A stretch of 64,000 bases of DNA. Source: an uncultured Solibacteraceae bacterium (lineage in GTDB: Bacteria > Acidobacteriota > Terriglobia > 20CM-2-55-15). The notes under the pieces were generated by a model. That model had not been told where the DNA came from. It did no database searches and was given only the letters and a program-made list of their open reading frames with translations. Positions 1-64,000 of this stretch are shown piece by piece; the stretch's first letter is position 1, and each line of letters begins with the position of its first letter. Where the stretch lies: assembly GCA_964541075.1 (NCBI GenBank), contig CAZIPZ010000001.1:4425-68424 (forward strand), read 5' to 3'. Both the position numbers and the translations under genes were made by a program.

Positions 1-959
1 AAAGCCTCATGATCTATACGGGTCGTGATCAGGATGAAGTCGCCGAGGTCGTCAAAAACTTCCAGGCGAAGCATCCTCAATATGAGGGAAAGATCACGAC
101 TGTCATTCTGGGTGCACAAGCAGCGCTGGATCGCCTGCGCGCCGAAAAGCCGAATCCACAGGCAGGTTTTCTCTGGGGGGGCACGCAACAAGGATTGCGG
201 CAAGCCGCGTTAGATGGACTTCTTGCGCCGTCGCAGCCAGTCAACGGACATTTAATCGCTCCTGCCCGGAAGGACCCTCAGGGACACTGGCACGCCGAAA
301 TGCTCCTCCCGGAAGTCATCATCTATAACCATGACACGCTAAAGCCGGAGCAGGCGCCCAAAGATTGGGACGACTTGATCACGCCCGCCTTCAAAGACAA
401 GATTGTGATCCGCGACGTTATGCCTTCAGGAACGATGCGGACGATCTTCAGCGCCATGATTTATCGCCAGTTTGGCGCTACCGGTTCCCCTGAGGCAGGA
501 TACGAATGGTTGAAGAAGCTTGACGCCAACACGGTGACATACAGCGCGGATCCCAACGCGATGTATTTTCAACTGGACCGCGGTGTCGCACCAGTGACGT
601 TGTGGAACTTGCAGGACGCCCTTATCCAACCGCTAAAGAACAAACGGCCATGGACATATGTAATGCCGGCCTCCGGTGCGCCCGTTCTGCTCGATGGCGT
701 CGCCGTCGTGAACAACCCTAAGAGTATGAAAGCGGCTCAGGACTTCCAGAACTTTCTGCTCGAACCGAAGCTTCAGGCGCAGCTTGCCAGAGACTACTAC
801 CAGATTCCAGCCATGGAACTGCCGGATGCGGATAAACCGGAATGGTTGGCCAAGCTGAATCTGAAAGAAATGCAGATCGACTGGAATGTGATGGGACAAA
901 AAGAAAGGGAGTGGATGGATTACTGGTCTCAGAACATCAAGGGCAAATCACATAAGTGA
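1..959 (+). CDS. ABC transporter periplasmic substrate-binding protein (Fe3+/polyamine family 1 SBP), 5'-truncated at window edge
   Basis: ORF 9..959 begins with mature-SBP-like sequence (IYTGRDQDEV) and has no signal peptide, so the true start lies upstream of the window. Family-1 SBP fold, followed by an ATPase and a permease. Confidence 0.7.
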   Translation, partial: SLMIYTGRDQDEVAEVVKNFQAKHPQYEGKITTVILGAQAALDRLRAEKPNPQAGFLWGGTQQGLRQAALDGLLAPSQPVNGHLIAPARKDPQGHWHAEMLLPEVIIYNHDTLKPEQAPKDWDDLITPAFKDKIVIRDVMPSGTMRTIFSAMIYRQFGATGSPEAGYEWLKKLDANTVTYSADPNAMYFQLDRGVAPVTLWNLQDALIQPLKNKRPWTYVMPASGAPVLLDGVAVVNNPKSMKAAQDFQNFLLEPKLQAQLARDYYQIPAMELPDADKPEWLAKLNLKEMQIDWNVMGQKEREWMDYWSQNIKGKSHK

Positions 960-2029
960 TCGCGCTAAGGCTGGAGTCGCTGACCAAAGTGTTCCCGCGC
1001 GCGGGAAAGGTGGTGGATGCCATCGATCTCCGGATTGAAGAAGGCGAGTTTTTCACTCTGTTGGGCCCGTCCGGTTGCGGGAAATCCACCATACTCCGCA
1101 TGATCGCAGGTTTTGAAGAGCCCACCGCCGGTCAAATCTACTTCAATGAACGCAACGTGACCGCCGACCCGCCGAACCGACGAGGGATTGGCTTTGTATT
1201 TCAGAACTACGCTTTGTTTCCTCACCTGTCTGTCGAGAAAAACGTCGCATTTGGCTTAGAAGTTCGAAAGACCTCGTCTGGCGCTGTAAAACAGCAGGTC
1301 GCTGCGGCGCTAGATCAACTGCAGTTGACCGGCCTTGGATCGGAACGCGTCGACCGGTTGTCCGGCGGACAGCAGCAACGCGTGGCGCTTGCCCGCGCTC
1401 TGGTTATCCGTCCTCGACTGTTGCTTCTGGACGAACCGCTGTCCAATCTTGATGCCAAGTTGCGCGAGGAAACCCGAGCCGCTTTACGATCTCTCCACAG
1501 TTCAACAGGTGTGACAACCATCTACGTGACTCACGACCAGACCGAAGCGATGGGCATGAGCGATCGGATCGCGGTGCTGCATCGCGGCAAAATTCAGCAA
1601 CTGGCGACGCCGCGAGAGATCTATGAAGGCCCGGCGACGATATTCGTGGCCGGGTTCATCGGGCGAAACAATGTGCTCCCCGCCGTCGTGCGCAGCGTTT
1701 CCATGGAAGCTGTTGTCGTTCGTTTCTCCGATGGTGTGGAACTTCAGACCAAACGGGGACGAAGTGCACCCGGTTTGCAGTTAAGTCCTGGAGTGAGGGT
1801 CGGTGTTTGCATCCGAGCGGAATCGCTCCGACTCGTTGATGAACGAGGGGTGTTTCAGGGAGCACTTCAAGACATCGAGTATGCCGGCGCTGTCTGCGCC
1901 TGCATTGTTGAAACAGAATTAGGGCGCCTACGCGCTGAATTTCCAAGTTCGGTTGGACGTCTGACGAAAGGGTCGGCGGTTCGCTTGGACGTGGACGTAG
2001 CGGCTGTGCATCTGCTGGAGGCTGAATGA
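956..2029 (+). CDS. ABC transporter ATP-binding protein (PotA/FbpC/MalK-like)
   Basis: Walker A GPSGCGKST, signature LSGGQQQRVALARAL and Walker B LLLDEP. GTG start overlaps the SBP stop. C-terminal TOBE-like regulatory domain. Confidence 0.9.
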   Translation: MIALRLESLTKVFPRAGKVVDAIDLRIEEGEFFTLLGPSGCGKSTILRMIAGFEEPTAGQIYFNERNVTADPPNRRGIGFVFQNYALFPHLSVEKNVAFGLEVRKTSSGAVKQQVAAALDQLQLTGLGSERVDRLSGGQQQRVALARALVIRPRLLLLDEPLSNLDAKLREETRAALRSLHSSTGVTTIYVTHDQTEAMGMSDRIAVLHRGKIQQLATPREIYEGPATIFVAGFIGRNNVLPAVVRSVSMEAVVVRFSDGVELQTKRGRSAPGLQLSPGVRVGVCIRAESLRLVDERGVFQGALQDIEYAGAVCACIVETELGRLRAEFPSSVGRLTKGSAVRLDVDVAAVHLLEAE

Positions 2030-3756
2030 GCGCGGCATCATTGCACCGAATCGGCGCCGGATCACCGCAGCGCTTTCGGAAATCGCTCGTTTCCGCCGCT
2101 TTGCTCGCGCTTCTGGCCGCCGTCTTGTGGGGTTACATCGTCAATCCGATGGTCCAAACTTTCGACAAGAGCGCTCGCGACTCGGACGGCGCATTGACGA
2201 CGTCACATTACGAACGATTCTTCGACTTCAAACGAGGGGGGCAGGACGAGGCCATTATCGGCAGCATTCAGATCTCTCTGCTGAGCGTGCTTTTCGCAGG
2301 CCTTATCGGCGTTGGATTGGCCGTTTTGTTGGGCCGTTGGGAGTTTCCATTTCGGAGCTTGTTTCAGGTAGTTGTGATGGCCCCGATTGCGCTTCCGCCG
2401 GTGATCGGCGTGGCTGCCTTCGACCGACTCTTTGGTTTTGGAGGAACATTTCCGGATTTGCTCGCGGGTTTGCTCAACTCCAATCCCAACAATTTTGCTT
2501 TGAGGGGAATGCCGGGCGTGCTGGTTGTGCATGCGATGACGATGTATCCGCTCTTCTATCTAACGGTATCCGCGGCGTTAGCGCAAACGGACGATTCCCT
2601 CGAGGAGGCAGCGTACAGCCTGGGAGCGTCGAGGTTTGATGCCTGGCGCAGGGTTCTGTTGCCGATGTTGACGCCGGCAATCGTCGCCGGCAGCCTGTTG
2701 ACGTTCATGTCGTCAATGGCGTCGTACACTGCTCCGACCGTCTTTACCTACGACAATGTAATGACGCGGCAAATCTTTATTCTGAAAGACTATGATCAGC
2801 CCCTGGCAGCAGTCGTCGCTGTTGTTCTGACAATCAGTTCGATGGCCTTCCTCGTCGCGATGCGCATATATGAACAGCGCACGATCTTTCGAACTCAATC
2901 AAAAGGAGGAGGCCGAAAAAGGCATAAACTGACCAATCCCACTGCGAAGACGATTCTATTGATTGTCGCTTCAATTTCGAGCGCCTTTGTCATCTTGCCA
3001 ATCGCCATGATTTTCCTTTTGGCATTCTCCGTGGATCGAAGCTGGAGAACGGGGCCGTGGCCGTCGCAGTACACGCTGCAGAACTTTGCCGATCTCTTTT
3101 CGAAACCGGGAGCGTTGACTCCGATTCGAAACAGTCTCGAAATGAGTGCGATCGCAGTGACCGGTGTGATTGTGCTCGGCGTCGCAACAGCGTACGTCCT
3201 CGCCAAGATGCAATTTCACGGAAGGGCCGTGCTGGACATCGTGATGATGCTGCCATGGGCTTTGCCTGGAACGGTGGTGGCGCTCAACCTGATTACGTCG
3301 TTTTCGACGCCTTCGATTTTTAGTTTCGGAAATGTGCTGATCGGCACATTTTGGATCTTTCCTCTGGCGTATTTTGTTCGCTTCTCGCCTTTGGTGTTTC
3401 GTTCCACATCAGCCTCATTGGCCCAACTGGATCCCGCGGTGGAGGAAGCCGCGCGGAGTCTAGGTGCGTCGTGGTGGTGCGCCTTCCGGCGTGTTGTTCT
3501 GCCATTATTGTCTCGCGGCATTGCCGCCGGGGCTGTGCTCGCATTTGTGGACGGCATCGGAGAGTTTGTAGCAAGCACCATGCTGGTGGCCAATGAGCAG
3601 TTCCGGCCGTTATCTGTAGCAATCCACCAGGAATACTTCCGGGATCATTGGGGTACGGCCGCTGCGTGGGGAGTCGTTCAAGTCTTGCTGGTGGTGATCC
3701 TTTTGATTGTTGCCAAACGGCTCGAGAAACGTACACCCTGGCTGAACATTTCCTAG
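2026..3756 (+). CDS. ABC transporter permease with duplicated transmembrane domain (FbpB/ThiP-like)
   Basis: 576 aa with two tandem permease domains. Each carries the EAA-like loop (EEAAYSLGASRFDAWRRV and EEAARSLGASWWCAFRRV). Start/stop overlaps the ATPase gene. Confidence 0.85.
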   Translation: MSAASLHRIGAGSPQRFRKSLVSAALLALLAAVLWGYIVNPMVQTFDKSARDSDGALTTSHYERFFDFKRGGQDEAIIGSIQISLLSVLFAGLIGVGLAVLLGRWEFPFRSLFQVVVMAPIALPPVIGVAAFDRLFGFGGTFPDLLAGLLNSNPNNFALRGMPGVLVVHAMTMYPLFYLTVSAALAQTDDSLEEAAYSLGASRFDAWRRVLLPMLTPAIVAGSLLTFMSSMASYTAPTVFTYDNVMTRQIFILKDYDQPLAAVVAVVLTISSMAFLVAMRIYEQRTIFRTQSKGGGRKRHKLTNPTAKTILLIVASISSAFVILPIAMIFLLAFSVDRSWRTGPWPSQYTLQNFADLFSKPGALTPIRNSLEMSAIAVTGVIVLGVATAYVLAKMQFHGRAVLDIVMMLPWALPGTVVALNLITSFSTPSIFSFGNVLIGTFWIFPLAYFVRFSPLVFRSTSASLAQLDPAVEEAARSLGASWWCAFRRVVLPLLSRGIAAGAVLAFVDGIGEFVASTMLVANEQFRPLSVAIHQEYFRDHWGTAAAWGVVQVLLVVILLIVAKRLEKRTPWLNIS

Positions 3757-4045
3757 GACGTTGTTGGGATCATCAAATCCTGCCGGTCCGCTTCAAAAAA
3801 GCTGACAGTTTCTGGTTTTCGATACAAATTCTTCCATTTTATGTATTTGAAATTGGACGAAGCCTTACAAGTTGTTGATTCAATGCGGTGACATAATGGC
3901 CCCAAGGTTGCTTTATGAACAGTCACCAAGACTTTAAGTTTTGGTGGGGGAAATCCTACAAACCGACCGCAAGAAGAATAACAGCAGGTGGGGAAGGTGG
4001 GATGGTGGAGGCGTAATCGTAAATAAGCGTTTATAGCCTTTTGAC

Positions 4046-4108
4046 GTCGGCAGGTCAGTCGTTTTGGGGAAAAACGGCTTGGTTCTGCCGACGTTTTGCT
4101 TTTTGTGG
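4046..4108 (+). terminator. Structured element: 8-bp stem (GTCGGCAG/CTGCCGAC) enclosing an inner CGTTTT-GGGG-AAAACG hairpin, followed by GTTTTGCTTTTTG
   Basis: Read directly from the sequence. Plus-strand orientation gives a U-rich tail. It lies about 290 bp downstream of the permease stop, so it could terminate an unannotated small transcript. Confidence 0.3.
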
Positions 4109-4135
4109 CAAAAACGCCTGCGGTCTTCCGCAGCC
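4100..4135 (-). terminator. Rho-independent terminator candidate for the 153-aa gene
   Basis: On the minus strand, immediately after the TAG stop: GCTGCGG-AAGA-CCGCAGGC hairpin, then GTTTTTGCCACAAAAA. Confidence 0.45.
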
Positions 4136-4596
4136 TATTTTACGGTGACCACTTCCAGAAGAAGATTGACAAAGAGCGCGATATCAAAAGCAATCAGAAA
4201 CAACGTCGCGATTCCAAATTCGTTTCCGCTGCGCGAGAAGATATTCGCAGTCTTCCAGTAAACCTCTTCAGCATTTCTGATCAGTAAATACTCCGCAACC
4301 ATGCGGTCGTAAGTCGGAGCCGGTATTGAGAGTTGCAGGCAGGCATAGGCGACGCATCTACCGGAGATGGAATCCCGAATCTCCGTCTGTGAATACGGCG
4401 AGATCACATACGTTCCTCGCTTTCCAACGAAGTGAATGACGCCTTTCTCTTCGAGCTCCAGCCACGTTTTTTCCGGCAACACGGACTTCAGCAAGTGTCG
4501 CGCTTTGTCCTTGGCGCGCTCATAGTCGTCCTGTGTTGCATGGGAGAACACGTCCACCCTGTTGAACGGAAGAGCTTCTTGCGCGCGCGCGGTCAT
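4135..4596 (-). CDS. Hypothetical protein (153 aa) with hydrophobic C-terminal tail
   Basis: ATG start with AGGAAC 9 nt upstream. No recognisable motif. Last ~30 aa are hydrophobic, so possibly tail-anchored. Followed by a terminator hairpin. Confidence 0.5.
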   Translation of the reverse strand: MTARAQEALPFNRVDVFSHATQDDYERAKDKARHLLKSVLPEKTWLELEEKGVIHFVGKRGTYVISPYSQTEIRDSISGRCVAYACLQLSIPAPTYDRMVAEYLLIRNAEEVYWKTANIFSRSGNEFGIATLFLIAFDIALFVNLLLEVVTVK

Positions 4597-4641
4597 AAGA
4601 AATTGTTCCTAGATGAATTCTAATTGATGATCTGGCGGTGA

Positions 4642-4878
4642 CTAACGGCGCCCGCCCTGGACTCTCGGAATAAGGAGGATTTCAGCATTCGGGTCGAATT
4701 CCCGTATCAACACGTCGCGTTTCTCGGAAATGTCGGCCGCAAACCATCCTTGCGCCATCTTTTCGTTGAATTCAGTTTCGATTTCGGAGAGGCGCTGGGC
4801 GCTTACGGTTTCGGTATCCCACTCGGCAAGCGTCTTGTCTCCACCGGCGCAAATCATTCGGAGTTTTTTTAGTGCCAT
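4642..4878 (-). CDS. Hypothetical small protein (78 aa)
   Basis: Internal ATG (MALKKL...) preceded by AAGGGA 8 nt upstream. Lies 46 bp upstream of the 153-aa gene, so likely co-transcribed. No recognisable domain. Confidence 0.45.
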   Translation of the reverse strand: MALKKLRMICAGGDKTLAEWDTETVSAQRLSEIETEFNEKMAQGWFAADISEKRDVLIREFDPNAEILLIPRVQGGRR

Positions 4879-5028
4879 GGTTTGTCCCTTCATTCAGCCA
4901 ATTGGATCGATCAGTTGCTTCTGCCTATGGATTTGCAATTACATTGCCGATCGAAATTCGCAAGAGCGACCGTAAATCCAATGATTTGGAAGATGTTCCG
5001 CGGTGGTGGGCCAAGGAGACCCGGTCGA

Positions 5029-5433
5029 TTAGCCCCGCACGGGCTCTTTGAGTCTGTCGGAAAGGAAGCGGGATACCACGCGCCCTGATCGGGATCTACG
5101 CCTGTGATAAGGGGGCCGTGGAAAACGGGGACAGCGTTCTAACGCCTTGTGATAGCAATCCTCCTCAGCTTCCTGAATCGTCTTGCCCTGCGCGCGGACG
5201 ACAATAACGGCCTTGGAAGGATTTCCTTCACGGGTCATCTTCAGGATGCAATGATATCGATTGTACTTACGCGAAAGCTCAATGTAGAAGAAGTCACCAT
5301 TAGGAAAGGTGCGAACGGGCTCCGAAATAACAATCACATCTTTAGCTAGGCGAGCCACCAAACCTCCAAGGAAGGTGGCATTGGACCATAGTGCTGAATG
5401 TTTGTAAATAGAGCCACAACGCTTGTCAGACAA
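5029..5433 (-). CDS. Hypothetical protein (134 aa)
   Basis: Divergent from nadE. The central segment ...GNPSKAVIVVRAQGKTIQEAEEDCYHKALE weakly recalls the C-terminal helix of dsRBD-type folds. C-terminal third is Arg/Pro-rich low complexity. Confidence 0.4.
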   Translation of the reverse strand: MSDKRCGSIYKHSALWSNATFLGGLVARLAKDVIVISEPVRTFPNGDFFYIELSRKYNRYHCILKMTREGNPSKAVIVVRAQGKTIQEAEEDCYHKALERCPRFPRPPYHRRRSRSGRVVSRFLSDRLKEPVRG

Positions 5434-5513
5434 GGGTTTCAGCCAAACATGCTACTTAAACCTGCGCCACTCATAGCTACAAATTTTTGTGTTCTGTTAC
5501 GATAAGTCTGGCT

Positions 5514-7241
5514 ATGAAAAATTCCGCCCACCTGCGTCTCGCGATGGCTCAAATCAATGCTTTCGTGGGTGACGTTGAAGGAAACGCCTACAAAATCGCG
5601 TGCTGGATCGACAAAGCTCGTCAGGCAGGCGCCGATCTGGTCACATTTCCGGAGCTTGCGCTTACCGGTTACCCGCCCGAAGACCTGCTGCTGAAGCCGC
5701 AATTCATCGATGCGAACCTGTCGGCCCTTGACAAAGTTGTCGCTCAAACTCAAGGAATTACAGCAATCATTGGTTTCGTGGATCGCCAGGATGACATCTT
5801 CAATGCTGCCGCGATCGCTCAGAACGGCAAGCTGGTAACGACATACCACAAGATCTATCTGCCGAATTACGGCGTTTTCGACGAGTTGCGCTACTTTCAA
5901 CCGGGTTCTGGATGTCCGGTGCTGCAGATGGGTGATGCAACTATCGGTATCAGCATTTGCGAGGACATCTGGTATCCCGATGGACCCGTCTTTCAACAGG
6001 TGGTGTCGGGAGGTGCGGAACTCATCATCAATATTTCCTCCTCTCCTTATGACTCCGGCAAACGTCGCTGGAGGGAACGGATGCTTGCAACGCGCGCCTC
6101 GGACAACATCGTTCTAGTCGCATATAACAATCTGGTTGGCGGGCAGGATGAACTCGTCTTCGACGGCGATAGTCTTGTCTTCGATGAAAATGGAAAGTTG
6201 ATCGGACGTGGAAAGCAATTCGAAGAGGATCTGGTCGTAGTCGATCTCGATATCAAATCGGTATTTCGCAAGCGCCTCCACGATACGCGCCGACGGCAGC
6301 AGCGCTCCGTGCCGGCGGTCGCTGAGGTATTTTCGCTGCAACCGCTCGAGTTGGATCGCCTGCCGCTGCCAAGCATCTCAATGAGCGACCCACTTGACCC
6401 GGACGCGGAGATCTATCGTGCGTTAGTCATCGGTACTCGAGACTACGTACTCAAGAACGGTTTCAAGAAAGTTGTTCTGGGTTTGAGCGGGGGCGTGGAC
6501 TCCGCACTGACGGCGTGCATCGCCGTTGACGCGTTGGGGAAAGAGAATGTCGTTGGTGTTCTTATGCCATCGGAGTTTTCTTCGCGAGGCAGCGTCGACG
6601 ACTCAAAGCAGTTGGGCGAAAACCTTGGAATCGAATTGATTTCCGTTCCGATTCAGGACGTGTTCGAGTCGTACACGAAATCCTTGAAGGCTGGTTTCAA
6701 GGATGCCCCGCCTGATGTGACCGAAGAGAACCTCCAGGCCCGAATCCGTGGAAATTTTCTGATGTCGTTCTCGAACAAGTTCGGATGGCTTGTGTTGAGC
6801 ACAGGCAACAAAAGCGAAATCAGCACCGGATATTGCACCCTTTATGGGGACATGGCGGGCGGTTTCGCGGTGCTGAAAGACGTCATGAAGACGACCGTTT
6901 ACCGTCTTTCCGAGCATTGCAATCGCGCTGCAGGCTGGGATCGCATGCCGCGTGCGATTATTGAAAAGCCGCCTTCGGCAGAATTGCGTCCAAATCAATT
7001 GGACACGGATTGTCTACCTCCTTATGAGGTGCTCGATCCCATATTGAAGGCATATGTTGAAGAGGATCGCAGCCTTCCCGAGATGGTCGACATGGGCTTC
7101 GATCCGCAGCTTGTCCAAAGGGTTGTTAGAATGGTGGACGCAAACGAATACAAGCGGCGGCAAGCCGCGCCGGGTGTGAAAATCACGCCGCGCGCATTCG
7201 GTCGAGACCGGCGTATGCCGATTACGAACAGATTTCGATAA
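5514..7241 (+). CDS. nadE: Glutamine-dependent NAD+ synthetase (N-terminal nitrilase/CN-hydrolase domain plus C-terminal NAD synthetase domain)
   Basis: CN-hydrolase catalytic region ([15 protein letters not shown] ... [10 protein letters not shown]). PP-loop [10 protein letters not shown] of the NAD synthetase domain. ATG 5514 preferred over the track's 5487. Confidence 0.9.
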
Positions 7242-7305
7242 GCAGGCGCAGCGAACCCAAAGAGCGTAGATGTCAAAAGAAGTTTCAATTCGGACAGGCG
7301 GTTTT

Positions 7306-7872
7306 ATGAAGCAGGAATTTCCGTTTGAACCCCTTCCGGGGCATCTCTCTGACGAAGAGTTGTTCAAGTTTGCGATGAAGGACGTGAAATCCCTTGGATG
7401 GAGCGCGGCGGCGCCTCTCGTCATTCGCCCGCCAATAGAGGTTCAGGCGCAGGACAATGAACAGAAGGCTTTGCACGCCCTCGAGGAATTCGTTCGAAAA
7501 GGCAACGTTGAGGTTGAGCAAACCGCCGAATACATTGAGGGCACGGTGCATCCTCAGGGCCGCTTGTATCTTGATGACCTTCGTTCAGGGCGCTTTTCAG
7601 TTCAGGCGCACCTGGACTTGCACGGCCTCAACATTCAGCAGGCGCGGTTCGATTTGGAAGAATTTCTCTATTCGGCCGTGCGCGCTGGCTTTTCATGCGT
7701 GCGAGTGATTCATGGTCGGGGCCGGCATTCCCATAAACATCATCCGGTGTTGAAGGAAAACGTTCAACGGTGGCTCTGCACTCGTCGGATGAGCCGGCTC
7801 GTGATTGCCTACACTTCAGCTCGTCGATGCGACGGAGGAGGCGGGGCAGTTTATGTTCTGCTGCGAAAGTAG
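7306..7872 (+). CDS. Smr (small MutS-related) domain protein
   Basis: C-terminal Smr signature LDLHGLNIQQARFDLEEFL...VRVIHGRGRHS. The alternative upstream start at 7270 is in the same frame. Confidence 0.75.
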   Translation: MKQEFPFEPLPGHLSDEELFKFAMKDVKSLGWSAAAPLVIRPPIEVQAQDNEQKALHALEEFVRKGNVEVEQTAEYIEGTVHPQGRLYLDDLRSGRFSVQAHLDLHGLNIQQARFDLEEFLYSAVRAGFSCVRVIHGRGRHSHKHHPVLKENVQRWLCTRRMSRLVIAYTSARRCDGGGGAVYVLLRK

Positions 7873-8258
7873 ACCCGGTCTGCCGCGGCGCACAACGAGG
7901 CCATGAAGTGGAGCCTGGTCCCCAGGTCGTCCGAACGACGTGCGCACAGAACAATGAGGCTCGCGCCGCTCTCCACCAGCGACTCCAGGCGAGACTTTAC
8001 TTTCCCGAGGAGTCTGGCGGATTCTCGCGTCGAGATCGACAGATCATAGAACGGATCGAGAAGGTTGCATATCACTGCGTTGCCACTGGCTCTGTTGATG
8101 ATCCTTTCGACGTCAGCGGCACGCATGCCGGCCAGGTCGATCACTGCTGGAGCTTCCTGGGATTCGAAAGCCTGGCTCACGGAGGCAACCCAACTTTCGT
8201 CGATTCTTTCGTCAGTCACATACACGATCAGTTGTCCTGTATCAGCAATTGTTGTCAT
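7851..8258 (-). CDS. SOS-operon small protein, RecA-fold SulA/ImuA-like (putative cell-division inhibitor), 135 aa
   Basis: Start ATG overlaps the lexA stop (ATGA), so it is translationally coupled to lexA. Sequence is compatible with the P-loop-less RecA-like fold of SulA/ImuA (VIDLAGMRAADVERI...SLIVLCARRSDD). No imuB/dnaE2 downstream. Confidence 0.4.
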   Translation of the reverse strand: MTTIADTGQLIVYVTDERIDESWVASVSQAFESQEAPAVIDLAGMRAADVERIINRASGNAVICNLLDPFYDLSISTRESARLLGKVKSRLESLVESGASLIVLCARRSDDLGTRLHFMASLCAAADRVYFRSRT

Positions 8259-8872
8259 TTTTTTGCGACGCGAAGCACGCCAATGACGCGACCCACAAGT
8301 TGAACCGTCCCGGCTTCGCTCCTTTCGATTTCAATTGGTTTGAATTTTGGATTCTCTGCGATCAGTTTGATTCCGCGATTCGTTCGCTGAAACCGCTTTA
8401 CGGTCGCTTCGTCGTCGATCAAGGCGACGACGATTTCTCCGTTATTCGCACTTTGTTGCGGGTGAACCATGACGTAGTCGCCATCCAGAATGTGGGCGCC
8501 GATCATGCTGTCCCCCTTCACCTTTAATAAGAACGAGCCTCCAGGCGCCCAATGCTTTGGAAGCTGGATCTCGCCTTCAATGTTTTCATGCGCAAGAAGG
8601 GGAGCGCCTGCAGCGACGTTTCCTACAATCGGAATGGTGGTTCCCTCAGTTCCCGGTTTCGTCCGCGGGCCGCTGGACACCGAAAGCGTTCGCGACTGGA
8701 ATTTCTTTTTTTGAAGCGCGCCTTTTCTCTCAAGCGCGGAAATATGATCCTGAACCGTTGCAGGATAGATTCCGAAATGCCTGCCGATCTCCCGCACCGA
8801 GGGCGGAAAACTGTTATCCGCGATGTACTCATTAATGAAGTCCAAAATATCCTGCTGACGTTCGGTCAACAT
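8255..8872 (-). CDS. lexA: LexA transcriptional repressor (S24 peptidase)
   Basis: N-terminal wHTH (MLTERQQDILDFI...VREIGRHFGI), cleavage-site AAG, catalytic Ser in VKGDSM and Lys in KRF. Start taken at MLTERQQ (8872) rather than the track's 8896. Confidence 0.92.
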   Translation of the reverse strand: MLTERQQDILDFINEYIADNSFPPSVREIGRHFGIYPATVQDHISALERKGALQKKKFQSRTLSVSSGPRTKPGTEGTTIPIVGNVAAGAPLLAHENIEGEIQLPKHWAPGGSFLLKVKGDSMIGAHILDGDYVMVHPQQSANNGEIVVALIDDEATVKRFQRTNRGIKLIAENPKFKPIEIERSEAGTVQLVGRVIGVLRVAKK

Positions 8873-8890
8873 ATGGCCCCAGCTTATACC

Positions 8891-8904
8891 GTACATTTGT
8901 TCGG
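8891..8904 (-). promoter_or_regulatory. Candidate LexA operator (Cheo-box-like CGAAC-AAAT-GTAC-G)
   Basis: Minus-strand reading CGAACAAATGTACG matches CGAACRNRYGTTCG at 13 of 14 positions. It sits 19 nt upstream of the lexA ATG, in the divergent region shared with the PilX-like gene. Confidence 0.45.
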
Positions 8905-9017
8905 TTCGTCAAGGGTGGCGCGTTTGCTTCCGGGGATTACGCCCTTGAACCAAACCGGTTCCGGAGATATCGTTGCCTCAGCTCAAAAGATCCGGCCCAG
9001 ATCTTAGGGGTGCAGGA

Positions 9018-10250
9018 TTGAACTCTCAGGCCGGGGCTGCACTGATCATCGCTCTGATGTTTCTCTTTTTCCTCACGATGCTTGGCGGAGCTCTATTGAC
9101 GACTTCCACTGTCGACATCCGCATCAGCGATAACTTCAACAGCGCGACCAGGCTTTTTTATCTTGCTGAGGCCGGAATTGAACAGGCCCGCGAGAACATC
9201 CGCAGTTCTCCTGACTCGCCAACGCAACTGCTGATTGCGGCAGCCGGCGCCGACCTCGCCATCTCCACGTCCACAGATCTGGACATCCTCATCGAAGGCG
9301 ACGATGCGCCGTTCATCGACAACTCCGTGCTCACGGATGCTTCCGGCAGGCTTGTCGGCTCCCTGTATGTTTGGATCCGCAATGATGTGGCGGACGCTAT
9401 GAGTTCCAGGACGGATTCTAATGACGTGTTGACCCTTCTTAGCGTTGCGTCAATTGGCTCGAACCGGAAGGTTGTTGAGGCAACAATCAAGAAGGGGAGA
9501 TTTCCGCGGTTGCCCGCCGCACTGATGCTAGATGGTCCCCTCGATGGCTTCGACAATGACACGTCATCGGCGTTTTCAATCCGTGGATACGACTCCGCGG
9601 ATTCCAATCTGAGGGCGAGCGCGATTGGAGTCACTGACGATATTGACGTCTCGCGAATTGCGGATGCACTAAGCGGTGATCCCGATCGGTCTGGCAACTA
9701 CATGGGCGCTGGCGGGATCGTGCCAAATATTGCGAATCACAATAGCGACCTGAGCGTTTCGTTGAAAACAGTTGGCGGACTTGAAAAGCTTGTTACGCGG
9801 ATGACGGAAAGCGCCAATGTGGTTCTTAACCCGCCGTTCGGCACGGCAGCGATGCTAACCGACGTAGGTTCGCCCGCGGATTATCAGGTCGTCGTTGTAA
9901 ACGGTGATGTGAACCTCGGGCCCGGCAACGGATACGGAACGCTTTTGGTCCGGGGAAATATTAGGGTCGAAGGCAATTTCACATGGAATGGTCTGATACT
10001 GCTCATCGGTCAGGGCGGCTTTCATTGGAATGACGGTCGAAACGGAGTGGTGAACGGCGGAGTGTTTTTGGGACGAACGCGTGCGGACGACCGGTCCGAC
10101 GGTAATCCACTTGGAACTCTCCTCACGGTCCGGGGAGGAGTCACCGCCGATTTCCACGGCGCAAACGGCGTCATTCGATACGACGCGGCCGGAATTGAGG
10201 CGGCTAATAAACGGTTTCCCTATACTCCGATTGCGATTAAAGAATATTGA
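9018..10250 (+). CDS. PilX N-terminal domain protein (type IV pilus minor-pilin/assembly-like) with C-terminal beta-helix-like G/N-rich region
   Basis: AALIIALMFLFFLTMLGGALLTTSTVDIRISDNFNSATRLFYLAEAGIEQAR matches PilX_N architecture. GGAGG-like RBS before TTG 9018 (track start 8973 is in the same frame). No other pilus genes nearby. Confidence 0.6.
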   Translation: MNSQAGAALIIALMFLFFLTMLGGALLTTSTVDIRISDNFNSATRLFYLAEAGIEQARENIRSSPDSPTQLLIAAAGADLAISTSTDLDILIEGDDAPFIDNSVLTDASGRLVGSLYVWIRNDVADAMSSRTDSNDVLTLLSVASIGSNRKVVEATIKKGRFPRLPAALMLDGPLDGFDNDTSSAFSIRGYDSADSNLRASAIGVTDDIDVSRIADALSGDPDRSGNYMGAGGIVPNIANHNSDLSVSLKTVGGLEKLVTRMTESANVVLNPPFGTAAMLTDVGSPADYQVVVVNGDVNLGPGNGYGTLLVRGNIRVEGNFTWNGLILLIGQGGFHWNDGRNGVVNGGVFLGRTRADDRSDGNPLGTLLTVRGGVTADFHGANGVIRYDAAGIEAANKRFPYTPIAIKEY

Positions 10251-10265
10251 GCGGTCTGGAACTCT

Positions 10266-10574
10266 CTACCCCTTGGCTTCCCGGGTTTTCCCGCTGGCCC
10301 CCGGGTCTTCATACAGATACTTCACGCGGCTCTTGTATATAAAAAGATTGGGTTGAGTTTCGCGGGTAATGCGGATGATGTCTTTGTCGTAGTATTCGAT
10401 CCACCCTCGGATTTCCTCACCGTCAATGAGCTTGACCACGACGGGTGTGCGATTCTTGGAAAGGCGATCGATGTACTCGGTCTCTCGGAAAGTCGTTTCT
10501 GGCGCGGATTGCCGCCGATCTCGTCTGCTCGTGTATTCGCTGTGTGTTCGTATTGCCATCTGCAAAGTATTCAA
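10266..10574 (-). CDS. hfq: Hfq-like Sm-fold RNA chaperone with ~40-aa N-terminal extension
   Basis: EYIDRLSKNRTPVVVKLIDGEEIRGWIEYYDKD resembles the Hfq N-helix plus Sm1 ([35 protein letters not shown]). IYKSRVKYLYE resembles Sm2 (VYKHAISTV). Stand-alone gene, not in the miaA-hfq-hflX context. Confidence 0.5.
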   Translation of the reverse strand: MNTLQMAIRTHSEYTSRRDRRQSAPETTFRETEYIDRLSKNRTPVVVKLIDGEEIRGWIEYYDKDIIRITRETQPNLFIYKSRVKYLYEDPGASGKTREAKG

Positions 10575-10596
10575 TTTTCGATGTTAAGATTCAAGT

Positions 10597-11211
10597 GTGA
10601 AGATCGAAGCTCTATTGTTCGATTTGGGCAAGGTTCTCATTGATTTTAATTTTGAGACCGGAGTACAAGCCCTTCATTCCTGTTGTTCCATTTCCAGAGA
10701 TCGTCTGGAGGAAGTCCTCTGGGACGAGCACTGGATACGGCGTTACGAGCGCGGAGAAATTTCGACAGACGAGTTTCATGCCTATCTCTGTGCGTCGGCG
10801 AAACTGAATATCGGTATGCCGGCCTTCCGGGACATATGGTCGTCAGTTTTTCTTCCCGACATGATTGTCTCCGAGAAACTGCTGGCGGCGCTCAAGCGTC
10901 GCTATCCCCTGATTCTCGTGTCCAACACGAACGAGGCTCATGCGGAATTCATCAAATCTCGGTATCGTGTGTTCGAATATTTCGACCACCACATCCTTTC
11001 GTACGAAGTAGGTTCCTTGAAACCCGACTCTCATATCTTCCAATGCGCCATCAAGGCTTCCGGGCTTCCTCCTCAGGCGCTATTTTTCACTGATGACCGC
11101 GAGGAGAACATTGAGACCGCAAAGCGCCTCGGAATTCAAGCCCACCAGTTCGTCTCCGTGCCCCTTCTAATGGATGCGATGCGAAATATTGGAATTGAAA
11201 CGGAAGATTAG
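10597..11211 (+). CDS. HAD-IA hydrolase, YihX-like (glucose-1-phosphatase family)
   Basis: Block-by-block similarity to E. coli YihX: FDLGKVLIDFNFE, ERGEISTDEF, LVSNTNEAH, FFTDDREENIETAKRLGI. GTG start. Confidence 0.75.
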   Translation: MKIEALLFDLGKVLIDFNFETGVQALHSCCSISRDRLEEVLWDEHWIRRYERGEISTDEFHAYLCASAKLNIGMPAFRDIWSSVFLPDMIVSEKLLAALKRRYPLILVSNTNEAHAEFIKSRYRVFEYFDHHILSYEVGSLKPDSHIFQCAIKASGLPPQALFFTDDREENIETAKRLGIQAHQFVSVPLLMDAMRNIGIETED

Positions 11212-11244
11212 AGCCGGAAAGCAGAAAACAGGGGAACGTTCTCA

Positions 11245-12084
11245 ATGCCTCGCAAGATCTTTGTGATTTCGGATTCGACCGGCGCCACTGCGGAACACGT
11301 GCTGCAAGCGGCCCTGGCGCAGTTTGATGCCAAGGATGTGAACATCGAACGGCGATCAAAGGTTCGAACGCCTGAAGGAATCCGGGCTTTGGTTGAGGAA
11401 GCTGCGGAAAGCGGGACAATGCTCGTTCATACCCTTGCTGAAACGGAGCTTCGACGGGAAATTTACCTCAGGGCGACGGAGCGAGGAGTCCGTTGCGTGG
11501 ATCTTCTCGGAAATCTCCTGTCCGATTTGAGCGCGTTTCTGGGCGCCGCGCCAGGCGGGGTTCCTGGGGGTTTGCACCATTTTGACGAGAGTTCGTATCG
11601 TCGGTTGGATGCGCTCACGTTCGTTGTAAAGCATGACGATGGTCTTGGTCTGGATGATCTCCATCGTGCTGAGATTGTGCTTCTGGGCATATCCCGTACA
11701 TCCAAGACGCCGCTATCCATTTACCTCGCAGTGAGAGGATATTTCGTCGCAAACGTTCCGATCGTCCAGGATGTGGAGCCGCCTAAAGAAATCTTCCAGA
11801 TCGATCAGCGAAAGATTGTTGCGCTCCGGATGGATCCCTCCCGACTCAAACATATCCGGGAGGTGCGCCTGAAATCATTCCGTGAGGACGTTCGCGAGAC
11901 GTATACCGATCATTCGTCGATTTACCGCGAAGTGGCGTATGCCGACGCACTGTTCAAAAGGGAATCCTGGCCGGTCGTCGATATGACCCTGAAATCTCTG
12001 GAAGAAGTCGCCGTGGAAGTGCTCAGCCTTGCCACCAACCTGCCTTATCACCGCCCTTCGATGACCAATGATGTCAACTTGTGA
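11245..12084 (+). CDS. PEP synthetase / pyruvate-phosphate dikinase regulatory protein (PpsR/PDRP, DUF299 kinase-pyrophosphorylase)
   Basis: KIFVISDSTGATAE and HDDGLGLDDLHRAEIVLLGISRTSKTPLSIYLA match PpsR/YdiA conserved blocks. No ppsA/ppdK adjacent. Confidence 0.8.
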   Translation: MPRKIFVISDSTGATAEHVLQAALAQFDAKDVNIERRSKVRTPEGIRALVEEAAESGTMLVHTLAETELRREIYLRATERGVRCVDLLGNLLSDLSAFLGAAPGGVPGGLHHFDESSYRRLDALTFVVKHDDGLGLDDLHRAEIVLLGISRTSKTPLSIYLAVRGYFVANVPIVQDVEPPKEIFQIDQRKIVALRMDPSRLKHIREVRLKSFREDVRETYTDHSSIYREVAYADALFKRESWPVVDMTLKSLEEVAVEVLSLATNLPYHRPSMTNDVNL

Positions 12085-12379
12085 CGGGCTGGAAATGAAC
12101 GGTCTGGGGGTGCAGCCATCAAGTAATGGAAGTCTTTGCTGGTTTCCAAGTAGAATGGGGACGCTCGCAATGACCCATAAAGCTCACGACCAAACAGATC
12201 CGCATTGATTGCGCTTCTTGCTGATTGTGGGTTGGGCCCACCGCGAATAATACAGGCGGACAGCCGCCGGGAACCTCTCACCGGCTGTTTCACCGGATGG
12301 AGCTGAACTTCAGTATTCATGCAAGGGACTGCTGAGACCTTTAAACGGAAGTTCGACATGGAAGTCAAACCTCGATTCG

Positions 12380-14635
12380 ATGAACATGTTTGAATTCTTC
12401 TTCAAATACAACCCGATCATCTACGAAAGAGGACGGCTGGCGTTCCAGTTGGTCGGTTCACCCGCTTGGTTTGCACTTTTCGTTTTGGCCGCGGCAGTTG
12501 GCGCCTATTTCGCCTACCGGAATGTCGCCAGCGACAAATATTCCATCGGCTTGGTTGTTTTGCGCGCCATGACTTTCGCCATCCTCGCCTTTATTTTCCT
12601 AAGACCGGTGCTGAACATTTCGACCGTTCTGCCACAGGAAAGCTATATGGCGGTGGTGATCGATAACTCTGAAAGCATGAAGATTCGCGACGAGGGCGAG
12701 CAAACTCGCGCTGAACTCCTTCAAGCACAGTTGGAGTCCACGAATTTTTTCAAGCGGTTGTCGGATAAATTTCGTGTTCGGACGTATCGCTTTGATAGCG
12801 ATGCAGAGCGTATCGAGAGATTGGATCGGATGACTTACGAAGGTAAACGGACCAGACTCGAATCCGCAACGAACCTTCTTCAGCAGGAATTGGCATCCGT
12901 ACCACTGTCAGGCGTGGTTCTGATTACTGACGGGGTAGACAACGCATCGCAGCAGTGGGCGGACTCCCTAGCCAAACTCGAATCGCGCAGGATTCCTTTT
13001 TATACGGTCGGGGTTGGTTCTGAGCACATCACGCAAGATGCGGAAATTATCAAGGTCGCTGCTCCGCGGGACACCATGAAAGAGTCCACTGCGGTTATGG
13101 ACGTATCTTTCAGAAGTTTCGGATTTGCGGGCCGCAAAGCGACGCTATATGTGCGCGAGAACAATGTGCTGTTGAAATCGGAAGAGATAACGCTTCCGAA
13201 AGACGGTGAAATTTCCGAGAAGTCCCTGGACATCCCTTCGAACAACGAAGGTCTCCGAACCTTTTCTTTCTCCATCCAGGTTCAGGGCGATCGCATTCCT
13301 GAGAATAACAATCTGGACGCTCTCGTTCAGGTGAAGAACGATCATCCCCAGATCCTTTACATTGAAGGCGAGCCCCGCTGGGAGTTCAAATTCCTGCGTC
13401 GGGCGATGCAGGACGATCAGAATATTCATCTGGTGACCCTGTTGCGATCATCTCAAAACAAGTTCTACCGCCAGGGTATCGACAATGAGGAGATGCTTGC
13501 CGAAGGCTTCCCCAAAAAGCGGGAAGAGTTGTTCCGCTACAAAGGGCTGATTTTCGGAAGCATCGAGTCCACATTCTTCAGTCAGGACCAACTCAATATG
13601 GTGGTGGATTTCGTTAGCCAGCGAGGCGGTGGGTTCCTGATGACCGGCGGCCGGAATTCGTTCGGCGGCGGAAGATACCAGAACAGTCCGATCGCTGAGA
13701 TTCTGCCGGTCCAAATGGCGGCGGATGATCGTGTTCCAATCCTTGATCGCATCAAGGTCCTGCTTACGGACTACGGGCGGACCCATACCCTGATGAAGCT
13801 TTCCCCCGATGCCAGCGCCAATGTCAAGCAGTGGTCAGATATGCCGCCTCTTAACGACTTTAACAGGACGCTCGAGGCAAAAGTCGGCGGTATTGTTCTG
13901 GCGCGCGGTTCACCGGAACTAAAAACCAACGGTGATCCGATTCTCCTCGCCTACCAGCGCTATGGCCGGGGACGCACCATGGCGTTCACAAGCGGCAGCA
14001 GCTGGCGATGGCAAATGGAAATGGATCACGAGGACATGACCTACGAGCTTTTCTGGAAGCAGATCCTGCGCTGGCTCGTAAGCTCCTCCCCGGATCCTGT
14101 GATGGTCAATACCGATAAGGACACGTATCTGCCGGGCGAGCCTGTTCGGGTCTACGCAGAGGTTTCCGACAAGAGTTTCAATCGCATGAACAATGCTCGC
14201 GTTTTGGCGAAGATTACAAATCCAGCCGGAGTAACAGAATCCAGAGTGCTGGATTGGAGTGGAGCCCAGGATGGTGCGTATCGCAGTGAGATCAATGCCG
14301 GCGAGCCAGGTCTCTATCAAATTGAAGTCGATGCGGCTCAAGGCTCAGAAAATCTAGGTGTAAATCGAACAGCCTTTCAGGTGCAGGATCGACCAATCGA
14401 GTACTACAACGCCTCCTTGGATACGCGTCTGCTCCAGGGCGTGGCTGACGGCACGGGAGGCCGCTATTATCCGCTGTCGCGGATCGGCGAACTTCCCGAT
14501 GATGCGGTGTATGTTGAGGGAGAGACGTCTTTCGTAGAGCAAAAGGAGCTTTGGGATGTGCCATTCCTCTTTATGCTCCTCTGCATGACCTTGGGCGGCG
14601 AGTGGTTCTGGAGAAAGAAGAAGGGCCTAGCATGA
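12380..14635 (+). CDS. Membrane vWA-domain protein with GATase1-like domain (BatB-like), first gene of MoxR-vWA cluster
   Basis: N-terminal TM helices. vWA MIDAS (VVIDNSESM). Class-I glutamine-amidotransferase-like block GGGFLMTGGRNSFGGG. C-terminal TM plus KKKG. Confidence 0.7.
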   Translation: MNMFEFFFKYNPIIYERGRLAFQLVGSPAWFALFVLAAAVGAYFAYRNVASDKYSIGLVVLRAMTFAILAFIFLRPVLNISTVLPQESYMAVVIDNSESMKIRDEGEQTRAELLQAQLESTNFFKRLSDKFRVRTYRFDSDAERIERLDRMTYEGKRTRLESATNLLQQELASVPLSGVVLITDGVDNASQQWADSLAKLESRRIPFYTVGVGSEHITQDAEIIKVAAPRDTMKESTAVMDVSFRSFGFAGRKATLYVRENNVLLKSEEITLPKDGEISEKSLDIPSNNEGLRTFSFSIQVQGDRIPENNNLDALVQVKNDHPQILYIEGEPRWEFKFLRRAMQDDQNIHLVTLLRSSQNKFYRQGIDNEEMLAEGFPKKREELFRYKGLIFGSIESTFFSQDQLNMVVDFVSQRGGGFLMTGGRNSFGGGRYQNSPIAEILPVQMAADDRVPILDRIKVLLTDYGRTHTLMKLSPDASANVKQWSDMPPLNDFNRTLEAKVGGIVLARGSPELKTNGDPILLAYQRYGRGRTMAFTSGSSWRWQMEMDHEDMTYELFWKQILRWLVSSSPDPVMVNTDKDTYLPGEPVRVYAEVSDKSFNRMNNARVLAKITNPAGVTESRVLDWSGAQDGAYRSEINAGEPGLYQIEVDAAQGSENLGVNRTAFQVQDRPIEYYNASLDTRLLQGVADGTGGRYYPLSRIGELPDDAVYVEGETSFVEQKELWDVPFLFMLLCMTLGGEWFWRKKKGLA

Positions 14636-15564
14636 TTTCCAGATTGCTGCTCGTTTTATTCCTTCTATTCCCGGCGAAGGTTTGGGCCGATTCCTCAGCA
14701 CTGATTCTCACCGGCGTTGCGGGCGACCCGGAGCATGCTGAAAAGTTCACAAAGTGGACAGACAGCACCCGCAAGACTCTGGTCGAGAAATTCGATTTTT
14801 CGCCTGACCGGGTTGTCGCCCTTGTGGATAAGAAGGCGACTCGCGATGAGATTCGAAAAACCTTTGCGGCGCTGAAGAGTCAGCTGAAGCCCCTCGATAC
14901 CTTCTTCTTGTTTTTCATCGGTCACGGCAGCTACGAAGGCGACTACAAATTCAACATTAGCGGTCCCGACCTGACTGGCGCCGAATACGGCGAACTTTTG
15001 AACACGCTTAGCGTAGGGCGCATCGTCGTTGTCAACAGCACTAGCGCCAGTGGCGGCGTCATCGACAAGATGATGGGAAAGAATCGGATTGTCGTTACGG
15101 CCACACGCAGTGGTCAGGAAGGCAACGAGACGGTGTTCTATGAGCACTTCCTTGCCGCCCTGGAGGATCCTGCCAGCGATCAGGATAAGAACGGACAGAC
15201 CAGCGTGTGGGAAGCTTTCAAATATGCAACTGCCGCTGTGGAACGCTTTTACAAGGACGAAGGCCGCCTTGCGACGGAGCACGCCCAGATTTCCGACAAT
15301 GGCGCCGACAAAGTCGGATCCAATGTTCCAGAGCCACCGGCTTTGGCCCGCGCCATAGGGTTCCGGGTGGACCGCCAGGTTGCTTCGGGTGATCCCAAGG
15401 TCCAGGCGCTGCTGGCCGAAAAACGAGGAATCGAACAGAAGATTGAAGCCCTGCGGCTGATCAAAGACACCATGCTGGAAGAGCAATACCAAAAAGAAAT
15501 GGAAGAGCTGCTCGTCGACCTCGCGCTCAAGAACCAACAGATTCGCGCACTGGAGAAGAAATGA
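14632..15564 (+). CDS. Secreted legumain/C13-fold (caspase-hemoglobinase) protein with Ser replacing the catalytic Cys, and C-terminal coiled coil
   Basis: Signal peptide MISRLLLVLFLLFPAKVWA. Aligns block-wise with legumain: ALILTGVAG, FFLFFIGHGSYEG (the His block) and RIVVVNSTSASGG versus KMVFYIEACESGS (the Cys position carries Ser). ATGA overlap with the upstream stop. Confidence 0.55.
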   Translation: MISRLLLVLFLLFPAKVWADSSALILTGVAGDPEHAEKFTKWTDSTRKTLVEKFDFSPDRVVALVDKKATRDEIRKTFAALKSQLKPLDTFFLFFIGHGSYEGDYKFNISGPDLTGAEYGELLNTLSVGRIVVVNSTSASGGVIDKMMGKNRIVVTATRSGQEGNETVFYEHFLAALEDPASDQDKNGQTSVWEAFKYATAAVERFYKDEGRLATEHAQISDNGADKVGSNVPEPPALARAIGFRVDRQVASGDPKVQALLAEKRGIEQKIEALRLIKDTMLEEQYQKEMEELLVDLALKNQQIRALEKK

Positions 15565-18176
15565 AAAATCACTTCAGATTCAGTATCGCGATCCGGCGTT
15601 CTAGAAACCATCGTCCAGCACGGCGAATCCTGAATCCAGCTTCGGAAATTCCAAATCCAAAGCTGCTGGCGCTTCTACTGCTTCCATTCCTCCTCCTGAG
15701 CTGCGGCGCCTTATGGCAGACTGATGCCAACACCGCTGTCGAGATGGCGCGAACCGGCCAGTATAAAGAGGCGGCAGCCGTCCTTGAAGCTGCAGTGGCC
15801 AAGGGCAACGTCGAGCAACCAGTGGTCGAAGGGCTTTACTATTCGTGGATTCGTCAGGGCGAGTATGAGAAAACGCGCGAGCGTTTCGAGTCGTGGTCCA
15901 CGGAGTATGCGAAAGCGGGACCCATACGGCTCAGCGCAGCGCGCGTGAATCATATTGTGGGAAACCAAGATCGGGCGCTCACTCATCTGGAACCGATCCT
16001 CAGCTACTCAGACGTCGGCATCGCCGCCCAATTCGAGAAAGCCCAGGTTCTCGATGGTATGGGAAAGCGCGAGGACGCGAATGCGATCTATCAGAGGATG
16101 ATCACCGCTTTCCAAGACGGCATTATTCGCGCTCCTCGGGATTTGTTCTGGGTTGCGCGTGCAATGTGGGCGACTGAATATTTTCATGACGCTAACGATG
16201 TTTTCAAGATGGTTGCGGAAGCCGATCCACGAAACGCAGAACTCTTCGTCGCATGGGGTGATCTGCTCGCCGAAAAATATAACGAGCCTGAAGCGATTGC
16301 CAGCTACCAGGACGCTCTGAAGATCGATCCGAATATGCCCGAAGCACAGGTCGGGCTTGCGCGAACCTACTCCTTGTCCGATCCCGAGAAAGCATCGAAG
16401 GCGCTCGAAGCCGCTCTTCGCATTAATCCAAATTCCATCGATGGCAACCTATTGGTTGTGGAGCAGGACATCGACTCCGAGCAGTTTGATAAAGCCGTCG
16501 AGGACGTCAAGAAAGTGTTTGCCGTCAACCCGCAATCGATCGAAGCCTTGAGCCTCTTGGCCTCCATACATTTCCTGCGTGACAACAAGACAGAGTTCAA
16601 TAGCTATGTCGAACGGGTTCTTCAAGCGAATCCGCTTTACAGCGAACTCTTCTACACGCTTGCGGATAACTGCGTTTCCGTTCGACTGTACGACCAGGCC
16701 GTCACGTTCGCTCGCGAAGCCATTCGTTTGAATCCGCGCGATTGGAAGGCGATGAGTCTCTTGGGCGTCAACCTATTACGCCTCGGGCAGGAGACGGAAG
16801 GGAAGGCGATGCTCGAGAAGGCATACGAGGGAGACCCATTCAACGTCTGGAACGTGAATACCCTGAGGCTGCTCGGCAGCTTTCCGAAGTTCGACCGGTT
16901 TGAAACCCCGCATTTTCGAGTAATGCTCCACAAAAAGGAAAGCGCGGCGTTGCGTCCATACGTTACGGAGCTTCTCGAAAAAGCCCACAAGGTGCTCAGT
17001 GCAAAATACGAATTCACACCATCCGGTCCGATTGTCTTTGAAATGTATCCGGACCATGCGGACTTCGCTGTCCGCACCCTAGGGCTTCCGGGCATCGGCG
17101 CTCTGGGTGTTTGCTTCGGAAGGTTGTTCGTCATGGATTCGCCATCAGCACGAAAACCTGATGAATTCAATTGGGGAAGCACACTCTGGCATGAATTCGC
17201 ACACGTGATCACACTTCAGATTACGGATCACAAGGTTCCTCGCTGGTTTTCTGAAGGACTATCGGTTTTTGAAGAACGGAAGGCGTTCCCCGGTTGGGGA
17301 GATGATCTCAAGATCGAATATCTCGGCGCGATCAAGGGCAAGAAGCTCTTGCCTATAGCCGAGTTGAACAACGGATTCATAAGGCCGAAGTTTCCTGAGC
17401 AGGTTCTTGTTTCCTATTATCAGGCTTCGATCATTTGCGACTTCATTGAGAGTAAGTATGGCTTTGCTGCAATTCGCCAAATGCTCGCGCTGTACAAGGG
17501 GGGGAAGAATACGGCCGAGGTCTTCAAGGGCGCTCTGAACATTACGCTCGACCAATTTGACACGGACTTCTTCAAGTGGGTCGACGACAAGGTTCGCGGG
17601 ATAGAAATTCCGGTATTCACCAAGCTGATCAGCAGTGGACAAGAGCAGTTCGCGAAGGGTGACACAGATGCCGCAATCGAAACACTGAAGAGCGCCATCG
17701 AGATGTATCCGGAATATTCGGATGAGCACAATGCTTATGAGCCTCTTGCTGACGCCTATCTCAAAAAGGGTGACAAGCCGGCTGCCATCGAAGTCTTGAG
17801 AAAATTCTTGACCTATTCGGAAACGAGTTATCGGAGTTACTTGAAACTTGCGGAACTGCTCGAGGAAAAGGGCGATCTTCCGGGTGCCGTGCAGGCGCTT
17901 GAGGGATCCATTTACGTCAGGCCCCTGGACATGCAGGACCATCAAAAACTTGGCGATATCTTATTGACTCAAAAGCAGTGGAACGGGGCAGCGCGTGAAT
18001 TTGAAACACTGGTCGCACTAAACCCGCCGGACCGCGCTGGCGCGTACTATAGGCTGGCACAGGCATACCTTGGCCAAGGAAATAATCAGGAAGCTCGAAA
18101 GAACGTTCTTAAATCGCTGGAGATAGCTCCGTCATTCGAGCCGGCTCAGGAATTGTTATTAAAAATTGTGAGGTAA
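15561..18176 (+). CDS. TPR-repeat lipoprotein with embedded gluzincin-type metallopeptidase motif (peptidase MA-like)
   Basis: Lipobox LLLSC. Multiple TPR repeats in both halves. HEFAH...(17 aa)...E (WHEFAHVITLQITDHKVPRWFSEGLSVFEE) has gluzincin spacing. ATGA overlap with the upstream gene. Confidence 0.7.
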   Translation: MKNHFRFSIAIRRSRNHRPARRILNPASEIPNPKLLALLLLPFLLLSCGALWQTDANTAVEMARTGQYKEAAAVLEAAVAKGNVEQPVVEGLYYSWIRQGEYEKTRERFESWSTEYAKAGPIRLSAARVNHIVGNQDRALTHLEPILSYSDVGIAAQFEKAQVLDGMGKREDANAIYQRMITAFQDGIIRAPRDLFWVARAMWATEYFHDANDVFKMVAEADPRNAELFVAWGDLLAEKYNEPEAIASYQDALKIDPNMPEAQVGLARTYSLSDPEKASKALEAALRINPNSIDGNLLVVEQDIDSEQFDKAVEDVKKVFAVNPQSIEALSLLASIHFLRDNKTEFNSYVERVLQANPLYSELFYTLADNCVSVRLYDQAVTFAREAIRLNPRDWKAMSLLGVNLLRLGQETEGKAMLEKAYEGDPFNVWNVNTLRLLGSFPKFDRFETPHFRVMLHKKESAALRPYVTELLEKAHKVLSAKYEFTPSGPIVFEMYPDHADFAVRTLGLPGIGALGVCFGRLFVMDSPSARKPDEFNWGSTLWHEFAHVITLQITDHKVPRWFSEGLSVFEERKAFPGWGDDLKIEYLGAIKGKKLLPIAELNNGFIRPKFPEQVLVSYYQASIICDFIESKYGFAAIRQMLALYKGGKNTAEVFKGALNITLDQFDTDFFKWVDDKVRGIEIPVFTKLISSGQEQFAKGDTDAAIETLKSAIEMYPEYSDEHNAYEPLADAYLKKGDKPAAIEVLRKFLTYSETSYRSYLKLAELLEEKGDLPGAVQALEGSIYVRPLDMQDHQKLGDILLTQKQWNGAAREFETLVALNPPDRAGAYYRLAQAYLGQGNNQEARKNVLKSLEIAPSFEPAQELLLKIVR

Positions 18177-18178
18177 AA

Positions 18179-19204
18179 GTGGAACTTAGCGTGGAGCAAA
18201 AGAAAGAGCTCGAGATCGTCGAACGATTTCATATCGAATTAAAAAAGATCGACCACGAAATTCGGAAGGTGATCGTCGGCCAAAAGGAAGTTGTCGATCA
18301 GGTGATGATATCGATGCTGACGGGAGGGCACTCCATCATCACTGGAGTTCCTGGACTGGCCAAGACTCTTCTGATCGCCACCGTCGCCCAGGTGCTCCAT
18401 CTGAACTTCAAACGTATTCAGTTCACGCCTGATCTGATGCCGGCCGACATCACGGGCACGGAAATTATCGAAGAGGATCGCACGACCGGAAAGCGCATGC
18501 GCGTCTTCGTGAAGGGGCCGATTTTCGCGAACATTATTCTGGCGGACGAAATCAATCGAACGCCGCCGAAAACCCAATCAGCCCTTCTGGAAGCGATGCA
18601 AGAGGGGTCGGTATCCATTGAAGGAAACACTTATATTCTCGATAAGCCTTTCTACGTTCTGGCGACCCAGAACCCTATCGAATTGGAAGGAACGTATCCG
18701 CTCCCTGAAGCCCAATTGGATCGATTCATGTTCAACATTGTGATTGATTACCTTTCCGAGGATGAAGAGATACAGGTCGTCAGTCAGACCACATCAATCA
18801 GGTCCATTTCGTTCGAAAAGACGATCAGCGGTCCGGAGATCATTGAGTTTCAACAACTCGTTCGGCAGATGCCCGTGGCCGAGTCCGTCATGCGCTACGC
18901 CGTTCAATTGGCGAGAACCAGCCGCCCCGGTGCAGCAAGCCCACCTGACTTCGTTAAACAATATGTGAATTACGGCGCCAGCCTGCGGGCTTCCCAGTTC
19001 CTAATTCTTGGTGCAAAAGCTCGGGCGCTGATTCATGGACGTTACAACGTTGCCGTGGAAGACATTCAGGCGCTCGCCTATCCTGTGTTTCGCCATCGCA
19101 TCATCACGAATTTTCACGCGGAGTCGGAGGGTATCAAGTCTGAGGAAATTATCCGGAGGTTGATTGAATACGTTCCTGTTCCGAAATCCGGGATGAAGGA
19201 TTAA
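18179..19204 (+). CDS. MoxR-family AAA+ ATPase
   Basis: Walker A GVPGLAKT. Walker B and sensor ILADEINRTPPKTQSALLEAMQE. MoxR length, and sits upstream of a DUF58 gene. Confidence 0.92.
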   Translation: MELSVEQKKELEIVERFHIELKKIDHEIRKVIVGQKEVVDQVMISMLTGGHSIITGVPGLAKTLLIATVAQVLHLNFKRIQFTPDLMPADITGTEIIEEDRTTGKRMRVFVKGPIFANIILADEINRTPPKTQSALLEAMQEGSVSIEGNTYILDKPFYVLATQNPIELEGTYPLPEAQLDRFMFNIVIDYLSEDEEIQVVSQTTSIRSISFEKTISGPEIIEFQQLVRQMPVAESVMRYAVQLARTSRPGAASPPDFVKQYVNYGASLRASQFLILGAKARALIHGRYNVAVEDIQALAYPVFRHRIITNFHAESEGIKSEEIIRRLIEYVPVPKSGMKD

Positions 19205-19235
19205 GGGGTAAAGGAAGGACATTTTACACCCTACT

Positions 19236-20141
19236 ATGAGCACGGTTGAAAGGCCTTCGAATAGATTTATCGATCCAAAGGTTCTGATGAAGATCCAGAA
19301 CCTAGAGCTTGTCGCCCGTACGGTCGTTGAAGGCTTCGTTCAAGGACTGCACCGCTCGCCTTACCTCGGATTCAGCGTCGATTTCGCTGAATATAGGCAA
19401 TACATGCCTGGCGATGACCTGCGACGCATCGACTGGAACGTCTATGGCCGCTCCGACCGCCTCTATATCAAACTGTATGAGGGAGAAACCAATACTCGCG
19501 TTCTGATCCTGCTGGATATCAGTGGATCGATGAACTATGGCTCCGGCGAGGTCAGGAAGATCGACTACGCGCGGATTCTCGCAGCAACGCTGAGCTACTT
19601 TGCTTATCACCAGCGGGATGGAGTGGGTTTGCTCACTTTTGATACTGAGATTCGCGCGCACGTGCCTGCGAGCCGCCGTGCGGGCCAACTCCCGACGATT
19701 CTTGCCGAGATTGATCGTATTCAACCGTCTCAGCAGACGGAATTTCGCAAGCCGCTGAGGCATCTCGCGGAGTTTCTGACCCGCCGAGGCATGATTGTCG
19801 TCATTTCCGATTTGTACGATGAGCCCGACAGCATTATTTCCGGTCTGAAACAACTCAAGTCGAAGGGCAATGATCTGGTCGTTTTTCACGTCATGGATGA
19901 TTTCGAACTGACGTTCCCGTTTCAGGACACGGCGCAGTTTGAGGACCTGGAAACCAGAAAGAAGCTGCACGTCATTCCTGAGTATTTGCGCAAGCAGTAT
20001 CTGGAGATTCTGAACGACCACATGGATAAAGTCCGAAAGGGACTCACTGGGGCGCGTATCGACTATGTGTTGATGAATACCACAAGACCAATGGACGCAG
20101 GATTATTTGCCTATCTTGCAGCAAGAGCAAAAAGCCAATAG
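19236..20141 (+). CDS. DUF58 protein (vWA-like MoxR partner)
   Basis: DLRRIDWNVYGRSDRLYIKLYEGE motif and vWA-like LILLDISGSM. Canonical MoxR-DUF58 pairing. Confidence 0.88.
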   Translation: MSTVERPSNRFIDPKVLMKIQNLELVARTVVEGFVQGLHRSPYLGFSVDFAEYRQYMPGDDLRRIDWNVYGRSDRLYIKLYEGETNTRVLILLDISGSMNYGSGEVRKIDYARILAATLSYFAYHQRDGVGLLTFDTEIRAHVPASRRAGQLPTILAEIDRIQPSQQTEFRKPLRHLAEFLTRRGMIVVISDLYDEPDSIISGLKQLKSKGNDLVVFHVMDDFELTFPFQDTAQFEDLETRKKLHVIPEYLRKQYLEILNDHMDKVRKGLTGARIDYVLMNTTRPMDAGLFAYLAARAKSQ

Positions 20142-20219
20142 TCCAATGCCGAAACTAGTTGTCTGAGTTGAGATAGGCGCGACGAACGTGAACGCCCGAC
20201 ATCGCGCGACGACCAAATT

Positions 20220-22265
20220 ATGTCCTTTCTGAATCCATTCTTATTGTTCGGTGCGATCGCTCTGGCGATCCCGGTTCTGATCCACCTTGTCCGCAAGGAA
20301 AAGTCTGAGATCGTTCCATTCAGTTCGCTGATGTTCCTGCTCAAGGTGCCGAAGCGCGCAATCAGACAACAGAAGATCAAGAACCTTCTTTTGATGGCAT
20401 TACGACTCCTTATTCTCGCCTTGCTGGTCATGTCGTTTGCTCGACCTTATTTCACGCAAGAAACGGCAACGCCAGCCGCCGCAAATGAAATCCGCGGGAC
20501 CGTCTTGCTGTTGGATAACTCATACAGCATGCGGTACGGGACGAATTTCGACCGGCTCAAGAGTGAAGCCAAGAGGCGCATCGACGAAATGGGCGCCGGC
20601 GATCGAATGGCAATTGTCTCGTTTAACGAGAGCGCGACGATGTTGTCCATGCCGAGTTCAGACAAGAACGCGCTGAGAGCCGCGGTCGATACGCTGGAGC
20701 CGTCTTTTGGTTCGACGCGTTATTACGAAGCTTTCACTCTGGCCGATCGCGCCCTCACGGAGTTGGCAAGCACCGACAAGAAACTCGTCATCATTTCCGA
20801 TTTTCAGAAAAATGGTTGGAATCGCTCCGGCAGAGAAAACGTGATCGGCTCCGAAGTCAAAACAGAGTCCGTCAATCTCTCAGTCGAAAACTCGACGAAT
20901 GTAGGAATCGACAACGTGAGTGTGGATCCGACCAGCTTCACGCGAATTTATAGCGGGAGGGTGATCGCCCGCGTTCACAACTACCGCAAGGATCAGGGAG
21001 TGGACGTTCCTGTCTCCGTCAGTATCAACGGCCGCGAGGCCGGCCGTAAAACTGTCAACGTTCCGCCCGGCTCTACTGCGCTTGCGGAGTTCACGGGATT
21101 TGACCTTCCTTTGGGTTCTTCCAAAGGAGCGGTGAAGTTGCAGACAACCGATCCCCTCAAAGTGGATGATGAATTCCTTTTTACTCTCGATCGGAGAGAG
21201 AAGCTGAACGTGCTGATCCTGGATGCGGGGCGCGCCCGACAAAGCTTCTTCCTGAGGCAGGCCTACTCTTCTTCTGCAGAACTGCCATTTGAACTCAAGG
21301 TGATGTCCGCCCAGTCTGTCTCACCTGATGATGTTGTGAATTATCAGGTTGTGGTGCTGAACGACGTTCCTCGACTTCCGGATAAAGTGAAGGACAAACT
21401 GGAGGAACTCCGAAAGACAGGTCAGGGGCAGTTGATTATTCTTGGTGAGGGGACGGATGTCGGTTGGTGGAACTCCTTTCAGGCATTGCCGGTGAAGGTG
21501 GTTCAGAAGATTTTCGTGCCGAAGGACAGGGGACAGCCGGCTGTTTCCCTGACCAGCTACGATCGCAATCACGCGATCTTCAAACCTTTCGAACAGAGCA
21601 CAAAGCTCGTTCTGAACACTGCGCAGTTCTTCGCGTATGTCGAGATGCAACCGAAGGATGGTGCGGCGACGCTGGCGAAATATGAGAATGGCAATGCAGC
21701 AATCGTCGAATCCTCTCAGGAAAATCGAGGCATCCTCGTGTTCGACTCGACAGTGGATAACCGGTGGAACGACCTTCCCTTGAAGCCGTCATTTCTCCCG
21801 CTTTTCCATGAAATGGTGCGCTACCTCTCACGATACAGCGAAACCCGTGGATGGTACGCTATGGGCGAAGGAATTCCGGTGATGGGAGGCTTGGAAAGTG
21901 CAGCTGCGGCAGTCATCAATCCGAAAGGGGAGCGCCAGTCGCTGGGAGAACTTACGGTCGGGCAACAGCGGTTTTTTACGCCTGCGGATCCAGGATTCTA
22001 TGAGATTCGCGTCGGGCCGGATGCCAAGACGCTGGCTGTTAATGCACCGTCATCGGAAGGCGATCTGCAGTCAATGCCTCCCGAAGATCTTCTGGCCAGC
22101 GTTCAACGCACTCAGGGTGAAAGCCAGAGGGCCGGATTTTTTGGTCAGGACGAGCAAGAGGACTACGGGCGACGACAGATGGGGTGGTGGTATCTCCTAT
22201 TATTTGCTTTGTTGGCGGGTATCGCAGAGATATATATAGCCAACAGAGCGCATAAGGTGTCGTGA
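20220..22265 (+). CDS. BatA-like protein: aerotolerance-regulator N-terminal TM domain plus vWA domain plus C-terminal TM
   Basis: MSFLNPFLLFGAIALAIPVLIHL (BatA_N). MIDAS LLLDNSYSM. C-terminal WWYLLLFALLAGIAEIYIA anchor. Confidence 0.8.
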   Translation: MSFLNPFLLFGAIALAIPVLIHLVRKEKSEIVPFSSLMFLLKVPKRAIRQQKIKNLLLMALRLLILALLVMSFARPYFTQETATPAAANEIRGTVLLLDNSYSMRYGTNFDRLKSEAKRRIDEMGAGDRMAIVSFNESATMLSMPSSDKNALRAAVDTLEPSFGSTRYYEAFTLADRALTELASTDKKLVIISDFQKNGWNRSGRENVIGSEVKTESVNLSVENSTNVGIDNVSVDPTSFTRIYSGRVIARVHNYRKDQGVDVPVSVSINGREAGRKTVNVPPGSTALAEFTGFDLPLGSSKGAVKLQTTDPLKVDDEFLFTLDRREKLNVLILDAGRARQSFFLRQAYSSSAELPFELKVMSAQSVSPDDVVNYQVVVLNDVPRLPDKVKDKLEELRKTGQGQLIILGEGTDVGWWNSFQALPVKVVQKIFVPKDRGQPAVSLTSYDRNHAIFKPFEQSTKLVLNTAQFFAYVEMQPKDGAATLAKYENGNAAIVESSQENRGILVFDSTVDNRWNDLPLKPSFLPLFHEMVRYLSRYSETRGWYAMGEGIPVMGGLESAAAAVINPKGERQSLGELTVGQQRFFTPADPGFYEIRVGPDAKTLAVNAPSSEGDLQSMPPEDLLASVQRTQGESQRAGFFGQDEQEDYGRRQMGWWYLLLFALLAGIAEIYIANRAHKVS

Positions 22266-22341
22266 CAATAAAGAACAAACAGGCCTTGCTCGGGGACTTC
22301 CGGGTTTCCCGAATTGACTGCTTTACAGGACGGAGAGGCAA

Positions 22342-25300
22342 ATGAGACCAAACGATGAACTGCTTCAAAAGATCGGAATTGTAAGGAGTCGATGGAAGGC
22401 ATTCCTTTGGGCTCGTGGGCTTGCCTGGGTTCTCGGCGTTCTGGCCGGATGCGTCCTTGCAGCTGTTGCCATCGCCAATTCGCCGGAATTTCCAGGTTGG
22501 GCTGTTCTGGGTCTAAGAATCGGTTTGCTGGCCGCCGTTGTATTTACAATTGTCCGAGCCCTTGTCATTCCGTTGCGGCGCACCCCGAGCGACACCCAGC
22601 TAGCCCGGTTTGTGGAGGAGAAGAATCCCGGTCTCAAGGATCGTCTCGTCAGCGCTGTTGAAGCTGTAAAAAAGCCAGGAGCGGATCAGAGTCCCTTCGT
22701 TCACCTGCTGACGAAGGACGCGCTTGAACACACACGCCATGTGCGTTTCGCCGAGCAAGTGAACAAGCGCAAGTTCGGCGCATTCGCAACATTGAGCGGC
22801 TTTTTTGCTGTAGCTTTGGTGATTAGTCTTTATATCGCCTCTTTATTTTTTCCTATCGGCAGCGCCCGTCTGCTGGCTGGCCTGTTGAAGCCGCCGGATG
22901 TTGATACGTTTCAATTGAAGGTTGCTCCAGGAGATATCACCGTCCCTCGCGGAAGCGACGTGGTGATTCAAGCCGTAGCGAGCGGATTTGATCCTCAACG
23001 CGCACAGATCCAACTGCGCTATGCGAATGGGGATCAATGGGAAGCTTCGACAATGGAGATTACGCCGCAGACCCTTCCGACCTTCCGTCATACAGTGTTT
23101 AATTTGCAGGAATCGGTTCACTATTTCGTTGAAGCCGACGGACATAGATCGACGGAATTCACGATTGATGTGGCGGACCTCCCGCGGGTCGAGAAACTCG
23201 ACTACACATACACGTATCCCGCGTACGCGGGAATGGCGCCCAACAAACAGGAAAATGCGACGGACATGGTTGCGCTGCGAGGCACATCCGTAGAGGTTCA
23301 AGTCACGGCAAGTCAGGAGCTATCCGGAGGCCGCCTGGTGTTTTCAGATGGGAAGACGGTTCCTCTACAGCCCAATGGGGAAAAAATGGCAATGGGCAAG
23401 CTGGTTGTGGACCGTAGCGCCACTTTCAGAATCGAACTGACGAATAAGGACGGACAAAGATATCTGAGTCTCGAAGAGTACACGATGGATGCGCTGGACG
23501 ATCAGAAGCCAATCGTCGAGTTCACCAAGCCTGGAAGGGATTACAAGGCCACCAGCGTTGAGGAAGTCTTCACCGAACTGCGCGCTGAGGATGATTTTGG
23601 CGTCCATCAACTCGAGCTTTACTTTTCGGTAAATGGCGGCGCCGAGCAGAAGAAATCGCTCTTCAGCAACAAAGGTGAAGCTCCGAAGGAAATTTCAGGC
23701 GGGCACACGTTTTTCCTAGAGGAATACGACCTCAAGCCGGGCGACTTCATCACTTACTACGGCAAAGCTGTCGATTCACGCCAACCTTCAAATACTGTCT
23801 CGACGGACATCTACTTCGTTGAAGTGCGGCCATTCGGTCACGAGTACTACCAGGGGCAGCAAGGTGGAGGAGGCGGCGGCGGACAGCAGGATGATTCGAC
23901 GGAGGCGCTGTCCAAACGCCAAAAGGACATCATTGCAGCGACGTTCAAGCTCATGCGCGATAAAGACAAGTTCAAGACAAAGGAGTGGACTGACAACATT
24001 CATGCGGTCGGCGCCAGCCAGTCCAAACTTGCCGAACAGACTGAGACCTTAATGGCCCGCCTTGGACGCCGGGGCTTGACGGCGCAGAACAAGAAATTTA
24101 CAGATCTTTCAGAAAACCTCAAGCTTGCCATTGAACAGATGGGTCCGGCTTCGGAACAGTTGCAGAAAGAGCAGGCCGAGGCGGCCATGCCTTTCGAGCA
24201 GAAGGCGCTTCAATATCTCATGCGCGCTGAGGCCCTTTTCACAGAAATCCAGGTCACGATGGGACAGCAGGGCGGTGGAGGAGGAGGCGGCGGCCGTCAG
24301 AATGCCGAGGACCTTGCCGACCTGTTCGAACTCGAACTTGATCAGAGCAAGAACCAGTACGAAACGCTGCAGCGCGGCGAAATGTCGCAAAACCCTCAGG
24401 AACTCGAGGACTCGCTGCGAAAACTGAAAGAATTGGCCGAACGTCAACAAAAGTTGATGGAGCGCCGCGCTCAACAGCAAGCAAGCGGCGGCAGCGGCGG
24501 GGGCGGCGATCAATCACAGATGCAGGAACTGCAGCGTGAAACCGAGCGCTTAGCTCGCCAGCTCGAGAAGCTGTCTCGCGAGAATAACAATCGTCAAATG
24601 GCGGATGTGAGCCGTGCGCTGCAACAGGCTGCTCGCAACATGCAACAGCAGGCGCAGGGCGGCAGCGGTAATTCTCAGCAGCAGCAACAGGCCGCCCAGC
24701 AAGCGATGGAGCAACTGCAGCGCGCCCAACGACTTCTCAATCAGGGACGGGGCGGCAATGTTGATGAACGCATGGCTCAGCTGCAGCAACAGATGAAAAA
24801 TCTGAAGGAGAAGCAGGGCCGAATCGCCGATCAGACTGAAAAGCTCGCAAGTCAGGAGAAGCCCGGGCCGCAGCCCAGCCCTGAAGGCAAGGAAAAGATA
24901 GATGAAATAGGGCAGCAGAAGCAGCAGGTCGCGTCCGAACTCAAGAACATGACCGAGGAACTTGATTCACTCGGAAATAATCCTGAAAATCGTGATGCTG
25001 CCAATAAGGCTAGAAGCGCTGCCAACGCAATCAAGTCTAGCCGGCTGCAAGACAAGATGAGCCAAAGTGGACAGTTTCTGGAAAACGGTTTCTACAACTA
25101 CGCGTCCCGAGCTGAGCGCGATATCGAGAAGACGCTGGGCGACATTGAGAAACAGATCAATCAGGCCGCTTCTGCCGCCAACGATTCCGACGAAAAGCGA
25201 ACCCAAAACGCGTTGAACCAGACCAGCGAGACGATCCGACGCCTGGAGTCGATGCAGCGACGGCTGCAGCAGTACAACCAGCAAAACAATCAGCAAAACA

Positions 25301-25926
25301 ATCAGCAAAACAATCAGCAAAACAATCAGCAAAACAATCAGCAGGACAATCAACAGGGTCAGAACCAACAGGGCCAGCAGGCCCAGGGCAACCAACAAGG
25401 GCAACGTCCTTCTCAGCAAGGCCAGCCTGGTCAACAGCAAGCCCAGGACGGGCAGCAGGGACAGCCGGGTCAATCCGGAAACGGGCAGGAGAATGCCAGG
25501 GGCCAGCAGGTTGGTCGGAATGGATTCCCATATGGCGGCGCCCGCGCGGGAGTCGAAGCGGGGCAAGGTCCTGACGTCAACGATGCACGGCAATGGCAGC
25601 GCGAATGGGAAGAGCGACTGCGGGAAATCCAGGAGATCCGACAAGCTGTGGGCAAAGATAAGGAACTTGCGGCGGACCTCGACCGAATTATGAACGCTGT
25701 TAGAGGCCAAATGCGCGGTCGGCCAGGAAATCCGGAAGAAATCCAAAGGCTGGCTCAGCAGATTATCGACCCGTTCCGATCGGTTGAACTTGAATTGAGC
25801 CGGGAGCTTCAGCTCTTGATGGCGAAGGAAAATATTCGGTCGGCGCAGGAAGAAGAAATTCCCGAGAGATACAAGAAGCTGGTCGAGGAATATTACAAGC
25901 GTCTGTCGAGTCAGAAGCCGCAATAA
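22342..25926 (+). CDS. Large (1194 aa) membrane-anchored protein with Q/G-rich low-complexity coiled-coil region, last gene of MoxR-vWA cluster
   Basis: Two or three N-terminal TM helices. Poly-Gly tracts (GGGGGGGQQ twice). Long Q/E-rich coiled-coil segments. The QQNNQ tandem repeat falls inside it. Possibly BatD/DUF4175-like, which I cannot verify. Confidence 0.6.
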   Translation: MRPNDELLQKIGIVRSRWKAFLWARGLAWVLGVLAGCVLAAVAIANSPEFPGWAVLGLRIGLLAAVVFTIVRALVIPLRRTPSDTQLARFVEEKNPGLKDRLVSAVEAVKKPGADQSPFVHLLTKDALEHTRHVRFAEQVNKRKFGAFATLSGFFAVALVISLYIASLFFPIGSARLLAGLLKPPDVDTFQLKVAPGDITVPRGSDVVIQAVASGFDPQRAQIQLRYANGDQWEASTMEITPQTLPTFRHTVFNLQESVHYFVEADGHRSTEFTIDVADLPRVEKLDYTYTYPAYAGMAPNKQENATDMVALRGTSVEVQVTASQELSGGRLVFSDGKTVPLQPNGEKMAMGKLVVDRSATFRIELTNKDGQRYLSLEEYTMDALDDQKPIVEFTKPGRDYKATSVEEVFTELRAEDDFGVHQLELYFSVNGGAEQKKSLFSNKGEAPKEISGGHTFFLEEYDLKPGDFITYYGKAVDSRQPSNTVSTDIYFVEVRPFGHEYYQGQQGGGGGGGQQDDSTEALSKRQKDIIAATFKLMRDKDKFKTKEWTDNIHAVGASQSKLAEQTETLMARLGRRGLTAQNKKFTDLSENLKLAIEQMGPASEQLQKEQAEAAMPFEQKALQYLMRAEALFTEIQVTMGQQGGGGGGGGRQNAEDLADLFELELDQSKNQYETLQRGEMSQNPQELEDSLRKLKELAERQQKLMERRAQQQASGGSGGGGDQSQMQELQRETERLARQLEKLSRENNNRQMADVSRALQQAARNMQQQAQGGSGNSQQQQQAAQQAMEQLQRAQRLLNQGRGGNVDERMAQLQQQMKNLKEKQGRIADQTEKLASQEKPGPQPSPEGKEKIDEIGQQKQQVASELKNMTEELDSLGNNPENRDAANKARSAANAIKSSRLQDKMSQSGQFLENGFYNYASRAERDIEKTLGDIEKQINQAASAANDSDEKRTQNALNQTSETIRRLESMQRRLQQYNQQNNQQNNQQNNQQNNQQNNQQDNQQGQNQQGQQAQGNQQGQRPSQQGQPGQQQAQDGQQGQPGQSGNGQENARGQQVGRNGFPYGGARAGVEAGQGPDVNDARQWQREWEERLREIQEIRQAVGKDKELAADLDRIMNAVRGQMRGRPGNPEEIQRLAQQIIDPFRSVELELSRELQLLMAKENIRSAQEEEIPERYKKLVEEYYKRLSSQKPQ
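25279..25350 (+). repeat. In-frame 12-bp tandem repeat (CAGCAAAACAAT x5 perfect plus degenerate flanking copies) encoding (QQNN)n
   Basis: Read directly from the sequence at 25279-25338 (perfect copies) and 25339-25350 (degenerate copy). Lies inside the 1194-aa ORF. Confidence 0.9.
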
Positions 25927-25933
25927 TTAGGAC

Positions 25934-25958
25934 GCTCCCCTTCATTGCGGAGGGGAGC
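25934..25958. terminator. GC-rich hairpin (GCTCCCCT ... AGGGGAGC) between convergent genes
   Basis: 8-bp perfect stem and 9-nt loop in the 37-bp gap between the big-protein stop and the glyA stop. A likely bidirectional terminator, but no strong U-tract. Confidence 0.4.
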
Positions 25959-25963
25959 ACACC

Positions 25964-27208
25964 CTAATACAGTGGGAATTTTTCGCAGAGGTTTTCTACT
26001 TCTCGCTTCACTCGCTTTTGAACGTTCTCATCCTGAATTGCATCGAGTACGTCCGCAACCCAGTCTCCAATAGCTTCCATCTCCCCTTCCTTCATGCCGC
26101 GCGTGGTTAAAGCGGGCGTTCCCAGGCGGATGCCGCTAGGCGTCATGGGAGAGTTGACGTCGAATGGAATCGTATTCTTGTTCACCGTGATTCCGGCTTT
26201 GTCCAGTGCTTGCTCGGCTTCTTTGCCGTTGATGCCCTTTGAAAAGACATCGACCAGCATCAGATGAGTGTCCGTACCGCCCGAGACGATCCGAAATCCT
26301 CGATCTGCGATCCTGGCCGCCAGCGCTTTGGCGTTCCTGACAACTTGGCGAATATAAGAGCGAAACTCATCACTCCCGGCTTCTTTGAAGCAAACCGCCT
26401 TTGCTGCGATAACGTGTTCCAACGGTCCGCCTTGCATTTCAGGAAAAACGGAACGATTGAGGTCCTTCGCGAAAGACTCGCGGCACATGATCATGCCGCT
26501 CCGCGGCCCCCGGAGCGTCTTGTGGGTGGTGCTTGTCACAAACTCGGCATGACTCACAGGCGACGGATGTTCGCCGGCCGCAACCAGGCCTGCTATGTGT
26601 GCAATATCCACCATCATCAGAGCGCCAGTTTCCTTCGCGATCTTCGCGATGCGCGGAAAGTCGATGATCCGCGGGTACGCGCTGGCGCCGGCCACGATGA
26701 GCCGCGGCTTATGCTGATTCGCGAGTTTGGACAATTCCTCATAGTCAATTACTTCAGAATCCTTGTGTACTCCGTACGGCACAATGCGATAGTACTTTCC
26801 GGAGAAGTTGAGCGGATGGCCGTGAGTGAGATGTCCCCCATGAGAAAGATTCATGCCCAGGACGGTATCGCCTGGCTTGAGAAGAGTAAGGTAGACAGCC
26901 ATGTTCGCCTGGCTTCCCGAATGAGGTTGAACATTCACATGTTCGGCGCCAAAGAGTTTCTTGGCTCGCTCGATCGCGAGGCTTTCCACGACGTCAACGA
27001 ACTCGCAACCGCCGTAGTACCTGCGACCTGGGTACCCCTCGGCATACTTGTTCGTAAGCACCGAACCTGTAGCTTCAAGAACTGCTTTGTAAGTGAAATT
27101 TTCCGAGGCGATGAGTTCCAGTCCGGTTGATTGGCGGCGCTCTTCGTTTTTGATGGCAGCTGCAATTTCAGGATCTAAATCTTTAAGCGGCGCATTAAGG
27201 CGGTCCAT
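25964..27208 (-). CDS. glyA: Serine hydroxymethyltransferase
   Basis: [38 protein letters not shown] and the PLP-Lys region [14 protein letters not shown]. Confidence 0.95.
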
Positions 27209-27271
27209 CGATCCCTCCCGAGGAGCTTGGGAAAAAATTCACTCTACCACGCTGTGTTATAATCCCGCACC

Positions 27272-27622
27272 ATGTTTGGCCTGAACGGCAGACAGCTCTT
27301 CATTCTTCTGCTGTTTGTCGCCCTGCTGTTCGCGGGCTCGCAGTACATCCCGCCCTATTTCAATGCATTCCAGTTCAATGATTTCGTTCGGCAGGAAGTG
27401 AAGTATGCCGTCAGCGCACGCAAGACCACGGATGATGTTCGAAATGCAATCGTCAAGAAGGCGGCGGAGTTGAATCTTCCCATCACTCCGAAGGATGTTC
27501 GCATCATACGCCGTGGGCCTTCATTTACAGTTGAGCTGGAATACCGCGTGCCCGTCGATATTAAGGTCTACAAACAAGACCTGGTTTTCCGCGCGTCCGA
27601 GTCCGGAGAAGTCTTTGAATAA
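27272..27622 (+). CDS. Hypothetical small membrane protein (116 aa)
   Basis: Single N-terminal TM helix. Stop overlaps the moeA start. Confidence 0.45.
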   Translation: MFGLNGRQLFILLLFVALLFAGSQYIPPYFNAFQFNDFVRQEVKYAVSARKTTDDVRNAIVKKAAELNLPITPKDVRIIRRGPSFTVELEYRVPVDIKVYKQDLVFRASESGEVFE

Positions 27623-28836
27623 TGCTGACCATTGATCGTGGTCTTGAACTGGTAATGTCTACCGCGAAGGGCAGCGCCCGCCTTGGAAGAATGCCATCCG
27701 AGCGTGTGGCCCTTGCGGAATCTTCGGGTCGGATCCTTCGAGAAGACATTATTGCAGACGCGGATTCGCCTCGGTTTGACAAAGCAATACGGGATGGGTA
27801 TGCAGTTCGATTCCAAGACGTGACCAATGTTCCGATTGTGCTTTCCGTTAACGGTGAGTCCAGAGCAGGCGCTGGCTCCAACGTCGCTGTTGAAAGCGGA
27901 TATTGCTGTGAGATTATGACGGGCGCACCGCTTCCAGCCGGAGCTAATGCGGTGGTCATGGTCGAACACACCGAAAGGGTCGCTCACGACGCCGTCCGGA
28001 TTATGAAATCCGTACGAGAGAACGAAGGCCTCTTGCGCAGGGGAGCCGAGGCGCGCGAAGGGTCCTGCCTGCTCAACTCCGGAGTTCGAATAGGCCTGGC
28101 TGATCTGGGTCTGCTCGCGGGCGCCGGTAAACACCAGGTTTACGTTTCAAGCAAGCCTCGCGTTGCGATCATCGCGACGGGAGACGAACTGGTCGAAGTG
28201 AATCAAACGCCGCAATCCGGTCAGATCCGCAACAGCAACAGTTACACGCTTTTCGCGCAGGCTGCTTCGGCTGGAGCGGCGCCCTTCCTGCTTGGCGTCG
28301 CGCGAGACGACCTCGCGGATTTGCGCGAGAAGATCAAGAAAGGTCTCGATTACGACATATTGCTCGTCTCCGGCGGCGTTTCGATGGGCAAGTACGATCT
28401 GGTGGAAAGTGTTTTTGCTGAGTTCGGCGTGCGCGTGCTGTTCGACAAAATCGCGATGAAACCAGGAAAACCGACGGTGTTTGGTCACCGCGGCGAGACG
28501 TTCGTGTTTGGATTGCCGGGAAATCCTGTTTCAACGATAGTTTCGTTTCACATGTTCGTTCGTCCCCTTATTCTGTTTTTGCTGCACTCACAGAACACCG
28601 AGCCGAGAGTTCTGAGTGCAACGCTCGACGCACCGGCGAAGTGCGACCCTGCGCGCGCTGCACTTGTTCCGGCGAACGTCCGGTTTCAAGATGGGCGATA
28701 TCACATCGTTCCCGCAACATGGAAGGGTTCATCAGACCTCGTCGGTTTGGCGAGGGCGAACGCTTTGATCGTTATTCCCTGCAGAGATGGCGCCCTTCAG
28801 CCAGGCGACACGGCGGAATTTCTGGAGTTGGACTGA
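27622..28836 (+). CDS. moeA: Molybdopterin molybdenumtransferase MoeA
   Basis: MoeA blocks: VAIIATGDELVEV, GQIRNSNSY, ILLVSGGVSMGKYD, IAMKPGKPTVFG. Confidence 0.9.
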   Translation: MLTIDRGLELVMSTAKGSARLGRMPSERVALAESSGRILREDIIADADSPRFDKAIRDGYAVRFQDVTNVPIVLSVNGESRAGAGSNVAVESGYCCEIMTGAPLPAGANAVVMVEHTERVAHDAVRIMKSVRENEGLLRRGAEAREGSCLLNSGVRIGLADLGLLAGAGKHQVYVSSKPRVAIIATGDELVEVNQTPQSGQIRNSNSYTLFAQAASAGAAPFLLGVARDDLADLREKIKKGLDYDILLVSGGVSMGKYDLVESVFAEFGVRVLFDKIAMKPGKPTVFGHRGETFVFGLPGNPVSTIVSFHMFVRPLILFLLHSQNTEPRVLSATLDAPAKCDPARAALVPANVRFQDGRYHIVPATWKGSSDLVGLARANALIVIPCRDGALQPGDTAEFLELD

Positions 28837-29328
28837 ATGCCAAGAAGAAAAATTCAACTAACCCATGTTGATAAAGAAGGCCGAAGCCGCATGGTGGATG
28901 TTACGCAAAAGAATGAGAGCGTTCGTATCGCAAAGGCCGAGGCGTTTGTTGAAATGTCCGGTCCAACGGTGGCAATGGTTCGGAATCGCGCTATGCCGAA
29001 GGGTGACCCCTTGGAAGTCGCGCGCGTGGCGGGAATTCAGGCGGGAAAGAGAACAGCAGACTTGATCCCATTGTGCCATCCTCTGGTCTTGACGCACCTC
29101 GACGTGTCAGTCGAGATCATCGATTCGGGCGCAAAAATCGAAGCTACAGCTAAAAGCAAGGCGGAAACCGGCGTTGAAATGGAAGCTCTGACTGCGGCAT
29201 CGGTGGCTGCGTTGACGCTTTATGATATGTGCAAAGCGGTTGAAAAGGGAATCTCCATAGGCCCCGTTCGTCTAGTTGAAAAAATTGGCGGCAAGAGCGG
29301 CCACTGGCTGAGGCACCGGGCCAAGTAG
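28837..29328 (+). CDS. moaC: Cyclic pyranopterin monophosphate synthase MoaC
   Basis: LTHVD..G...MVDV and DLIPLCHPL motifs. 163 aa. Confidence 0.9.
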
Positions 29329-29428
29329 GAGCTAGACGGCCCGCAGGGCCGATTGGGTCGCTAATCACAGCATTCGGCGGCGGAGATTTGATATTGTTGA
29401 ATGTGGACCGCCGAACAATACTCCAATC

Positions 29429-29929
29429 TTGAAGGAGAAGATTCTGCACCGTGCACTTGTACTCACGATCAGTGATTCCGCCTCAATGGGCAACCGTGAG
29501 GATCTTTCAGGGCCGGAAGCAAAGAAGATCCTGGCAGAGTTCGGTTTTGAAGTTGTCGCAATTGAGGTTTTGCCGGACGACCGTGCCGCGATAGAATCGC
29601 GGCTTCGCCGCGCATGTGACGAAAGCCTTCACTTGGTCGTCACTTCTGGCGGTACAGGACTTTCGCCTCGCGATGTCACGCCGGAGGCGACCCGAGCTGT
29701 ACTGGAAAAGGATGCTCCGGGTATTGCGGAGTTGATGCGTCTGGAGAGCTTGAAAGTGACGCCGCGGGCTGCGCTGTCGCGGGCGATTGCGGGCGTGAGG
29801 CAATCGACGCTGATCATCAATTTGCCCGGAAGCGTCAAAGGCGTGCGAGAATGCTTAGCGGCGGTGCGACCCATCTTGGGCCATGCCCTGGACACAATCG
29901 CGCAATCGTCGTTAGGATGCGGAGAGTAA
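29429..29929 (+). CDS. Molybdenum cofactor biosynthesis protein MogA/MoaB family
   Basis: ALVLTISDSAS...LVVTSGGTGLSPRDVTPEAT (GGTG motif). Confidence 0.85.
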   Translation: MKEKILHRALVLTISDSASMGNREDLSGPEAKKILAEFGFEVVAIEVLPDDRAAIESRLRRACDESLHLVVTSGGTGLSPRDVTPEATRAVLEKDAPGIAELMRLESLKVTPRAALSRAIAGVRQSTLIINLPGSVKGVRECLAAVRPILGHALDTIAQSSLGCGE

Positions 29930-29930
29930 A

Positions 29931-30299
29931 ATGAGCGAAACCGTTCTGACTGCCTACATACCAATATTCCTTTTTATGGGGTTGGCTTTCGTGTTCCCCA
30001 TTGTGACGCTCCTCATCGCCAAGTTGATCCGCCCAGCAACTGGCGGAGAAGGAAAACTGATGCCGTACGAGTGCGGCGTCGATCCCGAATCCGATGCCCG
30101 GCAACGCTATGCCATTCGCTACTATGTTGTGGCTATTCTGTTCGTGATCTTCGATGTTGAAACTGTTTTTCTCTTTCCGTGGGCGATTATTTACAAGCAG
30201 CTCGCACTCTTCGGCCTGATAGAGATGCTGATATTCCTTGGCATTCTGATTGTTGGATATGTTTGGATTATTAAGAAGGGCGCTCTTGATTGGGCGTGA
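29931..30299 (+). CDS. nuoA: NADH-quinone oxidoreductase subunit A
   Basis: Three TM helices. YECGVDP and FDVETVFLFPWA motifs. Confidence 0.93.
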   Translation: MSETVLTAYIPIFLFMGLAFVFPIVTLLIAKLIRPATGGEGKLMPYECGVDPESDARQRYAIRYYVVAILFVIFDVETVFLFPWAIIYKQLALFGLIEMLIFLGILIVGYVWIIKKGALDWA

Positions 30300-30322
30300 G
30301 TCGGACATACTGGAGATAATTC

Positions 30323-30895
30323 ATGTCTGCTTGGATTGAAGATCGTTTCGAAAAGAACATCATCACGACAACGGTGGACGCCGTCTTCAATTGGGCTCGG
30401 AAGTCCGCATTGTGGCCCATGACGTTCGGTCTTGCTTGTTGCGCCATCGAGATGATGGCCACAGGGTCCTCCCGTTTCGATATGGACAGGTTCGGCGCCG
30501 GAATCTTCAGGCCGAGTCCTCGTCAATCCGACCTGATCATCGTTGCCGGAACGGTGACGCTGAAGATGGCTCCCATCGTCCGCCGCGTTTACGACCAAAT
30601 GCCCGACCCCAAGTGGGTTATTTCGATGGGCGCCTGCGCGAACGTGGGTGGTCCGTTTGATACATATTCCGTGCTACAAGGGGTCGATCACGTCATTCCA
30701 GTCGACGTTTACGTGCCGGGTTGCCCGCCCCGCCCTGAAGCGCTGCTCTACGGAGTGATGCGGCTCCAGGACAAAATCGACCGGATGACCATTGCAAAGA
30801 GACCTACAAACGTTCGTTTCGACGACGTGAAGAACGATCCACGAATTACACAAGCTGCTAAAGAAGAAATGGATCGTATCGGAATGAAGATCTAA
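30323..30895 (+). CDS. nuoB: NADH-quinone oxidoreductase subunit B
   Basis: N2-cluster cysteines [18 protein letters not shown] and GCPPRPEAL. Confidence 0.95.
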
Positions 30896-30951
30896 TCGGC
30901 GGAATCTTGACTGTGCGGCGTGGCCGCATAGTAAGGTTTCGCGGATTATTG

Positions 30952-31929
30952 ATGTCCTTCATTGATCAACTCCGCGCCAAGATCCGCCAGCAGGGCCCCA
31001 TTCCATTTTCCGACTACATGGAAGAGGTCCTGCATCACTACTACTCACAAGAAAGAAATCCTATAGGCGCCGGAGGCGATTACTACACATCCTCGGACCT
31101 GGATCCCATTTTCGGACGCCTGCTTGCAAAGCAATTCCAGGAATGGGCGTCGGAAATAAGCCCTTTCATGCTGATCGAACTGGGAGCCGGCAGGGGGCTT
31201 CTGGCGCGAGATATTCTCGAGACGCAAGTCTTTCCTTACAAGATTTTGGAGCGGAGCGAATCGATGCGTCGAAAGCAGCAGTCGCTGCTCCGCGATTTCA
31301 ATGTCGAGTGGATAGACGAGTTGCCTGCTGGCGTCACTGGCTGCATATTTTCCAATGAATTTTTCGACGTGCTGCCGGTGCATCGATATGTGCGTCGTGG
31401 CATCGAAATGAAGGAAATCTACGTCACGGAGAACTTCGAAGAGATCGAAGCCGAACCAAGAACTCCATTTGATGCGCCTCTCGCAGACGGCCAGATCGCA
31501 GACGTTAGTATTGAGGCCCGAAACTGGATTCGCCGGATAGCCGCATCATTGGATCGAGGCTTTCACCTTGCGATCGACTACGGATATCTCGCCCCGGAGT
31601 TCTTCGCGCACACTCGCGGCACACTGATGTGCTATTGGCGGCATCAGGCGGTTGAAGATCCCTACGTCCGGATTGGCGAGCAAGATATGACCGCGCACGT
31701 CAATTTCACGGATCTTATGGAAGAGGGAAGCAAGCACTCCCTTGCGACTGTGCGATTCACGACGCAAATGGAATATTTGATCAGTCTTGGCCTACTTGAT
31801 GAAGTTCAGAATTTGTCTACCCAAAACACCGCCGCTTCAATCGCCCGATTGCTCAGGATCAAGAAACTGATTCTGCCGCCGGGCATGGGAGAACGTTTTA
31901 AGGTTTTGGTACAGAAAAAGAACTCCTGA
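30952..31929 (+). CDS. MidA-family SAM-dependent methyltransferase (DUF185; NDUFAF7-like)
   Basis: IPFSDYMEEVLHHYYSQ...GGDYYTSSDLDPIFGRLLAKQFQEW...ELGAGRGLLARDIL matches DUF185/MidA blocks. ATG 30952 preferred over the in-frame TTG 30907. Sits between nuoB and the ligase. Confidence 0.7.
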   Translation: MSFIDQLRAKIRQQGPIPFSDYMEEVLHHYYSQERNPIGAGGDYYTSSDLDPIFGRLLAKQFQEWASEISPFMLIELGAGRGLLARDILETQVFPYKILERSESMRRKQQSLLRDFNVEWIDELPAGVTGCIFSNEFFDVLPVHRYVRRGIEMKEIYVTENFEEIEAEPRTPFDAPLADGQIADVSIEARNWIRRIAASLDRGFHLAIDYGYLAPEFFAHTRGTLMCYWRHQAVEDPYVRIGEQDMTAHVNFTDLMEEGSKHSLATVRFTTQMEYLISLGLLDEVQNLSTQNTAASIARLLRIKKLILPPGMGERFKVLVQKKNS

Positions 31930-33533
31930 TGCACTTGTTTGCGGAGACTGCCGAATCGATTTCGAAGACGACTTCCAAGCTCAAAAAGATCGCCTTTCTC
32001 AGTACGTATATACGTAATCTTGCGGATGAAGATTTGCGAGCCGCCGTGGTGTTTTTCACGGGTCGTCCGTTCCCGTTGTCCGATTCCAGAACGCTGAACG
32101 TGGGATGGTCCGCTCTGGCAAGCGCGATTCAGCAGATATCCCAGGCGTCTGAACAGGAAATGCACCGCGCATATCTTGAGCGCGGCGACCTGGGCGAAGT
32201 TGCGGAGGCGCTGCTTCCGCAAAGGTCGTCCGTGCAACTCTCTCCCGCAAAGGTTCAGGCGAAGTTCGGCGAGTTGGTGAAGGTGTCGGGGGCGAACAAC
32301 AAGCTCAGCGTCGTAACGGATCTCCTTCGTTCGTTGACACCGATCGAGTCGAAGTACGCGATTAAAATCATCACCGGTGATCTGCGTATTGGCCTAAAGG
32401 AAAACTCGGTGGAAGAAGGCATCGCAAAAGCCTTCGAAAGGCCTACGGATTCCGTCAGGCGGGCGAATATGGTTCTCGGCGATATTGGCGAAACTGCTGT
32501 GCTGGCGCTGCATGGCGATTTAATCAATACCTCTCTTAAGCTATTTCGCCCGGTGAAGTTCATGCTTGCTACTCCAGGGGATACGGAAGAGGAAATTTTT
32601 GCGACCTTTACCGCGCCTTTCTATGTCGAGGACAAGTACGACGGCGTTCGCGGGCAATTGCACGTGGACAACGGGCGGAGCGCCCTCTATTCGCGGACTC
32701 TGGACGACATATCGTTTCAGTTTCCTGAAATTACGGAAGCCGGGCAAGACTGGAATGCATCATTGATTGCTGATGGTGAGGTCGTCGGATTCAAGGAAGG
32801 CAGGGTTCTTCCTTTTTCGCTGTTGCAAAAACGGCTTGGGAGAAAAAAGCCCCCTTCAGAGCTGCTTGACGAGATTCCAGTCGCGCTGATGGTTTTCGAC
32901 ATATTGCACCTTGAAGGTCGCACATTGATTGACGAGCCATTATCCGAACGAAAGGAAATTATTGAGAGTATTCCATGGCCCACCCCTTTGCATGCGGCGC
33001 CATTCATACTCATCGATGAACGTGTCCAGCTTGCACCGTTTTTTGAGCAAGCCGCACTGCGCCGGAATGAGGGCCTGATGCTGAAGGATGCCAGTTCGCT
33101 TTACTTTCCAGGCAAGCGTGGCATGAACTGGTTGAAATGGAAGAAGGCCCTCGCAACTCTCGATGTCGTTGTAACTGGCGTCGAATTCGGCCACGGCCGG
33201 CGGCGAGACGTCTTGTCCGATTTCACATTTGCTGTGCAACAGGACGGCGAACTCTTCAACATCGGAAAGGCATACTCCGGTCTGACTGACCGTGAGATTG
33301 CCGAACTTACGGATTACTTCAAGCGCCATACCGTTCAGGATTTCGGTAGATTTCGGCTTGTGGAGCCTCGTGTCGTGATTGAAGTCGCGTTTAACGGAAT
33401 TCAGAAAAGCAGCCGGCACGAAAGCGGCTACGCACTCCGATTTCCAAGAATCATTCGCATTCGAAACGATAAGAGTGTTCAGGACATCGATACCCTGGAA
33501 AACGTAAAGAAGATTCACAACGAAGCGGGATGA
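31929..33533 (+). CDS. ATP-dependent DNA ligase (Lig1-like three-domain)
   Basis: N-terminal DNA-binding domain. Adenylation motif I EDKYDGVR. Motifs EGLMLK and NWLKWK. TGATG overlap with the MidA stop. Confidence 0.85.
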   Translation: MHLFAETAESISKTTSKLKKIAFLSTYIRNLADEDLRAAVVFFTGRPFPLSDSRTLNVGWSALASAIQQISQASEQEMHRAYLERGDLGEVAEALLPQRSSVQLSPAKVQAKFGELVKVSGANNKLSVVTDLLRSLTPIESKYAIKIITGDLRIGLKENSVEEGIAKAFERPTDSVRRANMVLGDIGETAVLALHGDLINTSLKLFRPVKFMLATPGDTEEEIFATFTAPFYVEDKYDGVRGQLHVDNGRSALYSRTLDDISFQFPEITEAGQDWNASLIADGEVVGFKEGRVLPFSLLQKRLGRKKPPSELLDEIPVALMVFDILHLEGRTLIDEPLSERKEIIESIPWPTPLHAAPFILIDERVQLAPFFEQAALRRNEGLMLKDASSLYFPGKRGMNWLKWKKALATLDVVVTGVEFGHGRRRDVLSDFTFAVQQDGELFNIGKAYSGLTDREIAELTDYFKRHTVQDFGRFRLVEPRVVIEVAFNGIQKSSRHESGYALRFPRIIRIRNDKSVQDIDTLENVKKIHNEAG

Positions 33534-34276
33534 TAATGCATCGCGTCACAGGAGATGGCCCGCCGATCGTGTTTATTCATGGTGCGGCCGCGTCTGCACG
33601 TTTGTTCGGCGCGCAATTCCAGGCCTTCCGCAACCACGCCCGGTGCTATTTCATTAACCTTCCTGGGCATGGCGGCGTTCCTGCGCATTCAGACTTGAGT
33701 ATCGAAGGTTACGCATCATTCCTTGGAGAGTTCCTGAATACCCTGAATGAACCTGCCGCCTTAGTCGGACACTCGATGGGCGGCGCGGTTGCGATTCTGA
33801 CGGCTTTTCAGAATCCGGAGTTGGTGCGCGGTCTGGCGCTTACTGGCTCTGGCTGCCGCCTGCCGGTTTCAGATGAGCTGTTGAGCGCGCTCGAATACGA
33901 TTACTCGAGGGCATTGGATCTCGTTGTGAGCGGGTCCTACACTAAACATGCGGACCCGCGCCTGCTTGAAAGGGCTCGCGCCGAGATTGTACAGACGCCT
34001 CCAGATGTTGTCCGGGCCGACTTCATCACCTGTAGTCGGTTTGATGGATGCGATAAGGCGTCCAAGATCAAGACTCCAACAGTGATCATTTGCGGAGAGC
34101 AAGACCTAATGACGCCTTTGCCTCTTTCCAAACATTTGAATGCGCTGATTTCTGGTTCGCGACTGATTATGATCCCGGGCGGCAGCCACATGGTCATGGT
34201 GGAGTTTGTCGATACGTTCGACGCCATCCTGATCGACGCGCATCTGAATTCCTGGTCCCGGCGCTCCGAAGTTTAG
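33530..34276 (+). CDS. Alpha/beta-fold hydrolase
   Basis: IVFIHGAAAS and nucleophile elbow GHSMGG. 4-bp overlap with the ligase stop. Confidence 0.8.
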   Translation: MIMHRVTGDGPPIVFIHGAAASARLFGAQFQAFRNHARCYFINLPGHGGVPAHSDLSIEGYASFLGEFLNTLNEPAALVGHSMGGAVAILTAFQNPELVRGLALTGSGCRLPVSDELLSALEYDYSRALDLVVSGSYTKHADPRLLERARAEIVQTPPDVVRADFITCSRFDGCDKASKIKTPTVIICGEQDLMTPLPLSKHLNALISGSRLIMIPGGSHMVMVEFVDTFDAILIDAHLNSWSRRSEV

Positions 34277-34443
34277 AAATCCTTCGAGAGCACCTGAGTC
34301 CCAGTGGTAATGCAGTTCTCCTTTGCGTTAAGATGCTACGTTACGCACGTAGTGCGCCGTTGACACTGTTGCATCGATGTGGTTGAATCCACGTCTTTGT
34401 GAATTAGCGCGCATCAACTCTTGTCCTCCCGAGATTCTTAAAA

Positions 34444-35187
34444 GTGGCAGACGAAAAGGATAACCAGCAGACTGGAAAGCCGGCTGAGCCGGAGAAACCG
34501 ACACCTGCAGCCCAGGGTTCTGGAGAACCTAAGGCGGCTGCTCCCAAACCGCCTCCACCCCCCCCGGCAAAGCCTGCGGCGTCGCCTGGAGGGCATGCTG
34601 CCCCGCCTAAGCCCAAAGGGCCGGCGCCGGAACCGTGGTCGCATCCCCTTGTGGACGCTGTTAAGGAAAAGTTTGGGGATCAGTTTGTCAAAGCGTATAG
34701 CTTCCTCGGGCAGAACCAGATTGAAGTGAAAAAGGACCGAATCCTGGAGATCATGACGTTTCTCCGCGATAGCGAAATGTGCCTGTTCAATTACCTCGCC
34801 GATGAGACCGCTGTACATTGGCCGAAGGAAGAGAAGTTTGAGATCGTCTACATTCTGTATTCGTTTTCCAAGAACGAACACCTGCGTGTGAAAGCCCGAA
34901 TCAAGGAATGGGAAGAGATCGATAGCGTCGTTCCCGTCTGGACGACTGCGGATTGGTTGGAGCGCGAGATTTATGACATGTTCGGAGTGCGCTACGTGAA
35001 CCATCCGGATCTGACGCGGATCCTTCTACCGGACGAGTGGGAAGGTTATCCGTTGCGCAAGGACTACAACATTCGCCTACAGGACGTGGAGTGGGTGCGC
35101 AAGCACCTGGGAATCGATTCAGGTCAGAAGTATTACGTCGGAGAAGCACGACACGAAACCCCGGACTATTTGACGCCGAACGATTAA
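34444..35187 (+). CDS. nuoC: NADH-quinone oxidoreductase subunit C with Pro/Lys/Ala-rich N-terminal extension
   Basis: Conserved NuoC core ([11 protein letters not shown]...[12 protein letters not shown]...GYPLRKDY), preceded by about 60 aa of low complexity ([15 protein letters not shown]...). GTG start. Confidence 0.88.
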
Positions 35188-35214
35188 CGAAGTCTTTCGC
35201 GCGGTGACGCGCAA

Positions 35215-36339
35215 TTGAAGGAAATGTCCACAAAAGAAACATTATTCGATGCGAACGAGTTAACTGTCAGCATGGGGCCGCAGCACCCGTCGACACACGG
35301 GGTGCTTCAGGTGAAATTGAAGCTGGACGGTGAGCGGGTCATCGATCTGCGGTGCGTCATTGGCTATTTACATCGCGGTGTGGAGAAGCTGGGCGAAGCC
35401 CAGACCTATGGCCAGTTTGTTCCCACCTTGGACCGCATGGATTACATCGCAGCGGTATCTAACTGCGTTGGGTATTGCGAAACAGTAGAGAAGCTTCTTG
35501 GAGTGACGGTTCCGCCGCGGACGCAGTACATCCGAACAATCATGCTTGAGCTGAACAGGATCACCAGCCACTTGCTTTGGTTGGGAACGCATGCGCTCGA
35601 TATCGGAGCAATGACTGTGTTTTTGTATGCGTTCCGCGAACGCGAAGAGATTCTAAAGATTTTTGAGAATTACTGCGGTGCGCGCCTGACGACTCATATG
35701 TTTCGCATCGGCGGATCGCAATACGAACTCTATGATGGGTTTCAGGATCAGGTCCGCACCTTCATCAAGGATTTTCCCAAGAAAGTTGACGAATACGAAA
35801 CGCTGCTGACGGAAAACCGGATCTGGATCGGTAGAACCCGGGGCGTCGGCGTCATTTCTGGTAAAGATGCCATCGACCTTGGATTGACGGGCCCCTCCCT
35901 CCGAGGTTCGGGAGTGGAGTGGGATCTTCGAAAGGCCAAGCCCTACGCTGCCTACGCAGATATGCAGTTTGATATTCCGGTGGGGGATCAGGGTGATACG
36001 TACGATCGGTATATGGTGCGCATCGAAGAGATGCGGCAGTCTGCTCGGATCATCGGTCAGGCGGTGGACAAGATTCCAGATGGACCGATCATGGCCAAAC
36101 TTTCGAAGATCATCAAGCCGCCAGTGGGAGATATCTACCACTCAATTGAATCGCCCAAGGGCGAACTTGGCTATTACATAGTGAGTGATGGCAGTACGAG
36201 CCCATATCGGGCGCGTGTGAGGCCGCCGTCATTCGTTAATCTGCAAGCGCTCCGCAAGATGGCCGTAGGCCATATGGTTGCCGATGTCGTCGCCATCATC
36301 GGAACTCTCGACATCGTTCTGGGCGAGATTGATAGATGA
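35215..36339 (+). CDS. nuoD: NADH-quinone oxidoreductase subunit D
   Basis: [14 protein letters not shown] and the canonical 49-kDa subunit length. Confidence 0.95.
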
Positions 36340-36458
36340 GTCAATTGTCGAGTGAGGACAGTGAATTCAGGACGCTAAGTCCGATCCGGGCGGGGCTCTT
36401 TCAGCGTTTCTGAGATTTGGTGTCCGGGAACTGGGATGTTTGTCTGACTATGGATTTT

Positions 36459-37484
36459 ATAATCGATTACGTTCTGATCCCTTTCATCAAGATTCTCGTG
36501 GTGTTTCTTGCTCTTTCTGGCGTCATCGCCTATTTGACGCTGCTTGAGCGGAAAGTCATCGCCTTCATGCAGGTCCGGCTTGGGCCTATGCGCGTGGGAC
36601 CTTATGGGTTGCTTCAGCCGATCGCTGACGGTTTGAAACTGATGCTGAAAGAGGACATCGTACCCGCTCGGGCCGATCGTTTGATTTTCACTCTTGCGCC
36701 TATCATCACACTGATACCCGCGTTTATCGTTTTCGCCGTCATCCCATTTGGCCCAACGATCAACATCATGGGCCGACAAATCGGCCTCTACATCACGGAC
36801 CTGAACATTGGCGTTCTTTATGTGCTCGCGATCTCTTCAGTAGGCATTCTCGGCATCATTCTTGGCGGATGGGCTTCAAACAGCAAGTACCCATTGTTAG
36901 GTGCATTGCGCTCGGCGGCGCAAATGGTGAGCTACGAAGTCGCCCTCGGCTTCTCGATCATGGGAGTGCTGATGATTTCGGAAACGCTCAGCCTGGTGCA
37001 AATCGTGGAGGCCCAAAAGAGCAGCGGGTACTGGTATGTATTTCTTCAGCCTTTGGCGTTCTTCCTTTTCTTTATCTGTGGAGTTGCTGAGACTAACCGT
37101 GCGCCCTTCGACTTGCCTGAAGCGGAATCCGAACTCGTGGCAGGTTTTCACACGGAATACAGCGGATTTCGTTTCTCACTTTTCTTTCTGGCTGAATACG
37201 CGAGCATGATTGTGGTTTCTGCCATGGCTGTCACCCTTTTTTGGGGCGGCTGGCTGCGACCGTTTCCCAATGTGGCGGCGCTGGGATTTCTGGACCTCAT
37301 TCCTCCCGTACTCTGGTTCGCGTTGAAGGTCCTGGTATTTCTGTATTTTTATCTCTGGTTCCGAGCAAGCTGGCCGCGTTATCGCTACGATCAACTGATG
37401 AAGGTGGGTTGGCAGTGGCTCCTTCCACTTGCGATGGCAAACGTTATCGTGACCGCGATTTTGGTCTTGGTTATGGGGAATTAG
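36459..37484 (+). CDS. nuoH: NADH-quinone oxidoreductase subunit H
   Basis: LERKVIAFMQVRLGPMRVGPYGLLQPIADGLKL. ATG 36459 preferred over the track's 36417. Confidence 0.93.
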   Translation: MIDYVLIPFIKILVVFLALSGVIAYLTLLERKVIAFMQVRLGPMRVGPYGLLQPIADGLKLMLKEDIVPARADRLIFTLAPIITLIPAFIVFAVIPFGPTINIMGRQIGLYITDLNIGVLYVLAISSVGILGIILGGWASNSKYPLLGALRSAAQMVSYEVALGFSIMGVLMISETLSLVQIVEAQKSSGYWYVFLQPLAFFLFFICGVAETNRAPFDLPEAESELVAGFHTEYSGFRFSLFFLAEYASMIVVSAMAVTLFWGGWLRPFPNVAALGFLDLIPPVLWFALKVLVFLYFYLWFRASWPRYRYDQLMKVGWQWLLPLAMANVIVTAILVLVMGN

Positions 37485-37487
37485 GCA

Positions 37488-37958
37488 ATGAAAGTCAAAC
37501 GTCCGGAACTGACCTTACTGAAGAGAATCTTTTTGGTCGACTTGATCAAGGGGCTTCTTCTGACGTTCGGATATCAACGTCCTTCGCGGAATTATGCGGA
37601 ACAGTACCCGAAAGAGCGACCCAAGGTGGCGGAGCGTTTCCGTGGCGCCCCGCGGCTGAATTGCGATCCTGAGACCGGTGAGACGCTTTGCATTGCATGC
37701 AACCTTTGCGCCCTGGCGTGTCCTGAGCATTGCATTGAGGTCGGATGGGAACGAGATCCTGCCGGCAAGAAGGCGCTCACGACCTATACCTTTGATATTT
37801 CGCGCTGCATGTTTTGCGGTTTGTGCGAGGACGCTTGTCCGACGCCATGTCTGGAATTGACGCAAGATTTCGAACTTAGTCTGTACGGCCGCCGGGACAT
37901 GAAATGGGATCGCAAGAAACTCGAGGCGGGTAATCAGCCGATCGTGTACACAAGGTAA
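37488..37958 (+). CDS. nuoI: NADH-quinone oxidoreductase subunit I
   Basis: Two 4Fe-4S ferredoxin motifs (CIACNLCALACP and CMFCGLCEDACP). Confidence 0.95.
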   Translation: MKVKRPELTLLKRIFLVDLIKGLLLTFGYQRPSRNYAEQYPKERPKVAERFRGAPRLNCDPETGETLCIACNLCALACPEHCIEVGWERDPAGKKALTTYTFDISRCMFCGLCEDACPTPCLELTQDFELSLYGRRDMKWDRKKLEAGNQPIVYTR

Positions 37959-37964
37959 CACTTG

Positions 37965-38486
37965 ATGACGCTTGAACAGATCCTTTTTTACGTTTTCGGA
38001 ACCATCGCGATCGTTTCGTCGATCTTGCTCATTACCCGTCACAATGTGGTTCACAGTGCAATGTTCTTGGCTGCGACTCTTCTTTCCGTGGCCGGCATTT
38101 TTCTGACGTTGCACGCGGAATTCCTGGCAGGCGTCCAGGTGATCGTGTATGTCGGCGGGATTCTCGTCTTGTTTGTTTTCGTAATCATGCTCATTGCGGT
38201 TGAGCGTACCGCCTTTGAGCGTCAGTACAATCGCCAATGGACTATAGCCCTGATTACGTCCGGTATTTTGATTCTGGAAATCGGTTACGGAATTTACCGC
38301 GGCAAGGATTCATTTGTGCTTCCTGAGGCAGTTAGCGCACCGGCCAATGTTGCCGGTAATTCGCAATTGGTCGGCACGGCGCTCTACACGACTTACCTGT
38401 TGCCTTTTGAGATCGCTTCTATTCTTTTGCTGGTTGCGGTCGTAGGTGCTGTTGTTCTTGCAAAGCGGAAGACGGAAGCAGAGTAA
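37965..38486 (+). CDS. nuoJ: NADH-quinone oxidoreductase subunit J
   Basis: Five TM helices and NuoJ-like sequence (VVHSAMFLAATLLSVAGIF...VQVIVYVGGI). Confidence 0.9.
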   Translation: MTLEQILFYVFGTIAIVSSILLITRHNVVHSAMFLAATLLSVAGIFLTLHAEFLAGVQVIVYVGGILVLFVFVIMLIAVERTAFERQYNRQWTIALITSGILILEIGYGIYRGKDSFVLPEAVSAPANVAGNSQLVGTALYTTYLLPFEIASILLLVAVVGAVVLAKRKTEAE

Positions 38487-38503
38487 ACAGCGATTAGATA
38501 AAA

Positions 38504-38806
38504 ATGGCTCCAACACATCACTATTTGCTACTCGGTGCAGCTTTGTTCACCATCGGCGTCATCGGTGTATTGACCCGTAGAAACATCATGATCATCTTGA
38601 TGTCCATTGAATTGATGATGAACGCCGTGAACATTAACCTGATCGCTTTCTCCGGTCACCTGCAACAAGTTGGCGGCCAGGTTTTCGCGATTTTCGTTAT
38701 TACGGTCGCGGCGGCTGAGGCCGCGGTCGGCCTCGGGATTGTGATTGCGATGTTTAAGAACAAAGAAACGATGAACATCAACGAAATCGACCTGATGAAG
38801 TGGTAA
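38504..38806 (+). CDS. nuoK: NADH-quinone oxidoreductase subunit K
   Basis: 100 aa with three TM helices. [23 protein letters not shown]. Confidence 0.93.
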
Positions 38807-38813
38807 GCAGGAC

Positions 38814-40952
38814 ATGGATTTTCTAAATCTAATTTGGCTCATTCCGCTTTTTCCGGCCATCGGATTCACAATTAATGGGCTCTTTGGAAAAAGGCTTCCA
38901 AAGACTGCTGTGGCCGTTGTGGCCGCCGGTGCGGTTCTCGTCTCCTTTATTTTCGCGGCTGGTGCGGTCTATCAGTTGGCGCAGCACGGCCCGGAAGAAC
39001 GGTCGCATACCGTAAAGGTGTACCAGTGGATTGATGCCGGTCCGGCCCGAATCGCGAATGGGGAAGTGGCGCGTTTCATCGCAGACTGGGGCTTCCTGCT
39101 CGATCCGCTTTCCTCGGTCATGGTCCTGGTTGTCACTGGCATTGGATTTCTGATTCACGTGTATTCAATCGGATACATGTACGAAGAGGATGGATTCTAC
39201 CGATTCTTCGCTTACCTCAACCTGTTCATGTTTTCGATGCTCACACTCATTCTCGGGAACAACTACCTGATGATGTTCGTGGGTTGGGAAGGTGTCGGTC
39301 TGTGTTCATATCTTCTGATCGGATACTACTTCCTCAAGAAGAGCGCGGGCGATGCGGCGAAAAAAGCTTTTGTGGTGAACCGCGTGGGAGACTGGGGTTT
39401 TTCCATCGGAATCATGCTGATCTTCGCGACCTTCGGGACAATTGAATTCACGCAGGTGGGCGAAGCGGTGCGCGAGGGTGCAGCCGCAGGACACTTCCGC
39501 GTGAGCGACCCGTTGTTTATTGGAATCGCCCTGGCCTTGTTCGTTGGAGCGACGGGAAAATCGGCCCAAATTCCCCTATATGTCTGGTTGCCCGACGCGA
39601 TGGAAGGTCCGACGCCTGTCAGCGCTCTGATCCACGCCGCCACAATGGTGACCGCGGGCGTTTACATGGTTTCGCGAAGCAATTTCATCTTTCAAATGGC
39701 GCCGGAAGCCCTAGCTGTCGTCGCAGTCATCGGAGCTCTCACAGCCCTTTTCGCGGCGTCGATCGGGCTGGTGCAAAACGACATCAAGCGTGTGCTCGCA
39801 TATTCAACCGTCAGCCAGCTCGGCTATATGTTTTTAGCTCTAGGCGTCGGCGCCTTCGCCGCCGGCGTCTTTCATTTGATGACGCACGCGTTTTTCAAAG
39901 CTCTGTTGTTCTTGGGATCAGGGAGTGTGATTCACGCATTGCATCATGAGCAGGACATGCGAAACATGGGCGGTCTCAGGAGCAAGATTCCGATTACTTT
40001 CGCCACCATGGCTATCGGCACAATCGCCATCGCCGGCGCCCCTCCCCTGGCCGGATTTTTTTCGAAGGATGAAATCCTTTGGCGAGCTTTTTCCAGCGAG
40101 CACGGACATATCGTGTTGTGGGCTCTTGGCGTGATTGTGGCAGGCATGACGTCGTTCTACATGTTCCGTCTGTTGTTCATGACGTTCTTCGGCGAATACC
40201 GCGGCGGTCAGGCGCATCATCATGATGACCATACGGTTCAGCACGCGTCGCACGACGCCCACAATAAAGCGGGGGCGCATCACGGCGAACACCACGGAGC
40301 GCATGCGATCCACGAATCTCCTGCCGTCATGACATTTCCTTTGATAGCGCTGGCCGTAGGATCGGTTGTGGCGGGCTGGATCGGGCTCCCCGCCTGGCTC
40401 AGCTCAACGAACGTGTTTGAACATTGGCTTGAGCCGGTCTTTGAACCTGTCGTTCCAGTCACGGCTGAAGCCCATCACTATAGCCATGCTTTCGAAATGG
40501 GCCTGGCTGGCTTTTCCGTGCTGGTTGCATTTATCGGCTTTTTCCTGGCCTATACGACGTATTACAAGAAAAGCGACCGCGCCGAGCGTGTTTCGGCTCA
40601 ATTCAAGGGTCTCTATCAGGCGTTGCTGAATAAATGGTACATCGACGAACTCTATGACGCGTTGTTTGTAAATCGCTCCAAAGACGCCGGAAGGACGCTA
40701 TGGAGGTTTGATGCTAAGGTTGTTGACGGCGCGGTTAACGGTTCGGCCTGGGCGACTCTAAGGAGCGCCGTTGGGTCCAATTGGTGGGATCGTTGGATCG
40801 TTGATGGACTTGTCCGATTTATCGGCGGCTTTATCAAAACCTTAAGCTGGCCTGTTCGCCTCATTCAAACCGGCTATGTGCAGAATTATGCGCTGGTGAT
40901 GATTCTGGGCGTTCTGGTTTTCATTGGTTACGTTCTGTGGGGAACTCCATAG
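38814..40952 (+). CDS. nuoL: NADH-quinone oxidoreductase subunit L
   Basis: 712 aa antiporter-like subunit with the NuoL C-terminal extension. WEGVGLCSYLLIGYY motif. Confidence 0.93.
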   Translation: MDFLNLIWLIPLFPAIGFTINGLFGKRLPKTAVAVVAAGAVLVSFIFAAGAVYQLAQHGPEERSHTVKVYQWIDAGPARIANGEVARFIADWGFLLDPLSSVMVLVVTGIGFLIHVYSIGYMYEEDGFYRFFAYLNLFMFSMLTLILGNNYLMMFVGWEGVGLCSYLLIGYYFLKKSAGDAAKKAFVVNRVGDWGFSIGIMLIFATFGTIEFTQVGEAVREGAAAGHFRVSDPLFIGIALALFVGATGKSAQIPLYVWLPDAMEGPTPVSALIHAATMVTAGVYMVSRSNFIFQMAPEALAVVAVIGALTALFAASIGLVQNDIKRVLAYSTVSQLGYMFLALGVGAFAAGVFHLMTHAFFKALLFLGSGSVIHALHHEQDMRNMGGLRSKIPITFATMAIGTIAIAGAPPLAGFFSKDEILWRAFSSEHGHIVLWALGVIVAGMTSFYMFRLLFMTFFGEYRGGQAHHHDDHTVQHASHDAHNKAGAHHGEHHGAHAIHESPAVMTFPLIALAVGSVVAGWIGLPAWLSSTNVFEHWLEPVFEPVVPVTAEAHHYSHAFEMGLAGFSVLVAFIGFFLAYTTYYKKSDRAERVSAQFKGLYQALLNKWYIDELYDALFVNRSKDAGRTLWRFDAKVVDGAVNGSAWATLRSAVGSNWWDRWIVDGLVRFIGGFIKTLSWPVRLIQTGYVQNYALVMILGVLVFIGYVLWGTP

Positions 40953-41032
40953 GAGATTTCGAAGTTTGAACTTTTCCACTGCGAATCGACGGACCGAGCT
41001 GCGATTCGTGTGATTTGACTGGAGCCTGAAAA

Positions 41033-42619
41033 ATGGACTTTTTCCGTCAACATATCCTGAGCATTGTCGCCTTCTGGCCGCTGGCCGGGATGATCGTTCT
41101 CCTTTTTTTGAACAAGGAGAACAAGCATCTGATTCGCCTATGGTCGAATATCGTCATCTTCAGCGGTTTCGTCGTGTCACTGCCTCTTTGGTTCTGGTTT
41201 GACTTCGAGAAATCCGATGAAATGCAATTTGTAGATCGATTCCAGTGGATCCAGACACTCGGCGCCCAGTATCACGTAGGCATCGATGGCGTTTCGCTGT
41301 TGCTGATCATGCTCACAACAGTGCTCGGACCACTTGCAATGCTTTCCTCATGGAGTGCAATCGAAATTCGCCTGAAGGAATACTACGCATTTCTGCTGAT
41401 GCTTCAGACCGGCATGATCGGCGTCTTCATGTCGCTGGACTTCTTCCTTTTTTACGTGTTCTGGGAAGTCATGCTCGTGCCGATGTACTTTCTCATTGGT
41501 GTTTGGGGCGGACCGCGGAAGCTCTATGCAGCGATCAAATTTTTTCTCTACACCTTGGTGGGGTCGGTTCTCCTGCTATTGGGCATCCTGGCGCTGTATT
41601 TCATATATCCATCGATCGCGTCTGAACATCCTGAAGTTGCTCAGCAGTTCGGCCCAGGGAACACATTCAATGTTTTGGCATTTCATGCCATCGGCTCCTA
41701 CCTGCCTTTCGACTTCCAATATTGGGTTTTCCTGGCATTTTTTGTGGGTTTTGCCATCAAGGTGCCGATGTTTCCATTCCATACCTGGTTGCCGGATGCA
41801 CACGTGGAAGCGCCCACAGCGGGTTCAGTCATTCTGGCCGGCGTTCTCTTGAAAATGGGAACATACGGCTTCATACGCTTCAGCCTTCCCATATTGCCGG
41901 AAGGGACGAAATACTTTGTCCCGCTAATGATCACGCTTGCCGTAATCTCGATCATCTATGGCGCGCTGGTTGCCATGATGCAGCCGGACATGAAGAAATT
42001 GGTGGCGTATTCCTCTGTTAGCCACATGGGTTTCGTGATGCTCGGTATGTTCGCATTGAATCCGAACGGACTGAACGGCAGCATCATCCAGCAGATCAAT
42101 CACGGAGTGTCGACCGGCGCTCTCTTTTTGATCGTCGGAATTATCTACGAGCGACGGCACACTCGTGAAATATCCCAGTTCGGCGGCCTATCCAGCGTGA
42201 TGCCGATTTATGCGATCGTATTCCTCATCATGACGATGTCTTCAATAGGCTTGCCGCTTCTGAATGGGTTTATCGGCGAGTTTGCGATCATGATGGGCGC
42301 GCTGCAGGAGAATCTGTGGTGGGCGGTCGCTGGTGGTTCGGGAATTGTTCTCGGCGCCGCGTACATGTTGTGGCTCTATCAGCGCACGATGTTTGGAAAG
42401 ATTGAGAATCCGGCGAATGAAAAACTGCTGGACATGAACCTTCGGGAACTGGTGACCCTGGTCCCGCTGATCATTCTGGCGTTTTGGATCGGCCTTTATC
42501 CAGCGCCTTTCTTCAAAGCGCTCGATAAGCCCGTGAACAAGATCGTCCAAAAAATCCGCCCTGACTTCTTCCAGCCCGCACCTCCACTGAACGCTCAGGT
42601 TGAGGGAGAAAAGCGCTAA
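41033..42619 (+). CDS. nuoM: NADH-quinone oxidoreductase subunit M
   Basis: 528 aa antiporter-like subunit. FHTWLPDAHVEAPTAGSVILAGVLLKMG. Confidence 0.93.
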   Translation: MDFFRQHILSIVAFWPLAGMIVLLFLNKENKHLIRLWSNIVIFSGFVVSLPLWFWFDFEKSDEMQFVDRFQWIQTLGAQYHVGIDGVSLLLIMLTTVLGPLAMLSSWSAIEIRLKEYYAFLLMLQTGMIGVFMSLDFFLFYVFWEVMLVPMYFLIGVWGGPRKLYAAIKFFLYTLVGSVLLLLGILALYFIYPSIASEHPEVAQQFGPGNTFNVLAFHAIGSYLPFDFQYWVFLAFFVGFAIKVPMFPFHTWLPDAHVEAPTAGSVILAGVLLKMGTYGFIRFSLPILPEGTKYFVPLMITLAVISIIYGALVAMMQPDMKKLVAYSSVSHMGFVMLGMFALNPNGLNGSIIQQINHGVSTGALFLIVGIIYERRHTREISQFGGLSSVMPIYAIVFLIMTMSSIGLPLLNGFIGEFAIMMGALQENLWWAVAGGSGIVLGAAYMLWLYQRTMFGKIENPANEKLLDMNLRELVTLVPLIILAFWIGLYPAPFFKALDKPVNKIVQKIRPDFFQPAPPLNAQVEGEKR

Positions 42620-44061
42620 TGGAGCAGTTTTTTCAGATTCAGGACCTGGGAGCGATCGCGCCCGAATTGGAATTAGCTCTGTTTGGGATGATCCTGCTTG
42701 TGGCGGATCTGCTCATCGCAGAGAAGCGCAAGCTGGGAATCATAGCGCTTGTCGGCCTTGGATGTTCAGGGCTGTTTCTTTATCGACTAAACGGCGTCTC
42801 GGTTTCTGCATACGGTGGAATGCTTGTCGTTGACCCCTTTGCAGCCTTCTTCAAACTGATTTTTTTGATTGCGGCAGCCCTCACCATTGCGATTTCCCTG
42901 AAGTACCTGGACATCGAACGCGAACACCACGGGGAGTACTACGCACTGATGCTCTTTGCCACCATGGGAATGATGTTTATGGCGGGAGCGATGGATCTGG
43001 TCACGCTGTATATCGGTCTCGAGACGATGGCCATTTCCACCTATGTTCTAGTTGGATTTCTGCGGAGCAATCAACGCTCGAACGAAGCATCGTTAAAGTA
43101 CTTCCTGCTGGGTGCGTTTTCTTCCGGAATTCTTCTATACGGCATGTCTCTGCTCTACGGCATTTCGGGCTCAACCAAATTTGTGGATATTGCGGAGGCG
43201 CTTTCGCAGAGATCACTGAGCGACCCCATTTCCTTGCTGGCGATGATGACGCTTGCGGCAGGTATGTTCTTCAAGATTGCCGCCGTTCCGTTCCACCAAT
43301 GGACCCCGGATGCGTATGAAGGAGCTCCGACGTCGATTACGGCATACATGTCGGTGGCCGTGAAAGCAGCGTCGTTTGCGATGATGCTTCGAGTCTTCAT
43401 GATTGCCATCTATCCGCTGCGCCCGCATTGGGTTCCAATCATGACCGCGGTGTGCGTTATGACGATGACTGTGGGCAACATCGCGGCGATAACGCAATCC
43501 AATGTGAAACGGCTGCTGGCTTATTCCTCAGTTTCGCACGCGGGTTACATTCTGATCGGATTTATAGCTGGTAACGAAACTGGATTGCTCGCTGTTCCGA
43601 TGTATCTTCTGGTGTACACATTCACGAACATTGGAGTGTGGGCGATTATCGTCGGATTGCGAAGAAAGGACATCATCGGCGAGCATATCGACGATATGAG
43701 CGGCCTGTTCTTCCGTCATCCTGTGGCCGCCGTGCTGATGCTGATCTTCCTCTTGTCGCTCGCAGGCATTCCTCCGACGGCGGGTTTCATCGCAAAGTAC
43801 TTCTTGTTCGCGGCCGCTATTGAGACTGGGCATAATCTCCTTGCGGTAGCCGCTGTTTTGAACGCTGCGATTTCTATCTACTTTTACCTGCGCATTGTGG
43901 TCGCGATGTTTATGCGAGATGCAACGGAGAAGACGGGCCTGACGTACTCACCGGGCCTTTTGACCGCCCTTACCATCGCGATCATTTTCACGATGTTCAT
44001 CGGTATTTATCCGGATCCATTCATTAGCCTGGCGCGGGAAGCCGTGGTCCTCGGATTCTAG
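42619..44061 (+). CDS. nuoN: NADH-quinone oxidoreductase subunit N
   Basis: 480 aa. FHQWTPDAYEGAPTSITAYMSV. Start overlaps the nuoM stop. Confidence 0.93.
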   Translation: MEQFFQIQDLGAIAPELELALFGMILLVADLLIAEKRKLGIIALVGLGCSGLFLYRLNGVSVSAYGGMLVVDPFAAFFKLIFLIAAALTIAISLKYLDIEREHHGEYYALMLFATMGMMFMAGAMDLVTLYIGLETMAISTYVLVGFLRSNQRSNEASLKYFLLGAFSSGILLYGMSLLYGISGSTKFVDIAEALSQRSLSDPISLLAMMTLAAGMFFKIAAVPFHQWTPDAYEGAPTSITAYMSVAVKAASFAMMLRVFMIAIYPLRPHWVPIMTAVCVMTMTVGNIAAITQSNVKRLLAYSSVSHAGYILIGFIAGNETGLLAVPMYLLVYTFTNIGVWAIIVGLRRKDIIGEHIDDMSGLFFRHPVAAVLMLIFLLSLAGIPPTAGFIAKYFLFAAAIETGHNLLAVAAVLNAAISIYFYLRIVVAMFMRDATEKTGLTYSPGLLTALTIAIIFTMFIGIYPDPFISLAREAVVLGF

Positions 44062-44220
44062 TAGCGAGGCTTACCTCTCCTGGCACGTCGGGAACCAGCA
44101 CATTCTGGCTTCCCGCGGCTCTCAGCAAGACAAGCGCGGGGTAAGGACAAGACTTCAGCTACCGCTCATGGATAAGGTCTTACTTTCGAGGTATTAGGGA
44201 CGGGGACAGAGGCGAGGAAG

Positions 44221-44249
44221 GGGGCGGCCCGCCCGCGGCCGCCACCCCG
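44221..44249. terminator. GC-rich hairpin GGGGGCGGCC-CGCCCGC-GGCCGCCACCCC between convergent nuoN and the lipoprotein gene
   Basis: Read from the sequence. Immediately 3' of the lipoprotein TAG stop on the minus strand. A T-rich stretch follows on the plus strand. Confidence 0.35.
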
Positions 44250-44252
44250 GAC

Positions 44253-44858
44253 CTAAGTCGTGGCCTTCTTGATTTCGGAAAGCCTGATTGCGTTAACCTT
44301 CTTGTTGCCGACCTTAAACTGAACGAAACGGATGCCGCGGTTATCGTAAACGTACTCTGTTGCATTATCTTCCGCATTTTCTTCCGTTGATTGTTCCGGT
44401 CCCAGAATCTCGCGCATGTAATTCAAATCACCACTGCTAAGAAGCTTTTTGAGTTTTTCGTCAGTGACTTTCTTTGCGAAGTTTTCGTTGACCTCGATCT
44501 TCCGGACCTTACCGGTGTTCTTGAAGGTGTATACAAAAATACCGTTGTCCTGATAGACGGTCAGATAGTCTTCCAGCAATGTGCGGGTATTTTCCACGCT
44601 GCCCAGATTCTTTTCCACATTCCGAGTAACATCGCCCAGTTTCACTCCAAGGACACCGATGTTGCGGCTCGTCCAGTCCGGATGACTTGTAATATCATCC
44701 TTGGTTAACTCATAGATTGTTGGCGGTGGCTCCGCCGGCTTTGGAGGTTCGGCCGGTTCAGCCTCCTTTTCAGCCTGTTGGGGTTCGGGACTGCCGCATC
44801 CGGCTAAGGCCAAGATCACGATGCTTAGTAGAGCCAGCAACGTTACCCTGTTGAACAT
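44253..44858 (-). CDS. Lipoprotein of unknown function (201 aa)
   Basis: Internal ATG (MFNRVTLLALLSIVILALAGCGS) has an AGGAGG 6 nt upstream, so the track's upstream extension to 45320 is rejected. Lipobox LAGC. Pro/Glu/Ala-rich linker, then a globular domain. Confidence 0.7.
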   Translation of the reverse strand: MFNRVTLLALLSIVILALAGCGSPEPQQAEKEAEPAEPPKPAEPPPTIYELTKDDITSHPDWTSRNIGVLGVKLGDVTRNVEKNLGSVENTRTLLEDYLTVYQDNGIFVYTFKNTGKVRKIEVNENFAKKVTDEKLKKLLSSGDLNYMREILGPEQSTEENAEDNATEYVYDNRGIRFVQFKVGNKKVNAIRLSEIKKATT

Positions 44859-44957
44859 TGAGGTCCTCCTTAAAGATTCTTTTGAAGATAAGCTAAGGCA
44901 ATGGTGCAGTGAAGTCTGTCTTTTAACGGCGGAAATTATATACCAACGTAAACCTGC

Positions 44958-45212
44958 ATGAACAATAGAAAAGACGATCATCGCCGCTCGATGAGAGAAC
45001 TTGGAGGTCTGTTGAGCGCTGGGATGGTGTTTCCGGTTTCCATCGGAATCGGATATGCACTTGGATACTATCTCGACCGCTGGCTGGGGACGAAATTTTT
45101 CACCATCGTCTTCCTTTTGTTCGGCATTGCTGCTGGTTTCGTCAGTTTTTTTCGAACAATTGCCGCGTTTGACCGCACGCAGTCCAACGGACCTTCCAAG
45201 ACGAAAGAATGA
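44958..45212 (+). CDS. AtpZ/AtpI-family small membrane protein (F0F1-ATPase-associated)
   Basis: 84 aa with two TM helices, immediately upstream of atpI-atpB-atpE. Resembles the ATPase_gene1 family. Confidence 0.55.
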   Translation: MNNRKDDHRRSMRELGGLLSAGMVFPVSIGIGYALGYYLDRWLGTKFFTIVFLLFGIAAGFVSFFRTIAAFDRTQSNGPSKTKE

Positions 45213-45616
45213 CGACTGACTCCGACTTGATGTTTGATCGCCGTCTGGATCGCACGACGGCAGTGTTGATTCTTTCGATTTCGCTTGGAATTCTTTTCCT
45301 CCATTCTGGCCGGGGGGCATTGAGCTTTGCAGCCGGTGGAATATTGTCCTTTATCAATTTTCGGTGGCTGAAGGGGGCTGTGGATTTCGCTGTGCGTTCG
45401 GTAGGAGAAGAAGCGAGTGGAAAGCGTATCGCCTTCCGGTACGCGGCGAGGTACGTTTTGATCGGCCTCTGCCTGTATGTTACGCTTCGCTATTCGGTTC
45501 TGGACACCGTGTTTGTCCTTTCCGGACTGCTCGTTTATGTCGGCGCAATGCTCCTTGAGGCGATTTTAGAAATCAGCAAAACTCTCATTCGAGATCAACG
45601 GAATGGAAGAACATAG
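45209..45616 (+). CDS. atpI: ATP synthase protein I
   Basis: 135 aa with four TM helices. Positioned before the a subunit. Start overlaps the previous stop. Confidence 0.6.
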   Translation: MTTDSDLMFDRRLDRTTAVLILSISLGILFLHSGRGALSFAAGGILSFINFRWLKGAVDFAVRSVGEEASGKRIAFRYAARYVLIGLCLYVTLRYSVLDTVFVLSGLLVYVGAMLLEAILEISKTLIRDQRNGRT

Positions 45617-46334
45617 ACTTCTAATTGTCGAGTGGGTGAACCGCGTCCTTGGTCCGCCGATCACCTCACTTTTCGGAATCCATCCGGCTCCGGGACATGA
45701 CGTCATTCCGATGCAGGTCATTATGGCCACGATCGTCTTGATCATCATGTTTGTGTTCTTCGGGGTTCTCAAGACAAGATTGTCGGTGGAGAACCCGGGC
45801 AAGCTTCAACAGGCTATGGAAGTTGCCGTTGAATTCCTTGATACTCAACTGGACGAGAACATTGGACACGAGGGCCGCAAATACCTTGCGATGATCGGAA
45901 CCCTCGGTTTCTTCATCGTTTTTTCGAACCTCCTCGGATTGATTCCTGGGTTAGCTGCGCCCACGAGCAATATCAACGTACCTGCAGGTTGCGCGATTCT
46001 TGTCTTCCTCTATTACAACTTCCAGGGAATAAGGAAGCAGGGCGTCTTGCACTATCTCAAACACTTCGCCGGCCCAGTGTGGTGGCTGGCGCCGATCATG
46101 ATCCCGATTGAACTCATAAGTCACCTCGCCAGGCCGTTCTCCTTGACGGTGCGTCTTTACGCAAACATTTTTGCCGAGGAAGCGTTGATTGTGGCCTTCT
46201 TCGGACTGATTCCGCTGATACTGCCTCTTCCTTTTATGGGCTATGCGATCTTCGGCGGATTTCTGCAAGCATTCATATTCATAACACTCTCGCAAGTTTA
46301 TATTGCGGGCGCAGTAGCCACCGAAGAGCACTAA
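45603..46334 (+). CDS. atpB: F0F1 ATP synthase subunit a
   Basis: Conserved Arg region ARPFSLTVRLYANIFAEE. Confidence 0.92.
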   Translation: MEEHRLLIVEWVNRVLGPPITSLFGIHPAPGHDVIPMQVIMATIVLIIMFVFFGVLKTRLSVENPGKLQQAMEVAVEFLDTQLDENIGHEGRKYLAMIGTLGFFIVFSNLLGLIPGLAAPTSNINVPAGCAILVFLYYNFQGIRKQGVLHYLKHFAGPVWWLAPIMIPIELISHLARPFSLTVRLYANIFAEEALIVAFFGLIPLILPLPFMGYAIFGGFLQAFIFITLSQVYIAGAVATEEH

Positions 46335-46418
46335 AATCAGCCGTTTGTGTGAGGCCGGGCTGTAAGAGGGATGACCGGCAACCACCTCCAGGCGGCGCTT
46401 CATAGCAAGGAGAGTCCA

Positions 46419-46733
46419 ATGAGAAAACTGTTTACGGGTTTAATGTTGTCGTTCGCACTGCTCGCAATGGCTACACCGGTCCTGGCGCAAGCCGAAGGTG
46501 AGGCTTCAGCGGGCAATAATCAAATGTGGATTGCTATTACATCAGGTTTCGCGATGGCGATCGCATCGTCAATGTGCGGTCTTGCGCAGGGTAAAGCCAT
46601 TGCAGCCGCTTGTGAGAGTCTGGCCAGAAATCCCGGCGCGGCGCCGGCCATCCGATTCGCACTGCTTTTGGGTCTGGTGCTTATCGAATCATTGGCTCTT
46701 TACACGCTGTTTATCATTCTTGTGAAGTTCTAA
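46419..46733 (+). CDS. atpE: F0F1 ATP synthase subunit c with N-terminal signal-peptide-like extension
   Basis: AAGGAG RBS before ATG 46419. C-terminal hairpin of two TM helices with ion-binding Glu (LVLIESLALYTLF). About 35-aa presequence MRKLFTGLMLSFALLAMATPVLAQA. Confidence 0.85.
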   Translation: MRKLFTGLMLSFALLAMATPVLAQAEGEASAGNNQMWIAITSGFAMAIASSMCGLAQGKAIAAACESLARNPGAAPAIRFALLLGLVLIESLALYTLFIILVKF

Positions 46734-46743
46734 TTCTCGGGGC

Positions 46744-46773
46744 GGCGGCCGGATCAAAGTCTTTCCGGCTGCC
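46744..46773 (+). terminator. GC-rich hairpin downstream of atpE
   Basis: GGCGGCCGGA ... TCCGGCTGCC (one mismatch), 10 nt after the atpE stop. No clear U-tract. Confidence 0.3.
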
Positions 46774-46954
46774 ATTCCGTGTTCGCGAAACGAGATCAGA
46801 TACTGTCTCTTCTGCGTATTCCTAAAGAAGCATCTCTATCTTCCTCAGGTCATCACGATAGCCCTGTGCGCGGCTCTTGAACAGCGCTCGAATGGCGGCG
46901 GATGCGTTACCGACCTAATCCATTGGCGCGATCGTGCTAACATCCTTAGCTGTT

Positions 46955-47938
46955 ATGGTCATAGAAATACGTCTAAATGGGGAAACCCGGCAGATTCCAG
47001 AGCGGCTAAACATTGCACAATTGCTGGATCATTTTGACTTGCCTAAGGATCGCGTCGCTGTGGAGCGAAATCGGCGCATCATTCCCAAGCCTGACTGGGA
47101 TGCCGTTGCGCTCGGGCCCGGCGACGAAGTTGAGGTTGTTCACTTTGTTGGTGGGGGCTCCGGAGAGGATGATTCGTTCGTCATTGCGGGACGCACGTTC
47201 AAGTCACGGCTTCTCGTTGGAACGGGAAAGTATCCTAGCCATCAGGTGATGGCTGAAGCGCATCAGCGGTCCGGCACGGAAATGGTGACAGTGGCCGTGC
47301 GCAGAGTCGATCTCAGTGCGCCGAAGAATGAGTCATTGCTGGGATACATTGATCGCGAAAAGATCATGATCCTGCCCAATACCGCAGCCTGTTACACCAC
47401 AGACGAGGCAGTTCGAACGGCGAGATTGGGCCGGGAGGCGGGTCTTTCCAATTGGGTCAAGCTGGAAGTGATCGGCGATGAGAAGACATTGTTTCCGGAT
47501 ACGGCCTCGCTGATTGAAGCCACCAAGATTCTTGTCAAAGAAGGTTTCGTCGTCCTGCCCTATACGAACGACGACCTGATTGTTGCAAAGAGACTCATTG
47601 ATGCCGGCGCTTCGGCGATAATGCCGCTCGGCGCGCCCATTGGATCGGGCATGGGAATTCAGAATGTCCCTGCGATGCGAATTTTGCGGGAGATGATCAC
47701 TGAGGTGCCGCTCATCGTCGATGCAGGCGTCGGGACTGCTTCGGACGCAGCTATTGCGATGGAGCTAGGAGCCGATGGAGTTCTGATGAACACGGCTATA
47801 GCGGGCGCTAAAGATCCGGGCTCGATGGCCGAAGCCATGAAGCACGCGGTGCTTGCCGGCAGGTTGGCATATCGCGCCGGCCGGATTCAACGAAGGTTGT
47901 ACGCCACTGCTTCGTCTCCGCTGGAAGGCAAGGTCTAG
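46955..47938 (+). CDS. thiG: ThiS-ThiG fusion protein (sulfur-carrier domain fused to thiazole synthase)
   Basis: N-terminal ~66 aa ThiS-like domain ending in VVHFVGGG (GG terminus). Then ThiG TIM barrel ([11 protein letters not shown]...PIGSGMGI). ATG 46955 preferred. Confidence 0.85.
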
Positions 47939-47966
47939 GCTTTGGAAATCGACGCCTCAAGCCGCC

Positions 47967-48659
47967 TCATCGCACGCCGTTCCGCGTTTTCTCCATCCAC
48001 CCGCGAGTCATCGTAAGTGCGATTACGCGAGCGTCCAGTCTCAATGACCAATTGTCGATGTAATAGAAGTCATGACGGAGGCGCTCTTCAAGTGATGTGT
48101 AGCCTCGCCAGCCATGCACTTGTGCGTAACCAGTGAGACCTGGCCGGACGTCGTGTCTTCGAAGATAGCCACAGTGTTCTTTTCGGAACTCGCGCGTGAA
48201 TTCAGGACGTTCCGGACGAGGACCCACGAGACTCATGTCTCCTTGGACGACGTTCCACAGTTGCGGTAGCTCGTCCAGGCCGGTGCGTCGAAGGAAGGCG
48301 CCCACAGTAGTGCATCTTGGGTCATTTGGCACGGCCCAAATAGGCCCCAAGTCGCGTTCTGCTTCGTCATTCATAGTGCGGAATTTAATAATGGTAAAGT
48401 TGCGGCCGTCCAGACCTACCCGAATCTGCCTATAAAGGATCGGGCCCTTGCTCGAACTACGTACGACAACTGCGAGTACAGCAAATAATGGCGCGAGCGC
48501 AATCAGGGCTGACGCGGCTGCGGCAACGTCGAACCATCGCTTCAGCAAACCCGAAAGTCCGTAAACGGATTTATGCGGGCTGCAGTGCGGAGTTGACCTT
48601 CTCGTCGCCTCTGGTCTGCGCTTCGACAAACTTCTTAATTCGGTTTTCAAATGCTTCAC
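47967..48659 (-). CDS. Undecaprenyl-phosphate sugar phosphotransferase (bacterial sugar transferase, WbaP/WcaJ C-terminal-domain type)
   Basis: [29 protein letters not shown]...[13 protein letters not shown]...FTIIKFRTM...[22 protein letters not shown]. The track start overlaps the GT4 gene by 89 bp. An in-frame TTG at 48548 would remove the overlap. Confidence 0.85.
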
Positions 48660-49683
48660 GCGACAAACTCTCTACGCGATCGCGAATCCGTTGTTCAGAC
48701 CACGTCATCGATTCGAATCTTTCAACCGCCCTTATCAAGTCGCCGGTATTCTGCTCCGAGAACAGAACACCACTGACGCCATCCTGAACGGTTTCAGACG
48801 AGCCTCCTGCTCCGTAGGCAATAACCGGGCAGCCGCACGCCTGTGCTTCCACTGTCACGATTCCAAAGTCTTCTCGAGCCGCAAAAATGAATCCTTTTGC
48901 AGTTCTGTATAGGCGGCGTAGCTCTTCGTCACTCACCCAACCTCGAATTTCCGCGGCCTCGCCGGCGAGGCTTCGCAGTTCCTTAAGCTGCGGCCCCGTT
49001 CCTGCAATGACCAGACGTCGTCCCATGCGGTTGAATGCTCTGACCACAAGGTCGAAACGTTTATAGGAAACAAGCGCTCCAACCGTGAGGTAGAAATCCT
49101 CACGCCGATTCTCCGGTAGCAGGGTGAAGAAGGTGGTGTCAACAGGAGGCGGTATAACCTCAGCATTCCGCCCATAGTATTCATGAATCCGTTCGCGTAC
49201 AAACTTCGAATTGGCGATGAAGTGATCCACACGCTGTGCGGCTGCGCAGTCCCACTCCTGAAGCCGAGTGCGCAGCATAGCGAGGCCCGCGCGTTGGGCC
49301 GAATTCATCGCGTAGTCGTCATCCGCATCCCAAACGTAACGCATCGGAGTATGGCAGTAGCAGATGTGAAGAGCGCCGGGCGCGCACCCCGCTTTTGCGA
49401 CGGCATGACTTGAGCTGAAGACCAGATCGAAACCGGATAGATTCCACGATTCTACCGCTGAGGGAAATAAGGGAAGCATTGTTCTGTAGTGCCTATAGAT
49501 GCCAGGCACACGGTCCAGCCATGATGTGATGATTCGCCTGGATTCAATTTCGGATGAAACCTTCCCGCGTTCATGAAACAGCGTGAAAATGGGTGCGTCT
49601 GGGAACAAGCGGAGCAAGCTGAGGAGAACCTTTTCTCCTCCTCTCATGCCATTCAACCAATCGTGGATCAGGGCAACCTTCAT
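48571..49683 (-). CDS. Glycosyltransferase family 4 (GT-B, group 1)
   Basis: GT4 C-terminal domain with the EX7E-type region (FIFAAREDFGIVTVEAQACGCPVIAYGAGG). Confidence 0.85.
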   Translation of the reverse strand: MKVALIHDWLNGMRGGEKVLLSLLRLFPDAPIFTLFHERGKVSSEIESRRIITSWLDRVPGIYRHYRTMLPLFPSAVESWNLSGFDLVFSSSHAVAKAGCAPGALHICYCHTPMRYVWDADDDYAMNSAQRAGLAMLRTRLQEWDCAAAQRVDHFIANSKFVRERIHEYYGRNAEVIPPPVDTTFFTLLPENRREDFYLTVGALVSYKRFDLVVRAFNRMGRRLVIAGTGPQLKELRSLAGEAAEIRGWVSDEELRRLYRTAKGFIFAAREDFGIVTVEAQACGCPVIAYGAGGSSETVQDGVSGVLFSEQNTGDLIRAVERFESMTWSEQRIRDRVESLSREAFENRIKKFVEAQTRGDEKVNSALQPA

Positions 49684-49781
49684 CTAATGCCAGATCTGCT
49701 TTCTGGGGGGAGCGCCGTCATCGTGGGGCGCGACATATATAATTCGGGTGGCGGGACTATAACACAAGCTGCCACCCGGAT

Positions 49782-51530
49782 ATGAAGTTAAGTATGGACG
49801 CTCGTGCGATGAAAGTCGTCGGATGCCTCGTTATCATGGGGCTGTTGTTGTTCGGCGCCTCGTTTAACGATCCATTCCACTTTGACGACGTTCTCATTTT
49901 GAATGACAGCAATGTGACCAACCCCAGTCAATGGCATCATTTTCTAAATCCTCTTCATTTGAGGCAGCTCACCTTCTTTACGTTCTATCTGAATTACACA
50001 CTGGGCGGTGATAGCCCCAGTCTCTACCATGTGGTGAACGTTGCTGTGCATATCGCGAATGCTGTACTGCTGTTTTGGCTGGTCTTACGCTTTCAACAAA
50101 TGAGTGCATCGAATCGGACTGATTTTCTGGGGCAGGACCAGCTGCAGAATTCGTTGGAAACGGAGAGTAGGGATCAATTGTGGCTTGCGGCGGCAGTCGC
50201 CGGTGTCTTTCTGATCCATCCGGTGCAGACAGAGCCGGTGCTCTACATTTATCAACGATCCGTACTCCTGGCGTGTTTTTTCTCATTGTCGGCTTTTCAC
50301 GCGCTGCTGGACCGACGTTGGTATCTGGCGTCAGCTCTGTTCTTTTTTGCTTTTGAAAGCAAGGAGTCGGCCGTGGCTGCACTGCTGGTGCTGGCGCTTA
50401 TTGCCGGAGGACGGCTCAGGAAGCCTTTTCTGGTTGCAGCGGCACTGTTGTCCGTGGCGGCTCTTGGTGTTCTGCTGTATCAGAACGAGACGACGGTCGG
50501 TCTGGGAGCTGTCAAACAAATCAGCTCAACGGATTACTTTTGGGCTCAAACGCGTGTGGCGTATACGTACATGCGTCTGTTGGTGTTCCCGTATCCCCAG
50601 TCATTGGAGTATGAATTTCCACAAAGATCTTCTCTTCTGCCTCTTTTGGGTCTCATTGCGATCGGAGGCGGGGGCTGGCTGCTGTCACGCCTACAGTCCT
50701 GGCGCATCCAAGGATTGGCTGTGCTTTCCTTTTTTTTGCTGCTCGCTCCCACATCGAGTGTCATACCCAGCGCCGACCCGGCGTTTGAGCATCGTCTTTA
50801 CCTGCCTATGCTTGCATTTTCGGTATTTATCGGGACACTTTTTGCCAAGCTTCCGCACCGCACAACGGTGAGTGTGCTTGTGGCCTGTGTCCTCATGCTT
50901 GTGACGGTTAACCGAGAGAACGTGTGGGCGTCGGACATAGCGCTCTGGGAGGATGCGAGCGTCCATGCGCCCGGAAAAGCGCGCGTGTGGACGAATCTGG
51001 GCGGCGCTTATTTGACCGTTGATGTCAGCAAGTCGCGTGAGGCATTCCTTCGAGCGTTGGAGATCGAGCCTAACTTCACTGAAGCTTTATACAACTTGGG
51101 CGCAATCGAGCAGGGAAGGTCAAACTGGAGCGCAGCGATTTCATTTTATGAGCGCACAATCATGACGAAAGCGGATTATTGGCCCGCATGGAATAACCTC
51201 GGAAACGTTTTGTTTGCTATCGACCAGCGCGATCGCGCATTGGACTGTTTTGAACGCACTTTGAGCTTGAATAGGGACTATTGGCCAGCGCAATATAACA
51301 TCGCTGTCGTTCATTACATGGCCAGCCGCTACGATAAAGTTATTCCGAGACTGAAGGTGGTTTTGGATTGGCGGCCGGACTTCCAGGATGCGCGGCGCCT
51401 GCTTGCAACATCTCTCACCCAGGCAGGATTTAGGAGCGCCGCGGAGGAACAGTGGAGGACCTTGGGTGAGATCGCCGCGGCAGAATCTCGGCAGACCCCC
51501 ACGATGATTTTGGCGCCTACTCGACCTTGA
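49782..51530 (+). CDS. TMTC-like membrane protein: N-terminal multi-TM GT-C/DUF1736-like domain plus C-terminal TPR repeats
   Basis: N-terminal ~400 aa are polytopic (FHFDDV...LNYTLGGDSPSLYHVVNVAVHIANAVLLFWLVL). C-terminal ~180 aa carry TPR repeats (AWTNLGGAYL, ALYNLGAIE, AWNNLGNVL, AQYNIAVVHY). Confidence 0.7.
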   Translation: MKLSMDARAMKVVGCLVIMGLLLFGASFNDPFHFDDVLILNDSNVTNPSQWHHFLNPLHLRQLTFFTFYLNYTLGGDSPSLYHVVNVAVHIANAVLLFWLVLRFQQMSASNRTDFLGQDQLQNSLETESRDQLWLAAAVAGVFLIHPVQTEPVLYIYQRSVLLACFFSLSAFHALLDRRWYLASALFFFAFESKESAVAALLVLALIAGGRLRKPFLVAAALLSVAALGVLLYQNETTVGLGAVKQISSTDYFWAQTRVAYTYMRLLVFPYPQSLEYEFPQRSSLLPLLGLIAIGGGGWLLSRLQSWRIQGLAVLSFFLLLAPTSSVIPSADPAFEHRLYLPMLAFSVFIGTLFAKLPHRTTVSVLVACVLMLVTVNRENVWASDIALWEDASVHAPGKARVWTNLGGAYLTVDVSKSREAFLRALEIEPNFTEALYNLGAIEQGRSNWSAAISFYERTIMTKADYWPAWNNLGNVLFAIDQRDRALDCFERTLSLNRDYWPAQYNIAVVHYMASRYDKVIPRLKVVLDWRPDFQDARRLLATSLTQAGFRSAAEEQWRTLGEIAAAESRQTPTMILAPTRP

Positions 51531-51569
51531 GACCGGTTCGGTTTGTCAGAGTTGAAGAGGAGAAGCTGA

Positions 51570-52427
51570 ATGAAGCGCACATTGTTGATATTGATCTGGG
51601 TTTTCTCCGCGTCCCTAGGCGCTAGCGCTCAAACCACATTCTATTTTCCGCAAATCGCCGACGGAACATTCACGGGCGGCTTTTGGAAAACCACGATCTT
51701 CATCACGAACCCAGCTGCGACGGGTGCTTCGCTGGCGAGTGGTTCAATCACATTCACAAAATCCGACGGGACTGTTTTCAATGTAGCATTCGTCGATAGC
51801 AACGGGGCGGCTGCGGGCAGTGGGAATGTGATCCCGTTCCAGCTTGCGGGAGGGCAAACAAGGAAGTACGTATCGACGGCGTCCACAGGACTGAACGTCG
51901 GTTTCGCGACAGTCAGTTCTTCCGCGGTTGTAACGGGAACAGCTGTTTTTTCTCAATTTGGTTCGGCAGGAAATCTGATCAGTGAGGCCGGTGTTCCGTC
52001 GGCCGGCGCAGTCACGCGCCAGGCAATATTTGTAGATACGCTCGGCGGATTCAGGACTGGCGTTGCTTATGCGAATCCAAACGCCGCTGGCGCCAACATC
52101 TCATTGCAACTGCTCAGCACCGAAGGTGTCGCGGTTGTGCCTTCAACCACGCGAACGCTTTTGGGGAACCAGCACACTGCGGCGTTCGTTCACGAGTTAT
52201 TTCCGAGCGCTCCTGCTTTCACCGGTACGATGCAAATTACCAGCAACGCTCCTTTAACCGCAGTAGCGCTGAGATTCGATCCATCATTTACGCTCTTCAC
52301 CACTTTGCCCCCAATAACCATAGCTTCGCTGGTTCTCCCAGCGATGCAATGGTTTGAGCATCGTCCCTGGTTAACGCCATTCACTACGTTGGCGAGACTC
52401 ATGGGGAGCCTGCAGTTCACCCTCTAA
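51570..52427 (+). CDS. Secreted protein of unknown function, paralog 1 (285 aa), internally duplicated
   Basis: Signal peptide. Clear paralogy to the next gene (FY.P....GTF.GGFW.TTIF.TNP...SG...FT.SDG ... GSGN.IPFQL..G.TRKYVS ... RQAIFVDT...F.TG.A.ANPN ... ALRFDP.FTLFTT.PP). Confidence 0.6.
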   Translation: MKRTLLILIWVFSASLGASAQTTFYFPQIADGTFTGGFWKTTIFITNPAATGASLASGSITFTKSDGTVFNVAFVDSNGAAAGSGNVIPFQLAGGQTRKYVSTASTGLNVGFATVSSSAVVTGTAVFSQFGSAGNLISEAGVPSAGAVTRQAIFVDTLGGFRTGVAYANPNAAGANISLQLLSTEGVAVVPSTTRTLLGNQHTAAFVHELFPSAPAFTGTMQITSNAPLTAVALRFDPSFTLFTTLPPITIASLVLPAMQWFEHRPWLTPFTTLARLMGSLQFTL

Positions 52428-52602
52428 ACATGCGGGTTCATCCGTCCTCGGGCGATCGCGTCCGAGGATGGATTGTTTCTCTTTCTGCCACTTCTTAGGA
52501 ATCCGGATTCCTATTTACGCGGTCCCGCCGCCCCAAAACCCCAGACTTTGTCGCTGGAATCTTCCGTGCTAGTGAACTCAAGTCACAACGGAGGATAAGT
52601 TT

Positions 52603-53427
52603 ATGAACCGGCTTCTTTTTTCAATGTGCCTTATTCTTGCCGTCAGCGCGGTTGGTTCGGCGCAACAATTCACGTATTACTACCCGCATGTAACGGCTGG
52701 AACCTTTGTTGGAGGATTTTGGCAAACCACGATTTTCCTTACGAATCCAAATCCGCCCGGGACTCCGGCAGCCAGCGGAGCAGTTGTTTTCACGAGATCC
52801 GATGGCGGACCGTACGCCATTACCTTTCACGATGATGTGAATCGTCCTGCAGGAAGCGGCAACACGATACCTTTTCAGTTGGGGCCAGGTGAAACGCGCA
52901 AGTATGTGTCGGTCGCCAATGAGCCACTTTCCACGGGATTCGCAACGGTGACAGCGAATAGTTCAATTCTCGGAACTGCGATGTTCACACAATTCGATTC
53001 CTTTGGAAGAATGATCGGCGAGGCCGGGGTGCCTGCTGCAATTCCCCTGGGACGCCAAGCGATTTTTGTCGATACCACGAGCCAGTTCAAGACAGGTCTG
53101 GCCATTGCGAATCCTAACAATGCGCCGCTCCATATCACCTTTCAGCTCATGAATACGGTTGGGCAAATGATTCTCACAACAACGCGTGAACTGCCGCCAA
53201 ACCAGCATTTTTCAATTTTTGTTCATGAACTGTTTCCTGGCGCGCCGCCAATGGTTGGACGCCTGCAGTTTTACTGCACGAATCCGATGGTATCCGTCGC
53301 ATTGAGATTTGATCCGACCTTCACGCTATTTACCACTATGCCGCCCGTTGCAATTGCGGGATTGATTAAGATGGAAGCGCAGCCCGCGAATCTTGAGCGC
53401 CGCAGGATGGTGATCGATAGGGCCTAA
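52603..53427 (+). CDS. Secreted protein of unknown function, paralog 2 (274 aa)
   Basis: GGAGGA RBS and signal peptide. About 45-50% identity by eye to the upstream paralog. Confidence 0.6.
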   Translation: MNRLLFSMCLILAVSAVGSAQQFTYYYPHVTAGTFVGGFWQTTIFLTNPNPPGTPAASGAVVFTRSDGGPYAITFHDDVNRPAGSGNTIPFQLGPGETRKYVSVANEPLSTGFATVTANSSILGTAMFTQFDSFGRMIGEAGVPAAIPLGRQAIFVDTTSQFKTGLAIANPNNAPLHITFQLMNTVGQMILTTTRELPPNQHFSIFVHELFPGAPPMVGRLQFYCTNPMVSVALRFDPTFTLFTTMPPVAIAGLIKMEAQPANLERRRMVIDRA

Positions 53428-53598
53428 AGCGATCTTATCCCCGAGTCCCGGGCGAATAGCGTTAAGGGAGGACTGAAGTTCGGTTGACTAAGTTCGCTTA
53501 CGAACGCGCGAGACGATTCGACCGCCGGATCTCAACAGCATAGTCTCTAATCGCGTGCTGAGCCGCTCCGCGGCTCTTGAAAAAGACGTAACGAAACC

Positions 53599-54921
53599 TC
53601 AATACGTCGAGAGGTAACGCTCGATTTCCCACGGATGCACTTGTGCGATGTAGGTTCCCCACTCGGTGCGCTTGGCTTCGATAAAGTGGGAGAAGATCTG
53701 TTCGCCGAGCGCTTCTCGTACAACGTCATCCTTCTTGAGTCCTTCGTACGCCTCACGAAGATCGCCTGGCAGTCCATCAATCCGATAATGACGCCGCTCC
53801 CGGTGGCTCATCTTTTGGACGTTCTTTGTAATCGACGGTCCGGGATCAATCTTTTCTCTGATGCCAGCCAGACCTGCAGCCAATATGGCAGCTAGTGCAA
53901 GATAAGGATTGCATGAGGGATCAGGCATGCGTAACTCGACCCTTGTGTTTGCGCCGCGGCCTGCAGGCACTCGCACAAGAGGTTCACGATTCTGCTCGGA
54001 CCAAACCACATTGGTCGGTGCATCGTAGCCGGGAACGAGACGCTTATAGGAGTTCACAAGAGGATTCGTGATCACACAGAAGCCGCGGGCGTGGCGGAGC
54101 ATCCCGCCAATGAAAAATAGCGCGGTTCGACTGAGTTGGTAATCTCCCGCCGGATCGTAGAAGGCGTTCCGTCCATCTTTGAAGAGCGATAGATGGGTAT
54201 GCATACCTGACCCCGCCCGGCCGTACAGAGGCTTCGGCATGAAGGTGGCGTGAAGTCCATGTCTCATCGCAATGTAGCGGGCGATGAAGCGGAATGTTCC
54301 GACATTGTCGGCGGTCGCGAGAGCATCGTTGTGCTTCAGATCGATTTCATGCTGCCCGGGCGCAAGTTCGTGGTGCGCCGCCTCGACTTCGATCCCCATG
54401 CCTTCCATTACATTGATGATGTCTCGTCTCGCCTCCTCTCCCTTGTCCACAGGCGTCATATCAAAGTAGCTGCCATAGTCGTGGGTCTCGGTGGTCGCGT
54501 CGCCACTGGGTCTCTTCAAAAAAAGAAAAAACTCGATTTCTGGACCGACTTGAAGTGTGTATCCCATGGATCGAGCTTTATCGATCATGCGTTGGAGCGT
54601 CAGGCGCGGGCAGCCTTCAAACGGCGTGTTATCAGGGTTGAAGACATCACAAATGAGGCGGCCGATGACTTCCCCGCTGCGGCTCCAAGGAAGGATGCGG
54701 AAGGTTTCTGGGTCCGGTTTCAGTAGTTTGTCAGTCTCTTCGAGTCGAGTGAAGCCCTCAATCGAGGACCCGTCGAAGATGACCTGCCCTCTGAGCGCCT
54801 TGTCAAACTGGTCGGTTGGCACTTCAACGTTTTTTATCATGCCTAGAATGTCCGTGAACTGGAGTCTTAAGAACTTGACTCGCTCGCTCCGCGCAAGTTC
54901 GAGCACTTGTTCGATGGTCAT
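53599..54921 (-). CDS. glnA: Glutamine synthetase, 440-aa form (GSI-alpha-like, no adenylylation tyrosine motif)
   Basis: GS beta-grasp plus catalytic domains (GPEIEFFLF, GSGMHTHLSLF, NPYLALAAIL). The C-terminus lacks an NLYDLPPEE-type motif. Divergent from glnD. Confidence 0.85.
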   Translation of the reverse strand: MTIEQVLELARSERVKFLRLQFTDILGMIKNVEVPTDQFDKALRGQVIFDGSSIEGFTRLEETDKLLKPDPETFRILPWSRSGEVIGRLICDVFNPDNTPFEGCPRLTLQRMIDKARSMGYTLQVGPEIEFFLFLKRPSGDATTETHDYGSYFDMTPVDKGEEARRDIINVMEGMGIEVEAAHHELAPGQHEIDLKHNDALATADNVGTFRFIARYIAMRHGLHATFMPKPLYGRAGSGMHTHLSLFKDGRNAFYDPAGDYQLSRTALFFIGGMLRHARGFCVITNPLVNSYKRLVPGYDAPTNVVWSEQNREPLVRVPAGRGANTRVELRMPDPSCNPYLALAAILAAGLAGIREKIDPGPSITKNVQKMSHRERRHYRIDGLPGDLREAYEGLKKDDVVREALGEQIFSHFIEAKRTEWGTYIAQVHPWEIERYLSTY

Positions 54922-54999
54922 AGTGAGGGTTCACTCCACGGGCGGATGTGGCCAGCCAACGGGAAGGCGAAAAGTAAATGGCATGATAACATACGACCC

Positions 55000-57435
55000 A
55001 TGACCACTCGTGAGGACTTGAAGCGTTACCTGGACGCGAGGCGAGCGAGGTTTCTCGAAGCTCCCATTCAAGAGCCTGTCGAACGTCACATAAGCGACAA
55101 AATCGACGAAATTCTCCGCAGCATCTGGGGCGACCGGACGCCTCCTGTGCCCTTTGCGCTATTGGCTATAGGCGGTTACGGGCGAGGCACAATGCATCCG
55201 CATTCCGATGTCGACCTGCTCTTCTTCTTTGAAGATGTGATCGAGGAAGATGTGGTCAAAACGTTACTTCACCCTCTGTGGGATTTGCCTCTCAAGGTCG
55301 GGCACCAGGTTCGCCATGCCGCCGATTTCGCGGCCTTCGATGAGGGGCACATGGAATCCTACACCGCATTCCTCGATTCTCGATTTCTGCTGGGCGATCC
55401 TAAAATCGGTGATGAATTCTCCAGGGACATTCTTCCGAAGTTCATTCGGCGGAGCCGTGACCGGTTCCTGCGCGGATTGCTTCGAATGAAGGCGAATCGA
55501 TACAACGAGTTTGGCCAAACGATCTTTCAGCTTGAGCCCGATCTAAAAGAAGCTCCCGGCGGCTTGCGTGACGCTCACTGGTCGGACTGGGCTCGAAAAG
55601 GGATCGGAGAGAATCTCGATGATCCTTTCTCTTACGAAATCGTGCAGTTTCATCACTGCCTCCGCAATTTTCTCCACTTTCAATCCAATCGCAACTTCAA
55701 TGTGCTTTCGTATGAGTTCCAGGAACAGATCGCCGAGAAGCTCGGTTATAAGGATTCCGTTCACGGCGAGTCCGCCGAGACCTTGATGCGAGATTACTTT
55801 CTGAAGGCCAATGAGGTTGCGAGGATGGCTACGCATTGGGAAGAGGCTATTACCGGCAGTCCTAATCGCATTAGTATTCCGTCGGATTTCTCGGAACCGT
55901 TGGACATGATCAAAGCTTTCGCCGAGGCGCATCGAAAGAAGGCCAAACTGGATTTGCCGACGCTTAACACTATTCGGCGCCGGCTCGAATCCACAGATGG
56001 CGCCCTTTCGTATAACCCACGAGCCGGTCAGGCCATCCTCGAAATGATGAAGGACCGGCAGGGCATATACGAAACACTGCTGGCGATGCACGAAGTGGGG
56101 TTGCTCGGAAAGGTGTTTCCGGAGTTTGAGGAAATCCGGTGCCGGGTGATCCGCGATTTCTTCCATAAATACACGGTGGATGAGCACTCGCTCATCGCCA
56201 TACGAAACATTGAAGAATTGCCTCCCGGACACAGATTCTGCAACATCCTGAGTGAACTGGAGCACCCTGAACTGCTTTTTCTTGCGCTACTTCTTCACGA
56301 CATCGGTAAGGCTCATCGCCATGACGAACGCAACCACGTCCATCCGAGCACTGAAGGTGTGAAGCTGATTCTGGAGAAGCTTGGGCTGCCAGAGGAGCAA
56401 AGAGAAAAGGTCGTGGCGGCGGTCAAGAATCACTTGGAAATGTCGAAGATTATCCTTCGCCGGGATTTCAGTGATGAGCATGTCGTGCATCAGTTTGCAG
56501 ACATTGTCGGAAATGTGGATGACTTACGAATGCTGTGTCTTTTGACCTATGCCGACATGAAAGCGGTGAATAACGAAGTCTGTACTCCGTGGAGGCAGGA
56601 TCTGTTATGGCAGTTATATATCGAAACGTACAACCGCCTGATGTTAGGGCTTGGCGACGAGCAGTATAATCAGCAGCCAGACTTTGAAATCGAGATTGAG
56701 GCCATCGCCGCTCTCCTTCCAAGGGGGACTGCCGCCCAGGATATCCGTAATTTCTTGGACGGTTTTCCGCGACAATACCTGAGGCACACACCCAAGTCCC
56801 AAATTGCTGAGCACTTTCTCCTCTCGCGCAAGCTGGCTACTCAACCTGTGGTCGTGAATCTGAATTACAGTGGCACGATCTACGAATTGCTGGTCATGAC
56901 TGAAGACCGTCCCTTTCTCTTTTCAAAGATCACGGGCGTGCTTTCATATTTTGGAATGAATATCGTTCGGGGTCAGGCGTTTTCCAATCGGCGAGGGGCG
57001 ATTTTCGACCTGATTGCCTTTGAGGATACGGATCGCTACTTCAAGAAGAATCCGTCGGAAGTCGAGCGGTTTTCAAAGGTGCTTGTTGACGTAATCGCTG
57101 GGAAGGTGCAGTTGAACGATCTGCTGCGAGGAAAACTCCAAAGCGTCCTCTTCAAGCCGAGGAAGGGCGCCTCTACAGCCACTATCCATTTTGACGACGA
57201 GTTTTCGCGGCGTGGTTCGATCCTCGAAATCAACGCCTCTGACGAATTCGGCCTGCTCTATCGGATCGCAACCGTGATTTCATCTCATGGCTGCAACATC
57301 GAAACAGCTTTAATTACTACTGAAGGCCACCGCGCCATCGATGTCTTTTATTTGACGCGCGAGGGACACAGATTGACGCCCGAACTTGAGGAACAGGTCA
57401 AGCGTGACCTCGGGGCAGTACTACTCCAGAACTGA
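55000..57435 (+). CDS. glnD: [Protein-PII] uridylyltransferase/uridylyl-removing enzyme GlnD
   Basis: NTase motif AIGGYGRGTMHPHSDVDLLFF. HD domain (HDIGKAH...H). Two C-terminal ACT domains. ATG 55000 chosen over the track's 54907. Confidence 0.9.
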   Translation: MTTREDLKRYLDARRARFLEAPIQEPVERHISDKIDEILRSIWGDRTPPVPFALLAIGGYGRGTMHPHSDVDLLFFFEDVIEEDVVKTLLHPLWDLPLKVGHQVRHAADFAAFDEGHMESYTAFLDSRFLLGDPKIGDEFSRDILPKFIRRSRDRFLRGLLRMKANRYNEFGQTIFQLEPDLKEAPGGLRDAHWSDWARKGIGENLDDPFSYEIVQFHHCLRNFLHFQSNRNFNVLSYEFQEQIAEKLGYKDSVHGESAETLMRDYFLKANEVARMATHWEEAITGSPNRISIPSDFSEPLDMIKAFAEAHRKKAKLDLPTLNTIRRRLESTDGALSYNPRAGQAILEMMKDRQGIYETLLAMHEVGLLGKVFPEFEEIRCRVIRDFFHKYTVDEHSLIAIRNIEELPPGHRFCNILSELEHPELLFLALLLHDIGKAHRHDERNHVHPSTEGVKLILEKLGLPEEQREKVVAAVKNHLEMSKIILRRDFSDEHVVHQFADIVGNVDDLRMLCLLTYADMKAVNNEVCTPWRQDLLWQLYIETYNRLMLGLGDEQYNQQPDFEIEIEAIAALLPRGTAAQDIRNFLDGFPRQYLRHTPKSQIAEHFLLSRKLATQPVVVNLNYSGTIYELLVMTEDRPFLFSKITGVLSYFGMNIVRGQAFSNRRGAIFDLIAFEDTDRYFKKNPSEVERFSKVLVDVIAGKVQLNDLLRGKLQSVLFKPRKGASTATIHFDDEFSRRGSILEINASDEFGLLYRIATVISSHGCNIETALITTEGHRAIDVFYLTREGHRLTPELEEQVKRDLGAVLLQN

Positions 57436-57574
57436 ATTTGGCGCCCATCGCCTTGGTTTCATGTCCATTTGAACCCAGCAGCGCATGAGCAATCCCAAGG
57501 AAAAGGATGCTGAGTACAGCTGCTGCCGTTATCGCCACCATGATCACGCCAATCCGGATAGCAAAGTCCCTCAT
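57398..57574 (-). CDS. Putative small membrane protein (58 aa)
   Basis: ATG with AAGGTGG 7 nt upstream. One TM helix. The 3' end overlaps glnD by 38 bp in convergent orientation. Confidence 0.25.
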   Translation of the reverse strand: MRDFAIRIGVIMVAITAAAVLSILFLGIAHALLGSNGHETKAMGAKFSSGVVLPRGHA

Positions 57575-57761
57575 AGATCCACCTTCCGTTTTGTACAATG
57601 CACGCTGACATCCAAATTAGACGGTCAGCGATCAATATGTAGGCGAGAAAAAGGAAGAAATTCTGATCGAAGGATCGGGTGTCACGAGAAGCAAAGCCTT
57701 CGTCCTGGGTTTGGGGTTCGCTGGTGGACTTTCGCTACCTCTCTAGCTCGCGCGAGTGACG

Positions 57762-58004
57762 CTATTCCTCGGCATCGTCGGGTGAATGATCTTCACCCTT
57801 TTTCGTCGCGGAAAGCGGCTGATTGCCTATTCTCTCCTCGACAAAGTAGCCGGGGTGGTACGCACCTTTCTTCAAGTTCAATTCCCGACAGTATCGTTTA
57901 GCCTCCTCCATCGTCTTGAACTGCGCAGGAACAGGCATGCGACCGAAGCCGCTAATTTCCTTAGGTTGTTTCGAAAGCACCCAAAATGATCTCTTGTTAG
58001 CCAC
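57762..58004 (-). CDS. Hypothetical small protein (80 aa) downstream of the glnE AT-N gene
   Basis: ORF with balanced composition, 47 bp after the glnE-N stop. GTG start, or an internal ATG. Confidence 0.3.
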   Translation of the reverse strand: MANKRSFWVLSKQPKEISGFGRMPVPAQFKTMEEAKRYCRELNLKKGAYHPGYFVEERIGNQPLSATKKGEDHSPDDAEE

Positions 58005-58051
58005 GCACCCTCACCTTCACGAGCATTAATCGTACGAAGTGTAACATCCCT

Positions 58052-59647
58052 TCAGGTTTGGGGGTAAAAACGTCCAGTATTGTGAAGTCCGATCACCTCT
58101 TCAAAGATGCGGTGGACTTCGTTCGTGTAATGTTGATAGTCCCTCAAAAAAAGGTCTACTCCGAGGTCCTCTGCTTTGTCGGTATAGCCCAGCCTGCGAG
58201 CGCAGATCATCAAGTCTTCACGGTTTCGAGGAAGCAAGTGCGTTTGCGCATCGTCGACCATCTGAAGCTTGTTTTCGACATCTCTCAGAAAAACGTATGC
58301 TTGGGTCAAAGTGGCGCATTCTTCAGCGGAAATGAGCGCCCGCTCACACAATTCCGACAGGGCTTTCAGCGTGTTGCGCTGCGACAGTTGCGGGTATCGG
58401 CCGCCGTGGCAGACTTGAAGGGATTGGGTGACAAGTTCGACCTCTCGAATTCCACCCCTGCCCAATTTAACGTTCCTGGCGCCCTGCCGGCGAATGGTCA
58501 TCTGACGATCGACCTTCCGTTTCATTGCACGGATATCATCGAGCGCCTTGAGATCAAATGGCGGATCGTAGACGAAAGGGCGAGCCATGGCGAGGAAGCG
58601 CTTCGCAAGTCCACAGTTTCCAGCGACCGGCCACGCTTTCAGCAAGGCGAGGCGTTCCCATGTTCCCAGCCGCGACGCGTAGTATCGTTCAAAGGATTCG
58701 ATCGTGTCCGCGATATTGCCGGCCGCCCCCTCCGGGCGCAATCGTAAATCGACGCGGTAAACATAGCCTTCCTCGGTGAAATCGCTTAAACCAATCGTGA
58801 TTTTCTGGCAGAGCCGGTGAAAATAATCCGGCGCCGACATTGTTTCGTGCGACGTGTCACTGGGGTTATCCGTACTGGGTTCCACCTGGTTGGCGGCATA
58901 CAGATAAATCAAATCGACGTCTGAGCTGAAATTCAGTTCGCCGCCGCCAAGCTTGCCCATAGCCAGTATTGAGAAGCCGCGAAACGATTTTTTCGAAATC
59001 TGGTGCTCCTTCTTAAGTGAGGTGGAGCAGATCCAATAAGTTGCCGAAATCAATACCTCGGCCAGTGTGGACAACGCCGACAACGTTTCTTCCACCGAGC
59101 ACATACGTAACAGATCCCGCACGCCGATCTGCAGCATCTCTCGACGTTTCAGCACTCGCAGGTAGTTAAGTTGCTGTTTCTCATCCGCAAGAACCTTCAG
59201 CGTGCGCACGAGTTCGCGCTGAATGTCCCGTTTGGTGCGGCCCTTGTGCAAAATTTGAGGATCGGTGACCCAGTAGAAGTGGTGGGGATCTCGTATCAAT
59301 ATTTCTGCCATGTAGGGACTTCCGCCCAAGGTTCGTGTGAGGATTTCAAGAGTCGGCGGAGAATCTTTGAAGTAGGAAAAAAGGCGCGTTTTATTTAGGG
59401 CGGCCGTTGCGAATCTCTCGAAGTACGTAAGCGCTTGATCAGGATCCGCCGATTGCGAAACGCATACCAATAGTTCCTCTATGACGTCCGCCAGTAGTTG
59501 ACGTTCTGACGGATCAGTCGCCGTCGCCTGCAGATTCCTGTCCGCCTTCACAGGATCCTTCAGCCCGTATGGACGGAGAAGTTCGGCCACATGCTTCGGT
59601 TCCAGACGCGGGGCAAGCAGCAGATCCTTGATGTTCGGTGGCGACAT
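58052..59647 (-). CDS. glnE: Glutamine synthetase adenylyltransferase, N-terminal (AT-N, adenylyl-removing) half encoded as a separate gene
   Basis: NTase motif [22 protein letters not shown] is near-identical to E. coli GlnE AT-N ([22 protein letters not shown]). 531 aa with no second NTase domain. Confidence 0.85.
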   Translation of the reverse strand: [531 protein letters not shown]

Positions 59648-59770
59648 GCTGCTTGTAAGATAAATCGGGTTGCGGAATTAATCGACCCTCTCAATATCTT
59701 CAGGTCCCACCTCGTCCTGTCAGAACTGCTGTTGACGGGAGGAGGCAGCACCATCTGGTACGATTGAGGT

Positions 59771-61999
59771 GTGCTTTCTACGGATCTGAAACACGCGATA
59801 GAATCCCTTTGTCCTGACATCGACCATGCGATGATTCAAGACTTCTTTGCCCGGATGGGTGAAGATTACTTCGCGACGTTCTCGCCTGAAGAAATCGCCA
59901 GTCATATCCGAATGTCTGCACTGCTCGATCGCAAACATACGCTGCAAGTCCGTGTGACGCAACGTTCATCCGGTCCTGGCGAGTTCGAAATTGTGATCGT
60001 CGGTTTCGACTATCTTGCCGAGTTTTCGATCTTTTGCGGGCTGCTGTCGGCCTTTGGCCTCGACATTCGCGCGGGCAACATCTACTCGTTTGGAAGCCGT
60101 GGAGCGGTAGAAGAAAAGCCTTTGCCAACGGAGGGACGGCGCCCACCACTAGCGAGAGTAGCGCGTTTGATGCCGCGGAAAGTCGTGGATGTCTTTAACG
60201 TGGCAATCAAGCCAGGAGTGAGCTTTGACGAGGCGAAACAAGGCGAATTTGAGCAAGAGCTCCTGCATCATGCTCGGCTCCTCGCAGCAGGCTCGCTCGA
60301 TCAAGCGCGGGAACGACTTCATCGTTTTCTCACCGAACGCATCGAAACAATGAACGAACGCCTCAGCGGTTTGCTTTCGGCTGTTGAAATTGATTTCGAC
60401 AATGAGCGAACCCCGGAGTGGACTGTTATGAGCATTCGCGCGGCGGACTCGTTCGCGTTTCTCTATGCCATCTCCAACGCGCTGGCCATGAGGGGCGTTT
60501 ACATTCACAAAGTCAAAATTGGCAGCATCGGTGAACGTGTAGAGGACGAATTTTTTATTGCCGACCGTTCTGGACGGAAAATCGTCGACCCGCGCGAACA
60601 GGACAGACTGCATACGGCTGTGCGCGCCATCAAGGAATTTACGGGCTATTTGCCTGAAGCTCCCGACCCGGCCAAAGCGATGCGCCACTTCGACCAGTTG
60701 TTGGACAAGCTTGCTGAAGAAGAATTTCCGGAGCGCACTCTATCGTTCCTCGCCGAAAGGGAGGGCATGAATATCCTCGCGCACCTCTTAGGATCGAGTG
60801 ACTACCTGTGGGACGACTTTCTGGGTGTTCGCTTCGCAGAACTCATTCCCGTACTCACCGATATCGCCAATACAGGATTGCCAGCGAGAGACTCGCTTCA
60901 GCGCAACCTAGTCAAAACCCTCCGGGCTGCCAGTACGTTCGAAGAGAAAAAGAAAGTGCTGAACCGGTTCAAGGATGAACAGGTGTTCGTGATCGATGTC
61001 CAACGTGTACTCGAGAAAGCGAACCTGATGGAGTTTTCTCAGGCTTTAACGGATCTTGCTGAGGTGGTCGTTGATGAGGCGGTGAGGGTTTCTCATGACC
61101 GTCTTGCTGTGCAACGGGGCCGACCTTTGCTTGAAGACCGGCGGGCATTGCCATTCGCGGTCTGTGCTTTAGGCAAATTCGGCGGGTGTGAAATGGGCTA
61201 TGCCTCGGATCTCGAGCTGTTATTTGTTCATGAAGGGGCCGGAAACGGGGAATTTTTCGAGTCTGTTGCGCTTCAGGTCAATGATTTCGTCGAAACCCGC
61301 CCCAAAGGGATCTTTCACATTGACCTTCGCCTTCGACCTTACGGCGAGAAAGGCTCCGCTTCCACATCCTTCGATCAGTTTATTCGTTATTACAGCCAGG
61401 GCGGTCCGGCAGCGCCTTTCGAGCGGCAAGCGCTCATCAAACTGAGATGGATTGCCGGCAATGAAGACCTGGGCCGCCGGATCCAAGCCCATCGCGATAC
61501 TTTTACATACAGCGGCGCGCCCTGGGATTGGGAAAACGCGCTGCACTTGCGTCGCAGACAGATGAAGGAGTTGGTGAAGCAAGGAACAACAAACGTGAAA
61601 TACAGCGCCGGTGGAATTGTCGAGATCGAGTACGCGGTGCAATACCTACAAATTCTTCATGGCAAAGATAACCCGGAGCTTCGAGTCACCGGAACGTTGG
61701 AGGCGCTGAATCAGCTGTATCGCCTGGAACTAGTCACCCTTGCGGAATATGAATTATGGAATACCGCATACCTTTTCTTCCGGAATCTAATTGATGCGCT
61801 TCGGATCGTACGCGGTGACGCGACAGATCTCGTCCTGCCGGAAGAGACTTCGGAAGAGTTCAAGGCGCTGGGACGGCGGCTGGGTTATCGCGGAAGAGAC
61901 CGTAAGAAGGAAGCGGCGTTGCTGGCGTCGGATGTTCAGTCATGGATGGAGAAAGTTCACGATCACTTTATAGATCGATTTGAAACATTGCACCCGTAG
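59771..61999 (+). CDS. glnE: Glutamine synthetase adenylyltransferase C-terminal (AT-C, adenylylating) domain fused to an N-terminal ACT-like domain, separate gene
   Basis: ALGKFGGCEMGYASDLELLFVHEG matches GlnE AT-C ([23 protein letters not shown]). N-terminal ~130 aa contain an ACT-like beta-alpha-beta-beta-alpha-beta stretch (EFEIVIVGFDYLAEFSIFCGLLSAFGLDIRAGNIYSF). Confidence 0.8.
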   Translation: MLSTDLKHAIESLCPDIDHAMIQDFFARMGEDYFATFSPEEIASHIRMSALLDRKHTLQVRVTQRSSGPGEFEIVIVGFDYLAEFSIFCGLLSAFGLDIRAGNIYSFGSRGAVEEKPLPTEGRRPPLARVARLMPRKVVDVFNVAIKPGVSFDEAKQGEFEQELLHHARLLAAGSLDQARERLHRFLTERIETMNERLSGLLSAVEIDFDNERTPEWTVMSIRAADSFAFLYAISNALAMRGVYIHKVKIGSIGERVEDEFFIADRSGRKIVDPREQDRLHTAVRAIKEFTGYLPEAPDPAKAMRHFDQLLDKLAEEEFPERTLSFLAEREGMNILAHLLGSSDYLWDDFLGVRFAELIPVLTDIANTGLPARDSLQRNLVKTLRAASTFEEKKKVLNRFKDEQVFVIDVQRVLEKANLMEFSQALTDLAEVVVDEAVRVSHDRLAVQRGRPLLEDRRALPFAVCALGKFGGCEMGYASDLELLFVHEGAGNGEFFESVALQVNDFVETRPKGIFHIDLRLRPYGEKGSASTSFDQFIRYYSQGGPAAPFERQALIKLRWIAGNEDLGRRIQAHRDTFTYSGAPWDWENALHLRRRQMKELVKQGTTNVKYSAGGIVEIEYAVQYLQILHGKDNPELRVTGTLEALNQLYRLELVTLAEYELWNTAYLFFRNLIDALRIVRGDATDLVLPEETSEEFKALGRRLGYRGRDRKKEAALLASDVQSWMEKVHDHFIDRFETLHP

Positions 62000-62060
62000 A
62001 GCAAGACAATAAGAAGGGGCGGCCGGTAAGCGGCCGCCCCTTTCTTGAACTGACCGAAGA

Positions 62061-63470
62061 CTAGAGACTGTAATACATGTCGAACTCGACGGGATGGGTT
62101 GTCATCCGGAAACGCGTGACTTCTTCCATCTTAAGGTCGATATACGCGTCGATCATATCGTCGCTGAATACGCCGCCCTTGGTCAGGAATGCTCGATCCT
62201 TGTCCAAAGCGGAGAGAGCTTCATCAAGCGATGCACAGGGATGTGGAACGTCCTTCGCCTCTTCCGGAGCGAGGTCGTAGAGGTTTTTGTCGATCGGATC
62301 ACCAGGATGGATCTTGTTCTGCACTCCGTCCAAGCCCGCCATCATCATTGCCGCAAATCCAAGGTATGGATTGCAGCTCGGATCGGGGAAGCGCACTTCA
62401 ATCCGGCGCGCCTTCGCGCTGGTGACCAAAGGAACCCGCACCGCCGCTGAACGGTTCCGAGCAGAATAGGCAAGGTTGATCGGGGCCTCGAAGCCGGGAA
62501 CCAGCCGTTTGTACGAGTTCGTTCCGGGGTTGGTAAGCGCGTTCAGTGACTTCGCGTGTTTGATGATTCCGCCGATGTAGTAAATTGCGAATTCGGAGAG
62601 ACCCGCATAGCCTTCGCCTGCGAAAAGATTCTGTTCACCTTTCCATATCGATTGATGGACGTGCATTCCCGAACCGTTGTCGCCGACGATGGGTTTAGGC
62701 ATGAAAGTGGCAGTTTTTCCATATCTGGCGGCAACGTTGTGCACGGCGTACTTTAATCTCAAGAGCCAGTCCGCGCGCTGGACCAACGGCGCAAACTTTG
62801 TTCCGATTTCATTCTGACCAGCCGTCGCGACTTCATGGTGATGCACTTCGACGACGACCCCCATCTGTTCCAGGGCCAGACAGATTGCGGACCTAATATT
62901 CTGCAACGAGTCCACTGGCGGCACCGGGAAATAGCCGCCCTTCACTGCCGGCCGGTGCCCCTTGTTGCCTTTTTCGAACCTCTCACCAGTCGACCATGCC
63001 GCTTCTTCGGAAAAGATCTTGTAAGAGGACCCGGACATGTCCACAGACCATTCAACCGCATCGAAAATGAAAAACTCCGGTTCCGGCCCGAAGTATGCAG
63101 TGTCACCCAAACCAGTGGATTTCAGATAGGCGTCTGCGCGCTTCGCTATCGAACGAGGATCCCGATCGTAGCCTTTCATGTCGGACGGCTCAATTACGTC
63201 GCACGTGATTGCAAGCGTAGTCTGATCCAGAAATGGATCGATAAAGGAAGAAGCAGGATCAGGAAGAAGAAGCATGTCCGATGCTTGAATGCCCTTCCAT
63301 CCGGCGATGGAGGAGCCGTCAAAGAAGTGGCCCGATTCGAATTTTTCGGGACCGAAGGATTTGACCGGAACGCTGACATGCTGTTCCTTGCCCCGCGTAT
63401 CGGTGAAGCGGAGATCTACAAACTTGACATCTTTATCTTTAATCGTCTGGAAGATTTCTTTAGGGGACAT
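62061..63470 (-). CDS. glnA: Glutamine synthetase type I-beta (469 aa) with adenylylation site
   Basis: [39 protein letters not shown], and the adenylylation tyrosine loop [10 protein letters not shown]. Confidence 0.95.
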
Positions 63471-63525
63471 AAATTTTCCTCACGTTTGAATGGCTGTTAT
63501 AGAAGGAAGCGACGTGGCCGCCTTT

Positions 63526-63861
63526 CTAACTTTGGATATCGCGTTCGCCTGTGCGAATGTTGTAGCCCTGTTCGACCGGCAGAACGAACACGCGTCCATC
63601 GCCGATCTCGCCAGTCCGGGCAGTCTGAATAATGGTCTTGATCGTATCGTCGATCATTTCGTCTGGAAGTACGAGATCGATCATGATCTTGGGCAGCAGC
63701 GTGACGCTGTACTCAGTTCCACGATAGATCGCCTTGTGGCCTTTTTGCCGGCCGTGACCTCGAACTTCGGTTACGGTCATTCCCGAAATATTCAGACGAG
63801 TCAGGGCGTCCTTCACCTCTTCAAGTTTGTTCGGACGGATAATCGCTTTGATGAGTTTCAT
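63526..63861 (-). CDS. glnB: Nitrogen regulatory protein PII
   Basis: MKLIKAIIRPNKLEEVKDAL...T-loop GRQKGHKAIYRGTEY (uridylylation Tyr51). Directly upstream of glnA. Confidence 0.95.
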   Translation of the reverse strand: MKLIKAIIRPNKLEEVKDALTRLNISGMTVTEVRGHGRQKGHKAIYRGTEYSVTLLPKIMIDLVLPDEMIDDTIKTIIQTARTGEIGDGRVFVLPVEQGYNIRTGERDIQS

Positions 63862-64000
63862 AGGTCCTCGGATATTCCGCAGTCAGAGCCGAGTAAAACG
63901 CTCGCTACCACTTTCGTGGGCTGAGTTCTATGGGTCTGACTCCTGGATGGTGGTGGTACAACAATTCGACCAGCGCGCAGTCGTAAAGATTGCTCGCCAG

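What the first reader, a model, noticed from the sequence alone, without database searches (positions are those of the whole stretch)
25279..25350. Perfect in-frame 12-bp tandem repeat (CAGCAAAACAAT x5) inside the giant Q-rich protein
Five perfect and at least two degenerate copies encode a (QQNN)n tract within a longer Q/G/P-rich low-complexity region (QGQNQQGQQAQGNQQGQRPSQQGQPGQQ...). Perfect nucleotide identity between units implies recent expansion or ongoing slipped-strand variation. Because the unit is 12 bp, changes in copy number keep the frame, so this looks like a length-variable surface or periplasmic spacer rather than an on/off phase switch. The same protein has two GGGGGGG(G)QQ tracts (about 23870-23890 and 24268-24300).
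Basis: seen in the sequence. Interest (0 to 1): 0.5.

Follow-up and report, generated by a model that had tools for sequence, protein, structure and literature searches.

The report
Slippage-prone repeat in a disordered linker
A real, recently expanded 12-base repeat encodes (Gln-Gln-Asn-Asn)x5 in a floppy Gln/Gly-rich linker of a membrane protein of unknown function; relatives vary in length at the same site, so it is an ordinary coding repeat.

Summary
CAGCAAAACAAT occurs five times without a mismatch at 25279-25338. Degenerate copies flank it at 25267-25278 (3 mismatches) and 25339-25350 (2 mismatches). It lies in frame in ORF 22342-25926 (+, 1194 aa).

The protein is a DUF4175 (PF13779) family member and the last gene of a conserved seven-gene MoxR / DUF58 / BatA-VWA operon. 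The closest relatives are Acidobacteriota of the order Bryobacterales.

The repeat sits at the start of a roughly 95-residue disordered Q/G/N-rich linker, between a long helical region and a C-terminal helical bundle.

All 96 homologues examined carry a linker at this position:
- Its length runs from 45 to 230 aa and accounts for most of the family's length variation.
- Within clusters of at least 90% identity, 13 of 21 internal indels fall in the linker and 6 more in poly-Gly loops.
- Two near-identical strains (1 mismatch in 9.4 kb) differ only by a 57-bp linker indel and one Gly codon.
- The closest full-length relative varies in copy number of a different 15-bp unit at the same site.

The best explanation is replication slippage in a length-tolerant linker. 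The copy number of this particular array could not be compared, because no conspecific sequence exists in the collections. There is no evidence of adaptive switching. Interest is low.

The parts
25279..25338 (+). Five perfect copies of CAGCAAAACAAT, encoding (QQNN)5, aa 980-999 of the protein
   Evidence: The perfect period-12 run is 65 nt. 0 of 20,000 codon shuffles reach it.
25267..25278 (+). Degenerate 5' copy CAGCAGTACAAC (QQYN), 3 mismatches
25339..25350 (+). Degenerate 3' copy CAGCAGGACAAT (QQDN), 2 mismatches
25264..25578 (+). Q/G/N-rich low-complexity linker, about aa 975-1079. It is predicted disordered (pLDDT about 30 for aa 986-1079) and has 54 Q+N in the best 80-aa window. The part 3' of the QQNN array is a decayed QQG-type repeat.
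   Evidence: AF2; composition; alignment of 96 homologues; period-9 QQG arrays at the same site in the four closest genomes
22342..25926 (+). DUF4175-family gene (1194 aa). Predicted layout: 3 TM helices (aa 3-45, 52-79, 142-169), three beta-sandwich domains (190-496), a helical region (522-985) interrupted by poly-Gly loops, the disordered linker, and a C-terminal helical bundle (1079-1190).
   Evidence: Pfam PF13779, 39.3 bits against a cut-off of 27.3; AF2 mean pLDDT 81; hydropathy and charge; 638 homologues at E<=1e-10
23863..23883 (+). Poly-Gly tract 1 (G7, aa 508-514), a disordered loop. It varies by +/-1 Gly among close relatives of other lineages.
24271..24294 (+). Poly-Gly tract 2 (G8, aa 644-651), a disordered loop. 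It varies by +/-1 Gly in one cluster.
24496..24507 (+). Poly-Gly tract 3 (G4 within SGGSGGGGD, aa 719-722), a disordered loop. It varies by 1-2 residues in two clusters.
12380..22265 (+). The six upstream genes of the same operon: VWA+GATase1_like+MG2 (12380-14635), a 337-aa protein (14551-15564), TPR+Peptidase_MA (15561-18176), MoxR AAA_3 ATPase (18179-19204), DUF58 (19236-20141), BatA_N+VWA (20220-22265)
   Evidence: Pfam and NCBIfam. The same order is found in relatives L005 and L014.

Best explanation
The 12-bp array is a young tandem duplication produced by replication slippage (strand misalignment). It lies at the 5' edge of a conserved, intrinsically disordered Gln/Gly-rich linker.

The linker joins the helical body of a membrane-anchored, probably periplasmic DUF4175 protein to its C-terminal helical bundle. 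The protein is encoded by the last gene of a MoxR / DUF58 / BatA-VWA operon. Such operons have been linked to envelope integrity and stress tolerance in other bacteria.

The linker is kept in every family member for its composition and flexibility, not for a particular sequence or length. In-frame expansions and contractions are therefore tolerated and accumulate much faster than point substitutions. Each lineage ends up with its own repeat unit: QQNN here, QQQNQ in the closest full-length relative, and QQG or QGQ types elsewhere.

Shown: the repeat, its frame, its DNA-level origin, the predicted disorder, conservation of the site, and strain-level length polymorphism at the homologous site in other lineages.

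Inferred: slippage as the mechanism, the periplasmic location, the tether role, and near-neutrality of length changes.
For: - Perfect DNA identity including synonymous sites: P = 6.7e-5 given the protein, and 0 of 20,000 codon shuffles match it.
- Perfect copies lie in the interior and decayed copies at both edges, as expected of an array homogenised by slippage.
- The single strand has no predicted hairpin, with MFE 0. Simple misalignment is enough to explain the array.
- AF2 gives aa 986-1079 a pLDDT of about 30, flanked by confident helices.
- All 96 homologues have a linker here. Its length is 45-230 aa (SD 42), against SD 12 for the rest of the protein. Mean composition is Q 31% and G 25%.
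- In ten clusters of at least 90% identity, 13 of 21 internal indel sites lie in the linker and 6 in poly-Gly loops. The binomial probabilities are P = 4e-9 for the linker alone and 2e-16 for both together.
- L005 and L007 differ by 1 mismatch in 9.4 kb. Their only two indels are both in this gene: 57 bp in the linker and one GGT codon in a poly-Gly tract.
- P0001 and P0123 differ by two units of CAGCAGCAGAATCAG at exactly the homologous position.
- The four closest genomes have QQG arrays of 100-280 bp here. Perfect runs of 44-62 nt with periods 15, 18 and 27 occur in relatives.
- Operon order is conserved.
Against: - No second copy of this species' locus was found, so variation of this particular array is not observed.
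- Some of the compared sequences come from metagenome assemblies, where repeats can be collapsed or mis-assembled. The 57-bp case appears to come from long-read contigs, judging by their names, which makes an artefact less likely but does not exclude it.
- Neutrality is not demonstrated.
- The Asn-rich unit is unusual for the family. Asn is 17% of the linker here, against a family mean of 5%. That could reflect something other than drift.
Confidence: 0.75

Rival explanations
1. Adaptive length tuning, a contingency-like locus. On this view, slippage is exploited to generate subpopulations whose C-terminal domain sits on a tether of different reach. This would adjust how the MoxR/VWA envelope complex contacts a partner across the periplasm. 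It is essentially the first reader's 'length-variable spacer'.
For: - The unit is in frame.
- The homologous site is polymorphic between near-identical strains.
- Indels are concentrated in this linker and in the poly-Gly hinges.
- The topology places the region outside the cytoplasm.
Against: - A 45-230 aa spread with no preferred length across 96 homologues is what relaxed constraint predicts.
- A disordered chain sets distance only weakly.
- The 20 repeat residues are under a fifth of the linker.
- There is no evidence of within-population heterogeneity.
- The known function-tuning repeats I can recall sit in surface proteins under host or phage pressure. That setting is not shown here.
Confidence: 0.12
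2. A functional Q/N-rich 'prion-like' or self-associating domain. On this view, the Q/N tract drives reversible self-assembly (condensate, gel or amyloid-like contacts) of the protein, and copy number sets the assembly threshold.
For: - 54 of 80 residues are Q or N in the best window. That is well above the figure of 30 per 80 used in the census of Q/N-rich regions, which I recall from memory as Michelitsch and Weissman 2000.
- Asn enrichment is specific to this genome.
- The profile search against solved structures matches the linker only to polyQ/huntingtin and Snf5 low-complexity chains.
Against: - Most family members have G-rich, N-poor linkers (mean N 5%, G 25%), and Gly-rich composition disfavours ordered assembly.
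- Nothing shows self-association.
- The matches are driven by composition.
- The predicted compartment is the periplasm.
Confidence: 0.05
3. An assembly or sequencing artefact. On this view, the five perfect copies, or their number, come from mis-assembly rather than from the genome.
For: - Repeats are classic sites of assembly error.
- The closest short-read-derived relatives (P0004, P0007, P0008 and others) all stop before the linker.
- Several assemblies carry frameshifts inside the linker or a poly-Gly tract.
Against: - The array is 84 nt including its degenerate copies, shorter than a typical read.
- It has unique flanks.
- It keeps the reading frame through to a conserved C-terminal domain.
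- Comparable arrays occur at the same place in every relative.
Confidence: 0.05

Closest known systems
DUF4175 (Pfam PF13779) and the distantly related alphaproteobacterial TIGR02302 'aProt_lowcomp' family
   Same: - Large membrane-anchored protein with N-terminal TM helices and a long extracytoplasmic region containing Gln/Gly-rich low-complexity sequence.
- The Pfam hit is above the curated cut-off.
- The NCBIfam model name itself records the low complexity.
- It is encoded next to MoxR / DUF58 / double-TM VWA genes.
   Different: - There is no TIGR02302 hit for this protein. One family member reaches only 22 bits against a cut-off of 394.
- The QQNN unit and the high Asn content are unique among the 96 homologues examined.
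- Function is unknown for both families, and no relative has a solved structure.
Bat (Bacteroides aerotolerance)-type MoxR / DUF58 / BatA-VWA / TPR operons, including Rhizobium leguminosarum RL3499-RL3502
   Same: - The gene set is MoxR AAA_3 ATPase, DUF58, a BatA N-terminal double-TM + VWA protein and a TPR protein.
- Published mutants in such operons affect aerotolerance, stress tolerance, or envelope integrity and cell morphology (PMC5700661, which cites Tang 1999 and Vanderlinde 2011; PMC3893208).
   Different: - No BatD domain was detected.
- This operon additionally has a Peptidase_MA fusion, a GATase1_like/MG2 VWA protein, a possible caspase-like protein and the DUF4175 protein.
- No function has been tested in Acidobacteriota.
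- I could not read Vanderlinde 2011 to check whether RL3502 is the DUF4175 or TIGR02302 homologue.
In-frame coding tandem repeats (VNTR-type) and simple-sequence contingency loci of bacteria
   Same: - Perfect head-to-tail DNA units inside a gene.
- The expected slippage mechanism.
- Copy-number differences between close strains at the homologous site.
   Different: - The unit is a multiple of three, so there is no frameshift switch.
- The protein is not shown to be surface exposed or under host or phage selection.
- Within-population variation has not been observed.
Gln-rich or Pro-rich flexible periplasmic linkers such as those of FtsN, TolA and TonB (from my own knowledge, not tested here)
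   Same: An inner-membrane anchor followed by a disordered, uncharged or low-complexity segment that tethers a folded C-terminal domain.
   Different: - There is no sequence or fold relationship.
- The partner of the C-terminal bundle is unknown.
- It is unknown whether the bundle is free or packs back on the helical body.

Membership tests
DUF4175 (PF13779) | Match to the Pfam model above its gathering score | tested here: met
   39.3 bits against a cut-off of 27.3, E 2.9e-10, aa 284-440. Many homologues carry a precomputed PF13779 hit.
DUF4175 (PF13779) | N-terminal transmembrane helices with a large extracytoplasmic C-terminal region | tested here: met
   Hydropathy peaks at about aa 20-48, 50-80 and 144-178. 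K+R counts are 6, 0 and 14 in the N-terminus, loop 1 and loop 2. AF2 helices are at 3-45, 52-79 and 142-169. The orientation is inferred from the positive-inside rule.
DUF4175 (PF13779) | Gln/Gly-rich low-complexity segment before the C-terminal domain | tested here: met
   Present in 96 of 96 aligned homologues, 45-230 aa long, Q 31% and G 25% on average.
TIGR02302 (aProt_lowcomp) | Match to the NCBIfam model above its cut-off (394 bits) | tested here: not met
   No hit for the window protein even at E<=10. Relative P0080 scores 22 bits.
Bat-type MoxR/VWA operon | Adjacent MoxR (AAA_3) ATPase, DUF58 protein and BatA_N+VWA protein on one strand | tested here: met
   AAA_3 E 2e-60, DUF58 E 5e-47, BatA E 1e-18 plus VWA_2. 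TIGR02226 double-TM domain. The order is conserved in L005 and L014.
Bat-type MoxR/VWA operon | BatD-type protein and an aerotolerance or envelope phenotype | not testable with these tools
   No BatD domain appears among the Pfam hits of the operon proteins. A phenotype needs genetics.
Phase-variable simple-sequence contingency locus | Repeat unit that shifts the reading frame or alters a promoter, giving on/off expression | tested here: not met
   The unit is 12 bp = 4 codons and in frame. There is no promoter-like site in 25000-26100.
Length-variable in-frame coding tandem repeat (VNTR type) | DNA-level identical units whose length is a multiple of three | tested here: met
   Five identical 12-mers. 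Same-codon probability is 6.7e-5. 0 of 20,000 shuffles match.
Length-variable in-frame coding tandem repeat (VNTR type) | Copy number differs among strains of the same species | tested here: inconclusive
   No conspecific sequence was found for this array. At the homologous site in other lineages the feature is met: a 30-bp indel of two units, a 57-bp indel between near-identical strains, and multi-allelic clusters.
Q/N-rich prion-like domain | At least 30 Q+N in 80 consecutive residues (criterion recalled from Michelitsch and Weissman 2000) | tested here: met
   54 of 80, starting at aa 977.
Q/N-rich prion-like domain | Self-propagating aggregation | not testable with these tools
   Needs experiment. 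The family linkers are mostly Gly-rich and Asn-poor.

The most novel reading that the evidence does not exclude
The linker and the poly-Gly hinges of DUF4175 proteins could be evolved mutational hot spots. In-frame slippage, and occasional frameshifts that cut off the C-terminal bundle, would then generate heritable variants of a MoxR/VWA envelope machine within a population. The Asn-rich QQNN expansion would also add self-association (prion-like or condensate) behaviour in the periplasm.
Probability: 0.06. Interest if true: 0.55.

Novelty: new member of a known kind. Interest (0 to 1): 0.2.

Why it matters
In itself it matters little. It is one more in-frame coding repeat in a disordered linker.

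Its modest value lies in three points:
- It marks a well-defined, conserved hypervariable site in a widespread protein family of unknown function. In near-identical strains of one relative, length changes at this site outnumber substitutions.
- Such sites could serve as strain-typing markers. They are also known trouble spots for short-read assembly and for gene calling.
- The domain map produced here could guide experiments on DUF4175 proteins and on the poorly understood MoxR / DUF58 / BatA operons. The map is TM anchor, three beta-sandwich domains, helical body with Gly hinges, disordered linker and C-terminal bundle.

Tried and rejected
- Exact-protein look-up to find the source contig or other strains: nothing on record.
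- Protein search: the best full-length relative is 66% identical, and the partial relatives (73-76%) all stop before the linker. No strain comparison of this array was possible.
- Genome-collection scan: four loci at 70-74% identity, namely Ca. Sulfopaludibacter and 'gp5' Acidobacteria MAGs. None is conspecific.
- Metagenome scan for two repeat units (a 24-mer): five hits. All are unrelated low-GC organisms (31-38% GC) that share only the Q/N repeat and have no flank homology. I rejected them as convergent low complexity.
- Fold search of the AF2 model against the PDB: only generic tandem Ig-like or macroglobulin-type matches to the beta-sandwich region.
- Profile search against PDB sequences: only designed coiled coils and polyQ chains.
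- Defence-system models (PADLOC): no meaningful hit for the operon.
- Rfam and a promoter/terminator scan of the region on both strands: nothing above noise.
- DNA folding of the array: no structure.
- Literature: 'DUF4175' occurs in four papers. Among those, the only bacterial work, a published paper and its preprint, concerns A. baumannii AdvA, which shares only the N-terminal TM part. The key Rhizobium paper, PMC3133104, is not held.
- I considered the antisense ORF 24967-25923 (318 aa) as an alternative gene. I set it aside because the + frame is conserved across hundreds of homologues. I did not test it separately.
- I could not obtain model coordinates. Whether the C-terminal bundle packs against the helical body, making the segment a loop rather than a tether, remains untested.
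Full report
**1. The observation**

The window carries CAGCAAAACAAT five times without a mismatch at 25279-25338. One degenerate copy lies on each side: 25267-25278 (CAGCAGTACAAC, 3 mismatches) and 25339-25350 (CAGCAGGACAAT, 2 mismatches). The following 12-mers have 7 mismatches and are not copies. Tandem Repeats Finder reports 25274-25352, period 12, 6.6 copies, 95% matches, score 137. It is the only strong tandem repeat in the 64 kb; the next best score is 53.

The array is in frame in ORF 22342-25926 (+, 1194 aa) and reads QQYN-(QQNN)5-QQDN.

Two tests show that it exceeds what the biased composition would give:
- Shuffling the codons of the low-complexity segment 20,000 times gave a longest perfect tandem run of 36 nt, against 65 nt observed.
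- Given the protein sequence and the gene's own codon usage, the chance that all five units use the same synonymous codons is 6.7e-5.

The repeat therefore arose by duplication of DNA, not by selection for an amino-acid pattern. The perfect copies are interior and the decayed ones lie at the edges, as expected of an array homogenised by slippage.

A third, shorter tract lies at 24496-24507.

**2. The gene and its neighbourhood**

The protein matches Pfam DUF4175 above the curated cut-off (39.3 against 27.3 bits). It is the last gene of a co-directional, tightly spaced set:
- VWA + GATase1_like + MG2 (12380-14635)
- a 337-aa protein (14551-15564)
- TPR + Peptidase_MA (15561-18176)
- MoxR-type AAA_3 ATPase (18179-19204)
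- DUF58 (19236-20141)
- BatA N-terminal double-TM domain + VWA (20220-22265)
- DUF4175 (22342-25926)

A convergent serine hydroxymethyltransferase gene follows, then molybdenum-cofactor genes. Exactly the same order, including the downstream genes, is found in two relatives (L005 and L014).

The closest genomes are MAGs of Candidatus Sulfopaludibacter and 'gp5' Acidobacteria, at 70-74% amino-acid identity. They belong to Acidobacteriota, Terriglobia, Bryobacterales.

MoxR / DUF58 / BatA-VWA / TPR operons are known as 'Bat' (Bacteroides aerotolerance)-like operons. Published mutants affect aerotolerance, stress tolerance, or envelope integrity and cell shape, but the molecular function remains open (PMC5700661, PMC3893208).

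**3. Architecture of the protein**

An AlphaFold2 model built on 96 homologues (mean pLDDT 81) gives:
- helices 3-45, 52-79 and 142-169, which coincide with the three hydropathy peaks;
- three beta-sandwich domains (190-496);
- a helical region (522-985) interrupted by low-confidence loops at the three poly-Gly tracts (505-516, 646-649, 717-721);
- a segment 986-1079 with pLDDT of about 30;
- a confident C-terminal helical bundle (1079-1190).

The charge distribution is 6 K+R in the N-terminus, 0 in the first loop and 14 in the 77-148 loop. By the positive-inside rule this places the large C-terminal part outside the cytoplasm. That placement is an inference.

(QQNN)5 is aa 980-999. It sits at the end of the last long helix and the start of the disordered linker.

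No relative has a solved structure. Foldseek finds only generic tandem Ig-like and macroglobulin-type matches. A profile search finds only designed coiled coils and polyQ chains.

**4. The linker across the family**

I measured the segment between the conserved '...RRLESMQRRL' motif and the conserved start of the C-terminal bundle in 96 homologues of 34-64% identity.
- The segment is always present.
- Its length is 45-230 aa (median 111.5, SD 42), whereas the rest of the protein has SD 12.
- Average composition is Q 31%, G 25%, N 5%.
- The window's linker is 107 aa, a typical length. It has the highest Asn content of the set (17%) and is the only one with (QQNN) in two or more copies.

At the DNA level:
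- The four closest genomes carry period-9 (QQG)n arrays of 100-280 bp at the same site.
- Perfect tandem runs of 44-62 nt with periods 15, 18 and 27 occur in relatives.

The site is therefore a conserved place where different repeat units arise and decay independently in each lineage. The QQNN array is the current one in this genome, lying 5' of a decayed QQG-type tract.

**5. Does the length really vary between close relatives?**

For this array the question cannot be answered:
- The exact protein is not on record.
- The best full-length relative is 66% identical.
- The closest partial sequences stop before the linker.
- A metagenome scan for two repeat units found only unrelated low-GC organisms with convergent Q/N tracts.

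For the homologous site in other lineages the answer is yes.
- I aligned the full-length members of ten clusters of at least 90% identity and found 21 internal indel sites. Thirteen lie in the linker, 6 in the poly-Gly tracts and 2 elsewhere. The linker makes up about 9% of the protein and the two classes together about 11.5%. The binomial probabilities are 4e-9 and 2e-16.
- Two contigs from different samples (L005, L007) differ by one mismatch in 9.4 kb. Their only two indels are both inside this gene: a 57-bp indel in the linker and one GGT codon in the first poly-Gly tract.
- In the closest full-length relative, P0001 and P0123 (93 mismatches in 3.6 kb) differ by exactly two units of the 15-bp repeat CAGCAGCAGAATCAG (QQQNQ). 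These lie immediately after the same conserved motif where QQNN begins here.

A caveat applies: these are metagenome assemblies. Several cluster members and P0009 carry frameshifts inside the linker or a poly-Gly tract. I cannot tell whether those are sequencing errors or real truncations.

**6. Most likely mechanism**

The best-supported reading is replication slippage within a length-tolerant, composition-constrained disordered linker.
- The single strand has no predicted hairpin, with MFE 0. Simple misalignment of 12-nt units suffices.
- The unit is four codons long, so every gain or loss stays in frame and the C-terminal bundle is retained.
- Persistence of a Q/G-rich linker over deep divergence argues that a flexible, uncharged connection is needed.
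- The 45-230 aa spread argues that its exact length is not.

I put this explanation at about 0.75.

The rivals are adaptive tuning of tether reach (0.12), a self-associating Q/N-rich domain (0.05) and an assembly artefact (0.05). The Q/N reading rests on 54 Q+N in 80 residues, but the family is mostly Gly-rich and Asn-poor. Against an artefact, the array is shorter than a read and the frame and downstream domain are intact. The region has no promoter-like site, no excess of terminator-like sites and no Rfam match above noise on either strand. The operon has no meaningful match to defence-system models.

**7. Comparison with what is known**

The protein is a member of DUF4175. It is not a member of the alphaproteobacterial TIGR02302 family 'aProt_lowcomp' (no hit). 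One relative does match that model weakly, and the model's name shows that low-complexity sequence is a recognised trait of this wider group.

The repeat behaves like an in-frame coding VNTR. It fails the defining test of an on/off contingency locus, because its unit is a multiple of three and no promoter is involved.

The arrangement of membrane anchor, disordered Gln-rich segment and folded C-terminal domain resembles periplasmic tethers such as FtsN, TolA and TonB. I state that from my own knowledge; no homology was tested.

**8. Verdict**

The 'spacer' role and 'active variation' of this array are not demonstrated. It is a new instance of a known kind of feature, and interest is low (0.2). 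The most useful by-product is the finding that DUF4175 proteins carry a conserved hypervariable linker and Gly hinges that change faster than point substitutions accumulate.

Noticed in passing
window 14551-15564 (+): A 337-aa operon protein with no strong family. It has weak hits to caspase-type cysteine peptidases: PADLOC 'caspase' E 1.4e-6 over aa 87-129, and Pfam Peptidase_C13 E 0.0027, below its cut-off. It is conserved in position in relatives, at 329-344 aa with no Pfam hit on record.
   Followed up: partly
window 12380-14635 (+) and 15561-18176 (+): Two unusual partners in a MoxR/DUF58/BatA operon: a VWA + GATase1_like + MG2 (macroglobulin-like) protein, and a TPR protein fused to a Peptidase_MA domain. 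The DUF4175 beta-sandwich region also matched bacterial alpha-2-macroglobulin and complement C3 in Foldseek, though only as generic Ig-like folds.
   Followed up: no
window 23863-23883, 24271-24294, 24496-24507: Three poly-Gly tracts form low-confidence loops between folded parts. The equivalent tracts gain or lose 1-2 Gly codons between relatives of at least 90% identity, including a +GGT change between two contigs that differ by one mismatch in 9.4 kb.
   Followed up: yes
P0009, P0130, P0147, P0174, P0178 (homologues); the equivalent of window about 24490-25580: Five homologues from other assemblies are frameshifted inside the linker or a poly-Gly tract and lose the C-terminal bundle. P0009, for example, reads ...QQANRANKVSRANRANRASRV.... 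Whether this is sequencing error or real truncation is unknown.
   Followed up: partly
P0004, P0007, P0008, P0011, P0013, P0018, P0021: The closest relatives by identity (66-76%) are all partial proteins from a short-read catalogue. They end 30-170 residues before the linker. This is consistent with assemblies breaking at or near the repeat-rich 3' part of the gene.
   Followed up: no
L008-L012 (metagenome contigs): The same 24-mer (two QQNN units with identical codons) occurs in five unrelated low-GC organisms (31-38% GC) inside other Q/N-rich coding tracts. This looks like convergent low complexity, not homology.
   Followed up: yes
window 24967-25923 (-): A 318-aa antisense ORF lies entirely within the 3' part of the DUF4175 gene. 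It is probably a by-product of the CAG/CAA-rich sense strand. I did not test it.
   Followed up: no
window 25964-29929; L005 and L014: The order DUF4175 gene, convergent SHMT, small ORF, MoeA, MoaC, MoCF_biosynth is shared by the window and both relatives. In L005 and L014 it continues into NADH dehydrogenase subunits, although the DUF4175 proteins are only 57-66% identical to the window's. That part was not annotated in the window.
   Followed up: partly
window 8973-10250 (+): A 425-aa protein with a PilX N-terminal domain (E 1.3e-6) lies upstream of the operon. It is unrelated to the finding.
   Followed up: no

Follow-up and report, generated by a model that had tools for sequence, protein, structure and literature searches.

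Does a MidA/NDUFAF7-family methyltransferase that is encoded among the genes of a bacterial complex I act on that complex? This question is raised by a 64,000-nucleotide stretch of DNA (the window) from a Terriglobia (Acidobacteriota) MAG. Here nuoB (30323-30895) and nuoC (34444-35187) are separated by three + strand genes, midA, an ATP-dependent DNA ligase gene and an alpha/beta hydrolase gene, as the sequence-only reading of the window had correctly stated.

All genes of the locus are on the + strand. The upstream part of this co-directional string contains a small ORF (27272-27622) and, as assigned by Pfam, moeA (27622-28836), moaC (28837-29328) and a mog-like MoCF_biosynth gene (29429-29929) that ends 1 nt before nuoA. 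The latter (29931-30299; PF00507, E=9.9e-37) encodes NADH:quinone oxidoreductase subunit A and is followed by nuoB (PF01058, E=5.6e-28; NCBIfam NuoB 258 bits with a cut-off of 116), which carries the site of cluster N2. Downstream of the three intervening genes, nuoC (PF00329, E=8e-44, residues 93-211) has a Pro/Ala-rich N-terminal extension of ~70-90 residues in its translation. The next gene is nuoD (35215-36339, probable start ATG 35224; PF00346, E=2.4e-106; TIGR01962 512 bits with a cut-off of 459). It is succeeded by nuoH (36417-37484), nuoI (37488-37958), nuoJ (37962-38486), nuoK (38504-38806), nuoL (38814-40952), nuoM (41033-42619) and nuoN (42619-44061), all assigned by Pfam. The nuo cluster thus belongs to the type with 11 genes (nuoA-D and nuoH-N). 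A Pfam search of the cluster, including the region between nuoD and nuoH, found no nuoE, nuoF or nuoG, and the canonical 14-gene set nuoA-N is not present.

The midA gene was previously taken to begin at TTG 30907 and to encode 340 aa. This start is replaced by ATG 30952 (midA 30952-31929, 325 aa), because the identical NCBI protein has 325 aa and homologues align from there. Consequently, nuoB and midA are separated by 56 nt and lack translational coupling. The coupling described earlier for the three genes holds for midA and the ligase gene (31929-33533), where the midA stop and the ligase ATG share one nucleotide in the sequence TGATG. For ligase and hydrolase it hinges on the choice between two candidate starts: a hydrolase of 248 aa beginning at ATG 33530 overlaps the ligase stop by 4 nt (ATGA), whereas the NCBI protein of 246 aa begins at ATG 33536, 2 nt past that stop. 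The hydrolase gene ends at 34276, 167 nt before nuoC. GC content is 0.51-0.57 both within and outside the midA-ligase-hydrolase segment, with no compositional anomaly. Conservation of all three genes in relatives shows that none of them is a chance ORF.

A sigma-70-like promoter motif is found in front of nuoC (34360-34388, + strand). It consists of TTGACA (34360-34365) and TG-n-TTGAAT (34380-34388) with a 17-nt spacer, and was missed by a consensus promoter scan because the -10 hexamer has no A at position 2. The window and the related loci L003-L008 and L168 each have a single near-identical copy of CGTTGACA-N17-TGGTTGAATCCACGTCTTTGT, always immediately before nuoC; L010 has a variant of it. 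The motif is present wherever nuoC follows the gene block. An internal promoter and terminator separating the three genes from nuo transcription, which would have spoken against the sequence-only reading, were not seen: the promoter-like site lies 3' of midA-ligase-hydrolase, and a search for terminator-like hairpins found none. The motif and the variable presence of nuoC-N in relatives suggest that the locus likely comprises two units, moeA-moaC-mog-nuoA-nuoB-midA-lig-abh and nuoC-N. Thus the earlier picture of an interrupted canonical cluster stands in that three genes separate nuoB from nuoC, but the cluster is of the 11-gene type and is probably not one operon with an insertion.

The 325-aa protein is a bacterial member of the known MidA/NDUFAF7 family of SAM-dependent methyltransferases (COG1565, PF02636) in a new gene context. 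The profile search proposed as a check, run on the 340-aa ORF, gave a Methyltransf_28 match far above the curated cut-off (PF02636, E=1.3e-46, 159.5 bits with a cut-off of 23.3). NCBIfam has no model for this family. Among PDB sequences the protein matches 4F3N (4e-35), 1ZKD (3e-23) and Dictyostelium MidA 5ZTZ (5e-11). The top Foldseek matches of an AF2 model (pLDDT 81.8) are exclusively COG1565/MidA structures (E 1e-19 to 1e-24; 4F3N 1.6e-24, 1ZKD 6e-20, 5ZU0 4e-19; TM 0.71-0.74), with other methyltransferases at ~1e-7. The motifs IELGAGRG (SAM motif I), GDYYTS, NEFFDVLPVH, DYGY and QDMTAHVNF align with 4F3N, 1ZKD and 5ZTZ, and GDxxT, ELGAGRG, NEFFDxLPVH, DYGY and QDxTAHVNF are invariant across 20 MidA members of the clade. 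The protein therefore combines the class I SAM-methyltransferase core with the family-specific motifs of MidA.

With NDUFAF7 and Dictyostelium MidA, which symmetrically dimethylate Arg-85 of NDUFS2, the window protein shares PF02636, the fold (Foldseek TM 0.74 to 5ZU0/5ZTZ), SAM motif I and the other family motifs. The likeness extends to the linkage with complex I genes and to a presumed target, HRGxEK, in the neighbouring NuoD. It is, however, only ~20% identical to Dictyostelium MidA and has 325 aa compared to ~400, so that some core-loop regulatory insertions are probably reduced. Furthermore, it is bacterial and encoded with nuoA-nuoB, and the associated NDH-1 is the product of an 11-gene cluster without nuoEFG. 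The closest matches in sequence and structure are the COG1565 proteins of Burkholderia thailandensis (4F3N/4G67) and Rhodopseudomonas palustris (1ZKD), with TM values of 0.71-0.73 (4F3N and 1ZKD) at ~25-29% identity; these are from Proteobacteria, whereas the window protein is from Acidobacteriota. The methylase of Paracoccus denitrificans Nqo4 Arg-65 is grouped with these bacterial structures among the closest known systems. Bioinformatic and structural evidence suggesting that bacterial COG1565 proteins methylate the NuoD homologue is attributed to Shahul Hameed 2018 in PMC9006661. A precedent for extra genes in bacterial nuo clusters is given by alphaproteobacterial ORFs such as Rhodobacter capsulatus urf7, a non-subunit ORF of the nuo operon that is annotated as a SAM-dependent methyltransferase and has a proposed, purely in silico assembly role (PMC9036352). 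The operon position of urf7 differs from that of midA.

A survey of related nuo loci, also proposed with the initial reading, showed nuoA-nuoB-midA in all 14 relatives and hence in 15 of 15 loci including the window (MidA identity 52-69%), while the ligase gene (10 of 15), the hydrolase gene (4 of 15) and nuoC-N downstream (9 of 15) are variable. Of 12 loci measured, 11 have 0-56 nt between nuoB and midA. This pair persists without the ligase in L006, L010, L169 and L170, and nuoA-nuoB-midA is retained where the hydrolase is missing as well as in at least four relatives (L001, L002, L169 and L170) whose fetched sequence has no nuoC-N downstream. The order moeA-moaC-mog-nuoA is conserved in all relatives. 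Of the 12 loci measured for the mog-nuoA gap, 11 have 0-16 nt, and L003, a frameshifted assembly, has 92 nt. Since the molybdenum-cofactor genes, the ligase gene and the hydrolase gene are packed equally tightly, close spacing within a single clade is weak evidence of a shared function.

Accordingly, it has to be considered that midA is a passenger by descent, which came to lie behind nuoB in one ancestral gene order of the clade, has another substrate and bears no tie to NDH-1. On this view the long co-directional string is made up of unrelated housekeeping genes; it is functionally mixed, with moeA-moaC-mog joined to nuoA, and ligase and hydrolase coupled to midA. Moreover, the 15 clade loci are syntenic from SHMT on and therefore count as one evolutionary event. 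Outside the clade, midA mostly has unrelated neighbours. It does not adjoin NDH-1 genes in 68 of 72 distant genome loci, nor in 44 of 45 metagenome loci of the non-cyanobacterial type.

The link recurs in other gene orders, however. In Nitrospiria, midA-nuoABCDEFG is found in 4 of 5 loci (L126, L164, L165 and L167), with midA ~7-140 nt upstream of nuoA, differing genes further upstream and NuoC and NuoD either separate or fused. In cyanobacteria, 15 of ~29 loci with sufficient flank have ndhH as the next gene upstream of midA, in the same orientation; the other half or so are without this link. The MidA groups are ~40-45% identical to one another in a star-like pattern, and the three NDH-1-linked groups do not form a single sub-clade. 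By rough inference, a random gene would abut an NDH-1 gene in well below 1% of cases, and linkage arising three times in roughly a dozen sampled lineages would be very unlikely by chance. Passenger status is also at odds with the persistence of nuoB-midA through rearrangements that removed ligase, hydrolase and nuoC-N, and with the action of the eukaryotic orthologue on the NuoD homologue (PMC3829151). We regard descent alone as an unlikely explanation. The association of MidA with complex I has neighbourhood support in three phyla, yet most MidA loci are without such neighbours. The attachment of midA to NDH-1 genes in three phyla and three orders provides comparative-genomic support, beyond Proteobacteria, for the role suggested for the family; no paper describing this linkage was found in the literature. 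The earlier proposal that midA in the nuo cluster links the gene to complex assembly appears strengthened by the recurrence in the clade, Nitrospiria and cyanobacteria.

The NuoD of the window contains the sequence GYLHRGVEK with a candidate target arginine at codon 35374-35376, and GYLHRG(V/M)EK is present in every linked NuoD/NdhH. To our knowledge, nearly all NuoD proteins have the HRGxEK arginine. This residue is the equivalent of bovine Arg-85 and P. denitrificans Arg-65 and is symmetrically dimethylated in complex I of bovine, human, Pichia and Paracoccus denitrificans origin, but not in that of E. coli (PMC3750175). Its wide occurrence and the unmodified E. coli residue make the presence of the motif weakly discriminating. 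The equivalent arginine is required for N2 (PMC8042128). NDUFAF7 is the methylase of the NDUFS2 arginine, and the only demonstrated substrate of the MidA family is the NuoD homologue, shown for eukaryotic enzymes only (PMC3829151).

Judged from homology and gene order, MidA of the window probably dimethylates the NuoD arginine symmetrically during assembly of the quinone module; it would be expressed from the nuoA-nuoB transcript, with ligase and hydrolase as passengers. The substrate, the co-transcription and an effect on assembly or N2 are what we infer from these data. MidA made from the nuoA-nuoB transcript would use SAM to dimethylate the GYLHRGVEK arginine, a neighbour of the iron-sulfur cluster N2 of NuoB. 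The modification would be introduced before or while NuoD docks onto NuoB, like that of NDUFS2 by NDUFAF7 in mitochondria, and co-production with NuoA and NuoB would tie the supply of MidA to assembly of the quinone-reduction module. Transcription of nuoC-N would most likely come, in addition or separately, from the conserved promoter in front of nuoC.

The clade MidA accompanies nuoA and nuoB and not nuoD, the gene of the supposed substrate, which counts against NuoD as the target. Another NDH-1 component or residue might be methylated instead, NuoB or NuoA being candidates. The position of midA behind nuoA-nuoB in L001, L002, L169 and L170, which have no nuoC-N downstream in the fetched sequence, and its contact with nuoA in Nitrospiria agree with this, and the introduction of PMC12455994 describes the role and substrate specificity of bacterial MidA as inferred only in silico. 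The family substrate known from eukaryotes and the dimethylation of the same arginine in P. denitrificans Nqo4 (PMC3750175) point to NuoD. So does the cyanobacterial neighbour, which is specifically ndhH, the gene of the NuoD homologue. Cyanobacterial ndh genes are scattered, and the choice of ndhH as a neighbour is therefore informative. A different NDH-1 target is considered improbable.

The proposed methylation of NuoD by MidA leads to a broader proposal, which is tentative: MidA-dependent dimethylation of the N2-proximal NuoD/NdhH arginine may be an old and widespread feature of NDH-1 and not a proteobacterial or mitochondrial speciality. It would then span the 11-subunit complexes without NuoEFG of Acidobacteriota, canonical complex I as found in Nitrospiria and the cyanobacterial photosynthetic NDH-1, and by extension the chloroplast NDH might be included. 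Cyanobacterial NDH-1 structures that are already solved would contain an unrecognised modification. Whether the methylation serves assembly or redox tuning is an open question for mitochondrial complex I (PMC8042128); if the proposal is confirmed, an assembly role could be told apart from redox tuning of N2 in bacteria, where the genetics are simple.

The assignments of all three intervening genes made at the outset (MidA, ATP-dependent ligase, alpha/beta hydrolase) agree with the matches in Pfam, NCBIfam, PDB and Foldseek. The 534-aa ligase has the DNA-binding, adenylation and OB domains (DNA_ligase_A_N, PF04675, E=2.9e-31; DNA_ligase_A_M, PF01068, 9.4e-42; DNA_ligase_A_C, PF04679, 2.7e-13), scores 297 bits with TIGR00574 (cut-off 217.8) and shows the active-site KxDG as KYDGVR (motif I) and RFPR as motif VI in its translation. 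It shares the three-domain architecture and all nucleotidyl-transferase motifs with bacterial Lig1/LigB-type ATP-dependent DNA ligases, but is found behind midA in part of the clade only and outside the usual repair-gene neighbourhood. No named equivalog reached its cut-off (PRK09247 368 vs 543, TIGR04120, the 'cisplatin damage response' ligase, 349 vs 400, LigD 140 vs 228). The hydrolase (248 or 246 aa) has the alpha/beta fold profile (Abhydrolase_6, PF12697, 81.5 bits; Abhydrolase_1, PF00561, 77.8 bits; E ~1e-22 for the 248-aa ORF) and the GxSxG nucleophile elbow of a serine hydrolase, GHSMGG in translation. At the equivalent position, L168, L169 and L170 have orthologues. The hydrolase reached none of the NCBIfam equivalog cut-offs, with scores of 80 vs 207 bits for BioH, 63 vs 209 for MenH and 80 vs 256 for PcaD. 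Most likely, ligase and hydrolase are variable passengers without a role in the complex; that they are unrelated to respiration, as first supposed, is consistent with their variable presence.

A joint action of MidA and ligase in a DNA-related process, such as methylation of DNA or of a DNA-repair protein with the nuo neighbourhood irrelevant, could account for the TGATG overlap, for midA-ligase gaps of -4 to +32 nt in most relatives and for neighbours of midA that recur elsewhere. These include an HhH-GPD glycosylase in Methanoperedens (8 loci), a Macro-domain protein in other acidobacteria (9 loci) and an AP_endonuc_2-fold protein in Nitrospirota (8 loci), although AP_endonuc_2 is mostly a sugar-isomerase fold. 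PMC12455994 reports weak, motif-less DNA methylation by Wolbachia MidA expressed in E. coli, which its authors call preliminary. With the ligase missing from L006, L010, L169 and L170, which retain nuoB-midA, and adjoining midA in no other sampled lineage, such a process is very improbable. In three Puia loci, a ligase-like gene is located 4-6 kb from midA on the opposite strand.

The window comes from a MAG of the Terriglobia (Acidobacteriota), and its nuoB-midA-nuoC region is one co-directional string on the plus strand. According to the ORF listing and Pfam, nuoA (29931–30299) and nuoB (30323–30895) are followed by the PF02636 methyltransferase gene midA (30952–31929), an ATP-dependent DNA ligase gene (31929–33533) and an alpha/beta hydrolase gene (33530 or 33536–34276). 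A gap of 167 nt (34277–34443) separates the hydrolase from nuoC (34444–35187), nuoD (35215–36339) and nuoH to nuoN (36417–44061). ORF listing and Pfam scans detected no nuoE, nuoF or nuoG in this cluster. The sequence-only reading had placed the three genes between nuoB and nuoC with TGATG and 4-bp overlaps, and both order and junctions (TGATG and ATGA) are present as described. The start of midA is ATG 30952 and not the longest-ORF TTG 30907, as judged from the identical database protein (325 aa) and from homologue alignments that begin there; the nuoB-midA spacing is therefore 56 nt. The database protein of the hydrolase has 246 aa, which places its start at ATG 33536. In NuoC, a low-complexity extension of about 70–90 residues rich in Pro, Ala and Lys (34444–34720) precedes the Complex1_30kDa domain; NuoC of the related locus L168, as called, is still longer (312 aa).

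The window methyltransferase is a true member of the MidA/COG1565 family, as had been proposed. It scores 159.5 bits against PF02636 (cut-off 23.3 bits). In a phmmer search of the PDB sequences it matches only the proteins from Burkholderia (4F3N/4G67, 4e-35), R. palustris (1ZKD, 3e-23) and Dictyostelium (MidA, 5ZTZ, 5e-11); SAM motif I, ELGAGRG in the window protein, aligns with theirs, as do the motifs typical of the family. An AlphaFold model calculated with 20 clade sequences as input has a pLDDT of 81.8. Foldseek ranks the same Burkholderia, R. palustris and Dictyostelium proteins on top (TM 0.71–0.74, E 1e-19 to 1e-24), and methyltransferases outside the family are twelve orders of magnitude worse. 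The protein adds one more member to a known family, and its context is informative.

In the 14 related loci that were recovered, MidA is 52–69% identical to the window protein. SHMT (minus strand), a small ORF, moeA, moaC, mog, nuoA, nuoB and midA are common to all of them and the window. Ligase and hydrolase both follow midA in the window and L168, the ligase only in L001–L005 and L007–L009, the hydrolase only in L169 and L170, and neither gene in L006 and L010. Downstream, nuoC-N is found in nine loci; within the sequence fetched, unrelated genes take its place in L001, L002, L169 and L170. Therefore, midA is the constant partner of nuoA-nuoB (15/15), and ligase, hydrolase and nuoC-N are variable. 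A hydrolase unique to the window genome, as suggested by tblastn against L001–L011, is ruled out by homologue searches and context look-ups, which located orthologues in the same slot of L168–L170.

Gaps were measured in the window and L001–L011. The mog-nuoA gap is 0–16 nt in 11 of these 12 loci; the exception is L003 with 92 nt, where the assembly is frameshifted. The nuoB-midA gap is 0–56 nt in 11 of 12 and the midA-ligase gap is -4 to +32 nt in most measured loci. The last inserted gene is at least 163 nt away from nuoC in every measured case. In the window, moeA, moaC, a mog-like gene and a 116-aa ORF without Pfam match (27272–29929) run into nuoA with a 1-nt gap. This order of molybdenum-cofactor genes and nuoAB, an unusual pairing, is kept in 14/14 related loci.

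A scan for consensus promoters and terminators gave no more than shuffled sequence would, and the 167-nt gap before nuoC contained no site. Alignment of the corresponding intergenic regions of the relatives revealed a near-identical block, CGTTGACA-N17-TGGTTGAATCCACGTCTTTGT, which is present once per locus in every locus with nuoC downstream; the motif is visible only in this alignment and not by the consensus scan. The window copy comprises TTGACA (34360–34365) and TG-n-TTGAAT (34380–34388). Because this non-coding block is near-identical between genomes whose proteins are 60–90% identical, the TTGACA-N17-TGnTTGAAT arrangement argues for a functional promoter of nuoC-N. It lies in the second of two conserved non-coding blocks before nuoC (34306–34345 and 34360–34400). 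The first, GTGGTAATGCAGTTCTCCTTTGCGTTA..AT, contains TGCGT-N14-ACGCA, is common to the window and L006–L008 and may be a binding site of a regulator.

No terminator-like hairpin follows the window hydrolase (folding z=0.09), so read-through is possible. In L005, a perfect 17-bp hairpin without a T-run (10640–10685, -35 kcal/mol, z=-8) is located between the end of the ligase gene and the promoter motif of nuoC, and may represent a terminator or a repeat element. The region is best read as two units, small ORF-moeA-moaC-mog-nuoA-nuoB-midA-lig-abh and nuoC-N. An internal promoter and terminator isolating the three genes from nuo was not found, and they are not separated from nuoA-nuoB. Operon membership in the clade of the window is, taken alone, weak evidence, because the molybdenum-cofactor genes are packed equally tightly.

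More broadly, a linkage between MidA and NDH-1 genes recurs in three phyla, the Acidobacteriota, the Nitrospirota and the Cyanobacteria. A genome collection was scanned with a MidA profile and checked by tblastn. Most distant midA genes (35–43% identity) have no NDH-1 neighbour; in three cyanobacteria (L050, L062 and L066) ndhH is directly upstream of midA on the same strand. Scanning metagenomes with a MidA profile from cyanobacteria added 12 ndhH-midA contigs, with identities down to 58% for MidA and 85% for NdhH. Altogether, of 29 cyanobacterial loci whose flanks are long enough to judge, about 15 have the pair. The ndhH-midA spacer, noted in L050 (5592–6795), L062 (6562–7931), L107, L101 and L105, measures 0.5–1.4 kb without an ORF of at least 90 aa in several cyanobacteria and only about 50–100 nt in others.

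In the Nitrospiria locus L126, retrieved by the metagenome scan, midA is located 7 nt upstream of nuoA-B-C-D-E-F. Three of four further Nitrospiria relatives (L164, L165 and L167) have midA-nuoABCDEFG; L166 does not. A different gene is present upstream of midA in L167, and its NuoCD is fused (584 aa, 8252–10006, right after midA-nuoA-nuoB); nuoC and nuoD are separate in L126, L164 and L165. In the verrucomicrobial locus L083 (7965–9529), a single nuoA-like gene (134 aa, 41% identity) converges on the midA 3' end with no other nuo genes adjacent; this is not strong enough to be counted among the linkages.

Accordingly, the MidA-NDH-1 link arose or was kept in three phyla, in the gene orders nuoB-midA, midA-nuoA and ndhH-midA. 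By a rough estimate, the odds of a given gene abutting an NDH-1 gene are well below 1% per genome, and coincidence in three of about 12 sampled lineages is unlikely. The MidA groups are about 40–45% identical to one another. Acidobacterial and Nitrospiria nuo-linked MidA are adjacent in the neighbour-joining leaf order, but group identities are uniformly 40–45% and no sisterhood is claimed. Literature searches by operon, gene neighbourhood, cyanobacteria and family names found no description of a MidA/NDUFAF7-NDH-1 gene linkage.

The presumed target arginine is contained in the motif GYLHRG(V/M)EK of every midA-linked NuoD/NdhH. The same arginine is symmetrically dimethylated in complex I of bovine, human, Pichia and Paracoccus denitrificans origin; in E. 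coli it is present and unmodified, and Thermus has a threonine at this position (PMC3750175). The methylating enzyme of human cells is NDUFAF7, on which an early step of assembly depends (PMC3829151). Cluster N2 requires the arginine (PMC8042128). For prokaryotic MidA, a function has been inferred in silico only (PMC12455994, PMC9006661). The recurrent NDH-1 neighbourhood supports the putative complex I link of the sequence-only reading, with a refined model of the transcription units, and makes the putative bacterial role of MidA directly testable.

Two further groups of MidA have other neighbours. Archaeal homologues (about 38% identity) from Candidatus Methanoperedens and related contigs (L018, L019, L023, L026, L029, L030, L035 and L052) have a gene for an HhH-GPD base-excision glycosylase on their strand, 300–1800 nt further downstream; no fpo genes were detected near midA in these eight loci. 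A second acidobacterial type, which shares about 42% identity with the window protein (L024, L033, L034, L039, L047, L048, L063, L065, L082 and related loci), has a conserved context of its own: genes for a 3-hydroxyacyl-CoA dehydrogenase and a Macro-domain protein and a 93-aa ORF precede MidA in this order, and a convergent gene for an M1-peptidase/TPR protein comes after it.

The glycosylase and Macro-domain neighbours, the coupling of midA to the ligase gene and a preliminary claim of DNA methylation by Wolbachia MidA (PMC12455994) would fit a DNA-related role of MidA. This is a minority reading, however, as nuoB-midA is kept where the ligase is absent and the MidA-ligase pair occurs in no other lineage sampled. 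The families assigned to ligase and hydrolase hold up. The ligase has three domains (E=1e-13 to 1e-42) and all nucleotidyl-transferase motifs and exceeds the TIGR00574 cut-off; it passed none of the named equivalog models. The hydrolase has a GHSMGG elbow and reached no specific enzyme model. Because their presence in the clade is patchy, both are regarded as accessory. The idea that the three genes were inserted recently by horizontal transfer was rejected, given the lack of GC or skew anomalies and of nearby repeats or tRNA genes, and the arrangement kept in relatives.

Base composition is even throughout the region, and Rfam gave no hits at the gathering threshold in the whole window. After the nuo cluster, atpI, atpB and atpE (F0 a and c subunits) are present without other ATP synthase genes, and a ThiS-ThiG fusion gene (334 aa) comes next (45209–47938 in total). 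A nitrogen-regulation cluster (53599–63470) comprises two glutamine synthetase genes (53599–54921 and 62061–63470, both minus strand), a GlnD-like gene (54907–57435) and a divergent GlnE-like pair (58052–59647, minus strand; 59771–61999, plus strand). Upstream, a Bat/aerotolerance-like cluster (12380–25926) encodes VWA/GATase1-like, TPR, MoxR AAA_3, DUF58, BatA-VWA and DUF4175 proteins. Among the relatives, only the sequences fetched for L001 and L002 extend far enough upstream for comparison, and in both of them its last genes (BatA-VWA and the next large ORF) are syntenic.

Follow-up and report, generated by a model that had tools for sequence, protein, structure and literature searches.

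An acidobacterial genome groups within 10 kb all the genes that switch glutamine synthetase on and off. GlnE, ordinarily one enzyme for both directions, is represented there by two separate proteins, one of which bears a GlnD-type sensor ahead of its nucleotidyltransferase (NTase). We think it reasonably probable that this region of a Blastocatellia (Acidobacteriota) genome is the full apparatus for controlling glutamine synthetase (GS) after translation, in which the function of GlnE has been naturally unbundled into two enzymes and the adenylyltransferase (AT) would sense glutamine through its own pair of ACT domains. A literature search found no paper describing this unbundled GlnE variant with a GlnD-type sensor, present in several phyla.

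The cascade in one block

The window (the whole stretch of DNA that was analysed, 64,000 nucleotides from an uncultured Solibacteraceae bacterium) encodes GSI-alpha, GlnD, two GlnE-family proteins, GSI-beta and PII between positions 53599 and 63861 (Table 1). The open reading frames (ORFs) are present where a preliminary description had placed them, and their families by Pfam and NCBIfam are those expected, bearing out its claim that the whole uridylylation and adenylylation cascade lies within 10 kb. We infer that finding six genes of linked function among seven successive gene positions is far beyond chance. Variants of this block recur on independent contigs. The small gene orf80, missed by that description, encodes a conserved small protein that is real and has no relation to nitrogen control.

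Table 1. Features of the glutamine synthetase control region.
Feature	Position	Strand	Basis or context
GSI-alpha-type GS (GS440), 440 aa	53599-54921	-	Pfam Gln-synt_N/C; TIGR00653
Divergent intergenic region GS440/glnD, 78 bp	54922-54999		Sequence
glnD, UTase/uridylyl-removing enzyme, 811 aa	55000-57435	+	Pfam NTP_transf_2, GlnD_UR_UTase, HD, ACT
orf80, 80 aa	57762-58004	-	Between glnD and 531-aa gene
Stand-alone GlnE AR-type enzyme, 531 aa	58052-59647	-	Pfam GlnE + GlnD_UR_UTase
Divergent intergenic region AR gene/ACT-AT gene, 123 bp	59648-59770		Sequence
ACT-AT gene, 742 aa (putative AT)	59771-61999	+	Pfam ACT-like + GlnE + GlnD_UR_UTase
Sensor module of 742-aa protein, residues 1-296	59771-60658	+	Helical lead-in + two ACT domains
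GlnE-type NTase domain of 742-aa protein, residues 361-735	60851-61975	+	Pfam GlnE + GlnD_UR_UTase
G+C-rich hairpin between convergent ACT-AT and GSI-beta genes	62014-62042		Terminator scan
GSI-beta (GS469), 469 aa	62061-63470	-	TIGR00653, PRK09469
glnB-type PII, 111 aa	63526-63861	-	Pfam P-II

Both synthetases are type I enzymes. GSI-beta (TIGR00653, 658 bits; PRK09469, 807 bits) has the internal insertion relative to GS440 and the tyrosine loop, with NLYDLAPEE at residue 396 and the adenylylation tyrosine Tyr398 encoded at 62277-62279, a codon that was checked. GS440 (TIGR00653, 534 bits against a cutoff of 429) contains Gln-synt_N and Gln-synt_C; aligned with GSI-beta proteins, it lacks both the insertion and the NLYDL motif, has KNVQKMSHRE at the loop position and, having no adenylylation tyrosine, is of the GSI-alpha type. 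Its nearest homologues are acidobacterial (78-89% identity), and two of them are likewise divergent from glnD. The motif, codon, alignment and ORF strands uphold two earlier claims, of a GSI-beta with the adenylylation tyrosine preceded by glnB and of a 440-aa GS without the site, divergent from glnD.

The mechanically called glnD ORF (54907-57435, + strand) begins with a TTG at 54907, which would make it run into GS440. Orthologues in L005, L006 and L009 (61-68% identical) start at residue 32 of this long ORF, and the likely start is the ATG at 55000, giving 811 aa. GlnD combines NTase, HD and two C-terminal ACT domains by Pfam and by its motifs (GGYGRG at 58, SDVDL at 69 and HDIGK at 433 in the 811-aa numbering); its TIGR01693 score, 485 bits, is slightly under the cutoff of 519.4. 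PII has the P-II fold (PF00543, 108 bits) and the T-loop Tyr51 (YRGTEY51; codon 63709-63711), and is below the NCBIfam GlnB/GlnK equivalog cutoffs (135 versus 202 bits). In the glnB-glnA operons of alpha-proteobacteria PII lies directly upstream of GSI-beta, and the same order is found here, on one strand with a gap of 55 bp; here, however, the operon sits within a block of glnD, both GlnE-type genes and a second GS.

A stand-alone AR-type enzyme

The 531-aa protein is, by sequence, a stand-alone AR-type (adenylyl-removing) GlnE domain. It scores 203 bits with GlnE (PF03710) and 103 bits with PF08335, matches the N-terminal half of E. coli GlnE better than the C-terminal half (204 versus 156 bits) and the structure 1v4a better than 3k7d (197 versus 164 bits), and is placed in clade II with E. 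coli AT-N, matching 11 of 12 discriminating columns. The catalytic motif of GlnE, G-X11-D-X-D (PMC12894286), is present as G231-X11-D243-V-D245. At the class-specific position, which is Asn in AR domains (E. coli N169) and Gly in AT domains (G697) (PMC4454073), the protein has Asn239, aligned with the published AR-specific N169. Alone it reaches 367.5 bits with NCBIfam PRK11072, below the cutoff of 487.

A GlnD-type sensor joined to a GlnE-type nucleotidyltransferase

The 742-aa protein is, in its domain architecture, a chimera of a GlnD-type sensor and a GlnE-type NTase. Residues 1-296 are homologous to the C-terminal ACT-ACT region of GlnD and have its tandem ACT fold, with PF27446 (GlnD_5th) among the evidence; in ACT1 some 25 residues (109-134) form a disordered insert. 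The protein scores 127 bits with Pfam GlnE and 55 bits with PF08335, and its NTase domain, a putative AT, reads G468-X11-D480-L-E482, and its class residue, Gly476, corresponds to the AT-specific G697 of the literature. Glu supplies the second catalytic carboxylate in place of the Asp of G-X11-D-X-D, so the canonical motif is not strictly retained; a Glu there could still bind metal. In BLAST and PDB comparisons the 742-aa protein scores equally with the two halves of E. coli GlnE, and alone it reaches 179.7 bits with PRK11072, far under the cutoff of 487; neither window protein alone attains this NCBIfam GlnE cutoff.

With E. coli GlnE (ATase; 1V4A, 3K7D) the AR-type and AT-type copies share PF03710 and PF08335, the aspartate and RLRP motifs and corresponding class residues (N169 to N239 in AR, G697 to G476 in AT). 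The surrounding system is also alike, with a GSI-beta substrate carrying the tyrosine in NLYDL(A/P)PEE and with GlnD and PII Tyr51 upstream in the cascade. The arrangement differs: two polypeptides of 531 and 742 aa come from divergent genes, whereas E. coli has one 946-aa protein and GlnE is typified by tandem AR-then-AT domains in one chain of about 950 aa. The AT domain here, moreover, follows a GlnD-type ACT-ACT pair, carries D-x-E and groups in a clade apart from E. coli AT-C.

The preliminary description had spoken of both glnE halves. Two separate GlnE-family genes are indeed present, but the 742-aa gene is the chimera described above, with a catalytic domain in a clade apart from E. 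coli AT-C, and is therefore not the product of a simple fission of canonical glnE. Plain fission of an ordinary glnE into its N- and C-terminal halves, without added regulatory input, would be consistent with the GlnE and GlnD_UR_UTase Pfam domains in both genes, with one gene being AR-like and the other having the AT-class Gly, and with engineered E. coli GlnE halves being active singly. It does not account for the roughly 300 extra N-terminal residues of the 742-aa protein, which fold as two GlnD-homologous ACT domains, for an NTase in a separate clade with an invariant D-x-E, for divergent rather than tandem genes, or for the ACT-NT unit being fused, in other phyla, either before or after an AR domain. 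These points argue for a modular family rather than local fission, which we consider very unlikely.

Jaggi et al. are said to have found in 1997 that AT-C is activated by glutamine independently of PII and that AT-N depends on PII-UMP. The window resembles those engineered AT-N and AT-C truncations in having separate AR-only and AT-only proteins, but they are laboratory constructs, whereas the split here occurs in nature, persists across phyla under purifying selection, and comes with an AT part that has acquired a sensor module of its own. In Azospirillum and Azorhizobium, truncated AT-only GlnE alleles (uAT, 'unidirectional adenylyltransferases') adenylylate GS in vivo (PMC9249168).

One-to-one pairing across phyla

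The ACT-linked NTase, including that of the 742-aa protein, forms its own clade (clade I), distinct from E. coli AT-C. Gly at the N169/G697 position together with D-x-E characterizes 43 of 43 clade I domains, and Asn occupies the class position in all clade II domains (32 of 32). E. coli AT-C falls between the two clades in a neighbour-joining tree, scores 235 bits with the clade I profile and 271 bits with that of clade II, and has the clade I residue at only 1 of 12 discriminating columns; orthology of clade I with it is not demonstrable.

A clade I domain always occurs with exactly one AR-type domain, adjacent or fused in either order, in at least five phyla. AR and ACT-AT are divergent genes in Blastocatellia and Nitrospira and are fused in Anaerolineae, Spirochaeta and Fibrobacteria; among the best 150 representatives, 60 are ACT-ACT-NT(I)-NT(II), 39 are NT(II)-ACT-ACT-NT(I) and 37 are ACT-ACT-NT(I) alone. 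The fused forms exceed the NCBI GlnE equivalog cutoff. Long ACT-containing GlnE proteins of Spirochaeta thermophila (WP_014624478.1, 1239 aa) and Anaerolineae (MBE7469082.1, 1247 aa, 'ACT domain-containing protein') have the same modules, an AR-type NT, ACT-ACT and a clade I NT, but in a single fused chain (ACT-ACT-AT-AR or AR-ACT-ACT-AT) where the window has two proteins, and in those genomes the genes are not clustered with glnD or glnA. P0261 has canonical length and domain order, yet its C-terminal domain is clade I. Within Blastocatellia the divergent pair is found in the window, in L001, L002, L003, L006 and L007 and at the P0065 locus; in L005, also Blastocatellia, about 2.9 kb separate the two genes. 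Nitrospira (L010) has the pair too. A tyrosine-bearing GS adjoins the pair in L001, L003, L005, L006 and L007.

This pairing bears on whether the 742-aa ACT-NTase acts on GS at all. It might instead modify another target (for example PII, GSI-alpha or another enzyme), with GS adenylylation carried out by a canonical GlnE elsewhere or absent. The distinctness of clade I from canonical AT-C, D-x-E in place of D-x-D, the GlnD-like N terminus and a score of 180 against the 487 bits of the GlnE equivalog would all suit such a role, as would the fused GlnE of the syntenic L008 and L009, which means that a two-domain GlnE without the ACT pair exists in close relatives. We nevertheless judge it unlikely: clade I and AR-type domains pair one-to-one without exception, in 99 fused representatives and in divergent pairs in two phyla, and an AR enzyme requires an AT partner; clade I carries the AT-class Gly, P0261 has a clade I domain at the C-terminal position of a chain with canonical length and order, and the immediate neighbour in the window is a tyrosine-bearing GSI-beta.

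Proposed working of the module

On the favoured reading, GlnD (NTase-HD-ACT-ACT) would read glutamine and uridylylate or de-uridylylate PII at Tyr51, as its domains and the presence of that tyrosine suggest from what is known of the family. The 742-aa protein would be the adenylyltransferase that inactivates GSI-beta at Tyr398, a role indicated by its architecture, Gly476 and the substrate tyrosine. GlnD cannot respond to glutamine without its ACT domains, and a GlnD-like N-terminal ACT domain gives glutamine activation to an unrelated enzyme, the Chlamydomonas alpha-amylase AMA2 (PMC11190351). GlnD-like ACT domains are thus known in fusions with other enzymes (plant ACR proteins, AMA2); in the 742-aa protein the tandem ACT fold is homologous to that of GlnD, and the partner is a GlnE-type NTase. 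By analogy with GlnD and AMA2, the ACT pair of the 742-aa protein may bind glutamine or another amino acid. Because it possesses its own GlnD-type ACT-ACT module, this protein would most likely respond to glutamine, or to some other amino-acid signal, as a direct activator, and not to PII alone.

The 531-aa protein, from its AR-class identity, would be the adenylyl-removing enzyme that reactivates GSI-beta. It is probably under the control of PII-UMP, as suggested by close relatives, in which the AR gene is followed immediately, on the same strand, by the gene for PII, unlike the glnB-glnA order; in the window the PII gene does not adjoin the AR gene. GS440, lacking the tyrosine loop, would escape the switch and offer ammonium assimilation another route under different regulation.

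Synteny and transcription

Related contigs carry glnD, glnB, the divergent AR and ACT-AT genes, and glnA in variants of one block, and the order glnD, glnB, AR/ACT-AT, glnA occurs in several versions in Blastocatellia (L005, L006 and the P0065 locus). GSI-beta orthologues 88-90% identical adjoin ACT-AT in L005 and L006, and PII genes 81-89% identical stand at other places in the block in L005, L006 and L008. In L008 and L009, GS440 is divergent from glnD and a fused GlnE follows. The layout had been called uncommon and a synteny comparison proposed; it is uncommon relative to model proteobacteria, but it is not unique and recurs within Blastocatellia.

Searches for NtrC and sigma-54 sites, also proposed earlier, were negative in the cluster and its promoter-bearing intergenic regions. 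No sigma-54 match of at least 9/11 occurs anywhere in the cluster, and relaxed sigma-54 and NtrC scans gave no match in the intergenic regions that bear promoters, including GS440/glnD and AR/ACT-AT. The suggestion of coordinated regulation, and with it coordinated transcription, thus draws no support from these consensus searches. The clustering could be inherited synteny without transcriptional co-regulation, with separate units and promoters and proximity reflecting co-inheritance only. Such a reading fits a 10-kb stretch with five or more transcription units or directions, the strong terminator hairpin between ACT-AT and glnA, the lack of a sigma-54/NtrC consensus or of any shared conserved intergenic motif in the cluster, and a block whose composition varies among relatives, with PII moving, GS440 present or absent, unrelated genes within it in L005 and L006 and orf80 inserted in the window. 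The divergent AR/ACT-AT pair is nevertheless retained in two phyla, the block from glnD to glnA survives 35-45% protein divergence, and the E. coli consensus scan has little power for acidobacterial nitrogen regulators and their sites; we therefore hold synteny alone to be rather improbable.

The hairpin, a likely bidirectional terminator, has a 12-bp stem with 10 GC pairs. The AR/ACT-AT intergenic region, 123 bp here, has counterparts of only 22-190 bp in relatives, where conservation is limited to both translation-start regions. The GS440/glnD intergenic region contains ATGATAACATA at 54983-54993; this 11-mer, which reads TATGTTATCAT on the opposite strand, occurs just upstream of glnD in L008 as well.

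Gene content of the nitrogen cluster

Every gene that the preliminary description had named in the nitrogen cluster (53599-63861) appears in our ORF listing and in Pfam and NCBIfam scans. GS469, the GSI-beta glutamine synthetase, carries the adenylylation loop KNLY398DLAPEE, the PII T-loop reads YRGTEY51, and GlnD has the motifs GGYGRG...SDVDL and HDIGK. The second synthetase, GS440, has neither the GSI-beta insertion nor the tyrosine loop, in keeping with its description as a GSI without the adenylylation motif divergent from glnD. Alignment of GlnD orthologues begins at residue 32 of the long ORF, so that the true glnD start is placed at ATG 55000 (811 aa), which gives a divergent spacer of 78 bp to the GS440 gene.

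The GC content is even across the region (0.51-0.56), and a G+C-rich hairpin lies between the convergent 742-aa and GS469 genes. Blastocatellia, other Acidobacteriota MAGs and soil metagenomes provide the nearest relatives of both the 742-aa protein (56-65% identical) and GS440 (65-89% identical). The remaining window genes, none of them for nitrogen regulation outside the cluster, encode an ABC transporter, NadE, BatA/VWA proteins, SHMT, nuo subunits, ATP synthase a, ThiS-ThiG and glycosyltransferases; ThiS (residues 12-75) and ThiG (84-329) are fused in one ORF.

Between glnD and the 531-aa gene, an 80-aa ORF (orf80) occupies the slot of PII in relatives and encodes a highly conserved small protein with no Pfam match and 88 homologues (at most 87% identical, one from Candidatus Binatia; in one JGI entry the homologue is named 'viroplasmin and RNaseH domain-containing protein'). 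We reject the view that it is a leftover of PII or a novel partner, since it lacks PII similarity and has homologues in unrelated contexts, beside thioredoxin, aldo-keto reductase and LytTR two-component genes. A 66-aa ORF, in the 616-bp spacer, overlaps the end of glnD. Its core, IRIGVIMVAITAAAVLSILFLGIAHALL, is hydrophobic and resembles a transmembrane segment; the ORF may encode a small membrane peptide, if it is not spurious.

Features of the window and of homologous loci, with coordinates
Feature	Locus	Coordinates	Strand	Size or matches
ThiS-ThiG fusion	window	46934-47938	+	334 aa
TPR/PMT-like membrane protein	window	49782-51530		
Tandem paralogue 1	window	51570-52427	+	285 aa
Tandem paralogue 2	window	52603-53427	+	274 aa
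Type I GS (GS440)	window	53599-54921	-	440 aa; TIGR00653 534 bits (cutoff 429)
GlnD (ORF)	window	54907-57435	+	NTase, GlnD_UR_UTase, HD, ACT
11-mer ATGATAACATA	window	54983-54993		6 bp upstream of glnD ATG
66-aa ORF	window	57398-57598	-	66 aa
orf80	window	57762-58004	-	80 aa
GlnE-family protein	window	58052-59647	-	531 aa; GlnE + GlnD_UR_UTase
GlnE-family protein	window	59771-61999	+	742 aa; ACT-like + GlnE + GlnD_UR_UTase
Hairpin	window	62014-62042		
GSI-beta (GS469)	window	62061-63470	-	469 aa; TIGR00653 658 bits
PII	window	63526-63861	-	111 aa; PF00543 108 bits
Histidine kinase and response regulator	L010	5318-8160	-	NtrB/NtrC-like
Fic-domain gene	L010	12379-13506	+	
Fic-domain gene	L007	6296-6745	-	
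Fused GlnE	L008	4571-7387	-	938 aa
glnD, called as two genes	L008	7390-9874	-	564 aa + 208 aa
Fused GlnE	L009	4358-6985	-	875 aa

An adenylyl-removing-type protein and an ACT-bearing chimera

The two GlnE-family genes had been read as the two halves of glnE. Two such genes are indeed present, and by sequence the 531-aa product can be assigned clearly to the adenylyl-removing (AR, AT-N) class. It matches the N-half of E. coli GlnE with 204 bits and the C-half with 156 bits, scores 197 bits against structure 1v4a and 164 bits against 3k7d, and has the motif GKLGGGELN239FSSD243VD245L, near-identical to that of E. coli AT-N. The pair are nevertheless not plain halves, the 742-aa protein being a chimera of a GlnD-type ACT-ACT module and a GlnE-type nucleotidyltransferase (NT). 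For its residues 9-285, the GlnD model TIGR01693 gives a match over positions 607-846 (E 1e-21), and the window GlnD aligns to them with residues 568-798; its homologues give faint matches to Pfam GlnD_5th. An AlphaFold model of residues 1-345, built from 31 homologues (pLDDT 79.9, pTM 0.77), predicts a helical lead-in and then two ACT-like units, one spanning 59-193, with a disordered insert at 109-134, and one spanning 206-296. Residues 361-735 form the GlnE-type nucleotidyltransferase, with the motif GKFGGCEMG476YASD480LE482L. A plain fission of glnE is an unlikely alternative, a reading that accommodates two GlnE-family genes but has the GlnD-type module on one of them against it.

The database entry P0001 (722 aa) begins at an ATG 20 codons 3' of GTG 59771. 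Because the first 20 residues (59771-59830; AIESLCP...) are kept in homologues, we place the start at the GTG and consider the P0001 start probably too short.

Two nucleotidyltransferase clades in recurring architectures

Searched exhaustively by HMMER, the 742-aa protein has 8910 relatives, and NT domains were mapped in the best 150 representatives with a home-made profile. Among these 150, the order ACT-ACT-NT-NT was found in 60 (about 1250-1290 aa), NT-ACT-ACT-NT in 39 (about 1200-1250 aa), ACT-ACT-NT in 37 (about 730-780 aa) and NT-NT without an ACT pair in 3 (about 950-1010 aa); the rest, for the most part fragments or shorter proteins, have only one NT domain. Two clades are resolved in a neighbour-joining tree of 91 NT domains. 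Clade I comprises all NT domains that directly follow an ACT pair, that of the window protein included; clade II holds E. coli AT-N and the window 531-aa protein, together with the remaining NT domain of each fused protein. By this placement, every fused protein pairs exactly one clade I domain with exactly one of clade II, and either may come first: ACT-ACT-I-II in Spirochaeta thermophila (WP_014624478.1) and a Fibrobacteria MAG, and II-ACT-ACT-I in Anaerolineae MBE7469082.1, which is labelled 'ACT domain-containing protein'. Nitrospira proteins of 759 aa have ACT-ACT-I alone. The fused forms pass the NCBI GlnE equivalog cutoff, and some are already auto-annotated as GlnE or 'ACT domain-containing protein'.

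Overall similarity does not connect clade I to the adenylyltransferase (AT) half of E. coli GlnE. The 742-aa protein is tied between the two halves by BLAST and PDB comparison; E. coli AT-C lies between the two clades in the tree, scores 235 bits with the clade I profile and 271 bits with that of clade II, and has 1 of 12 clade-discriminating columns in common with clade I, so that neither profiles nor columns gave an AT-C link. Khater and Mohanty describe as the only class-specific residues Asn169, which is essential for AR activity, and Gly697 of the AT class (PMC4454073). At this position Asn is found in 32 of 32 clade II domains and Gly in all 43 clade I domains (Asn239 and Gly476 in the window proteins). 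Where AR domains read R-V-D, most clade I domains also share E-[VI]-D with E. coli AT-C, and the window 742-aa protein has H-I-D; in P0261, a protein of canonical length and domain order, the C-terminal domain is clade I. The catalytic motif is given as G-X11-D-X-D (PMC12894286); in clade I, D-x-E is invariant where this motif has D-x-D.

Only the published class residue and the architecture, then, point to an AT function for the 742-aa nucleotidyltransferase. From this criterion and the strict pairing with AR domains we conclude that clade I is putatively AT-class, and to judge from its sequences it is a lineage separate from E. coli AT-C. That the ACT-bearing enzyme may have another target is the most serious of three rival explanations, since clade I is not tied to AT-C by overall similarity.

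A shuffled but recurrent neighbourhood

The AR gene and the ACT-bearing gene are divergent direct neighbours in five Blastocatellia loci (L001, L002, L003, L006 and L007) and in the locus of P0065; two unrelated genes separate them in L005. The divergent pair is also present in a complete Nitrospira genome (L010).

Gene orders around glnD and the glnE-family genes (<>, divergent pair; ACT-AT, 742-aa type)
Locus	Arrangement
window	TPR, hyp, hyp, GS440(-), glnD(+), orf80(-), AR(-), ACT-AT(+), GSI-beta(-), PII(-)
L006	TPR, hyp, glnD, cytochrome c, PII, AR <> ACT-AT, GSI-beta (88% identical)
L005, P0065 locus	as L006 with variations; AR followed directly by PII on the same strand
L001, L003, L007	pair next to another GSI-beta (54% identical, KDLYELPPEE); glnD and PII both absent within 10 kb
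L008, L009	TPR, hyp, GS440 <> glnD, then fused two-domain GlnE without ACT; L008 also with PII and GSI-beta

The window brings together one lineage's GS440 <> glnD arrangement, seen in the loci retrieved via GS440 homologues (L008 and L009), and another's split pair, and its PII gene has moved before glnA. The compact layout had been regarded as uncommon, yet variants of the block recur in L005, L006, L008, L009 and the P0065 locus; the block is a shuffled lineage trait rather than a one-off. In those same five loci a TPR and hypothetical gene unit precedes it, and this unit is therefore part of the conserved neighbourhood. In the window the TPR/PMT-like gene is followed by two tandem paralogues, which match no Pfam family and whose N-termini, by eye, look like signal peptides.

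The fused GlnE proteins of L008 and L009 have Asn at the class position in both NT domains (second domain, GKFGERELNYRSDLDV). By the N169/G697 criterion they would contain no AT-class domain; with Asn, not Gly, in the second domain we do not call them canonical, and the idea that L008 and L009 record the displacement of a 'canonical' GlnE is weakened accordingly. The two genes called for glnD in L008 encode NT-HD and ACT-ACT parts, which could stem from a frameshift or from misassembly, or could be a genuine separation of the ACT sensor from the catalytic part. Genes for Fic-domain proteins, another AMPylase family, lie beside the divergent pair directly after the ACT-bearing gene in L010 and between GSI-beta and AR in L007.

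A possible glutamine-gated adenylyltransferase

GS adenylylation by GlnE is a textbook bicyclic covalent-modification cascade, in which the avoidance of futile cycling and the site of action of glutamine have mainly been studied with engineered E. coli truncations. The window demonstrably holds a complete parts list, with the Tyr51 and Tyr398 sites, AR- and AT-class residues, an ACT pair, one-to-one NT pairing and a conserved neighbourhood. In the mechanism that we propose, GlnD would respond to glutamine by adjusting PII uridylylation; glutamine bound to the ACT pair of the 742-aa enzyme would lead this enzyme to AMPylate GS469; the 531-aa enzyme would de-AMPylate, probably upon a PII-UMP signal; and GS440 would stand outside AMPylation control. 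More tentatively, and with the balance leaning somewhat against this fuller scheme, the ACT-ACT-nucleotidyltransferase could be a directly glutamine-gated, PII-independent GS adenylyltransferase of widespread design, with the ACT pair as its glutamine site and AR alone reading PII-UMP.

Jaggi et al. 1997 reportedly found isolated E. coli AT-C to be glutamine-activated and PII-independent, and AT-N to require PII-UMP, which agrees with the division of labour proposed for the window proteins. To our knowledge, the glutamine site of classical GlnE has never been located. [quoted passage not shown]

The window thus offers a natural dissection of GlnE into an AR-only enzyme and a putative AT-type enzyme with a GlnD-derived ACT sensor, encoded beside the substrate GSI-beta, the upstream regulators GlnD and PII and a second, non-adenylylatable GS. 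If the glutamine-gated scheme holds, nature has assigned the two opposing ATase activities and their signals to independent proteins, the ACT pair is the glutamine site missing from accounts of classical GlnE, and the fused or split module is an alternative GS control in Acidobacteriota, Nitrospirota, Chloroflexota, Spirochaetota and Fibrobacterota. If the ACT pair binds glutamine, signal integration in nitrogen control could be studied in a model whose parts separate cleanly, and the AT and AR genes would be natural versions of the 'unidirectional' parts that are now engineered for ammonia-excreting diazotrophs. Neither window protein alone reaches the NCBIfam GlnE cutoff, and because split proteins fall below it, annotation may understate GS adenylylation capacity in abundant soil phyla and in nitrifiers (Acidobacteriota, Nitrospira).

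Textbook components make up the cascade, and linkage of glnB to glnA is a classical arrangement; what appears to be new is a GlnE split in nature, with an ACT sensor of the GlnD type and D-x-E as a catalytic variant. A full-text literature search found no paper describing or testing an ACT-bearing or naturally split GlnE, and a search on GlnE in Acidobacteria or Nitrospira found nothing relevant; a 2015 GS-ATase domain survey does not mention ACT.

Candidate regulatory sequences

The preliminary description had suggested coordinated regulation and pointed to NtrC and sigma-54 sites; scans for these were negative in the cluster, with an E. coli-type consensus that may not be the host's. No sigma-54 site (TGGCAC-N5-TTGCA, at least 9/11 plus the GG/GC dinucleotides) and no NtrC match of 9/11 or better lies in the cluster, the window's five sigma-54 sites being elsewhere. 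Relaxed scans for sigma-54 and NtrC (TGCACC-N5-GGTGCA) gave no matches in the promoter-bearing spacers of the cluster and only two 7/11 matches, both in the glnD-AR spacer and at background density. We know of no acidobacterial nitrogen regulators, which makes these negatives weak. A sigma-70 scan found fewer sites than in shuffled sequence and was hence uninformative, and Rfam detected no RNA family, glutamine riboswitches included, in the whole window. The clustering may be synteny without co-regulation, an explanation to be set beside these negatives and the recurrence of the block in relatives. The Spirochaeta and Anaerolineae fused genes do not cluster with glnA or glnD. The window has no NtrB/NtrC-like regulator. 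In L010 genes for a histidine kinase and a sigma-54-dependent response regulator come after the AR gene and share its strand, and in L007 a GAF and sigma-54 activator lies upstream of GSI-beta.

Phylogenetic footprinting of the AR <> ACT-AT spacer (22-190 bp in relatives) found only the translation-start blocks kept. Upstream of glnD lies the 11-mer ATGATAACATA, which reads TATGTTATCAT on the opposite strand; it is found again just upstream of glnD in L008, and the L009 spacer has a related GGTATCATG. The 11-mer is a candidate promoter or operator element.

Follow-up and report, generated by a model that had tools for sequence, protein, structure and literature searches.

Does the 64,000-nucleotide stretch analysed here (the window) encode a GlnE whose two opposing activities are carried by separate, divergently transcribed genes, and what role might be played by the ACT domains attached to one of them? 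Adenylylation of glutamine synthetase (GS) by GlnE is a textbook cascade, known almost entirely from work on Proteobacteria and Actinobacteria.

A head-to-head pair of GlnE-type genes

The original prediction placed two divergent GlnE genes at this locus. Both open reading frames are present, and their 531-aa and 742-aa products score 202.7 and 126.8 bits, respectively, against Pfam GlnE (PF03710; gathering cut-off 24) and 102.9 and 55.3 bits against GlnD_UR_UTase (PF08335; gathering cut-off 21). The earlier coordinates of the gap between them are correct, while its length is 123 bp and not 124 bp (Table 1). The GTG start of the 742-aa protein is the earliest possible, following an in-frame TGA at 59765. 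The database start (P0001) gives a product of 722 aa, and the preceding 20 residues are kept among homologues, with C14 at least 90% conserved. Scanning of the 123-bp spacer for sigma-70 and sigma-54 (TGGCAC-N5-TTGC) consensus sites found none. A motif, CTG(A)TAAGATAAA, lies beside the start codon of the adenylyl-removing (AR) gene and is common to four Blastocatellia-type loci. An 80-aa ORF that follows the AR gene (57762–58004) was set aside, having no counterpart in six related loci.

Table 1. Features of the GlnE locus and its nitrogen-regulatory neighbours, in window coordinates.
Feature	Position	Strand	Basis or detail
glnD (NTase, HD, ACT, ACT)	54907..57435	+	TIGR01693 485 bits; Pfam NTP_transf_2, GlnD_UR_UTase, HD, ACT
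Stand-alone AR (AT-N type) GlnE module, 531 aa	58052..59647	-	Pfam, NCBIfam, PDB and canonical-profile comparisons
Nucleotidyltransferase motif, aa 231–245 of 531-aa protein	58913..58957	-	Asn239 equivalent to E. coli Asn169
Divergent intergenic region, 123 bp	59648..59770	.	ORF coordinates
ACT-ACT-adenylyltransferase gene, 742 aa	59771..61999	+	Pfam, NCBIfam, AF2 model, homologues
Four-helix lead-in, aa 1–50, homologous to segment before ACT1 in GlnD	59771..59920	+	Collinear alignment, DSSP
ACT domain 1, aa 58–172	59942..60286	+	Invariant D80 aligns with Asp of GlnD 'DRP' loop
ACT domain 2, aa 205–291	60383..60643	+	
Divergent AT-C-type GlnE core (K-type), aa 293–742	60647..61996	+	Pfam GlnE, canonical profile, hhalign, NJ tree
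Nucleotidyltransferase motif GKFGGCEMGYASDLE, aa 468–482 of 742-aa protein	61172..61216	+	Gly476 equivalent to E. coli Gly697
GC-rich hairpin between convergent ACT-AT and glnA genes	62014..62042	.	12-bp stem, 10 GC pairs, then T-rich tail
glnA, GSI-beta, 469 aa	62061..63470	-	Pfam; 720–760 bits to solved enterobacterial-type GS
glnB (PII), 111 aa	63526..63861	-	Pfam P-II 108 bits

The head-to-head arrangement recurs when relatives are inspected, as the original prediction had suggested should be checked: the pair is kept in four loci from Blastocatellia relatives and in one from Nitrospira. A contig search using a single protein as the query recovered only three loci, and one distant stand-alone homologue of the 742-aa protein has no AR gene within 8 kb. 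These data bear on whether the split could be an artefact, with a single glnE disrupted, rearranged or misassembled. The partner gene in one relative (L002) does appear in two reading frames, but the window genes are full length and on opposite strands, the start regions of both are conserved in homologues, homologues of 700–760 aa number in the hundreds, and two phyla show the same arrangement in assemblies that are independent of each other, one of them a 4.69-Mb Nitrospira contig. On this basis, we regard an artefactual split as effectively refuted.

Other genes of nitrogen regulation lie close by, with glnA (including its Tyr loop), glnB and glnD all within 9 kb and similar neighbours in relatives. 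The NLYDL(P/A)PEEAK loop of the GS aligns with solved enterobacterial-type GS and positions Tyr398 at nt 62277–62279, such that GlnA is, judging from its sequence, the probable substrate of the GlnE pair. The T-loop Tyr51 of PII falls in an RGTEY motif (nt 63709–63711), and glnD probably starts further downstream than the listed TTG. The hairpin beyond the 742-aa gene is likely to be a bidirectional terminator; an Rfam scan of 53000–64000 gave a match here and nowhere else, to the terminator portion of CsrC and below threshold.

Assignment to the AR and AT classes

All three full-length NCBIfam GlnE models align the 531-aa protein to their N half. It matches the AT-N structure 1v4a better than the AT-C structure 3k7d (197 versus 164 bits) and the canonical AT-N profile better than the AT-C profile (337 versus 297 bits). 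The Asn at its class position corresponds to E. coli N169, which is described as essential for AR activity (PMC4454073), and is shared by every N-type module (105/105) and every canonical AT-N half (8/8) compared; the third acidic residue, D300, lies within YRVDLRLRP. Asn239 and the closer resemblance to AT-N profiles place this protein, at the level of sequence, in the AR (AT-N) class.

The adenylyltransferase (AT) core of the 742-aa protein, referred to here as K-type, scores higher on the canonical AT-C profile than on AT-N (201 versus 170 bits); the AF2 model of the whole protein has a pLDDT of 84 and a pTM of 0.80. The core displays the AT-class Gly (G697; PMC4454073), which is present in 149/149 K modules, while the second catalytic acid of GKFGGCEMGYASDLE is Glu (DxE), as in 148/149. 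The third acid, D518, is invariant among homologues. Both window proteins retain an intact pol-beta-type motif (G-x-G-G ... S-D-x-[DE]) and third Asp, and these residues are invariant in their homologues.

The same pattern was found across the family. Of 149 K modules, 96% fit the canonical AT-C profile better (mean +24 bits), and of 105 N modules, 87% fit the AT-N profile better. Profile–profile comparison using hhalign gave scores of 498 (AT-C) and 430 (AT-N) for K, and of 687 (AT-N) and 583 (AT-C) for N. Neighbour-joining bootstraps separated N and AT-N from K and AT-C with moderate support of 64–73%, computed with the actinobacterial (Tsukamurella) halves left out, and alternative groupings received at most 1%. 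Because the profile scores, profile–profile comparison, bootstrapped tree and class-specific residue all agree, we assign the 742-aa core to a divergent adenylyltransferase type of the AT (AT-C) class, as predicted from these comparisons.

Several results were contrary to this assignment or did not discriminate. Both Tsukamurella halves group on the AT-C side, and strict four-group bipartition tests failed with them included. The K core is highly diverged and pairwise equidistant from E. coli AT-N and AT-C, Foldseek ranks AT-N (1v4a, TM 0.85) over AT-C (3k7d, TM 0.70), and NCBIfam PRK14109 places the 742-aa protein on its N half. The class Gly is found in only 3/6 of those canonical AT-C halves where the motif matched, and differences in class-specific indels between AT-N and AT-C tracked the chosen module boundaries. 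A Nonomuraea locus was left out of the comparison, its extracted ORF product having no GlnE match. Neither window protein is a single AT-N plus AT-C polypeptide scoring above a curated cut-off for the bifunctional GlnE equivalogs (NCBIfam NF008292, NF010706 and NF010707): the best scores, each with one half of the model covered, are 415.6 (cut-off 724) for the 531-aa protein and 179.7 (cut-off 487) for the 742-aa protein.

The K-type enzyme might act on a target other than GS469, such as PII, the second GS or another protein, or might be a non-catalytic regulator. We consider this very unlikely. The K clade is a separate lineage (100% support) distant from both canonical halves, with DxE in place of DxD, and the 742-aa protein is below every NCBIfam GlnE cut-off, but the catalytic residues are invariant over 149 cluster representatives, the module has affinity to AT-C by profile, tree and hhalign, it is repeatedly fused to an AR-type module and linked to glnA, and PII modification is already provided for by a bona fide GlnD.

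A GlnD-type ACT module on the adenylyltransferase

An ACT-like N-terminal domain of ~130 aa had been proposed for the 742-aa protein. The ACT identity holds and is GlnD-like, but the region is not a single domain of this size: the N-terminal ~290 aa run collinear with GlnD's C-terminal regulatory module over its entire length, which comprises lead-in helices and two ACT domains. The lead-in alignment takes in E. coli GlnD 640–890 and window GlnD 585–842, with Y33 and H45 in common. Residues 599–829 of the window GlnD align with aa 9–277 of the 742-aa protein (24% identity, E 5e-9), and aa 9–285 match positions 607–846 of TIGR01693 at 76.9 bits (cut-off 519). No HD domain was matched in the 742-aa protein by Pfam or TIGR01693 profile searches, and it is not a member of the GlnD family. 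The two ACT units adopt the tandem fold, each a beta-alpha-beta-beta-alpha(-beta) unit packed side by side with the other, and the first carries a disordered Arg/Pro-rich insert (aa 109–134). In their beta1-alpha1 loops D80, Y81, F85 and S86 are invariant and D226 is at least 90% conserved. As originally claimed for classical GlnE, the extension is absent from the E. coli protein, in which AT-N ends at ~434 and AT-C begins at ~466.

Because the ACT pair is specifically GlnD-like, glutamine is the obvious candidate ligand, and on homology grounds we consider glutamine sensing by this module plausible. The canonical GlnE C-terminal domain answers to glutamine without any ACT domain (bioRxiv 10.64898/2026.09.02.748916), and the pair may therefore sense something else. 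It might bind another metabolite (a different amino acid or a 2-oxoglutarate-related signal) or form a surface for dimerisation or for the docking of PII, GS or the AR protein, with the two enzymes still acting on GS. Such a role is possible, if rather unlikely, given that the module resembles GlnD along its full length, lead-in helices included, and that GlnD-type ACT pairs are those tied to glutamine responses according to a 2010 study as cited in PMC11190351. If glutamine is the ligand, direct sensing by the adenylylating half would not be new, and the ACT pair would represent at most a different structural solution.

Distribution, proposed switch and known systems

The large ACT-containing GlnE family displays three architectures (stand-alone ACT-AT, AR-ACT-AT and ACT-AT-AR). 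In Anaerolineae, Spirochaeta thermophila and Fibrobacteria, the ACT-ACT-AT unit is joined to an AR module placed before or after it. Fusions of an N module with ACT-K were seen in over 100 cluster representatives, and ACT is always immediately N-terminal to K. Split or fused, the design was seen in at least five phyla (Acidobacteriota, Nitrospirota, Chloroflexota, Spirochaetota and Fibrobacterota). 'Split GlnE' is too narrow a label, as the three architectures are interchangeable and the window shows just one of them. Together, the recurrent N/ACT-K fusion and the conserved head-to-head pair argue for a functional link between the two genes. Their head-to-head layout is conserved in two phyla, and a shared control region would account for this no less well than the independent expression first envisaged. 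No published account of a naturally split glnE, or of a GlnE with ACT domains, was found in the literature searched, which was largely open access. We conclude that the pair is real and represents a variant, so far uncharacterised, of a known system.

The model we favour, with moderate confidence, is a two-polypeptide GlnE switch in which the 531-aa protein would be the AR enzyme, the 742-aa protein would adenylylate GS Tyr398, and the ACT pair most likely binds glutamine. When nitrogen is plentiful, glutamine bound by the ACT pair would gate the adenylyltransferase, which would inactivate the adjacent GSI-beta GlnA at Tyr398, while the AR enzyme would reactivate GS-AMP. The two proteins might form a complex, and GlnD and PII from the same cluster could provide a second layer of control. 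A bolder scenario, distinctly unlikely in our estimation, is that free ACT-ACT-AT and AR genes are the ancestral unfused GS switch, with the GlnD-type ACT pair as the original glutamine sensor and canonical proteobacterial and actinobacterial GlnE derived by later fusion and ACT loss; glutamine could then gate the switch in these phyla as a self-contained device, with little dependence on the GlnD–PII cascade.

In this branch of GlnE the opposing activities are assigned to separate proteins or to fusions in either order. If the two-polypeptide switch is correct, it would offer a candidate sensor that forms a separable domain, in an enzyme whose glutamine site the literature consulted places no more precisely than in the C-terminal domain, natural counterparts of the 'unidirectional adenylyltransferases' engineered for ammonia-excreting biofertiliser strains, and a case study in repeated fusion and fission of a bifunctional regulator. 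Because both proteins score under the curated GlnE cut-offs, annotation may be missing part of the nitrogen regulation of abundant soil bacteria and nitrifiers.

Canonical bifunctional GlnE (E. coli ATase, 946 aa; PDB 1V4A for AT-N and 3K7D for AT-C) shares with the pair its GlnE and GlnD_UR_UTase domains (twice in total), its catalytic motifs with the AR-class Asn and AT-class Gly, and its genomic partners glnA (with Tyr loop), glnB and glnD. In contrast, the window has two polypeptides, and its AT half belongs to a distinct diverged clade with DxE and bears a ~290-aa GlnD-type helical and ACT-ACT module that E. coli GlnE lacks. The PII uridylyltransferase/uridylyl-removing enzyme GlnD has a collinear regulatory module at its C-terminus, where it is needed for the glutamine response, whereas the 742-aa protein is without HD, its nucleotidyltransferase is GlnE-type and follows the ACT pair instead of preceding it, and a separate complete glnD lies 2.3 kb from its gene. 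Engineered unidirectional adenylyltransferases (uAT; truncated GlnE with the AT domain only) likewise have an AT module without a covalent AR module; isolated AT domains are active in vivo, and uAT constructs drive GS adenylylation there (PMC9249168). Unlike these, the window version is natural; a stand-alone AR gene accompanies it, and a predicted sensor module is part of the protein. Closest in composition are the fused ACT-containing GlnE proteins of Spirochaeta thermophila (WP_014624478.1, 1239 aa) and Anaerolineae (MBE7469082.1, 1247 aa), which carry no annotation beyond 'glutamate-ammonia ligase adenylyltransferase' or 'ACT domain-containing protein' and combine the ACT-ACT-K unit with an N-type AR module in the order AR-ACT-AT or ACT-AT-AR, whereas in the window these modules are separate.

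Gene organisation and the likely substrate

The two GlnE-like genes lie exactly where they were first read, head to head with a 123-bp spacer between them, and both products match Pfam GlnE and GlnD_UR_UTase far over threshold, in keeping with the GlnE-type domains predicted on each. They form part of a nitrogen-regulation cluster of ~10 kb that also contains a second glutamine synthetase (GS), glnD, glnA and glnB. GTG 59771 is the earliest start possible for the 742-aa gene after an in-frame stop, and the first 20 residues (window 59771-59830) are kept in homologues (e.g. Cys14). On these grounds the database start of P0001, the public 722-aa copy of the same product that begins 20 codons downstream of this GTG, is probably too late.

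Coordinates of the features discussed
Feature	Sequence	Position	Strand	Remarks
Second glutamine synthetase	window	53599-54921	-	440 aa
glnD	window	54907-57435	+
80-aa ORF	window	57762-58004	-
531-aa GlnE-like gene	window	58052-59647	-	Pfam GlnE + GlnD_UR_UTase
Motif CTG(A)TAAGATAAA	window	59648-59668
Motif CTG(A)TAAGATAAA	L001	7815-7835
Motif CTG(A)TAAGATAAA	L003	7852-7872
Motif CTG(A)TAAGATAAA	L006	9884-9904
742-aa GlnE-like gene	window	59771-61999	+	Pfam GlnE + GlnD_UR_UTase
S-D-x-E of 742-aa protein	window	61172-61216
glnA	window	62061-63470	-
glnB	window	63526-63861	-
Apparent ThiS-ThiG fusion	window	46934-47938	+	334 aa
Fic-domain protein gene	L015	12379-13506
AR partner	L002	6413-7965

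The second GS gene is divergent from glnD and its ORF overlaps the TTG listed as the glnD start, which suggests that the true start is further downstream. Immediately downstream of the 531-aa gene is an 80-aa ORF that matches nothing in Pfam and has no equivalent in six related loci, and is therefore probably either lineage-specific or not a gene. The motif CTG(A)TAAGATAAA abuts the start codon of the 531-aa gene and is common to four Blastocatellia-type loci, among which the rest of the spacer cannot be aligned; it could act as a promoter, a leader or an operator. Elsewhere in the window, one ORF encodes an apparent fusion of N-terminal ThiS to ThiG (thiazole synthase).

The adjacent GlnA (GS469, 469 aa) is a GSI-beta enzyme bearing an adenylylation loop with Tyr398. 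At the site of this loop the second GS reads KNVQKMSHRERR, lacking both the adenylylation Tyr and the ~25-aa GSI-beta insertion; it is thus probably of GSI-alpha type and exempt from this modification. This difference makes GS469 the likely substrate of the GlnE-like pair.

Class assignment of the two proteins

The region of all three full-length NCBIfam GlnE models that aligns with the 531-aa protein is the N half, and against solved domains this protein scores 197 bits for AT-N and 164 bits for AT-C. As originally predicted, it is by sequence clearly of the AT-N (adenylyl-removing, AR) type.

The 742-aa core is equidistant pairwise from the two E. coli GlnE halves (106 and 104 bits) and so not obviously AT-C, for which reason three comparison sets were built: 149 cores of its type (K) and 105 modules of the 531-aa type (N), both from 150 cluster representatives, and both halves of eight canonical GlnE proteins (E. 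coli, Acinetobacter, Neisseria, Legionella, Sinorhizobium, Tistrella, Sphingomonas and Tsukamurella). With HMM profiles, canonical AT-C was preferred by 96% of K modules (mean 24 bits; n=149) and AT-N by 87% of N modules (n=105), the 742-aa protein itself scoring 201 for AT-C and 170 for AT-N. Profile-profile scores were 498 (AT-C) and 430 (AT-N) for K, and 687 (AT-N) and 583 (AT-C) for N. Bootstrapped neighbour-joining with the actinobacterial halves removed paired N with AT-N and K with AT-C in 64-73% of replicates (alternatives <=1%), which we take as moderate support for that split; K was monophyletic in 100% of neighbour-joining replicates. For this family a single class-specific active-site residue has been reported: Asn169 in AR, described as indispensable to AR activity, versus Gly697 in AT (PMC4454073). 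All 105 N modules have Asn at the equivalent position and all 149 K modules have Gly, the 742-aa protein reading GKFGGCEMGYASDLE across the motif; Gly here is not universal among canonical AT-C halves. All four tests agree on the class assignment and point to the 742-aa gene as the AT-C half, but pairwise comparison favours neither class and Foldseek with the 742-aa model ranks AT-N over AT-C.

S-D-x-E, found in 148/149 K-type representatives where both canonical halves have S-D-x-D, is a sequence signature of the putative K adenylyltransferase clade. Both halves of Tsukamurella tyrosinosolvens GlnE were placed on the AT-C side of the neighbour-joining tree, and it is the N half of the actinobacterial NCBIfam model PRK14109 that aligned with the window AT core; AT-N and AT-C may be related differently in Actinobacteria than in Proteobacteria.

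A GlnD-type ACT pair and its distribution

Instead of the single ~130-aa ACT domain of the original prediction, the N-terminus of the 742-aa protein carries GlnD-collinear helices and two ACT units. Residues 9-285 align with positions 607-846 of the 850-position NCBIfam GlnD model (E 1e-21), and BLASTP aligns the extension with residues 599-829 of the GlnD encoded in the window. When E. coli GlnD is brought into a multiple alignment, collinearity holds over the whole length, pre-ACT1 helices included, with D80 and D226 matching the Asp of the GlnD 'DRP' loops and one strand near-identical (IGERVEDEFFIAD versus IGERVEDLFIIAT). AlphaFold models (pLDDT 84 over the full length, 77 over residues 1-295) fold the extension into four helices followed by two beta-alpha-beta-beta-alpha units, with a disordered Arg/Pro-rich insert within ACT1. 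Judged by these alignments and models, the protein is a chimera of a GlnD sensor module and a GlnE adenylylating module. The ACT part of the model further matches an ACT-like stretch at the N-terminus of the 180-kDa 'large' glutamate dehydrogenase of Mycobacterium smegmatis (PDB 7jsr / 7a1d), which likewise acts in nitrogen metabolism and has regulatory domains of ACT type.

HMMER run exhaustively against 1.84 billion cluster representatives returned 2329 hits at E <=1e-30. Nearly all of the best 150, which were parsed, contain an ACT-ACT-K unit, in three architectures: stand-alone as in the window (about 35 representatives, 21 full length), AR-ACT-ACT-K (about 44; 1160-1270 aa) and ACT-ACT-K-AR (about 64; 1150-1300 aa). 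Among these 150 the ACT pair is always immediately N-terminal to K and never immediately before the AR module. Named members come from Blastocatellia, Chloracidobacterium and Nitrospira (stand-alone), Anaerolineae (AR first), and Spirochaeta thermophila DSM 6578 (WP_014624478.1), other Spirochaetota and Fibrobacteria (AR last). The architectures are interleaved on the K-module tree, so fusion or fission occurred more than once.

The split also recurs in relatives, the head-to-head pair being kept in four Blastocatellia-type loci and on a 4.69-Mb Nitrospira contig. The two genes are three genes apart in one relative, and no AR gene lies within 8 kb of the ACT-AT gene in one distant homologue's locus. 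In the Nitrospira locus (L015), ntrB- and ntrC-like genes follow the AR gene, and directly 3' of the ACT-adenylyltransferase gene lies one for a Fic-domain protein, a member of another AMPylase family. The AR partner in an uncultured Acidobacteriota MAG (L002) matches in two reading frames, which points to a frameshift in the assembly or else to a pseudogene.

Proposed mechanism and relation to known systems

Recurrent K/AR fusion and recurrent linkage to glnA, glnB and glnD argue for a role of both proteins in the GS-AMP cycle, and AT domains in isolation are known to function in vivo (PMC9249168). Pairs of ACT domains like those of GlnD have been tied to glutamine responses (work of 2010, as cited in PMC11190351). 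We propose that the 531-aa protein would take AMP off GS, that the 742-aa protein would put it on, and that glutamine, acting through the GlnD-type ACT pair, would gate the adenylyltransferase; as a whole, this reading is modestly favoured. Its weakest step is the identity of the ligand. Canonical GlnE, which has no ACT domain, already responds directly to glutamine through its C-terminal domain (bioRxiv 10.64898/2026.09.02.748916). That the ACT pair binds a different ligand or serves in docking is a serious rival, if a rather unlikely one.

Public databases already contain sequences of this family under generic names, and a full-text literature search of incomplete coverage found no paper on a naturally split glnE or on a GlnE with ACT domains. 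Both proteins belong within the GlnE superfamily, but neither corresponds to bifunctional GlnE as curated, and the 742-aa protein, lacking an HD domain, does not qualify as a GlnD. The function proposed here, adenylylation of GS in response to glutamine, does not differ from that of the canonical system, and we regard the ACT-containing GlnE family as a genuine, widespread and so far unstudied reworking of a classic regulatory enzyme.
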